DNA from: Antedon mediterranea
Lineage: Eukaryota > Animalia > Echinodermata
Assembly (NCBI RefSeq): GCF_964355755.1
Contig: NC_092673.1
Span: 36,128,473 to 36,192,472, forward strand
Direction of reading: 5' to 3'
DNA: 64,000 nucleotides
Part shown: positions 1 to 64,000 of the stretch, in pieces
How positions within the stretch are numbered: position 1 is the stretch's first letter
Layout: every line of letters starts with the position of its first letter
Program-made: the position numbers and the translations under genes
Notes under the pieces: model-generated
The model's input: only the letters and a program-made list of their open reading frames with translations
Told to the model about the DNA's origin: nothing
The model's database searches: none

Positions 1-3000
1 TGTTTGACATTATATGGATTATATGTTTTATGTTGATAGGTGTTTGACATTATATGGATTATATGTTTTATGTTGATAGGTGTTTGACATTATATGGATT
101 ATATGTTTTATGTTGATAGGTGTTTGACATTATATGGATTATATGTTTTATGTTGATAGGTGTTTGACATTATATGGATTATATGTTTTATGTTGATAGG
201 TGTTTGACATTATATGGATTATATGTTTTATGTTGATAGGTGTTTGACATTATATGCATTATATGTTTTATGTTGATAGGTGTTTGACATTATATGGATT
301 ATATGTTTTATGTTGATAGGTGTTTGACATTATATGGATTATATGTTTTATGTTGATAGGTGTTTGACATTATATGGATTATATGTTTTATGTTGATAGG
401 TGTTTGACATTATATGGATTATATGTTTTATGTTGATAGGTGTTTGACATTATATGGATTATATGTTTTATGTTGATAGGTGTTTGACATTATATGGATT
501 ATATGTTTTATGTTGATAGGTGTTTGACATTATATGGATTATATGTTTTATGTTGATAGGTGTTTGACATTATATGGATTATATGTTTTATGTTGATAGG
601 TGTTTGACATTATATGGATTATATGTTTTATGTTGATATGTGTTTGACATTATATGGATTATATGTTTTATGTTGATAGGTGTTTGACATTATATGGATT
701 ATATGTTTTATGTTGATAGGTGTTTGACATTATATGGATTATATGTTTTATGTTGATAGGTGTTTGACATTATATGGATTATATGTTTTATGTTGATAGG
801 TGTTTGACATTATATGGATTATATGTTTTATGTTGATAGGTGTTTGACATTATATGGATTATATGTTTTATGTTGATAGGTGTTTGACATTATATGGATT
901 ATATGTTTTATGTTGATATGTGTTTGACATTATATGGATTATATGTTTTATGTTGATAGGTGTTTGACATTATATGGATTATATGTTTTATGTTGATAGG
1001 TGTTTGACATTATATGGATTATATGTTTTATGTTGATAGGTGTTTGACATTATATGCATTATATGTTTTATGTTGATAGGTGTTTGACATTATATGGATT
1101 ATATGTTTTATGTTGATAGGTGTTTGACATTATATGGATTATATGTTTTATGTTGATAGGTGTTTGACATTATATGCATTATATGTTTTATGTTGATAGG
1201 TGTTTGACATTATATGGATTATATGTTTTATGTTGATAGGTGTTTGACATTATATGGATTATATGTTTTATGTTGATAGGTGTTTGACATTATATGGATT
1301 ATATGTTTTATGTTGATAGGTGTTTGACATTATATGGATTATATGTTTTATGTTGATAGGTGTTTGACATTATATGGATTATATGTTTTATGTTGATAGG
1401 TGTTTGACATTATATGGATTATATGTTTTATGTTGATAGGTGTTTGACATTATATGCATTATATGTTTTATGTTGATAGGTGTTTGACATTATATGGATT
1501 ATATGTTTTATGTTGATAGGTGTTTGACATTATATGGATTATATGTTTTATGTTGATAGGTGTTTGACATTATATGGATTATATGTTTTATGTTGATAGG
1601 TGTTTGACATTATATGGATTATATGTTTTATGTTGATAGGTGTTTGACATTATATGGATTATATGTTTTATGTTGATAGGTGTTTGACATTATATGGATT
1701 ATATGTTTTATGTTGATAGGTGTTTGACATTATATGGATTATATGTTTTATGTTGATAGGTGTTTGACATTATATGGATTATATGTTTTATGTTGATAGG
1801 TGTTTGACATTATATGGATTATATGTTTTATGTTGATATGTGTTTGACATTATATGGATTATATGTTTTATGTTGATAGGTGTTTGACATTATATGGATT
1901 ATATGTTTTATGTTGATAGGTGTTTGACATTATATGGATTATATGTTTTATGTTGATAGGTGTTTGACATTATATGGATTATATGTTTTATGTTGATAGG
2001 TGTTTGACATTATATGGATTATATGTTTTATGTTGATAGGTGTTTGACATTATATGGATTATATGTTTTATGTTGATAGGTGTTTGACATTATATGGATT
2101 ATATGTTTTATGTTGATAGGTGTTTGACATTATATGGATTATATGTTTTATGTTGATAGGTGTTTGACATTATATGGATTATATGTTTTATGTTGATAGG
2201 TGTTTGACATTATATGGATTATATGTTTTATGTTGATATGTGTTTGACATTATATGGATTATATGTTTTATGTTGATAGGTGTTTGACATTATATGGATT
2301 ATATGTTTTATGTTGATAGGTGTTTGACATTATATGGATTATATGTTTTATGTTGATAGGTGTTTGACATTATATGGATTATATGTTTTATGTTGATATG
2401 TGTTTGACATTATAATGACATTATATGTTTTATGTTGATAGGTGTTTGACATTATATGGATTATATGTTTTATGTTGATAGGTGTTTGACATTATATGGA
2501 TTATATGTTTTATGTTGATAGGTGTTTGACATTATATGGATTATATGTTTTATGTTGATAGGTGTTTGACATTATATGGATTATATGTTTTATGTTGATA
2601 GGTGTTTGACATTATATGGATTATATGTTTTATGTTGATAGGTGTTTGACATTATATGGATTATATGTTTTATGTTGATAGGTGTTTGACATTATATGGA
2701 TTATATGTTTTATGTTGATAGGTGTTTGACATTATATGGATTATATGTTTTATGTTGATAGGTGTTTGACATATGGATTATATGTTTTATGTTGATAGGT
2801 GTTTGACATTATATGGATTATATGTTTTATGTTGATAGGTGTTTGACATTATATGGATTATATGTTTTATGTTGATAGGTGTTTGACATTATATGGATTA
2901 TATGTTTTATGTTGATAGGTGTTTGACATTATATGGATTATATGTTTTATGTTGATAGGTGTTTGACATTATATGCATTATATGTTTTATGTTGATAGGT

Positions 3001-4125
3001 GTTTGACATTATATGGATTATATGTTTTATGTTGATAGGTGTTTGACATTATATGGATTATATGTTTTATGTTGATAGGTGTTTGACATTATATGGATTA
3101 TATGTTTTATGTTGATAGGTGTTTGACATTATATGGATTATATGTTTTATGTTGATAGGTGTTTGACATTATATGGATTATATGTTTTATGTTGATAGGT
3201 GTTTGACATTATATGGATTATATGTTTTATGTTGATAGGTGTTTGACATTATATGCATTATATGTTTTATGTTGATAGGTGTTTGACATTATATGGATTA
3301 TATGTTTTATGTTGATAGGTGTTTGACATTATATGCATTATATGTTTTATGTTGATAGGTGTTTGACATTATATGGATTATATGTTTTATGTTGATAGGT
3401 GTTTGACATTATATGGATTATATGTTTTATGTTGATAGGTGTTTGACATTATATGGATTATATGTTTTATGTTGATAGGTGTTTGACATTATATGGATTA
3501 TATGTTTTATGTTGATAGGTGTTTGACATTATATGGATTATATGTTTTATGTTGATAGGTGTTTGACATTATATGGATTATATGTTTTATGTTGATAGGT
3601 GTTTGACATTATATGGATTATATGTTTTATGTTGATAGGTGTTTGACATTATATGGATTATATGTTTTATGTTGATAGGTGTTTGACATTATATGCATTA
3701 TATGTTTTATGTTGATAGGTGTTTGACATTATATGCATTATATGTTTTATGTTGATAGGTGTTTGACATTATATGGATTATATGTTTTATGTTGATAGGT
3801 GTTTGACATTATATGGATTATATGTTTTATGTTGATAGGTGTTTGACATTATATGGATTATATGTTTTATGTTGATAGGTGTTTGACATTATATGGATTA
3901 TATGTTTTATGTTGATATGTGTTTGACATTATATGGATTATATGTTTTATGTTGATAGGTGTTTGACATTATATGGATTATATGTTTTATGTTGATAGGT
4001 GTTTGACATTATATGGATTATATGTTTTATGTTGATAGGTGTTTGACATTATATGGATTATATGTTTTATGTTGATAGGTGTTTGACATTATATGCATTA
4101 TATGTTTTATGTTGATAGGTGTTTG
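1..4125 (+). repeat. 40-bp tandem array (~103 copies, runs off the window start) in a MAK16 intron; the unit contains the MAK16 3' splice site plus the first 7 exon bases
   Basis: Unit TGTTTGACATTATATGGATTATATGTTTTATGTTGATAGG, with sporadic variants (GCATT, GATATG) and small indels near 2415 and 2772. The last copy runs directly into the coding exon at 4119. Confidence 0.98.
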
Positions 4126-5377
4126 CTTTTTGTACATGAAAACAATAGAGAGAGCAGCATTTCCATCAAAGTTATGGGAAAAGGTTAAGTTATCAAAGAA
4201 TTATGAGAAGGCCTTACAACAAATAGATGATCAGCTACGATACTGGCCAAATTTCATCAAACACAAGTGTAAACAGCGTTTTACGAAAATCACACAATAC
4301 TTGATACGTATGAGAAAACTTGTTTTAAAAAGACAGTAAGTTAAAATTGGATCAAACTGAACAGAAAATGATGTGCAAATTTCAATGGTATAATAGCAAA
4401 AAATTAGAATTAGTAACAACATGTAATAATATATATGATAAATAACATTTAGGTTGTCTATAAAGCTAAATATAGTCAGCCCAATTAAAACCAAGCATGT
4501 ACTGTAGTCCATATCATAATATAATACATTTTGTCGAGTTCACATGATTTCAGATATTTTGATATTTTTACAGGAGAAAACTTGTTCCAATAAGCCGTAA
4601 AGTAGAAAGACGAGAGGAACGTAGGGAACAAAAGGCTTTGGTTGCAGCACAGCTTGATAATGCTATTGAGAAAGAGCTCTTGGAACGACTTAAAAAAGGA
4701 ACTGTGAGTATTATTGTTCCGTGTGTAGGCCTGCTTTTTATATTTCACATAGAACACCATGTATATGTGTGACTGGTCTTTTTTTGCAGTATGGCGATAT
4801 ATACAATTTCCCAGCACATGCATTTGATAAGGCGTTAGATGCTCAGGAAGAAGATGAAAGTGAAGTGGAAGGAGAACAAGAAGAAGAATATGAGGAAGAG
4901 GTAATGTCATTTAATCGCCTTTCTTGGATCTTTACACCTGAATATATGTTTGATAGTGTTAAGAAATTAGAAAAGTTGAGTTGGATTAACATTGATAAAA
5001 ATGCTTGTTACTTTAGGAACCTGAAGTAGAATATGTGGCAGAAGGTGACTTTGAAGAAAGTGATTTAAGTGACTTTGAGGTGAGTTGGAACACATGATAT
5101 AATAATAATCATTTTATTATTAATTTGTTATGTAAGTAGATGCAGATGCATTTGGTATTTAAAAGTATATTCAATTTGTGCATAAATCAATATTTGTATT
5201 TTTTTGCAGGAGATGGACAAACTCCACAACATAAGCGATGATAATTCAAGTAGTTCAGATGAAGAGCAAAAGAAAAGTGTGAAAAAAATGTTCAAAAAGA
5301 AAAGACCACGAGTTGAAATAGAATATGAAAAAGAACTTGATCAGCCATCAACATCAAAACTAACTCTAAAATCATGA
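4119..5377 (+). CDS. MAK16: MAK16 homolog (60S ribosome biogenesis), 3' exons 4119-4335, 4574-4703, 4790-4900, 5017-5079, 5210-5377; 5' exons lie upstream of the window
   Basis: Translation [29 protein letters not shown]...[19 protein letters not shown]...[21 protein letters not shown]...acidic tail...RVEIEYE matches MAK16. GT-AG junctions are phase-consistent; stop TGA at 5375-5377; AATAAA at ~5572. Confidence 0.96.
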
Positions 5378-5878
5378 ACATTTATTAAATACTGTAGTTG
5401 ATATTAGTTAATACAATGGCATCGATTGTGAGTATTTTGAGTGTTCCAACTTCCATGTTCATAAACCAATCTGTATTGTGAAAATCAATGTAATCTAAGT
5501 CTAATTTCTTTAGTCCAGACCCTTTTCTTTTGTTGAAATTACTCCCATTTGACCATGAATCTTAATTTTTCAATAAAATAATTTAAGTACAGCATTACAC
5601 ATGTTGCATACCATAATTAAAGTTAGCAGGATGGGGACGAAAGCAAAGATGAATTGTTCATATAATTGTAGCTTTTCTCGTAAAGATCTTATCAAGGCTG
5701 ATTGACAAGTCTGACTTATCTTTTTTGATATTAAAAAACAAAGTAGTGTACTGTATTTGCTACCGCCCTCTACAATTAAATAAGTGAACCATCGCTCGTA
5801 CGACGCGTCTCTCGAGAGCTGATGAGAGGAGAGAGAGAGCTGAGAGAGAGAGGGGGATGTTGATGAACAGTCAAGAAT

Positions 5879-8815
5879 ATGGCGGAGGCGAATACATTGA
5901 GTGATCAGTCTCCGACAAAATCAACGGTTGCTGGTGTAGTAAAGAGAGAAGGTAGAATTTATTATTTATGGTTAATTATTTAACAATTAAGGATACTGTA
6001 GCTCAGTTTTATTCGCCAAGGCTTAATCTGGCTATTCATTTTTAAAGATACCAGCTAGGCCAAGGCTATCGCGCCTAGACTAGTAGGAGGGCTAGGCTAG
6101 TTAGGCCAAGGTGCCTAGCTAGCGGGGAGTATGATCGGTTGAGCCGCCGGTAATTTCTATGAAACGCCCAGTGCGTCTTTTAGGACATTTCGCGTAGTGA
6201 TTAGAGTGGTTAGTAGTGTCCTAGTAGTACATAAGTTCATGCTTTAGGTTTGTTGTGTCATGAAAATAAATTACATGTTTATGTCATTTTTGGCTAAAAA
6301 CTATCATTTTTGGTGATGTTTTAGACCTTATATTTTGGAATCTACATACAAGTCAGATTTGTAATTGTAATATTTAATAATATATACTAAAATCATGATA
6401 TATAAACTTTTGAATATAGAACTTCTATTGAATAGAAACAAGCACCGGCGTTTCATAGAAAATAACGTTTTTATGGCGGCGGCTCAACTTGGCCTAATCT
6501 GGGCCTAGCCTAGTAGGCCTTGCTAGTATTTTTTGTTGTTTAAAAAGACCCACCACATTCACCGGGGAAATCCCGCTTTTTACCCTCGGGCCTGGCTAGC
6601 TACCTACTTGCTAAGTAGGCTAGAGTAATGGTGGTACCGTAGTATTGAGTATGATCCATGATGGGTCATGATGGTATGCCTAGCCTAGTAGGCCTAGTCT
6701 AGTGTAGTATTAGGCCTAGTGTAGTAGGCTCAGCCTAGGCCAGGTAGAAATTTAAAGCTCTAGGACAGGTTAGACTTTAATAATTAGTGTTCAGTCAGTG
6801 TAGAGTAGAGTAAGCGGCTACAATACATACAGCTGCCCATCTATATATATTTTTAATTATGATATTGGATAACTAACACCCAAACAACAATTATTGGCTC
6901 TTCCTCTACTAAACCTCTCCTAGATGCTACTCTTAATTTTTTATTATTTTAAGACAATACGCCATTTTCACAAAAAGAATGACATCTTTGATCGATGACA
7001 TACAATGCTTAGTCTTAATATTAGTAAAAGAGATAAATATTTTGGCACATATGGCGTTTCATACGTATACTACTTGATTTTAGATACTCCGTTTGGGAAA
7101 ACACGTACAAATCACATGGTTTGACACCAAGAATCCTTGGTGCATACGATTATCCAGTTGACTAGTTTCAGCCACATGCCATTGGCTACTCACTCGTATG
7201 CAGTTTTAATATTCATATTTCAGAATTTCAAAGACTCAACAACTAAGACGATGCGCATGCGCTATGTTACGTTTAGACAGTATGTGTTGGGTACATTGAT
7301 GAACGTTTCTAAAGGCTAGAAATGATTGATCGGATTTTTCCCAAGAACATGAAAACTCGTCTAAATATGATAGGCTGCCTTCTCCGCAAATCAAACATTG
7401 AATGGATCATTTATTATGTGGAGATAATTTGATTTAATTCCCACCCAGCCCAGACCCTGTCCCTGTGTGGTAGGTGTGTAGCTCTGTTGTGTACCGCTGG
7501 TGGTATGTACCTTATTGGCTTTTTATTTGGCAGGTCATACGTACCAGTTGAGTAGGCCTACGAAGGAAGCCTAGGCCAGGACTAAACAATTAGGCCTAAT
7601 AAACAAAACAACTTGGCAACACGATTTTATATTTTAACAGTTGTTCAGTCTCGATCGTACATTCAGCACTGTACGTACTCAATCTTTTTCATTTTGAAAC
7701 AAAATGATCATTGGTTGATTCGAAATCCATACATACCGCCCGCCCCATATAGCCAAATACGGTAACGATAACTTAGGTCTTTCTTATCGGATGTTTGCAG
7801 TCTGCAAATCGATTTCTATATGTGTTTCACAAGTCAGTATTTTCAGACAAAAATCGAAATAAAAACAAATAAATAAAATAATTTGTTTTTACTTAAGAAC
7901 ATTTTAAATACAGTAATTTGTTTTCTCATAAGACCCTCTGTACAGGAATTTTTAAATTAACATGGTGTCCTGAAATTTCCTGAAAACGCTGTTGGTTACG
8001 CTTCTCGATTGAATATGTAGTGCTAACTACCAGCAGCAGCTATTAATAATGGTCGTACCACGGTATCTGAAACAGGGAAGCGAGGCTGTACTTCTTGATT
8101 TTGCACAAATCTGAGTCCAATTTTATTATTTATTATTATTTTGCCATATTTATAAATATAAATTGTTTTTATAAAACAGACATATATATGTATATATACC
8201 GTTAAAATGTTATTTTTATTAAATAATCCAATGTTAGGTAAGAAAGGTCGACTACGAACTACGTCCAAGGTTCGCTTTCCAGAAGATGTGCACGAACCAG
8301 ATATTTTAGTATCCCGAGAGAATAATGGTGCAATCGATATAAATGTGGGTTTTTTACTAAGTCAACACAAGTATGAAGCTAGTTTTACTATAGAAGATTC
8401 TATTAAAGATGATATTGAAGTGCCTACAGATCAACAAATATTGCTCAGAGTTCGTAATATCTATACATCTCAAAATGGTATGCACTTGTTTTATTTATTT
8501 CCCTTTATGTGTTTTGTTTTTAATTAGTTTTCTGTCTACTTCATGTCTAGTTCAGATGGTCAGTATGAACCGGACATGGTTGCCAACATGATTGCTCACT
8601 ACTTTGCGTATTTTATCCGTTTATTTTATATTGACACTGATAGATTCGTCTATTTGTTATTTAAATATTTTTATATAGTTTATTATATATCATTGTTGTT
8701 ACTTTGGGAGTACGGAACCTGAACTCTTGTTATAGTGATTAGGTTCACTTTTAGGTTCCTACCTACTCCCTTAGTTTCTGTGTTTTTGTTTGTTTGTAAC
8801 TGGTTTTTGGCAATA

Positions 8816-8848
<33 letters not shown>

Positions 8849-11800
8849 TTCATTAAATTGTATCCAACAAAAGAATCGCTTGGCAAAAATGATACGTCAA
8901 ACATCTCTGGTTTCCTTAAATATAAAAAAAAAGTTGGGTCCTGATGCAAATGAATATCTCGACCTGAAATATGGCAAACTAAGTTTTAATGTCACTCCTG
9001 CCAGCCTCAAATAAATAATGTCTGCATCCAGTAAAAACATCTCAGCTAAGATGCCAGTAAAGCGTGGTTTCCAGTCGACGTAAGACTTGCTTCCGCTTAC
9101 GATTGCGTCGTTTTCTTACGATTACGCTTGCGTTCCGATCAGTTGACCAAAAACTAACGTCGACACAAAATTGTCATAATCACGTTGGACCGCACAAATT
9201 TAGATTATTACATGTGCTGATTCCGTCGTTATGAAAGTTGAATTTATCGCAAAGTCTGTCCTTCTTGCCCTTACGTCGAGTTGAAATTTTTCCTTGCGAT
9301 TACAACACATATGACGTGATAACAAGAAATGATTTCTGATTGGCTCATAAATTCCGCGCGAATAGAGGAGGCCATTTTCTAAAACATAAACAGTGCAGTG
9401 AGGCTATGACGTATTTTTTTACATAATCTTAATTAAAATGTTTATCAGTTCTTCTTTTGATAAGTTGCCGACAAATTTAATCTTTTTATTCTGAGAATTA
9501 TTTTATGAGCGGCTTAAACAATCCCATGATTTTACCCACCCAGGAGAGCTTGTTTATCGGAGTTTTACTTTTGTGTCTGCCGCCTTTTGTTTTGATTTTC
9601 TTTGTACCACCCTGCATGGCTTATTGTTTATGATTAGACTGTTGTTATAATTGTCTGTTCTTCGAATTATTTTTTATTCCTGATGATGATGATCTTTATT
9701 TGATGAACGTTGAATATCATGACTTGCCTACGATGTTGTTTATATACAGTACAGTTTATCTATTAGGTTTTTTTTACCCGGTTTTCATTTCTTTTTTTTA
9801 TAAATAGATAATTCAAATGATGTAGGCTAATAATTATTTATTTTCATCATCAAATTATCATATGCCTATAAATTATGTTTAGATTCAAGCAAACACTACG
9901 GTGAATTTAATAAATATATATTATTAATTTATTACCCAACATACCTTCATCATACAATTAAAACAAAATCATTACGTAATTTTTCCCCACCTACTTTTGA
10001 ATGCAAACTATATGCCAGGTGAAACGTATTGTTATCCTGATGATCCTGATGATGACACTGTTCTCTAACATTTTATTATTATTAATTTAGTCTGTCTGTG
10101 TGTATTATTTTTACCCATTATATCGTATTTTTACTATGTTTATATAATTATAATAAGTAACAAGCAAGACAATTTTGTATAGTTCTCACATCCATTTTGT
10201 ATTTCATCCACCTAAATTATTACATTCTATCACGAATTGAACAACATCGTGGTTCAGGTTTATTTACGTATCATTTATTGTCAACAATTCTTATATACGG
10301 TACTTTCTACTTTCTTTCACCTTTCTAAGCTTTGACCTTCTTGCCAACGTCACATAATCCTCGTCACTGATTAGCTGGTTCTTACGATCCTTGCGCTTAC
10401 TCTTACAAAAGTTGACTTCAAGCGTAAGCGGAAGGGTATAAAATCGCATCGTAAGACATGTTCATCCAGAAATTCACCGGTTTCCTGTCGAATCGTCGAA
10501 TATCGACGTAACAGACGGAAGCTTCAGTCATTGGTTTCCTGTCAAACACTTGTACTACGGCGATTTCTACTTGCGTTATGTCGTTTTGACATTTAGCTTT
10601 TTTCAACCGGTTTCCTGTCGATTTTCAATTTCCAATGTAAAAACGACGCAATCGTAAGAAATTCTAATTTATTAATTTTCTTACTTAACTAGTTTGTTTT
10701 GCAGTGTATTAATATGTTAAAACTAAAACATTGAGACTGAATGAAAATTATAATTTAAAAAAAAGTGTATCATAGGGCAGCCTTTATTTTTTGGATCATA
10801 AATAAAGTGTATCATAGGGCAGCCTTTATTTTTGGATCATAAACAAAGTGTATCATAGGGCAGCCTTTATTTTTGGATCATAAACAAAGTGTATCATAGG
10901 GCAGCCTTTATTTTTGGATCATAAATAAAGTGTATCATAGGGCAGCCTTTATTTTTAGATCATAAACAAAGTGTATCATAAGGTAGCCTTTATTTTTGGA
11001 TCATAAATAAAGTGTATCATAGCAGGGCAGCCTTTATTTTTGGATCATAAATACACATGAAATGCAAAAGATGTATGTCTGATATTTTCTTTTGGAAGAT
11101 TTATAAATTGTTTATTAAAACAAAATCAAGTTGATTCTCATACTTTCCTTTGCCATGTAGCACAACACAATATATCGTATAATAATTCTACAGTAAAAAG
11201 GCAATGTTTTCTGTCCACTGCCTCATGGTAATTTATACTGATAGTAATTCATAAATGAATTTGATTAATATACTAAATGCATAAATACATAACCAAGTAC
11301 TGTACAGTGTCATAGTTGATAAAACATGTATTGAATATACATGTATACTTATACTATTTTGGATAGCATATTTAGATGTGTTGATATAGTTTGGTTCTTA
11401 TTCTTTATAATTTTGTTTTCTTTTTGTTGCCATTATTGGTCGTTGCCATTATTTGTTTATGACCTAGTGGGGAAATTGGCTTTGCATGCTATATGTGGTT
11501 AGTACGTACCAAAATGTACGAATATATTCACATCATGTAGACTAATTATTCCAAAATTGTATTTTGCTCTAGGATGTGGACACGATATTGTAATGGAGAT
11601 CCACGCTCATAAAGAGGGAGTATGGTCTGAACAGATTCAGTTATCAAGCAAATTGGACAACAACAACAAAGTGATCTTAGTTGTTCATGCAAGAGTCATG
11701 GGTATATATCTTTTTATATCAATATACTGTATCTTTTTATATCAATATATTTTTAATATGAACACTTTTTTAATCAACAAATAAAACAAAGCAGACTATT

Positions 11801-11970
11801 ACTACTTCTATTATAATTTGATAAAAATGAACCATTATTTACATTTGTGAATAGATAAAGAGCAAGGCCATCCGTTATTAAAAGAGGGTATTCACTGTTT
11901 AGGATTGTTAAACCCAATAGCAGAAGCTGGGTCAGCATCTGAAGACAGTGACTGGAAGGGCTTTGAGTGA
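5879..11970 (+). CDS. ADISSP: ADISSP / C20orf27 (UPF0687) homolog; exons 5879-5951, 8238-8477, 11573-11701, 11855-11970
   Basis: Motifs KVRFPED..VGFL..HKYE.SF, AHKEGV..E.I.L, V.VHARVMDKEQGHPLLKEGIHCLG and C-terminal SDWKGFE* parallel human C20orf27 (VGFL..HRYEITF, AHKEGVLKEEILL, VQARVMDRHHGTPMLLDGVKC, SDWHGFD). All junctions are phase 1. Exon 1 and the exact exon-2 acceptor are less certain. Confidence 0.88.
6125..6496. mobile_element. MITE-like non-autonomous DNA element (family shared with 37481-38311)
   Basis: Subterminal inverted repeats GTTGAGCCGCCG...CGGCGGCTCAAC and TTTCTATGAAACGCC/GGCGTTTCATAGAAA. The internal sequence matches 37481-38311 in reverse orientation. Confidence 0.8.
9058..10660. 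mobile_element. Degenerate non-autonomous TIR DNA transposon (possibly Harbinger-like)
   Basis: CTTACGATTGCGTCGTTTT (~9096-9114) is inverted at ~10640-10658. GGTTTCC(A/T)GTCG motifs recur and the ends are CpG-rich in an AT-rich intron. No transposase ORF is seen. Confidence 0.6.
10762..11052. repeat. 41-bp minisatellite, ~7 copies
   Basis: Unit AAAGTGTATCATAGGGCAGCCTTTATTTTTGGATCATAAA(T/C). Confidence 0.95.
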
Positions 11971-12198
11971 AATCAACACAACCAGATAATACAGGCCTAG
12001 CTATGTTGTAATATGACAATAATGGACGTCAGTAGCAGTCTTTACTAATTCATTATTGTCTGAATTACATTCCAAGACATTTTATTATGTTAAATTAATT
12101 AGTACAGACAGTTTTAGTAGGAATGTGAATAGTGGATGTACTATCAGGTTTGATTCAGATTTTATTTGTCCCAGAAAGTGGATGATATTCATTCACAG

Positions 12199-12886
12199 TG
12201 GATACAGTAGAGTTGTATCCATGTCACCAGTGATAGTCCAGTGACATGGTGACATGGATACAGTAGAATTGTATCCATGTCACCAGTGATAGTCCAGTGA
12301 CATGGTGACATGGATACAGTGGAGTTGTATCCATGTCACCAGTGATAGTCCAGTGACATGGTGACATGGATACAGTGGAGTTGTATCCATGTCACCAGTG
12401 ATAGTCCAGTGATATGGTGACAGTAGAGTTGTATCCATGTCACCAGTGATAGTCCAGTGACATGGATACAGTAGAGTTGTATCCATGTCACCAGTGATAG
12501 TCCAGTGACATGTCACCATGGATACAGTAGAGTTGTATCCATGTCACCAGTGATAGTCCAGTGACATGTCACCATGGATACAGTAGAGTTGTATCCATGT
12601 CACCAGTGATAGTCCAGTGACATGGTGACAGTAGAGTTGTATCCATGTCACCAGTGATAGTCCAGTGACATGGATACAGTAGAGTTGTATCCATGTCACC
12701 AGTGATAGTCCAGTGACATGTCACCATGGATACAGTAGAGTTGTATCCATGTCACCAGTGATAGTCCAATGACATGGTGACATGGATGCAGTAGAGTTGT
12801 AGCCATGTCACCAGTGATAGTCCAGTGACATGGTGACATGGATACAGTAGATTTGTATCCATGTCACCAGTGATAGTCCAGTGACA
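12199..12886. repeat. ~48-57 bp hairpin-forming minisatellite, ~13 copies, just 3' of the ADISSP stop
   Basis: Core GTATCCATGTCAC-CAGTGATAGTCCA-GTGACATGGATAC (self-complementary arms) with length variants. Confidence 0.95.
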
Positions 12887-15005
12887 GAAATTCATTCTTT
12901 TTATAACAGAACTTGTTTTGTATAATCAGACAGTTTATATACCAATTATTATTATTATTAGTGATAATACTTTTAATAGGCTTTCTCAATACATACTGTA
13001 TTAAGCAAAAAGCTAAACATCTACTGTCGAAAATGAGGGTGGTTGGTAGTAGACAATACAATATTTTAACTTCAATTAAGAAATACAGTAGTTGGTATAT
13101 AAACTGTTTTTGGCGAGAAACAATCGCATTTAATTTAACTTATTTAATTTTAGATATTATTTGTAAATTTGTATTTTTTATACTGTGCCAAATTGTGTAG
13201 GATAAATAGAGTAGTAATTACTGTAATACATTGATAAGCATATTTAAAACTTTATTGAAACATAAGTTCATGTATTTTATTATAGTTACTGCAGCTTGTG
13301 GTTAGGGGTGTTTTATGCTGTCATTCTAGCAAGTGTTTCAAGGTGCAATTAACTCATTGCTAACTAGTCAAATTAGTATTATTACTGAGATAATGTACAG
13401 GGGCGGGCTATTCCATTTTGCATATATGTATAATTGAAATAATACTATTAAATAACTATCAATATATATATATAAACAAATCAGGCAAAGAACACTAATT
13501 CTAAACTGCCCGGTAATATACTGAAATTTAATTAATTAATTTGAAACGATAAAGATGAGGAAATCTGTGAGAATGAGAAAAAGTCGTATATATATATATA
13601 TATAGTATAATAAAAAAAAATTTGATTAAAATTTGATAATGGTAGAATAAAATGAATTATATTGCAGAGGATGCCTTTGCACCATCATTCCTTTAAATCC
13701 GCCATTGATATAGTACAGTGTATTTAGGGCTACGTTGGTGATGAATACAAACATGAGATGTAATTTGAATTCAATTTTTCCTCCATGTATTTTATTCATT
13801 AATACAAATTTATTGTGAAATAAAACTATCACAATGAAAACGAAGACAAATCGTGTTTATATAATTAAAGCTATTTTGGTTTGTTTATTTTATTTTCACA
13901 TGAACCAACTGCAAATACTTTTTACTAAATGTGAAACCCATGTTTTTTAAAATAATCAAATCTCATTTTATTATGCTTAGGTAGTGAGGCTGTATTTGAG
14001 GGCTGGAAAAAATCCTGCCAGAAAGACCCTTTGGAACTAGCAAGCACTAGCGCTGCAAAATACAGTACCTGTTGTTGTGAAAGAGTATTATCATCATTTA
14101 CTACTTGGAAAAATGCCAAGCACATTTCATTTTTGTTTGCAAGTGCCAGCCTTCTGTCTTTCGTCAAGTATTTCACTCAGTTTTTATAAACGCTTGATTT
14201 CCAACTGCTCTTCTGTTGTCATTGAGGGATGTTATTTCAAAACATGTACATCATCACTGCATAGACTTTATTGCAATCATACCAATTATTTCATGTCCTG
14301 TTATTCACTACCCGATTTATTCAACAACAAAATAAACAAATGTGTTATACTGTTTTTTATTTTATTTTTTGTCTTATTACATAAAAAGTGGAATGAATTT
14401 AACAATACAGTACTTCCCCAGACTTCAGTTTTGAATTTCTGAAGGTAAATATGTTGTATAAAATTGATTATATTTGGTAAAGCAGTGCTGGATTTGGTAT
14501 AGCAATTATCTTACTTGTTGTACTAGCCAGATTTCAGCGTAATGATTTTATAAAAACACGCTTGTAATGTACAATGGTATTGCTATAATATTGTTACTTT
14601 TCAGCTAAACCATAAAAATACTGTACATGATTTTAACATCCAAATGAAAACAATTATTTTCAGCAAATTGTGAAATTTAGAATTCTGCAACCCATTAATT
14701 TTTATGTTTTGAAATTATAATAGTAAAATATTTTTTAATATTGAAAATTCATTTTTTAGCAAAATATTATTAAATAGGCAACTAACTATACTGAACTCAA
14801 AATAACATGGTCTGCATTTTGTTGACAGATTAAAACTTTTTTCAAATTGTTCATTATCTACATTTGCTGTATCTTGACGATAACAGTAGTAAGTCATGAA
14901 TTGGTCATCACAATTTCTCAATGATAGTTTTTGTTGCTTGAAGACTTGTAAAAAGTAGTTGAAGATGCATATTCTAGAAGACTGAATTAAAAACTCCCAG
15001 CAGAT

Positions 15006-15206
15006 TTAGAGAATGCCACATTTGCCCTTATCCTTGTAATGATTTTCACCGCTTGGTGGGATTCCAGTCAAAAGCATATCCTTATCACGATGTTCCACAC
15101 AGTATTCACGTAGACTGGTTGCAGCTTGTGATACAAGCAAGCGTTTGATTGCCGCCTCACGTTTTAGTTGTTCGACAACTTTCTTCATATTCTGGACACC
15201 AGTCAT
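15006..15206 (-). CDS. Heterotrimeric G-protein gamma subunit (66 aa, single coding exon)
   Basis: VEQLKREAAIKRLLVSQAATSLREYC...DMLLTG is a GGL domain; C-terminal CaaX is CGIL. An acceptor lies 2 nt before the ATG (15209-15210); a probable non-coding exon 1 has its donor at ~15550. Confidence 0.95.
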   Translation of the reverse strand: MTGVQNMKKVVEQLKREAAIKRLLVSQAATSLREYCVEHRDKDMLLTGIPPSGENHYKDKGKCGIL

Positions 15207-16466
15207 GGCTGTTTAAAATAGAAACAAATCAAATTATTTATAACAATCAATATGATAACAACAATTAAAAAAGGTCATGCTTCAAAATTTCAGAGGCTGC
15301 TTTATCTTCTGATCGGTTGTCACATTGTTGGTACAGTAAATAGGCCTACAGTATATCAATAGGCTAGCTAGGCGGATCGGGTCATCCGGGGCTGGCTAGG
15401 CTACTGTAGGCCTAGGCTAGCTAGAGAATGTACGTCACTACTCGTGCTGATACCGATATGATAGCCTACGCCTGCTAAACTGGCTAACCGCCGTTCTGTT
15501 GATAAAAAAAATCAACAAGAATTTATTATAAATGAAATAAATGTTCCCACCGTGATAAATTTATTCTTGTAAACCTTAGATTGACAGTAAAAAAGATGTA
15601 TTTTCTGATGACTTCCGTTCTGGAATTACAGCATCAGACCAACTCTATCGGCGACGCCTATTTTGGTTGTTCTTTGAGGGTCTCTCGATAGAGGGCGCGC
15701 GGTGGGAAAATGTAACTCCTCTCTGTTTTGGATTCTTTTATTCGGAAAACTTGTTTCCGCAGAGGGATTTTCTTCTTTTTTTCATCTTTTTTTCTTTTTC
15801 AACGTTCCACCATTATTATTTGAAATATCTTAATTTGTTAATTTGATAGGAGGCGGAACCAAAAAACTGATGTTATCATTTTTTATATGTTCAATATAGG
15901 CATTGCCAAGGAAAGTGACGGCCCTCTTTACCTTCTGGACCAACAACAAATTGTTCCTTTCGTTTAATAGGGGGACCGACCACCAAGTAACATTACAAAT
16001 TAAATGGGAAAATGAATGAATGACTAATTTGACAATACATGTTGGCATCAACCAATGAAAGCTGTCATAGACAATGCCTCATCATGTTCATATATTATGA
16101 AGATCCATGTTGTACTACCATCTAAATGAATGTAATTTTGATCTTTGTCAAGAGAAAAATCCTCCAAGGCGTATGACAGAGGATTTGAACCGGTAGTTTA
16201 TCCACCCCCTTCTCCACTTTATCGAATTTGTTTTTTTAAATGGTTGATCTCGACCCCACCACTGATGATAGTTCGCTAAATAAGCTATATATGTTTTATC
16301 CTTAACTGGGCCATAAACAAATAGAATAAGAACGCAACATGTTTGAATCACCGGCCAATTGTTATTTTATTTCACAATTTCAAATAATAAAGTCTTATAT
16401 ATGAATTCATGACTTGTGTTTTGCCAATCTTCCCACCAATGAGGCAATTAAGTTCTTGTCATCAAT

Positions 16467-16596
16467 GGGATCACATCTTTCACATAATGGAATTATTCAG
16501 TGAATGCCTCTCTGATGAGGACGGTTAGTAGAGGGACCACATCTTTCACATAATGGAATTATTCAGTGAATGCCTCTCTGATGAGGACGGTTAGTT
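16467..16596. repeat. 66-bp direct duplication in the likely 3' UTR of the second G-gamma gene
   Basis: CACATCTTTCACATAATGGAATTATTCAGTGAATGCCTCTCTGATGAGGACGGTTAGT occurs twice. Confidence 0.9.
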
Positions 16597-16713
16597 AGCA
16601 GGATGAGTAACGCGCGACATCCTCTTTTATGATTTTATTAAAATACCAGTTTTCACCACCAATAGATGAACGGATATACACATTATTAGTGGAAACAAAT
16701 GATTTATTTGGCT

Positions 16714-17208
16714 TTATATTAAACAACATGGTCTGCTACTCATTCTGTAAGGAGAAACACGTCCTGGGTTGTCAGCTGTTGGACCTCCTGTCAGTAAAAA
16801 GTCATTTTTTCCAAGTGAAATGCAGTATTGTTTGAGATCAAGTGCTGCTTCTGATACTGGGATTCGAACAATTGATGCCTCTCTTTTTAACTGTTTGATG
16901 TCCTGTCTTAAGCGCATTGACTCTGTTTTGATTCTATACTGAACTCTGTGGTATGAAGAAATAAACTTTATGATAGATACTAATTTAACCTTGTTCACTC
17001 AACTGAAATGTAATGCATTCGATCAGTAATAAAAATAATAATAATAATCAATAATATTAATGAAAGTACAGAGTAGCCTTGTCTACCAAACGTAACGTCA
17101 CATTTTATTTCCATTTGTCTTATCTTTCGTCATTTTCGTCATTACTTCTGTTCACTATAACAAAGTGTTATACATTCTCACAGTAAAAAATGCTTACCTT
17201 GGATCCAT
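16714..17208 (-). CDS. Second, divergent G-protein gamma subunit (~80 aa); coding exons 17208-17198 and 16945-16714
   Basis: ATG GAT CCA AG|GTAAGC splices in frame to CAG|A GTT CAG. IKQLKREASIVRIPVSEAALDLKQYC...DFLLTG is a GGL domain; CaaX is CCLI. A probable UTR exon donor lies at ~17543. Confidence 0.88.
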
Positions 17209-17599
17209 TGTAATGTTGAAACTTCACCACTCAATCGTGTAGTTACAATAAGATTGAAATCCTATGTATGACAGCAGTTCAAACTTCACTTTCATTACCT
17301 ATTAAATTAGATTTATTCACAGCGATTCAATAATAAAACATCGATACTACTAAAGTAAATACATTAACCATCGGCGGTCGACGTCTAATTACGCATTACA
17401 CGCAAACAAGGGCGTATACTAAATAACCAACTTAGTTCCTACAACCAACTCTGGCATTATAAACTGCTCGATATACTACTACAATATTATAAGGCCCCTG
17501 GACAAACTGAGAACAACATAATTTACAGAAAATATGACTTACTTAGCTTTATAAATTCGACTGAATATGACTCATTATCACCTCTTCGTTCACGTTAAA

Positions 17600-18309
17600 C
17601 TGGTGTATAAGTAAGACAAGAAGAAGACTTAGCAGCCAATGTATGGAATGCTCAACTCTCATATCCGGAAGAAGTGACGTGGTATATTAAGCACAGTGGT
17701 AAAGGATATTGCTTTTATCTTTCCGGTAGTATGGTCGACCAAATAAGGTGTGATGTTAAAAAGATAACGGCGCGTCAATACACTTTTTTTTTTCAAATTA
17801 CAATTTTTAGTATTTAGTATAGTATTACTTTGTATGGAGTTTACACTTTATTTTCAATATAGTGGGCGCGCCTTTGACCGACTCATGGTTCTGTAACTAC
17901 TGGATCCTCTGTTATGCTTTTTAATTGCCATCATAGATAGGAACGGAATCCTCAGCGTCTACGCGCCGCCAAACATGTTTTTTTCTTGAAACAACGTCGG
18001 AGAATCGTGTTTATTGCTTAATTTTCGTAAAATCGAATCACAGAACGTGATGTCAAACCTGAATAGCTATTTGCATTACTTAAATCCATATGTAAACTGT
18101 TTTTTTAGTACTGAGATATTCATTGCGTTGTTTTGAATTTTTAATTAGCAGTGAACTTGCTAGCCAATCACAATGTAGCAAATTGGAATCCAGGGTGATG
18201 TTTATACCACGTGACCATAATCAAAATGGCGTTTTTGTTGTTGTAAAAATGAGGAAGGTCGTGTGAAATACAAAACATTATTAGGCCTAGACGTTGATTA
18301 AATAAGAAG
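17600..18309. promoter_or_regulatory. Divergent (bidirectional) promoter region between G-gamma 2 (-) and DNAAF9 (+)
   Basis: Head-to-head genes; locally CpG-rich; ETS-like CCGGAAG (~17666) and TTCCGG (~17721); CCAAT (~18164); YY1-like AAAATGGCG (~18223). Confidence 0.55.
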
Positions 18310-36268
<17,959 letters not shown>

Positions 36269-37358
36269 GAAAGAAGAAAATCATCAAATAGATAAGAAGG
36301 GTTACAGTTGTTTTTAGATGCCACAGTTGAAAGAAAAGCATTAAATATACTGTATAACAAGGGTTACAGTTGATACCACAGTTGAAAGAAAATGTAATGA
36401 AACAGAAGTATATTTCTTTCTTTTTTTCTATTGTGCCTTTGTGTATTCTCACATTTGAAGTATCAAACATAAAGCATAATCTGATTTTGTTGGCATTTAA
36501 ATATTCAATTTGGCTGAAGGCGCCATCAGGGTTGGTTTTGTTAGACAAAGGTGGTATCAGGATTCTGTATTATATTTGTAAAATGTTAAGTGTTTACAGT
36601 TACTGAATTGTTCTTAAAATAGTGTTAAAGGTTTTGCTGTGCAATGTTGTTCACTGTGAATACTTGGTTTTAATTATTCAATCCGTCCAGCCAGTACCTA
36701 AATGATGAAGCTTACTGTAAATACATATTTGTTGTATTTGTCACCTAATACCTTATGATGGTCTTAACATTAGGTTTAGAGGTCTCAAAACCATCTGTGG
36801 GAGTATGTATCAATATTATGTATTATACAAGTATCAAAAAATATAAAGTAGAAAATATTTATTGCCTAAAAAGTTTACTGGAATATATTCTTGCACATTC
36901 CATTTCCAACATACTGTACACTAAAAGTAGGCCTACATTAGTACGTACAGGGGGTTTCTTCCATATGACCTGTCTTTTTAGTATTTATATAATATTTGTC
37001 TTTTGATAAATCGTTAGAGCCATGTTAATACAATGCACATTTATTGTTCAATATGTTACACAATTCATTGTATTAAATATTGAAATATTATGATGAGTAT
37101 TTGTGTCTATGTTAACACCACAGCTACAATACAGTTGAGTCCATGTATTTTGACAAGAATTATTTCAAAGATGAAATTCTGTCCACAGAATTTCTTTCAA
37201 GAGAAAAATTGAGTAAATGGCGCCGCCAATAGTGTATCGTGTTTATTTGCATTGATCGAATAGGAAGTGTGATTTGTGATATCTTCATACTGGCTGCTCT
37301 AGGCTAGGCCTCGAAGTCTAACTGGGATCTCGGTCTACACTATCGTTGCCCGTCGATA

Positions 37359-40300
37359 ATGGCTGCATTGGGTGAGCTGCAAGGGGCGGGCCTGATTGGT
37401 ATGTAATTCTAAATACTTTGTGTAAATTATTGTATTTTGTTAAGCTAGATCTAATTGTCGGCCTACTATACTACGGATTAGGCCAAGTAAGTTGAGCCGC
37501 CGACAAGTTGAGCCGCCGCCAGAAAAACGTTATTTTCTATGAAACGCCAAATGCTTACTTTCGCCGGTGCTCGTTTCTATTTATTTAATAGAAGTTCTAT
37601 TTATATTAATTATTAGATATAACGATGTATATTCCAAAGTTTATATATCACGGTTTTTAGTATATATTATTAAATATTATAATTAAAGAGAAATAATTAT
37701 GAATATCTGACTTGTAGATTCCAAAATATAAGGCCTAAAACGTGACCGAAAATGATCGTTTTTAGCCAAAAATGACGTAAACATGTTGCCCCCTTTAGGC
37801 GGCAGTTGTATGAACTAGGCCTACTCCATTTTTCGGTAAAATAATTGCATAAAATCACCGTTTTTTAGTAAAATATTTTGTGTATTAACATTGTAAAATT
37901 CAATAAAATATGATATTAAAAGATAGTAGATAAAAAATAATAATTATTTAACCTCATTCGAAGAGTATCAATACTCTATTATATTAGTCCTGAGAGACAA
38001 CATGATTTTACGCGAGAAAAATATTATGGAGTGCACTGGACTTGAAAGAATTTGAAAGATTTGAAAGATTAAAAACAATTAAATTATTAAATATGACTAC
38101 TTTCCTTTGCTGTGTTGTTATGGCGGTTCAAACCAACAAAATTATAGTATGTAATTATTATTTATTTTCATGACACAATAAACCTAAAGACCATGAACTT
38201 ATGTACTAGGACACCCCTCTATCACTACGCGAAATGTCGTAAAAGACGCACTGGGCGTTTCATAGAAATTACCGGCGGCTCAACTTGTCGGCGGCCCAAC
38301 CGGTCATATCCCTATACTACTACAGGGTAGGCCTAGTAGGACCCAGACAGTAGGCCCTAGGCCTAGATAGAGATAGCATATAGCCTAGATAGGGCCTACT
38401 AAGCCCTAGCCTAGAGGTAGGCCAAGGGTTGGGCTGTCCCGCCCAACCCTTGAATTGTCCGGGTGTCTCGAAAACAGAGACCCGAGACCCAGGGTCTGTG
38501 TTTCCGAGAAAATCTCGAAAACAGAGACCCCCACTAAAACGTCTCAATATTACGTAATATAGGCCTAGGGGGTCTCTGTTTTCGAGAAAATCTCGAAAAC
38601 AGAGACCCCCACTAAAACGTCTCAATATTACGTTATATAGGGGGTCTCTGTTTTCGAGTTTTTCTCGAAAACAGAGACCCCACTAACTAAAACGTCTAAA
38701 TATTACATTATATAGTGGGTCTCTGTTTTCGAGTTTTTCTCGAAAACAGAGACCCCCACTAAAACGTCTCAATATTACGTTATATAGGGGGTCTCTGTTT
38801 TTGAGTTCTCGAAAATAGAGACCCCCACTAAAACGTCTCAATATTACATTATATAGGGGGGTCTCTGTTTTCGAGTTTTCCTTGAAAACAGAGACCCCAC
38901 TAAAACGTCTCAAAATTACGTTATATAAGGGTTCTCTGTTTTCGAGAAAAACTCGAAAACAGAGACCCCCACTAAAACGTCTCATTATATTGGGGGCCCG
39001 GTCTCTTTTTTCGAGATTTCCCGAGACCCCCTAATATAATTCCTGTTTATTAAGAGTGTTGCAAATACCCACCAACGAGCTTGGTCATAAATTATTAAAA
39101 CCCAACTTTTATCGCAAAAACCGTGAATTTATGTTTATTTATTTATCAATTTATTTATTTTTTTTTAATTCATTTCTTTTTTAAGGCTCGCCCAACACAA
39201 TATATTTGTCTTCATCCTCCAGTCTGCCTCAAAGTCTGACCTCATATCATTTTGTTATTGCATTGTACGTTTATTATCTTTTATGCTTGTAAATAAATGT
39301 TACGAAACTAGTGTCAGCTTTTGAAATAATCTCCCGCTTTTTAGCTTCTAAAAGGCACAACATGCATTTATACATCTTATTCTAGGACGTCGACCTTGTA
39401 TTCCAAAATGACAGTCTTTTCACACGCGTTCAAGAATTCATCAATCTCTTCTTATCGTTGCGGCATGTTCTTTGATCGGCATATCAGTTACCGTTTATTA
39501 CTGATGATACGTCATTCTGTGATTTTGAGACGTTTTAGTGGGGCCCCCTATATAACGTAATATTGACGTAATATTGAGACGTTTTAGTGGGGGTCTCTGT
39601 TTTCGAGAAAAACTCGAAAACAGAGACCCCCTATATAATGTAATATTGACACGTTTCAGTGGGGGTCTCTGTTTTCGAGAAAAACTCGAAAACAGAGACC
39701 CCCTATATAATGTAATATTGACACGTTTTAGTGGGGGTCTCTGTTTTCGAGAACGTCCCCCTATATTACGTAATATTGAGACGTTTTAGTGGGGGTCTCT
39801 GTTTTCGAGATTTTCTCGAAAACAGAGACCCTGGGTCTCGGGTCTCTGTTTTCGAGACACCCTGAATTGTCCCGCTTTCAAAATATTTTATGATGAAAAG
39901 AGTAGAGACCAGATTAAAAAGCTATCTGGTAATACACAGGGCCCAGCCTACTACTGTACTAAAAACTAGGCGTTTAATCCGGCCTGATAATATATCATAC
40001 ATAAAAATAGAGTATATAACTCTCTCTGTATGTTCATATTCATATTACAGAAAAGGATACCAATGATGATGTTTTGTGGACGTGGTCTTATCCAGTGGTA
40101 ACGGCTGATTTTCGTGATGTTCTTCTTTATAAGTGTCCGTTAACTTCTGATTGCCCTTATACACAATTCATCTTTGGTCAACACAAACATAAATGGTTTT
40201 ACATAGCCACTCAGGATGTTGCCAATCATCCAACATTAACCAAAGTAAGCAGTCTTGTTTTCTAGTATTGTTTATGTTTTTATAATTTAATTGCATTTTG

Positions 40301-42305
40301 GTTTTTCTTTGTTATTTTAAAACTTTCAGTAAGAAATTGCAATTGATGCTACAAAACAGTTTTAGAATAAATTATTGAAGAATAACATTGAGCTTGAGTA
40401 ATACAAATTATTTATATTGCAGGTAAAGGCATTTTCACTTGTTCTTTTATGCAAGGATTTTAATCCAGAGAAATATAAGGCACTGAGTTTAATACTGTAT
40501 AGCACATTTATGAGGACAGGCAGCCCTTCATCCATGCTTGAGAGTTATTTATCTGTTTTAACTAAAGGCTCTTGTCCAAGTGAAAACAATGGAACATTTT
40601 TAGTACAAGATTTTGATGTTAGGAAGGCTTATGCTGAATCAAATCTTAGTGGTAAGTACATTGCAATTAATAATATTTATCTGCCAGTTTTAGTTTTTAT
40701 TTAGTTGCTCTGCTCTTCACATTGATTCCATTCACAAGGCATTTATGAGGATGCCTATCAATTGGCAATATGAAAGTGAGTGCCCTAACCACTCGGCTAT
40801 CCAACTCCTACCCAGTATAAATATAAATTTCAATTTAATTCAATTATGAAATTAAAATCCTATGATATGTACTGTAGGATTTAATTTATTCAATTTCTGC
40901 AAAAATTACAAAACAGAAAACAATACAAAGGTTGCCAAGGATTATCAGAAGGGAACTAAATCTTTGTATGAAAACTTTAACAGAAATACACATAAATAGA
41001 AAATATAATTTTGAAAATAGCAAAAGATGCATGGCTAAAGATTTGATATAAATTAAATACAAATGTTTATTTTCTATAGAACTAATAGAAATGTTTGGAA
41101 TGGAAGCTATTTTGATTTATACAGCAATGCTTTTGAAGAGGAGAATTGTTGTTTATCATTCAAATGTACAAGAATTACTAGCTTTTACAAGGTATGTCCT
41201 CACTAGAATGTGTGATTCAAGTTTAATATAATAATTATACTATGAGTGGCCTTAGTCTGTTGTTTTCTGCTATTGTATGTATTCTAATTAATTGTGCAAT
41301 AGATCAGTATAAGCTGAAAATAATTGGTTTAATAATAACTCATACAAGTCAAGTCTCACTGATGTGAGGTGAGGCACACACTTCTTAACTAAAACTCTCA
41401 TGCCACACACACTTACGCTTTTTCACAAATCTCAATCTTTATTTTATTAAATCAAAGCCGATCCAGTAGGCCAAGCAAATTCTACGTAAAAATCCACTTA
41501 GGTAGTTTTGAAACAGTCGGGCGGGACCGTTTCAGCCAACTTTTGGAGGTCACCTTATACTGGACATGTGTATGATCATTGTGTAAAAAAATATTATTGT
41601 TTACAGATCTCTTCCTGCTTTAGTTTGGCACAGGCAGAACTGGTCAATTATGTCACCATATGTACATTTGAAAACCCAGGAGCTTGAAAGCCTAAACAGC
41701 ATTCTTTTAATGGGCTTCACAGATGCTGCTGTTGAGAATCATACTGAACTATATGATCTTTATGTAAATCTCCCAGCTAATGAGATTATGATAGCCACTC
41801 ATGCTAAAAGTAAGTTATAACTATATTTTAAATGTCATTGAAAAGCGACAACATTATATGCCTAAATAGTTATCTTATAGTACAATTCCAATTACAAATT
41901 TATAGTTATAAAGACAGTATTCAAGTTTTAAATATTAAAGTGTTTTAAAAATATTTGTTCTAGGCATATTTGGAATGGGTAAACTACACAAAGACATTGC
42001 TCAAACAATGGTAAAGTGTATGGAGGAAGGTAACACAGAACAACAGATTATTAAGGTATATAAATGTTACCATTGGAAAGAACTAAATTGAAAACTAAAC
42101 TGAAATCTTGTAACCATTAATTTTTATCTTAAAGGAATTGTCTGTGAAAACAAAAGAATTAATAAGCAATCTGAAATCATTAGGAGAAACATCAGGACAA
42201 AATCTGTGTATAACATTTGATATTCTAAAGAAGAAAAGTCTGCCACCAGCTACAGAAAACTTTTTATACAACTTGGCTGCAGCAGAGGGCTTTCTTCAAA
42301 TTTGA
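37359..42305 (+). CDS. DENND10: DENND10 / FAM45A homolog; exons 37359-37398, 40051-40244, 40423-40651, 41080-41191, 41607-41809, 41964-42055, 42135-42305
   Basis: GAGLIEKDTNDDVLWTWSYP, FSLVLLCKDFNPEKY, GSPSSMLESYLSVLTKGSC.SENNGTF...DFDVRKAY, LPALVWHRQNWSI, MGKLHKDI and LPPATENFLYNLAAAEG are collinear with human DENND10; junctions are phase-consistent. Confidence 0.96.
37481..38311. mobile_element. MITE-like DNA element, longer copy of the 6125-6496 family in opposite orientation
   Basis: GTTGAGCCGCCGACAAGTTGAGCCGCCG ... CGGCGGCTCAACTTGTCGGCGGCCCAAC inverted repeats. Confidence 0.85.
38461..39862. mobile_element. Foldback-type non-autonomous DNA transposon with 10-bp target-site duplication (Mutator-like by TSD length)
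   Basis: TIR GGGTGTCTCGAAAACAGAGACCCGAGACCC / GGGTCTCGGGTCTCTGTTTTCGAGACACCC; TSD TGAATTGTCC at 38451-38460 and 39863-39872; subterminal arrays of palindromic units. Confidence 0.92.
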
Positions 42306-43519
42306 TATCGAAACAACAATTTGAAGTCACAACATGTAAAAGTCGCAAATATTAATAGACTAAATTAATAGATAGAATTAATAGTAAATTATTGAATTAA
42401 TAGTAAATTATTGTATAAATTGATTGGGTGTTTATGATGCTGGGGAGATGCAGCGACATGGTATATCCAGACCCTATATTAAATGGGGCACTCAATTACA
42501 CATTTAAACAAATAAAAAAGGACTAAAATAATAGTACTGTATATTTCATTTAAATGGTTGTTAATACTAATAGTAATTACAAAAATTGATCTTTATAATA
42601 AAATATAATAATGACTTTGACCAATGCATATACAGTTTCAGAGTTACTGTTACTCTACTTATAGTGCAGACCTCCCAACTCTACTGATCATTTTTCCTGG
42701 ATATTGGATAAATCACAACAAAATATCCCAAAATGTATTATTAGGCTCTAGAGATTAGATAACATACTATCGGTCAATGAAATTACTAATGTATATAAAT
42801 GCAAAATTATAATATTGGTGAAAGGCTTTCTTTGTTCCTAGTTGCAAACGAGTAATATTGTCAGTTTTGTCTGTTTGGGCAGAGGCCTAAACATACATCA
42901 TATTGCTTATTAAATAAAATAGGTTTCTAAATTAACTACTGTATATACTATATTTTGCTTTGAATAGAAATTTATTTTTGATCTTGACCCTATGAAATGG
43001 TGTCACGGTATTCAGCCCATGGGTAATGAATGAATTCCTTTCCTATTATCCAAATACCAAACATTGCCCATAAGATTCGCTATATCACAAGATATCAATG
43101 CTACTTTCTCAAGATTAAGGAACCAGCTTTGGCCACGTCATAAGTTTCTTACCCCGGCGCTCCAATTAGACAAATAGGAAATGAAATCTGCTGGACATGA
43201 TAATGTGCAATATTATCTAAATGTTTGCATGTGAGTTTCCCAAATGAAAATTATAAATGCTTGTGTTCCTCGGCAGTGGAAAGAATATCTGTGTTGAATA
43301 TATGATAAAATTAAGACAAGTTCGTTTGACATCACAATTTGCCGAAGTAACTGAAGGAATTATACAACCTTTTGTTAAAAGACATTGGACCGACATGGAC
43401 ACTAATATATACAACACATTTCTAATTGTCAATAAATTCATTGATTGACATGATCTAAAATTTACCAAGCAAATTTGATGCAATTTTTGATAAAAACTGT
43501 ATTTTGTGAACTGAACTTT

Positions 43520-44030
43520 TATTGTATCTCTTTTAAATCAGAGGCACAGTCTCAATGAGATGTGCAACAAGTTTACAGTGAAAAATAATACATACACACT
43601 TAAATATAAATACAAAACAAGAAATTAGACATAAGAACAAAATTACAAAAAAAAAAATTTAAGAGAACTGAGACAGATTAAATACTAAGAAAATGAATAA
43701 ATTAAGTTTGAGAAGGAATTGTATTATATATAATCATTTCGTGTGTTCCAAGCCATGGTCAGAAAAATTTTACAATGTTTGTCGAAAATAATACTTGCTA
43801 ATTCGTATACATCATGGGTCAATTGATTTGGTGTAATTTTAAATTCATTATGGATTTCAAGGTCATCGAAGAATAAGTGGTATTTAAGATCTAGAGAGCT
43901 AGTAGTAAACAATTCCCAGAACATGGATAGATTATTGTTGTTATCACTTCTCATATTAATAATTGTCATATCTAGGGGGTATTTATTTGATTACACATGT
44001 ATTTCCATAATAATTACACCAAAAAATGCC
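43520..44030 (-). mobile_element. Possible 5'-truncated LINE remnant (end of ORF2 plus 3' UTR)
   Basis: Minus-strand 81-aa ORF ending FLTMAWNTRNDYI*, followed by a T-rich UTR-like tract and AATAAA; resemblance to non-LTR ORF2 C-termini is recalled, not searched. Confidence 0.35.
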
Positions 44031-44134
44031 TTACCCGAATAAACGCCTCCCTCGAATAAACTCGCCCTAAAATCCCCTTCCTGAACAATAAACCCAGCCC
44101 CTCCCCACTGGGCGTTTATTCGAATAAAACGGTA
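44031..44134. mobile_element. Short pogo/Tigger-like MITE
   Basis: CGAATAAACGCC repeats and an inverted GGGCGTTTATTCGAATAAAACGGTA end. Confidence 0.55.
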
Positions 44135-44140
44135 ACATAT

Positions 44141-44363
44141 ACAGCGCCCTCTAGCAGACTAGTCGTGTTGCTTAGCTCACTGCTCACACCACCAGCAGCA
44201 GAGCTTAGCACCACCTATTCTTTGCTCCACCACCAACCAGCTCCTGCCTGCAGCTGGCTGTTGTAATCGCTTGGGACGTTTGTACCGATTATCAATATTC
44301 AGATCAGTTATTAAACACTTATCAAAGTTTGTTTCCCCCAAATAACGATACACACAGGTAAGC
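44141..44363 (+). promoter_or_regulatory. Candidate promoter and non-coding first exon of the PPAR-like gene
   Basis: CTCF-like motif at 44143-44157, a GC-richer patch and a strong donor CAG|GTAAGC at 44358. Confidence 0.4.
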
Positions 44364-45298
44364 CAGTTGAATAGAACTCTTTTACTGAATTTGTTTGTAC
44401 CAAGACAGTAGGCATTATAAATCGTAATGTAGGCTATGTGGTATATTTAATACTGTATATTAACAATAATAGTCAACTTAAACTCATGGTGGTGGAGTTG
44501 ACAACTCCCTAGTCTAACCGAGAAATATGTGCTTGCGGAATGAGAAGGATTACTTTATTGCCCATATTCTGTTTTCAGAATGCTCCCAGTTGAAACAACA
44601 ATTCTGTGTTATTTTTTGTATAGCCGACAAAACTTTTTAAGAATAATTAAAACAGGCTCAGGTAGTCCATGGAGGTATACCTCCATGGGTAGTCCTACCA
44701 TTATGATTGGGTATTATAATAATAATCTACATGATGTACAGTAGGCAAAAATTATAATAAATGTATACTTCAAACGAACCATACACAACCGAGATAAAGA
44801 TAAACCATATTGAAGAAAACCCCATCATCTTCGCTTTCTTGGCAGGCAGTGTAAACTACAGTGTGCACCTGTCTTGTACTTTATTGTGAATATAGCACAC
44901 CTTCTTAAAGGTTGAGAATCACAGAAAAAATCTTGTAATTTAATTATGATTTTACAGTTGTCTAGTTTCCATATTCCCACTGTTAAATTGTGAATTTGGA
45001 AAAACATAGATATTAACATAAATAAAAATTATAGTTTGTTGATTATTGTATTTAAAGATAATTTAAATTAATAAAATACACTGGGGCACCATTGAGGTAA
45101 GACAACTCCCTAGTCTAACATAATTATGTTGATTATTGTATTTAAAGATAATTAAATTAATAAAATACACTGGGGCACCATTGAGGTAAGAAAATGATAA
45201 GTAACTGTAAATTTAATGTATATTTATTACCTGCGAATTGATAGGGATATTTTCAATGTATTGGCATGAATGGCTTTACAATGATGATCAGAAATATT

Positions 45299-45424
45299 AG
45301 TATACTGTTAATGTAGCTACGGGCCTGTATACTGTTAATGTAGCTACGGGCCTGTATACTGTTAATGTAGCTACGGGCCTGTATACTGTTAATGTAGCTA
45401 CGGGCCTGTATACTGTTAATGTAG
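45299..45424. repeat. 27-bp x~4.5 minisatellite
   Basis: Unit GTATACTGTTAATGTAGCTACGGGCCT. Confidence 0.93.
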
Positions 45425-45936
45425 TTTTCACCCTTTTTTTTCATCCGAAAATGAATTCTGACAATCTTAAAAATTGTAAGAAGATGTATGCGTGCATTTT
45501 CATGCACTATGCACAGAGAACGATAGCCTAATAAATATTGTGTACAAACTCAATAAGTTATATTGCATGATAATGCATGACCTAATATAAAGCAGCCATT
45601 ATGTTACAAGTTGAAAGGGTTCTATCCTCATTATTGTACTTTCCTGTATGTATATACAATGTGAAATATAAGAAATACATCTGTCATTTAAATAGGTTTA
45701 ATTAAGGTTATTTACACCACAGTGTGAAAGGCTAAATTCAGGTCAGACTGGTTTCACATTCACTTTTTGCAAAGCTTAGAAAGGCCAAATAGTGTGAAAC
45801 ACATCCTGGGTGGCACAAAAGATAAACTGTAGACAATGTTGGTAATATTTCATGCCCAATAGGCAATTATACAAATAGGGGTCAATTCACACAAAGCCCT
45901 GCTTTCATGCATCTTCCTTCCGTCCACAATTTTCTA

Positions 45937-46514
45937 GTTTCTTGTAACTTGGTGGATAACCACCCCTGATACGGCCAAAATATTGCAACAGTTTGTTTCT
46001 TGTAACTTGGTGGATAACCACCCCTGATACGGCCAAAATATTGCAACAGTTTGTTTCTTGTAACTTGGTGGATAACCACCCCTGATACGGCCAAAATATT
46101 GCAACAGTTTGTTTCTTGTAACTTGGTGGATAACCACCCCTGATACGGCCAAAATATTGCAACAGTTTGTTTCTTGTAACTTGGTGGATAACCACCCCTG
46201 ATACGGCCAAAATATTGCAACAGTTTGTTTCTTGTAACTTGGTGGATAACCACCCCTGATACGGCCAAAATATTGCAACAGTTTGTTTCTTGTAACTTGG
46301 TGGATAACCACCCCTGATACGGCCAAAATATTGCAACAGTTTGTTTCTTGTAACTTGGTGGATAACCACCCCTGATACGGCCAAAATATTGCAACAGTTT
46401 GTTTCTTTTAACTTGGTGGATAACCACCCCTGATACGGCCAAAATATTGCAACAGTTTGTTTCTTGTAACTTGGTGGATAACCACCCCTGATACGGCCAA
46501 AATATTGCAACAGT
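45937..46514. repeat. 58-bp x10 minisatellite
   Basis: Unit GTTTCTTGTAACTTGGTGGATAACCACCCCTGATACGGCCAAAATATTGCAACAGTTT. Confidence 0.97.
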
Positions 46515-46555
46515 AATGAAAATGAGGTTGTGAATTATACTTTGTACTATATTTG

Positions 46556-47968
46556 TTAGGGTTAGGATTGAGGCGTCCCTGAGAACACCCTTTATTTTGT
46601 CATGCTATGAGTAAAATATAGAACAATACCGTATTTTAGTGATTACAGAGTATCAAATCTATGTTTCACACTATAATCAATGTAAATAATATTCAATGCT
46701 CCTAACCCTAACCCCCCTAACCCTAACCCTAATATAGAACAATACCGTATTTTAGTGATTACAGAGTATCAAGTCTATGTTTCACACTATAATCCATGTA
46801 AATAATATTCAATGCCCCTTTGTTAGCCTACATGTCATCTTTTTTGTGCTAAAATTGTAAAAAGTAAAGAAAAAAAAAATCAAATCATACTGTAGATCTA
46901 AGGGAGATGTCATGAGCGTAACATTATATAATAGTTAACATACTATTGGCCTGATTTTGATACAAGATGGAAGCATACTATAGTACAATGTATATATTGT
47001 AGATCACAACATACACCACTCACATTAAAAACAATGACGTAGGTCATTTAAAATTTTCATGGGTGAAATGCGATAAACAATTGTTCTGCTTAAAAATAAC
47101 AATGTGGCATTTTGTTTTGTTAATTATTTTTCAGATTTAATGCCTTTCAGATTTAATGCCTTTCAGATTTAATGCCTTTCAGAGCTAAAAATAATAAGGT
47201 TCTTGGCATACAAAAACTGCAAGACCAATTTGTTTACAAAGTGGGCGGAGTTTGTATGTTGCATACATGTTTAAATATCATTGTGAAAAAGTGTGAAGCT
47301 TGATATTCCTACAGTATAGACAAGATGACTCATTAAACAACATTTATGTCAAATGTACAAACATCAAGAACATGTTTAATTTGACATAATGTTAACATGA
47401 CATCAGAACATTGGTAGCTATTTTTAAATGTAAATTTTATAATAAAATTGATTGTAATCACAGAGTGTGGCATATTTCATTCATTGGTTGAGTATCTTTG
47501 TCAAGACAACAAACATACTGAACAACATACATAGTAGTTCAGCCTATTCCAGCTGTTATTTGTAGTTCTCATCTCATTTACCATCCTACTCTATAAAGGT
47601 TTACATTATATTTTCATGCCGGAAATGTTTGACCCAGATTCTCACAAAAGGTTAAGACTTGACCAATCATCAACCAATCATTCAATTCCTGATCACCAAT
47701 TTAGTTATTAATTATTAATAAGCACATTCATTGTTTTTAAATAGTTATCAATCAGTCTCAATTAATTGTTCAGTTATCTGTTTTTAGATAATTCATTTGA
47801 GTTTTATGAAAAATTATATTAAAATTATAAAATACTTAAAGATGTCCTTTTATTTTTGTTTTAAATATTCTATTGTAATAATGCATAATAGTTATTCACT
47901 ATGACCAAACATTTGATAGGGTTAGGGTTAGGGTTTGATAGGGTTAGGGTTTGATAGGGTTAGGGTTA
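46556..47968. repeat. Three short interstitial TTAGGG/CCCTAA patches (~46556, 46701-46732, 47916-47968)
   Basis: Telomere-type hexamers on both strands, 2-8 copies each. Confidence 0.75.
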
Positions 47969-48767
47969 ACAAAATTGTTTAATTTAAAGCAAAACATTCA
48001 AAATGTCTGTCAGACAAAGTTGTTTTGGCTGAATTTAGGCGTTTATTTAGTCTTTTTGGAAATGATATCATTTTTGCTTTTTTTTTGTGGAAGTGAATAG
48101 TTATATTAAAACACCAAAATGGTAAACAATCATTTTTATATACTATATTGCCAGCTCTCTGAAAGCTACAGCTTATATTTAATTGTGAGTTCTACAAAAT
48201 ATTATTGATATTTAGTTTTTGTCAATGATATTACATTTTTATTATTTTTGTTTCAGATTTTTATACACGAAATGCAGAAATTAATTTTCAAAATGTGACT
48301 TTACAAGGAATGAAGAGGATTACGTTAAATAACACTAGAAAGGCCAGGAATGGTAGAGTAACCCTAAATCTCTTTCCGAAATCCTAAAAGTTTCTACAGT
48401 TGGCCTACCATTGCAGAATAGTAAAAGTAAACTACAGTAGGCCTACCATTGCAGAATAGAGAACTACATAACATTAAAACAATTTGTATAAACTAAAACA
48501 ATTAAGGAAAATTAAAATACCGTAATGTTGATTAAACAATGAAAAATAGGATTTTTTTAAAAGAAAGAAACGGCAGCAAAATTAGTACCTTGTCTTTCAC
48601 AATATTGTAAAATTGCTGACATATTAATCATAATGAATATTTATTGAAGTTGAATATTCATGAGGAGAAGTTATTAGGTGAAAAGTGATTGATGATAGAT
48701 ACAGGCATCTCGTTGTTTGATCTCACCTTCAACATATGGTTTTCATGTTTTAAGACCAAAAGTTACA

Positions 48768-51700
48768 ATGTCTACAGCATTGATTATGCCAGGTAAGACA
48801 ACAATATTTATATTTTTTTATTATGGTCCTGTTTCTGCTGCCAAAAAATAACTGGTTACCGTGTTAATACTTTAACCCCAGATTCTTGGCAGCAGAAACA
48901 GGACAAATTAACGATTAAACACCAAAATGATTGTCGCCATTTAACTGGTTATCGCTGTGCAACTTTTAGCTGAATGATGGTTATTTGATTGACAGTTGAT
49001 GGACTGTCTGATCACTTTGGGTCTTGGGTCATTTTAACTTTTTCTGTTAACAACCAACCACAAATTTAAACAGTTTGGGGAGCAGAAATGCGGTCGGCCT
49101 AAAAATTATAATTTTGAAATAAATGGTTTATTTTAACACTATTTTTATTCTATACTTATATTTTCAAACTATGAGCTCAATGTAATTTCTTTTTGGATAA
49201 CAAAATTTGAAGACCCTATGTGAAAAATATTATTTAAGTTGGTACAAATACAATGGATTTAGAAATAGTAATAGCAAGGAATTGTAATAGTGTGCACAGA
49301 AAAAAATGATATCTTGATCAACATTGTTAGAAATTTTGAATTGTTGGGTCTAGATTGAACTAAGATTTTGTATGTGACCAAGTTAAAATTGTGTAAAAAC
49401 CCAAACTTGTGACTAGTTTAGAAGTTAATAAATTGAGCATTGTTCATGATTAAACAATGATTTTGGTTAAAAATAATTGTCCCCCCCCCCCTTTTTTTTG
49501 TAATTGTAATATTTATTGCCATCCAAAGAAAAAAAAGTTGACAGATCAAACAATTTGTACAATTGAAATTTTGTTTTAATTTCACATAATAATAAAATAA
49601 TAATAATTGGATCCAAAAAATAAATATTTACCTGAAAAACTAATTTAAAGCAAAAAATAGTCAACGGGAAGTCAATGGGTTTCTTGTTGAATTCAATAAA
49701 CATTTATGTTGTCTTTTTATAAGTGAAAAGATCAACTTTATTAAAAACTGTGAAATATTGTAGGCTATTCAAATTATAATTTTTTTAATTTTTCATGTTT
49801 TCGGGGGACAATGCATCTTTAAATAGTGAAAAATGTGAGTAGCACATTGTAACAGCATTTGTTTTCCTACTTTTCAATGTTATTGAGATAGTCAATGTGT
49901 CAATGTGTTTCTTTTTTGGGGACTGCTCATTTAAATACAATATTTACGGTACCAGTTCCTAAATTTATAGTAATCTATTTATTTTTTTAACACTTTAATT
50001 TCACACTATAACAAAAATGATAGTCTATTTGATAATTTGCCTATATGTTTTTTACTTTTTATATCAATTTTTGTAAATTAAAACTTAAATAAAATAAAAT
50101 ACTGTAGTTAACTCAGAGAAATAATTCTGGAATTTTAGTAAGATAAGCATGCCAACCACTAAAAGTACAATTCCATCAATTATATAAATTTTTATCTTAA
50201 ATCTTATAGTTTTTTTAAAAACACTTAAAGGTATAATTAACTAATTTGTTGATCGGCCAAGCAAATTCTTTTTACATAGAGTGTTGATGATCTATACATA
50301 CATTACGTTATGAATGTGATACTCTGTACAGTCTTTCACCGTTGACCGAATGACCTGCAGACCTAATACAGCTTGTAATTTTATCACTAATTTTACATTA
50401 CAATGTTTATAATAAGGAAGGATGCTGGTAATAGTTTGTATGTTACATTCTTAACATAGAAACTCCTACTGCAAACTGAAATGGAATGGCCCTAATTTAT
50501 CCCAGTCAGTATGGGCTTATCTTTGTTTATTTTAGCAATAGTTTGAAGTGCCATAGATGGATAATTTACTGTGTTTATAGATAGAGATGGTCCAAGGTTC
50601 AGTGACTGTTTCAGTATTGTAGGCCTGACTTGTGATGTGTCTGTCTAGATTGGTAGTTAGCTAAACATAGCAAAGTTGTTAATTATAATAAATTTACATG
50701 ATTTAAAAATTGTCAGAGGAGGAAATGTTGCAATTACTGGAAAGTGTTGTTGTTAGAAGTGAAAGTCCAGCACTCCAGTTGAGTAAGTACTGTATTTGGG
50801 TGTCATTGATTTCTCCAACTTGTTTTACAGTCAATGTGTGAACTACTCTTGTAACAGTATGTACATGAGTATAAGTACTGTATTTTGGGTTTCATTGATT
50901 TCTCCAACTTGTTTTACAGTCAATGTATGAACTACTCTTGTAACAGTATGTACATGAGTATAAGTACTGTATTTGGGTGTCATTGATTTCTCCAACTTGT
51001 TTTACAGTCAATGTATGAACTACTCTTGTAACAGTATGTACATGTTCCTACTACTGTAGTAGTAGGCAGATGGCCTGTCATCTCATGTATTTTTGTAGAC
51101 ATTCAACTTTATGCTAATTTGTGAATTATATATTAGAACTAATTATACTAAGTGGTTACAAAAATAAATCTTTATCTGAGGATTGTTTTACAGTACTGTA
51201 GTAAGCATGGCTAGTCCTTATTTTGTAACTACTGTATACAATATTGTAGGGCAACTTTAAACAATATCTTAGTAATGTGCATAGCTACACTCATGCTTTT
51301 TGTGAATTTGTCTATGTTTTTGCTATAAGGACCCCATTGCCCAAAGCTTTTTAGCTTTATGGGTAATCCTTGGTATGTTGATTGTACCGAATAAAACAAA
51401 CAAAAACAAACAAACTTACTTTAAAGTATATTGAAATGTCTTAAACTCATTTTATATGAATTTTTCTTTGAGCCTGATACTTTAGAAGATGTACACACCA
51501 ACCTCACACCTACATGCCTGGTGAACAACATACTGTACACACCAACCACACACATGCGGCTAGCCCGGTGAACAACATACTGTACACACCAACCACACAC
51601 CTACATGCCGGGTGAATAACATACTGTACAAACCCACCTCACACCTACATGCCCGGTGAACAACATACTGTACACACCAACCTCACACCTACATGCCTGG

Positions 51701-53651
51701 TGAACAACATACTGTACACACCAACCACACACATGCCCGGTGAACAACATACTGTACACACCAACCTCACACCTACATGCCTGGTGAACAACATACTGTA
51801 CACACCAACCTCACACCTACATGCCTGGTGAACAACATACTGTACACACCAACCACACACCTACATGCCTGGTGAACAACATACTGTACACACCAACCTC
51901 ACACCTACATGCCTGGTGAACAACATACTGTACACACCAACCTCACACCTACATGCCTGGTGAACAACATACTGTACACACCAACCACACACCTACATGC
52001 CTGGTGAACAACATACTGTACACACCAACCTCACACCTACATGCCTGGTGAACAACATACTGTACAAACCAACCTCACACCTACATGCCTGGTGAACAAC
52101 ATACTGTACACACCAACCTCACACCTACATGCCTGGTGAACAACATACTGTACACACCAACCTCACACCTACATGCCTGGTGAACAACATACTGTACACA
52201 CCAACCACACACCTACATGCCTGGTGAACAACATACTGTACACACCAACCTCACACCTACATGCCTGGTGAACAACATACTGTACACACCAACCACACAC
52301 ATGCGGCTAGCCCGGTGAACAACATACTGTACACACCAACCTCACACCTACATGCCTGGTGAACAACATACTGTACACACCAACCACACACCTACATGCC
52401 TGGTGAACAACATACTGTACACACCAACCACACACCTACATGCCTGGTGAACAACATACTGTACACACCAACCACACACCTACATGCCTGGTGAACAACA
52501 TACTGTACACACCAACCACACACCTACATGCCTGGTGAACAACATACTGTACACACCAACCACACACCTACATGCCTGGTGAACAACATACTGTACACAC
52601 CAACCACACACCTACATGCCTGGTGAATAACATACTGTACAAACCAACCACACACCTACATGCCTGATAATGGGGGTCCAAATCATTCATTTGGAATTGA
52701 TTTTTTTTATTTTTTTGTTAATATTACTCATATTGTTTTTATGTTATGGTATATTTGTTTCTTTTTTTAGGGTCACATAATTTTGATAATGTAGATCTAC
52801 CAATGAAATGTCGTGTATGTGGGGATAAAGCCTCTGGATTTCACTATGGAGTACATTCTTGTGAAGGTTGTAAGGTAAGATAAAGTACTTTTTATATTGA
52901 TCAAAATTGACATTGATGTACATACTATTATATCTATGGAACACCGTTTACGCAACATTGGATGAATTTTATGACGCGATATGTGAATGAAATGCATCAA
53001 TATGAATTACATGACGCAGTGTGAATGAAATGCTTTGAATGAAATGTTTGAATTGAATGTGAATGAAATATTATTATTGAAGTAGTATTTGAGCCACTGT
53101 CCCCCTTCTCCATGGTTGGGGGAAGCAAATTTAGTTGCTGGAAATGGTAAATTTCATTCACATATTCTGGCAAAAAATTCATCAAAAATAAAAAAATCTG
53201 ATTTGAAAAAGTGGACATTTATTCATATGCATTATTTTATAAAAACATTTATTTAAATGTTTACTTTTTTTGCAGGGATTCTTCCGGCGAACCCATCGTA
53301 TGAAACTGGTTTACAAGCAGTGCCCGTTCTATAAATCTGAACCATGTAAAATAAACGTAGCAACTCGTAATAAATGCCAATTCTGTAGATTTCAAAAGTG
53401 TCTCACTGTAGGAATGTCTCATGATGGTATGTTATTATTCTATTTATTAAGTTATATCAATAATTAAGTTTATTAAACAATACTGTAGGTAAACCCCAAA
53501 TCTTTCTTTTTCTAAAGTAGTGCTGGTATTAGTTTTATAGGCCTTATATATTATATATATTTTTAAAGTACCAAATATATATATACACGGAAAAAAGGAG
53601 TTATCTGCACCATATAAATGTTACTATTCAAACAAATATATTATATATATA

Positions 53652-53689
<38 letters not shown>

Positions 53690-56600
53690 TATATATATAT
53701 AAACACATCAGGCAAAGAACAATAATTGTAAACCGCGCGATGATATACTGAAATTAAAAATTTTAACTAATTTGAAACGATAAAGATGATGAAATCTGTG
53801 AGAATTAGAAAAAGTCCCCCCAACCGAGACTCGAACCCGGAACCTTCTGCTTGATATGCAGATATATATAAACATCACAGGCACAGAATAAATTCTAAAC
53901 CGGCCGGTGATAATGGCATCATCATTTGAATAATCCAGGCTCATTCATGACAACATGATGGAGATCCTGAGATGATCGTTTTTTTGTGTGTCTGCCTTTT
54001 TTTATTTAAACTAATCTATGCAATTGATTTTGTAACTATGAACGTCCGTTTCCGAAATAAAAGTAAAATGATATTTACCATCATCTTTCTATACTACTGT
54101 TTATAACGTTATAGGTAAAAGGTAACACTGATTTAATAGGGCTGCACTTTAGCATAGTAACTCTGGACTTGTTTTGGTGTTGTTTTAATTTTGTTGTCTC
54201 GCTTCATTAATAATGTCTTAGGTTGTATGAACTCCATCTGTCCCATTTTATTCTCTATATTCTGATTTATTTTCTAATTAAACAATGTTTATACAATTGT
54301 GTCCATGTGAAAGAGAAATAATTTGAAGTAGTTGGTTTTAGGAAGATGCTAAAAGATGGCAAACATGAACTGTTACCTATTAAACTGGTTTATAGTGCAA
54401 TAGTTAGTGGTGTAGGTATTTAATTGCTGAGATTGTGTTAGATGAGTGGGCCTTGTTCTGGTCATTGTAGGTCAAAGGTATACCAATCCATCATGAATGG
54501 CTTTATTTATCATAAACTTACCACACAATACTAAAATACTGTCAACAGAATGGTTTGCAGCAATGGTTTATTATTTTCTAGACCTTTATAAAAAGTTGAA
54601 TGGTTTCTTCTCTTTACATTATGGTTGGAGTTTGGTACTAAAACACAATCAGTCAAAGAGTTGCTATTGCTTGCAAGAAGGAACAACAAAAACTCTGTAC
54701 ATTGTACAGGAATGAGAACATGTTGAATGTATAGATTGCTTGCAAGAAGGAACAACAAAAACTCTGTACATTGTACAGGAATGAGAACATGTTGAATGTA
54801 TAGATTGCGTGCATCTATCAAATTTTGGAAGTATATACGTTATATATCTTTACATTGTTTGGTGTTTGAAACTACTGCATGTTGGAATCAGATAATTTAA
54901 AAAAATGACGATAAACCTGGTATTTTGTTGCTGCTCTCATGTTTGTGGACCCTCTGGAATGTTTAAATATAGTGCAATACATTGTGTAAATAGTTATATT
55001 GTGTAAACTGTAAACCATATTCAAATAATTAAAGAAATGATCTCATCGTTATGTGTGACCTGGTTCATTCAAGAAGTAAATATTCAGGCTACAAAGTTCA
55101 TCCTCTCATATCAGTCTGCAAATTAATAAAACACACAAACTAATTGATGAGAAAGCTCACTTGTTAAAAGAAGCTAGCAAGCTAGGCCATTCTGAAGTCC
55201 AGCTGACGAATTAGGCAATATCAACTATCCATGGCCTATGGACATGATGACAATTTTAAACGCATCTATTTTGAATAAACTTGTTGAAGAAGGTAGAGCA
55301 TACAGTATTGGATTGTTCTTGCTAAAATTGTTGCTAAATTTAATGTAGAAGACTTAAAAAAAACAGCCACATTTTCTATTCTTCGTTATGTTTCATACAT
55401 GCTGTTTTGTGAAGTCGTTTTCTTCTTTATTCACAAAGGCACATAGAGTGGAACCAATTTTATTCATTTTAAAGTAAATGTTCTTTTTTTTTAATAACCT
55501 GGTTTTATATAATTTGTTATCTAGCTTCAAGATTTGGTAGGATGCCAAGAGAGGAGCGATTAAAACTGATGGAAGAATTGAGTCAAGAAGAAAATCTTGC
55601 AACTGAGGAAGACAAAAAGAAGATTGAGCTGAGGTCAATTACAGATAGAATCTATGAAGCCTTCAAGGAAATTTGGGTTGAGAGATTTGCTCCTTTACCA
55701 ACAGGCAGAACAACTAAATTCAAAATTGAAGAGGTAAGTACATAAGTAGGCTCATTCTTCTAGTCTAAAATTGTGTCAAATCATGTAAAATGGTAATTGC
55801 AAACGATACAAATCTCCCCCACCCCCCATATTTTTAATTTAGAGATGAAATATGTTCGGAAATAGCACATATGTTCTGAGCTTTTTGGAGAATAGGGCTG
55901 CTACGATGCCCGGAAATGGCACTTAATATGAAATATAGAGACGATTAGAGCTGCTAGGTTACCATAAATTGCCCTTTTAAGGGTTGGGGGAGGGATGTAA
56001 ATATATAATTGCGAACTGAAAAAACAAAACCCCTTTCATAATGGTTTCGTTCAATTGTCTCTACTTCTGGGGATCCAAACCTGCATGATCTCTGAAATAC
56101 AGCAACATAATTGCTCAATTGCGGTTAGGCTCTGTAGGCTTCGTTGTGCTGCCTGTGATTTTTTTTTTCGTACTCCTCATGAAACGTCACAGAATAAACA
56201 TGAATAATTCATCAGTTAAATTTGTTGTTCCGTGTGCACCCAAGCGTATACCAACAAGTGATTACAACTGCGATACGATACTTTCTACAGTAGGCCTAGG
56301 ATTCTAGGTCAATTCACGTGATTGCCTTTGCGCACTCTTCTTTACACACACCACTATGCAAAATGTGTCGAGGCTAATCGACAGCTAGGCAAGACACATT
56401 CAACTAAGTAGTAAAAAAGCTTAGACCCAAGAATGTGTATAATTTTTGTACTGTATTTTATTATCAAACAATATGCCTTTACTCAAAGGAACTTTAAAAA
56501 TCCGTGTATATGGACACATGAGATGGAATAATAAATGTATTTTTGTGTAATGTAATTGTTTAATTTTGCTGACTTATTACTCGGACTGTGTCATACCTAA

Positions 56601-59600
56601 CACACACACACGGACTACTAGAATAGACATGGGTTTAGAGACTAATAATTAGGCCTAATAGTATTAATAGAAACTATAATTTTAACACGTAATTCTTTAG
56701 TAATAAATTCTATTAAAAACACCAAACTAAAGGCTGATTATTTCGACAATCCACACAAAACGCCGCTATTCTTTTATGAAATTGCACGCCGCAACCACAG
56801 CAGAGATAGGCCTAGAATCGTATCACAGTTGTGTAATCACTTCTTGTTGCTATACGCTTGGGTGCACACGGAACAAGAACATTTAACTGATGAATTATTC
56901 ATGTTTATTTTGTGACGTTTCATGAGGGGTCCCCAACTTATGTACGAAAACAACCGTGTGCTGCCTATCGTGCACACACAGTAGTTTGTGAGCAGCCTTC
57001 CTATCCGAAGACTCGATCCGAAATGAAATGAAGGATAGAGGAACTATTGTATGGAAAAAACCTGACAGACCTGTTTTGTACGATATGGTATTGTACAAGG
57101 TAATATGCACGAAATTGCAAGATTAAAAATTTAAATATTATTCTTGTTCTGTGGTATATTGTTTTTGGGTTGTTAAAAAAAACACAAAATTATGTCAGAT
57201 TATGCTAAAAATGGCTAAATAATGCCGCTGCATTCCAGATGCTGTGGGCCTCCAAATAATGCCAGAAATGGCAACTATGGTCAATTGTGGTTTAAGCCTA
57301 GCCCCTCTTGGGTGTGATATAAAACAATTAATGAATGTTTTTATATTAGGGGATTTAAGAATAAATATTTTCATTCGGTGAAAAATTTTATGAGGCGAAA
57401 CTATAGGATTTTAGTTGTGAACATTTTTGTCGGCCTATGATTCTCTGATTCCTTTTACCGTATGTGAAATTCTTAAAACAAACAATAACATTCATCATCA
57501 TTGGCTTAGCATTAGGTAGTGAAATAAAAAAATGATTTATTTCTAACATCGTTGTTTCGTATACCACCTACATCACACATTTGAATGAGAATAGAGGTAG
57601 TTGACCTTCATATTATGTCAGTGATATTTGTGTTGACCACTCACCTTTTTAATCTTACAATATTATAATCATGTCTAAACATTTCCTGAAAGAAGCTTTA
57701 GAATGGTGGTATGAATTCAATAAAGCGTGGAAAAGCTTCCTCTTTCCAATCCTGTATTCCAAGTCGTGACCTAAATTTGTTGAACCTGGCAGAAAACACT
57801 GAAAGGTCATAGTCGGTCATCAACGATTTTATGAGGAAGCTTTCTGCATTGTAATCCAGTTTTATGTTCAATACCATTTCAACTTAAATATTAGCTTTTG
57901 TTTGATAGTTTTGTGTGTTTTTGTACATGTTGACATACTAGCTGTGTAAAACTATGATTAGATGTGTTTATATTTATCTTAATTTTATAATACCTGAGTG
58001 AGTGACTGAGCAGTTAAGGCAGTGGAACCGTAAAAATCATAGCTGTACAGCAAGGGTGTCGAGACTCACTCATTCCATGGTTCTGGTGGTAGATTGAGTC
58101 TTCTCAGATGACTATATGCATAGGTTAAGTGTACACAAAATGCTTGTGTGGGAAATAGCAAACCCCACATGCCCACATCCTCTAAAAAAAAAACACATCT
58201 CTGACAATCCACAGACTGTAGTTAAGTTCTTATAATTTGATGTATTAGACGTACAACTATTGCTTTTAATAATAATCACTAATTGAAAATTTGTTCTACA
58301 GTATTATGTATGAGAGTACCATTTCCGGTCCTCTAGGGGTGTCATTTAACTAAATTCACTTTTTATCAATCAATACTTCTTTATTTGGCGCTTCTACTTG
58401 TGTTTTATAAACAAATGCAGCTGGCCGGGCTGTGGCTTGGTGTCTGGAACCAGCTGCAAAATGAAAAGTAATAATTTAATGGTCCAGTGTAAACCTTTAT
58501 GTTTATCAGTGAAACAGAACTTCTAAATTTTTCTTCATTTACATTCCTAATCTTTGTGATAATTAGGTGATCTTTTAGAATACAGATTTTGTGTGTCAGT
58601 TATTTCAAAAAGTAAAATGTTATTAATCACAAAAATCTCAAAATTAATTTTGATCAATTTAGAGCATGAATTAGGCCATTTGCGTGCTTTAAAAAATTAC
58701 TGCCCAAAAACATGTTTTTGCACAAGCGATACTTAAAAAACTTTAAATTACAATTTTTTGTACAAATCGCATTCTACTCACCATCCTTAGTACATTGACC
58801 AAATTTGAGTCCGTTCCGACTTAAAATAACGCTATACGAGCAGGTTAAAAATGACAAAATGCGCACATTAATTGCATAAAAGTGCTGAAAATAAGGCATT
58901 TTTAAAATGAAAATAATTCTTCCAAATGTACGAAGACCCCCAATTTTTAAAACTGATTCTGGAAGCCATTGAGTTGTAGATATGAATTCATTGACATTAA
59001 TTGCATAAAAGTGCTAAAATAATTAAGGCATTTTTAAAATGAAAATAATTCTTCCGAATGTACGAAGACTCCCAATTTTTTAAACTTATTCTGGAAGCCA
59101 TTGAGTTGTATATATGAATTCATATACCTATTTTACATACAAAATGTTGTGACGTCATCAAATGGCCACTTGAATTAAAAAATTAGGTTTTTTCTCTTTC
59201 ATCATAGATTATCATATGCAACAGAGCGCATCTCGGTTATTTTGTGCCTGATTTTCACTCAAATTTTAGTATATGATTGCTCAATTAATTATCTTTCTCA
59301 TGAGTTGTCAAGATTTTCATTTTGATGGCGTAAAAACTTGAATAACTTAGGTCGTGTAATTTCACCTACACCATATTTTTGAATATCTTACAGCTCTTCA
59401 GAATTAAAGGTGACCTTGATGATTATAATATATTATAAAAGCTGATATGTAGATATGAATTCATATAAAAATTAAGCCTATGGGATGTTGTGACGTTATG
59501 AAATGGCCAGTTGAAGTTAAAAGTAGTTTTTTTCTCTCTTTCCTCAAATTTATACAAATTTCAAAGAGCGCGCAGTGCCCTTATACGCGGCAAATTTTCT

Positions 59601-61228
59601 TCCAAATTTTTGGCTCAATTCATTATCTTTTAAAATTGTGATCTTCAAGTTTATTTTGACGTCATCATACCAAAAAATTAGAACATGGTGTGGTTCCCGT
59701 AATTTCACCCATGTTACACTGTATATAGTTATACTGTACAGTACACTGTACCGTATAGAGTATATATTCTATGACACATAATAGGCACCAATAAGCACCA
59801 TATATGCATCCGGTAATAGGATTGCAAAATCAATATTTTGCGGTCATATTTAACGTATGTGCATGTTTAAAAAAAAAATAAATATCAGTAAAATTTTAAA
59901 AATGATCAGCTATAATTCGTCAAAGTGATTTTTGTTTTAGGGTGACCCTACTATTGCAAGTAAACCAATGCGGGAACTTACACAACTCAACGATATATCA
60001 CATTTCTGTATTGGTGCTTTACATGCTGCTGTTGAAAGTCTTGCAAAATTTGCAAAGAAACTTCCTGAATTTAGAATGCTTGATATAAACGATCAAGTAG
60101 CACTTTTGAAACATTCTGGGTTTGAACTTGCTATGATTGCAACCTCATCACGGTACACAGCTGATGGACTCTGGTTTCCAACTGATGGAGTGTATTTCAG
60201 ACGTCAGGTGCTAGAAGATTTAGATGTCATGTTTTTCTCAACAAAATTTCGCTTTTTTGAGAAGATGAACAAGTTGAATTTAACAGATCGAGAGTTATCC
60301 TTATTCTGTGTACTAGCTCTTGCGGCACCTGGTAATTTGAGTGTTTTTATTTTTTTTCCAATATATATATATTTTTAATTGTATGGTTTACATACATACT
60401 ACAGTTCACAGAGTTTGTTATAGGTTACTAACTTCATATTTAATTGGCTAGAATGTTTACATTTGATGCATGCTTTTGCTTGCTTGTTTGTTTGATTTAA
60501 CCTTTGTCTAGAAGCCCATATACCTGATCTGCCATTCTACTTTAAACAAATCATATTCAATACAAAACACTGATATTATGTAAACAAATACAACCTGCTT
60601 AAAGGTTACCTTGTTAGTTGGTATTCATAACAACAGTTATTTCTCATTAGCCTGGTGTTTTAGGTTAATATGCCCCATTTATTAATATGCTCCGTTCACT
60701 AGGATTTAGACAGCGATTTACCTCAATATTTGTAAAAAAAAAAAAAAAAATATCAATTGAAATTTTTTTGGAATTATCAATGATATAGAATCTAGCAATC
60801 AAATGGCAATGCTATGTCTGTTAAATCAATGATTACATTAATTTAGCAGACAATGGCATGGTGGCAGCAGATATAGTTTAACCAATGTGTTGATTCATTG
60901 ATTGTGTACTCAGATCAGTATTGTTAATTACCTATTAACCAATTTACTGATAACAATTTTCTTTTTCTCTCCTTTGTTAGATCGAGACGATCTTGTAGAG
61001 AGAAACCGAGTTGAACAAATGCAAGAAACAATTTTGGAAGCTTTGCAATTAGAACTACGTCAAAACCACCCTGGCAACTCATTGGTTCTTCCGAGACTTT
61101 TAATAAAACTTGTAGATTTACGCGAGTTAGTTCCGGAGCATGTTGAGCAAGTTAGACAAATGATGTTGATGGATGATCCTAGATATACAGGCCCCACACC
61201 ACTCATGAAAGAAATCTATGGCTTATGA
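48768..61228 (+). CDS. PPAR: PPAR-like (NR1C) nuclear receptor, ~375 aa; exons 48768-48792, 52771-52874, 53276-53426, 55525-55733, 59941-60331, 60981-61228
   Basis: [38 protein letters not shown]...[28 protein letters not shown]; [36 protein letters not shown] and AF-2 PLMKEIY. RRT.RMKL.Y and GMSH...RFGRMP are PPAR-type. Exons sum to 1128 nt in frame. The start codon is uncertain. Confidence 0.88.
48826..49098. mobile_element. Small inverted-repeat element (MITE-like) just downstream of the PPAR-like donor at 48793
   Basis: Perfect 19-bp inverted repeat GTCCTGTTTCTGCTGCCAA (48826) / TTGGCAGCAGAAACAGGAC (48886); related end GGAGCAGAAATGCGGTC at ~49080. Confidence 0.55.
49467..49822. mobile_element. 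Degenerate Kolobok-like MITE
   Basis: TTAA...ATTGTCCCC left end and GGGGACAATGCATCT-TTAA right end; same TIR as 61429-61976. Confidence 0.6.
50785..51044. repeat. ~89-bp x3 tandem repeat
   Basis: AAGTACTGTATTTGGG...TTGTTTTACAGTCAATG...GTAACAGTATGTACATG occurs three times. Confidence 0.93.
51295..51416 (+). mobile_element. LINE/SINE 3' tail remnant
   Basis: Stem-loop AAGGA..TTGCCCA-AAGCT...AGCTT-TATGGGTAATCCTT, then CCGAATAAA and an (AAAC)n tail. Confidence 0.5.
51490..52666. repeat. 44-bp minisatellite, ~27 copies
   Basis: Unit TGTACACACCAACC(T/A)CACACCTACATGCCTGGTGAACAACATAC. Confidence 0.97.
53625..53920 (-). mobile_element. (TA)n-associated dispersed repeat with a tRNA-like head; related copy at ~13460-13605
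   Basis: Shared ATCAGGCAAAGAAC...ATATACTGAAATT...GAAACGATAAAGATGA.GAAATCTGTGAGAAT; B-box-like GGTTCGAGTC on the minus strand at ~53830. Confidence 0.6.
56172..56930. mobile_element. MITE with ~110-bp imperfect terminal inverted repeats
   Basis: CCTCATGAAACGTCACA.AATAAACATGAATAATTCATCAGTTAAAT...GTTCCGTGTGCACCCAAGCGTATA is inverted at 56817-56930. Confidence 0.85.
58660..59730. mobile_element. Internally duplicated DNA-transposon-like remnant
   Basis: Two levels of direct duplication (58865-58990 / 58995-59120 and 59110-59370 / 59450-59715); ends CACTGTA, i.e. TA-CAGTG on the minus strand. Confidence 0.4.
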
Positions 61229-61428
61229 CCTATTTTAATTTTCAATTTACATTTTGTATTTGGTTTTTCTTTCATTTATTCAGCTATTTTAATACCTGCT
61301 TGTTCCAATAATCAACCATAATTTTTTTGTATATAAATCTGACAATTTAACTTTATATCAGAGGATTGAGTTCCAACAGTTAAAACTACAAGTTATAAAA
61401 TGTTTCCCTTAAACTTAGCATTTGTTAA

Positions 61429-61976
61429 AGATGTATTGTCCCTTGAAACACAAAAAATGAAAAAAAAATATTCTAAATTTAAATTGGCCATATCAAAGTA
61501 ATATTAAAGTTATTCACTTTAAGTCGAAAATTCGAGTCAAAAACAACAAGTTTACGTAATTAACAGGTAAATTAATTTGATTACATTTCGTCTGGAAAAT
61601 CGTCACGTGTGAAAGTAAACAAAGATGTGAAACCATTAGTATGCATTATGCATGACGCTAATTAGGATTGTTTACAACTCGTCGCAGTTGAGAAGGTGTT
61701 TTCACTCAGATCGCAAAGAAGTTTTATAATTATGCATACAGAGTACCCAAACAAGCACGTTGCATTATGAGATATGTTTTGATCGAAAACTTTGACTGGA
61801 AGTCAAAGTTATTTTTTGAACAAAAAAACGTCTGTATTTCGGTTAAATTATTTTTTTTTTCGACTCATTTTTGGTGAACGTCACGTTAATAACTAATGAT
61901 ACTTCAAAATGACCCACTTTTTTTCAAAATATAAAAAAAATATTTTTTTTTAATTAGTCAAAGGGACAATACATCT
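61429..61976. mobile_element. Kolobok-like MITE with TTAA target-site duplication
   Basis: TTAA|AGATGTATTGTCCC ... GGGACAATACATCT|TTAA, perfect TIR. Confidence 0.88.
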
Positions 61977-62741
61977 TTAACCTATAGGTAATAAGGGTAT
62001 TTCGAATATATGCTTATGACATTTATAATATAATGGTATATGCAGTATATAAAAATCTGTGTGTTGTATTGATGCAAGGGATTAACAAAAGTGGTAACAT
62101 GTACATGCTACCTGAATTTATGTATTGACAGATAAGGGTGTACTATATTAAAACCAGATATAAACACACTTTACATGCATATTATTATTTGTTAGATATT
62201 TTTTCATGTGCCTTTTTATTTTTATGTTTTCATAAAATGGCATATTTAAATAAAATTGGTAAAATATTATACAGTAGAAAAAGTTTTTTTTGTAATACAG
62301 GGTTTGTGGTGATCTCTTTTTGTATTTTGGAAGTTATTCATATATTATAATTATGATTATTACTATACGTATAATTAATATATTTAAAGGGTTGCATCTT
62401 ACCTGTAGCTGGGTCATGTTTATGCATTTAAAACAATGTGAAAGAAATTTAAAAGCATCAATGTTTAACTGAAGCGCACATCCTCAGGTTGTCATGTTGT
62501 CACATGCCTGTCTGTTAGCATCAATTATACCATGCAATGGTCTGTATGTCTGTCTGTTTTTTTACACTTAAAGTATGTATATTCTTGTAGATCATTACAC
62601 ATATGTTTGTATTCTTGCAATTTGATTGGTTAAATCACATGTGATTTGGTATTTTAGTTTTACCTAACTGAAAAGTGATTATATAATGCTTTGAACATTT
62701 TGTTTCCATGTGAGGTTGGTGGCTGATCCATAGTCAAAATT

Positions 62742-63845
62742 TAACCTGTAGTGTGTGCAGTTGATATTTACTGTTCTACTAAGTTGTAGCATTGTTTTTA
62801 AAATCAACCTGTAGTGTGCGTACTGTTCTACTAAGTTGTAGCATTGTTTTTTAAATCAACCTGTAGTGTGCGTACTGTTCTACTAAGTTGTAGCATTGTT
62901 TTTTAAATCAACCTGTAGTGTGCGTACTGTTCTACTAAGTTGTAGCATTGTTTTTTAAATCAACCTGTAGTGTGCGTACTGTTCTACTAAGTTGTAGCAT
63001 TGTTTTTAAATCAACCTGTAGTGTGCGTACTGTTCTACTAAGTTGTAGCATTGTTTTTAAATCAACCTGTAGTGTGCGTACTGTTCTACTAAGTTGTAGC
63101 ATTGTTTTTAAATCAACCTGTAGTGTGCGTACTGTTCTACTAAGTTGTAGCATTGTTTTTAAAATCAACCTGTAGTGTGCGCACTGTTCTACTAAGTTGT
63201 AGCATGGTTTTTTTAATCAACCTGTAGTGTGCGCACTGTTCTACTAAGTTGTAGCATGGTTTTTAAAATCAACCTGTAGTGGGCGTACTGTTCTAATAAG
63301 TTGTAGCATGGTTTTTAAAATCAACCTGTAGTGGGCGTACTGTTCTACTAAGTTGTAGCATGGTTTTTAAATCAACCTGTAGTGTGCGCACTGTTCTACT
63401 AAGTTGTAGCATGGTTTTTAAAATCAAACTGTAGTGTGCGTACTGTTCTACTAAGTTGTAGCATGGTTTTTTTAATCAACCTGTAGTGTGCGCACTGTTC
63501 TACTAAGTTGTAGCATGGTTTTTAAAATCAACCTGTAGTGGGCGTACTGTTCTACTAAGTTGTAGCATGGTTTTTAAATCAACCTGTAGTGTGCGCACTG
63601 TTCTACTAAGTTGTAGCATGGTTTTTAAAATCAAACTGTAGTGTGCGTACTGTTCTACTAAGTTGTAGCATGGTTTTTTTAATCAACCTGTAGTGTGCGC
63701 ACTGTTCTACTAAGTTGTAGCATGGTTTTTAAAATCAGCCTGTAGTGTGCGCACTGTTTTACCAAGTTTTAGTATGGTTTTTAAAATCAACCTGTAGTGT
63801 GCGCGGTTGATAAATGTTCTACTAAGTTGTAGCATGGTTTTTAAT
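62742..63845. repeat. ~48-50 bp minisatellite, ~22 copies
   Basis: Unit AATCAACCTGTAGTGTGCGTACTGTTCTACTAAGTTGTAGCAT(T/G)GTTTTTA. Confidence 0.97.
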
Positions 63846-64000
63846 GGCTTAGCTTTCGTCGATGATTTAGGATGGATAAATTGAATAAAAGTTATAAAAC
63901 AATTACAGTAATGAATGTTCGCATTCATTGTATGCAGAGAATATTTCACTTGTTGAAAGATTGACTGCTCTATTATAAGTCATTAAATAACTCGTAAAAT

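Follow-up and report, generated by a model that had tools for sequence, protein, structure and literature searches.

Minisatellite-like duplications of intron-exon boundaries have been described in amphioxus under the name of 'mirages', where they occur in Adh3 and in the globin genes BflGb6 and BflGb9 (PMC3087553, cited here and below from part of its text). Among them are cases in which the unit takes in the 3' end of an intron together with the start of the next exon, and most units keep the AG/GT. In the same partial text, mirages go together with normal splicing, instability in length and homogenised inner units. On the donor side, minisatellites spanning a splice site are known from human F7 IVS7 (37 bp x 5-9), 6-16, CBS, LAMIN B2 and PDGF (PMC1557585, likewise from part of its text). 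The available portion of PMC13079724 contains nothing on such arrays, and no acceptor-spanning case was found in the available portions of PMC10078293 and PMC13196383. Our literature search was made without the term 'mirage', so crinoid cases may exist in print.

The window, by which we mean the whole 64,000-nt stretch of DNA of the feather star Antedon mediterranea analysed here, opens inside an array of this general form at the gene MAK16. TRF reports a single array with a period of 40, 103.2 copies and 98% matches (Table 1). Each unit is made of 33 nt of a MAK16 intron end followed by the 7-nt start of the next exon, and the units run head to tail. Because the window starts within the array, whose left end and upstream donor lie outside, 103 units is a lower bound. 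When these are split, 85 belong to one type, 10 carry another base at -23, six read GATATG and two have indels; the variants are interspersed along the array, and the last unit belongs to the 10-unit minority type. An AG followed by GTGTTTG is present in 97 of the 103 units, that is, in the true acceptor and 96 decoys.

The initial annotation had proposed about a hundred copies of the acceptor upstream of the real one, with an in-frame stop after each AG|GT and some six copies lacking the AG. The counts bear this out: there are 96 decoy AGs and exactly six AG-less units, and all 96 decoys, read in frame with the upstream exon, give Gly-Val-stop, where the last unit reads GVCFLYMK.... The further statement that decoys and true acceptor are identical holds from -20 to +3, which is the same in all compared copies, but not over the whole 33 intronic nt, which match the last unit in only 9 of the 96 decoys (the remaining 87 have another base at -23 or contain an indel). 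The acceptor score of the last unit exceeds that of 29 of the 36 real acceptors in the window, and the decoys score the same. A branch-like TTGAC had been placed about 31 nt before the acceptor; its A, the putative branch point, is present at -33, and the motif is unremarkable, since YTNAY also precedes 26 of the 36 real acceptors, for which reason we rejected it as a special feature. By eye, the motif straddles the junction between units and is not in that place in the loose end of the contig from the relative described below. As for the six AG-less units, all carry the same change and likely count as one event. Selection against decoy AGs was rejected as an explanation on the ground of that shared change.

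Table 1. Coordinates of the MAK16 array, of the MAK16 exons and of the arrays that meet splice sites in the DNAAF9-like gene (positions in the window)
Feature	Coordinates	Strand	Evidence
40-bp minisatellite, at least 103 units	1..4125	+	TRF, unit splitting, depth in DNA run X4
96 decoy AG acceptors, each G-V-stop; 6 more units without AG	38..4078	+	unit splitting, translation
Last unit: true intron end, branch-like A 4086, AG at 4117-4118	4080..4118	+	RNA contig
MAK16 exon of 217 nt (P0001 residues about 58-130), followed by donor GTAAGT at 4336	4119..4335	+	protein fit, contig
MAK16 exon	4574..4703	+	protein fit, contig
MAK16 exon	4790..4900	+	protein fit, contig
MAK16 exon	5017..5079	+	protein fit, contig
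MAK16 last exon, stop 5375-5377, 3' UTR in RNA contig to at least 5700	5210..5700	+	protein fit, contig
50 bp x 4, whole 29-nt DNAAF9 exon and donor	19621..19824	+	TRF, protein fit
Two-copy duplication of DNAAF9 acceptor, record fits last copy (27537)	27408..27606	+	protein fit
102 bp x 5, DNAAF9 acceptor, record fits last copy (29262)	28793..29302	+	TRF, protein fit
46 bp x 2, DNAAF9 donor, record fits first copy	29747..29839	+	TRF, protein fit
118 bp x 2.7, DNAAF9 donor, record fits first copy	30544..30867	+	TRF, protein fit
65 bp x 8, DNAAF9 donor, record fits first copy	31320..31851	+	TRF, protein fit

Downstream of the array, the exons of the window match Antedon mediterranea MAK16 (P0001) letter for letter. 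Five exons separated by GT-AG introns, the last with its coding part at 5210-5377, account for residues 59-286 of the protein. Read evidence consists of contigs from X4, X9, X12 and X15, four of the 16 listed runs. In run X9, which comes from another sample and study and is taken as RNA from its spliced contig rather than from its record, one 1127-nt contig with a depth of 121.5 carries four GT-AG joints and has no letter differing from the window exons. Its 85-letter loose end before 4118 encodes the P0001 residues that precede GVCF. As this contig joins the upstream exon to 4119, the last acceptor (4118/4119) is the one used in the main MAK16 transcript, in line with the initial annotation; the first of its two alternatives, in which splicing skips over 4 kb of nearly identical acceptors, is consistent with this one RNA contig. 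Neither a decoy joint nor a loose end into a decoy is listed among the contigs of this run, a single contig set of a kind that drops rare forms and in which decay would hide decoy products.

A close relative, referred to as organism B, has the same intron end with the acceptor present once. A single contig of its run X12 lies on 4092-5116 and extends upstream by 144 letters unlike the array, so that no array is found at the MAK16 acceptor of this contig. Run X15, from a third species, covers the exon only (4132-4325). From this comparison the array was presumably gained in the Antedon lineage rather than lost in organism B.

We think it probable that the array is a young and tolerated 'mirage' minisatellite, in which the last copy serves the transcript and the others are lost with the intron as a consequence of exon definition. 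It would have originated in a small tandem duplication across the MAK16 intron-exon boundary and grown by slippage or unequal exchange, as the neighbouring arrays may have done, and the added copies, lying in the intron, would be removed with it. The last AG would be picked through the exon-type sequence that follows it and the donor 217 nt downstream. Any product of a decoy would be expected to enter nonsense-mediated decay, given a stop at about codon 60 and four junctions downstream of it; the decay rule itself is established knowledge, here carried over to crinoids. Exon definition is, on established knowledge, the likeliest selector of the last AG, since this AG differs from the others in what follows, exon-type sequence and a GTAAGT donor, and folding does not separate the sites. 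The classic experiments with duplicated splice sites are reportedly those of Reed and Maniatis.

Several measurements bear on this selection. A 4-mer model trained on the DNAAF9-like gene of the window gives +0.08 after the true AG and -0.60 and -0.57 after two decoys; applied to the held-out MAK16 gene it gives 0.00 to 0.47 for exons and -1.00 to +0.19 for introns, one of the four held-out introns thus being exon-like (+0.19). No difference in folding was found among six acceptors (mean unpaired 0.38-0.41; z = 0.06), and RNA structure hiding the decoys was rejected on these values. Exons starting at the nearest decoys would be 257-377 nt long, against a maximum of 227 among 35 internal exons of DNAAF9 and MAK16. 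However, one exon of the nuclear receptor gene in the window translates open over about 390 nt, which suggests, from sequence, that exons of such sizes occur here, so size alone does not rule out the nearest decoys. These few decoys, with an equally strong acceptor and exons in that range, are the weak point of the exon-definition account.

An unlikely alternative starts from this point and holds that the decoys closest to the exon account for a real part of splicing, that their products decay and that the length of the array or the type of its units sets MAK16 output. The likeness of the decoys to the true site from -20 to +3, their scores as strong acceptors and the immediate stop in all 96 are in keeping with it, as is the use of the nearest pseudo-sites in human 6-16 and CBS (PMC1557585, in part). 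Among the X9 records is also one of the unit, 70 letters long and at a depth of 21, but this record lacks a loose end and has the look of a collapsed 40-bp cycle; divided over at least 103 units, its depth comes to about 0.2 per unit, compared with 121.5 in the mRNA contig (a rough figure, contig depth being a poor measure), which fits unspliced background. A decoy joint is not among the X9 contigs, the array is missing from the close relative, and arrays in the DNAAF9-like gene hit splice sites at the rate of chance, as detailed below. Moreover, growth beyond a few units would matter little if only the nearest copies compete. The tuning of productive mRNA by copy number, suggested in the initial annotation, has no pointer in its favour in these data. 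The wider proposal, that the decoys are live, with products either destroyed or rescued by AG|GT re-splicing, and that MAK16, a ribosome-biogenesis gene, thereby has its output set by an unstable array as by a heritable dial, seems to us similarly improbable. Were the decoys live, the many splice-site arrays of this compact crinoid genome would offer a natural panel for the picking of one acceptor among about a hundred alike, and the MAK16 array would matter more only if decoy use or an effect of length on expression were true.

Re-splicing can also be considered as a route to the last acceptor. The upstream exon would first be joined to a decoy AG; a GTGTTT donor would thereby be regenerated and, with its dual specificity, re-splice stepwise to the last acceptor; lariats or nascent junctions of this pathway would start at GTGTTTGAC. 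Every intact unit contains AG|GT, the regenerated donor scores above 92% of 859 intronic GT sites, and tandem AGGT sites in human UBC, with motifs weaker than those of single-use sites, serve as donor and as acceptor (PMC10809524, from part of its text). Since recursive splicing would end in an identical mature mRNA, the X9 contig is compatible with it. We nevertheless hold this stepwise route very unlikely. At 4.1 bits, on a small matrix from this window, the regenerated donor is not a strong one: it lies above only 5 of the 36 real donors, among which GTGTTT does not occur. The recursive sites of flies are conserved and strong in motif, lie in very long introns and have the donor downstream (PMC6110457, in part), whereas the relative, having no array, is without these sites, and a conserved intronic site is therefore not what is seen here. 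A step of 40 nt is far below the shortest intron of the window (86 nt). The juxtaposition of AG|GT at the 96 decoys is also found at 5 of 36 ordinary acceptors, and the normal junction carries the same AG|GT whether the array is present or not. The recursive reading of the initial annotation is thus without support: the donor is weak, the site is not conserved in the relative, and AG|GT is shared with ordinary acceptors. Re-splicing from decoys in general is unlikely, rather than impossible, because weak dual-use AGGT sites work in human tandem arrays (PMC10809524, in part).

Even less probable is that the array is an artefact of assembly or that the exons are a detached pseudogene fragment. 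The window contains neither the exons upstream nor the array's left end, and the DNA run that supports the array, X4, is perhaps the assembly's own sample. The initial annotation had made its reading depend on support in raw reads, and X4 offers such support at the level of unit words: these reach a depth of 25000 against 326.5 for unique flank, or about 77-fold or more, the value of 25000 being identical in three records and probably a ceiling. A periodic record of the unit is present in a second sample (X9), variant units are scattered through the array, and the spliced contig is identical to the window exons. A full-length MAK16 protein of 286 aa is annotated on one 36.19-Mb contig, as is the DNAAF9 record, and this shared contig size suggests that the assembly links the upstream MAK16 exons to those of the window. 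Intron gain through a tandemly duplicated AGGT segment (the Rogers model), for which one could cite the AGGT in the unit and the proposal that mirages are raw material for new introns (PMC3087553, in part), has a negligible chance and is contradicted for the existing intron, since the model requires an exonic segment (PMC3443670, in part) but 33 of the 40 nt of the unit are intronic, and since the intron exists without the array, organism B having the same intron end.

The MAK16 array is one of 25 tandem arrays in the window, which together occupy 17,114 of 64,000 bp. A DNAAF9-like gene at 18310-36268, in which 33 exons could be fitted exactly to P0121, has 8,041 of its 17,959 bp in 13 arrays. 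Six of the 13 overlap a splice site, compared with 5.3 expected when units of the same size are placed at random on the collapsed gene (P(>=6) = 0.45), and a targeting of splice sites by arrays was rejected accordingly. This overlap at the rate of chance, in one gene-dense region, argues against a function for each array. Five of the six splice-site arrays have distinguishable copies, and in these the copy that agrees with the protein record is the one adjoining the exon, namely the last for two acceptors and the first for three donors; this choice rests on the annotated protein model and is partly circular. In the sixth, at 19621-19824, about 20 nt separate the copies of the 29-nt exon, the 50-bp period is out of frame, and the copies are indistinguishable. 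The DNAAF9 fit also includes a GC-AG intron with its donor at 28275.

Other features of the window were noted as well. Two arrays of 72-bp units, at 38492-38988 and 39568-39810, stand in opposite orientation about 600 bp apart, look MITE-like by eye, and are both located in the first intron of the gene after DNAAF9. Short interstitial telomere-type runs are found at 46701-46729 and 47917-47967 on opposite strands inside an intron. We take the remaining genes to be, by eye, a C20orf27-like gene (8030-11970), two tandem G-protein gamma-like genes on the - strand (15060-15210 and 16730-17210), a DENND10-like gene (37358-42300) and a nuclear receptor gene (52790-61230).

Compared with the described systems, the MAK16 array likely belongs to the mirage class. 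Its unit spans the exon-intron boundary head to tail (33 + 7 nt), many though not all of the units keep the splice signal (97 of 103 have the AG, six do not), and the units are homogenised with the boundary unit set apart (85 of 103 identical, the last one of a minority type). The mRNA is regular and made from the authentic site, as seen in the X9 contig of one run, in which minor forms would be invisible. It is likely that we are dealing with a large but ordinary repeat of the mirage type rather than with a control switch, since the one assembled transcript uses only the last copy. The locus adds a large crinoid case, in a conserved housekeeping gene, to a repeat class already described, and it amounts to a natural test of 3' splice-site choice, in which about a hundred acceptors are alike except for where they lie and what sequence comes after them.

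There are differences within this class. Amphioxus BflGb6 has 3-6 units, whereas the MAK16 array has at least 103 near-identical ones, its host is an echinoderm, and only 7 nt of exon are included per unit; instability in length is a feature of the amphioxus mirages. The human minisatellites likewise repeat identical splice sites into the intron, and the F7 unit, made up of 33 intronic and 4 exonic nt, is close in composition to the 33 + 7 of MAK16 (PMC1557585, in part). In the human genes the exon-adjacent site is used alone (F7, LAMIN B2, PDGF) or together with the next two (6-16, CBS). However, these cases lie on the donor side with at most about 25 pseudo-sites, while MAK16 is affected on the acceptor side, and the scanning model given in the available part of PMC1557585 does not carry over, because the site chosen in MAK16 is the last transcribed.

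Human UBC and MAK16 both have tandem arrays with an AGGT in each unit. The UBC units are coding and in frame, with use as donor and as acceptor demonstrated (PMC10809524, in part), whereas those of MAK16 are intronic and stop-bearing, with no donor use seen in the contigs. The recursive sites of Drosophila resemble the MAK16 decoys in having AG and GT juxtaposed inside an intron, yet they are few, conserved and strong in motif and belong to very long introns (PMC6110457, in part), while the MAK16 decoys, young and numbering about 100, follow one another every 40 nt and have a weak donor.
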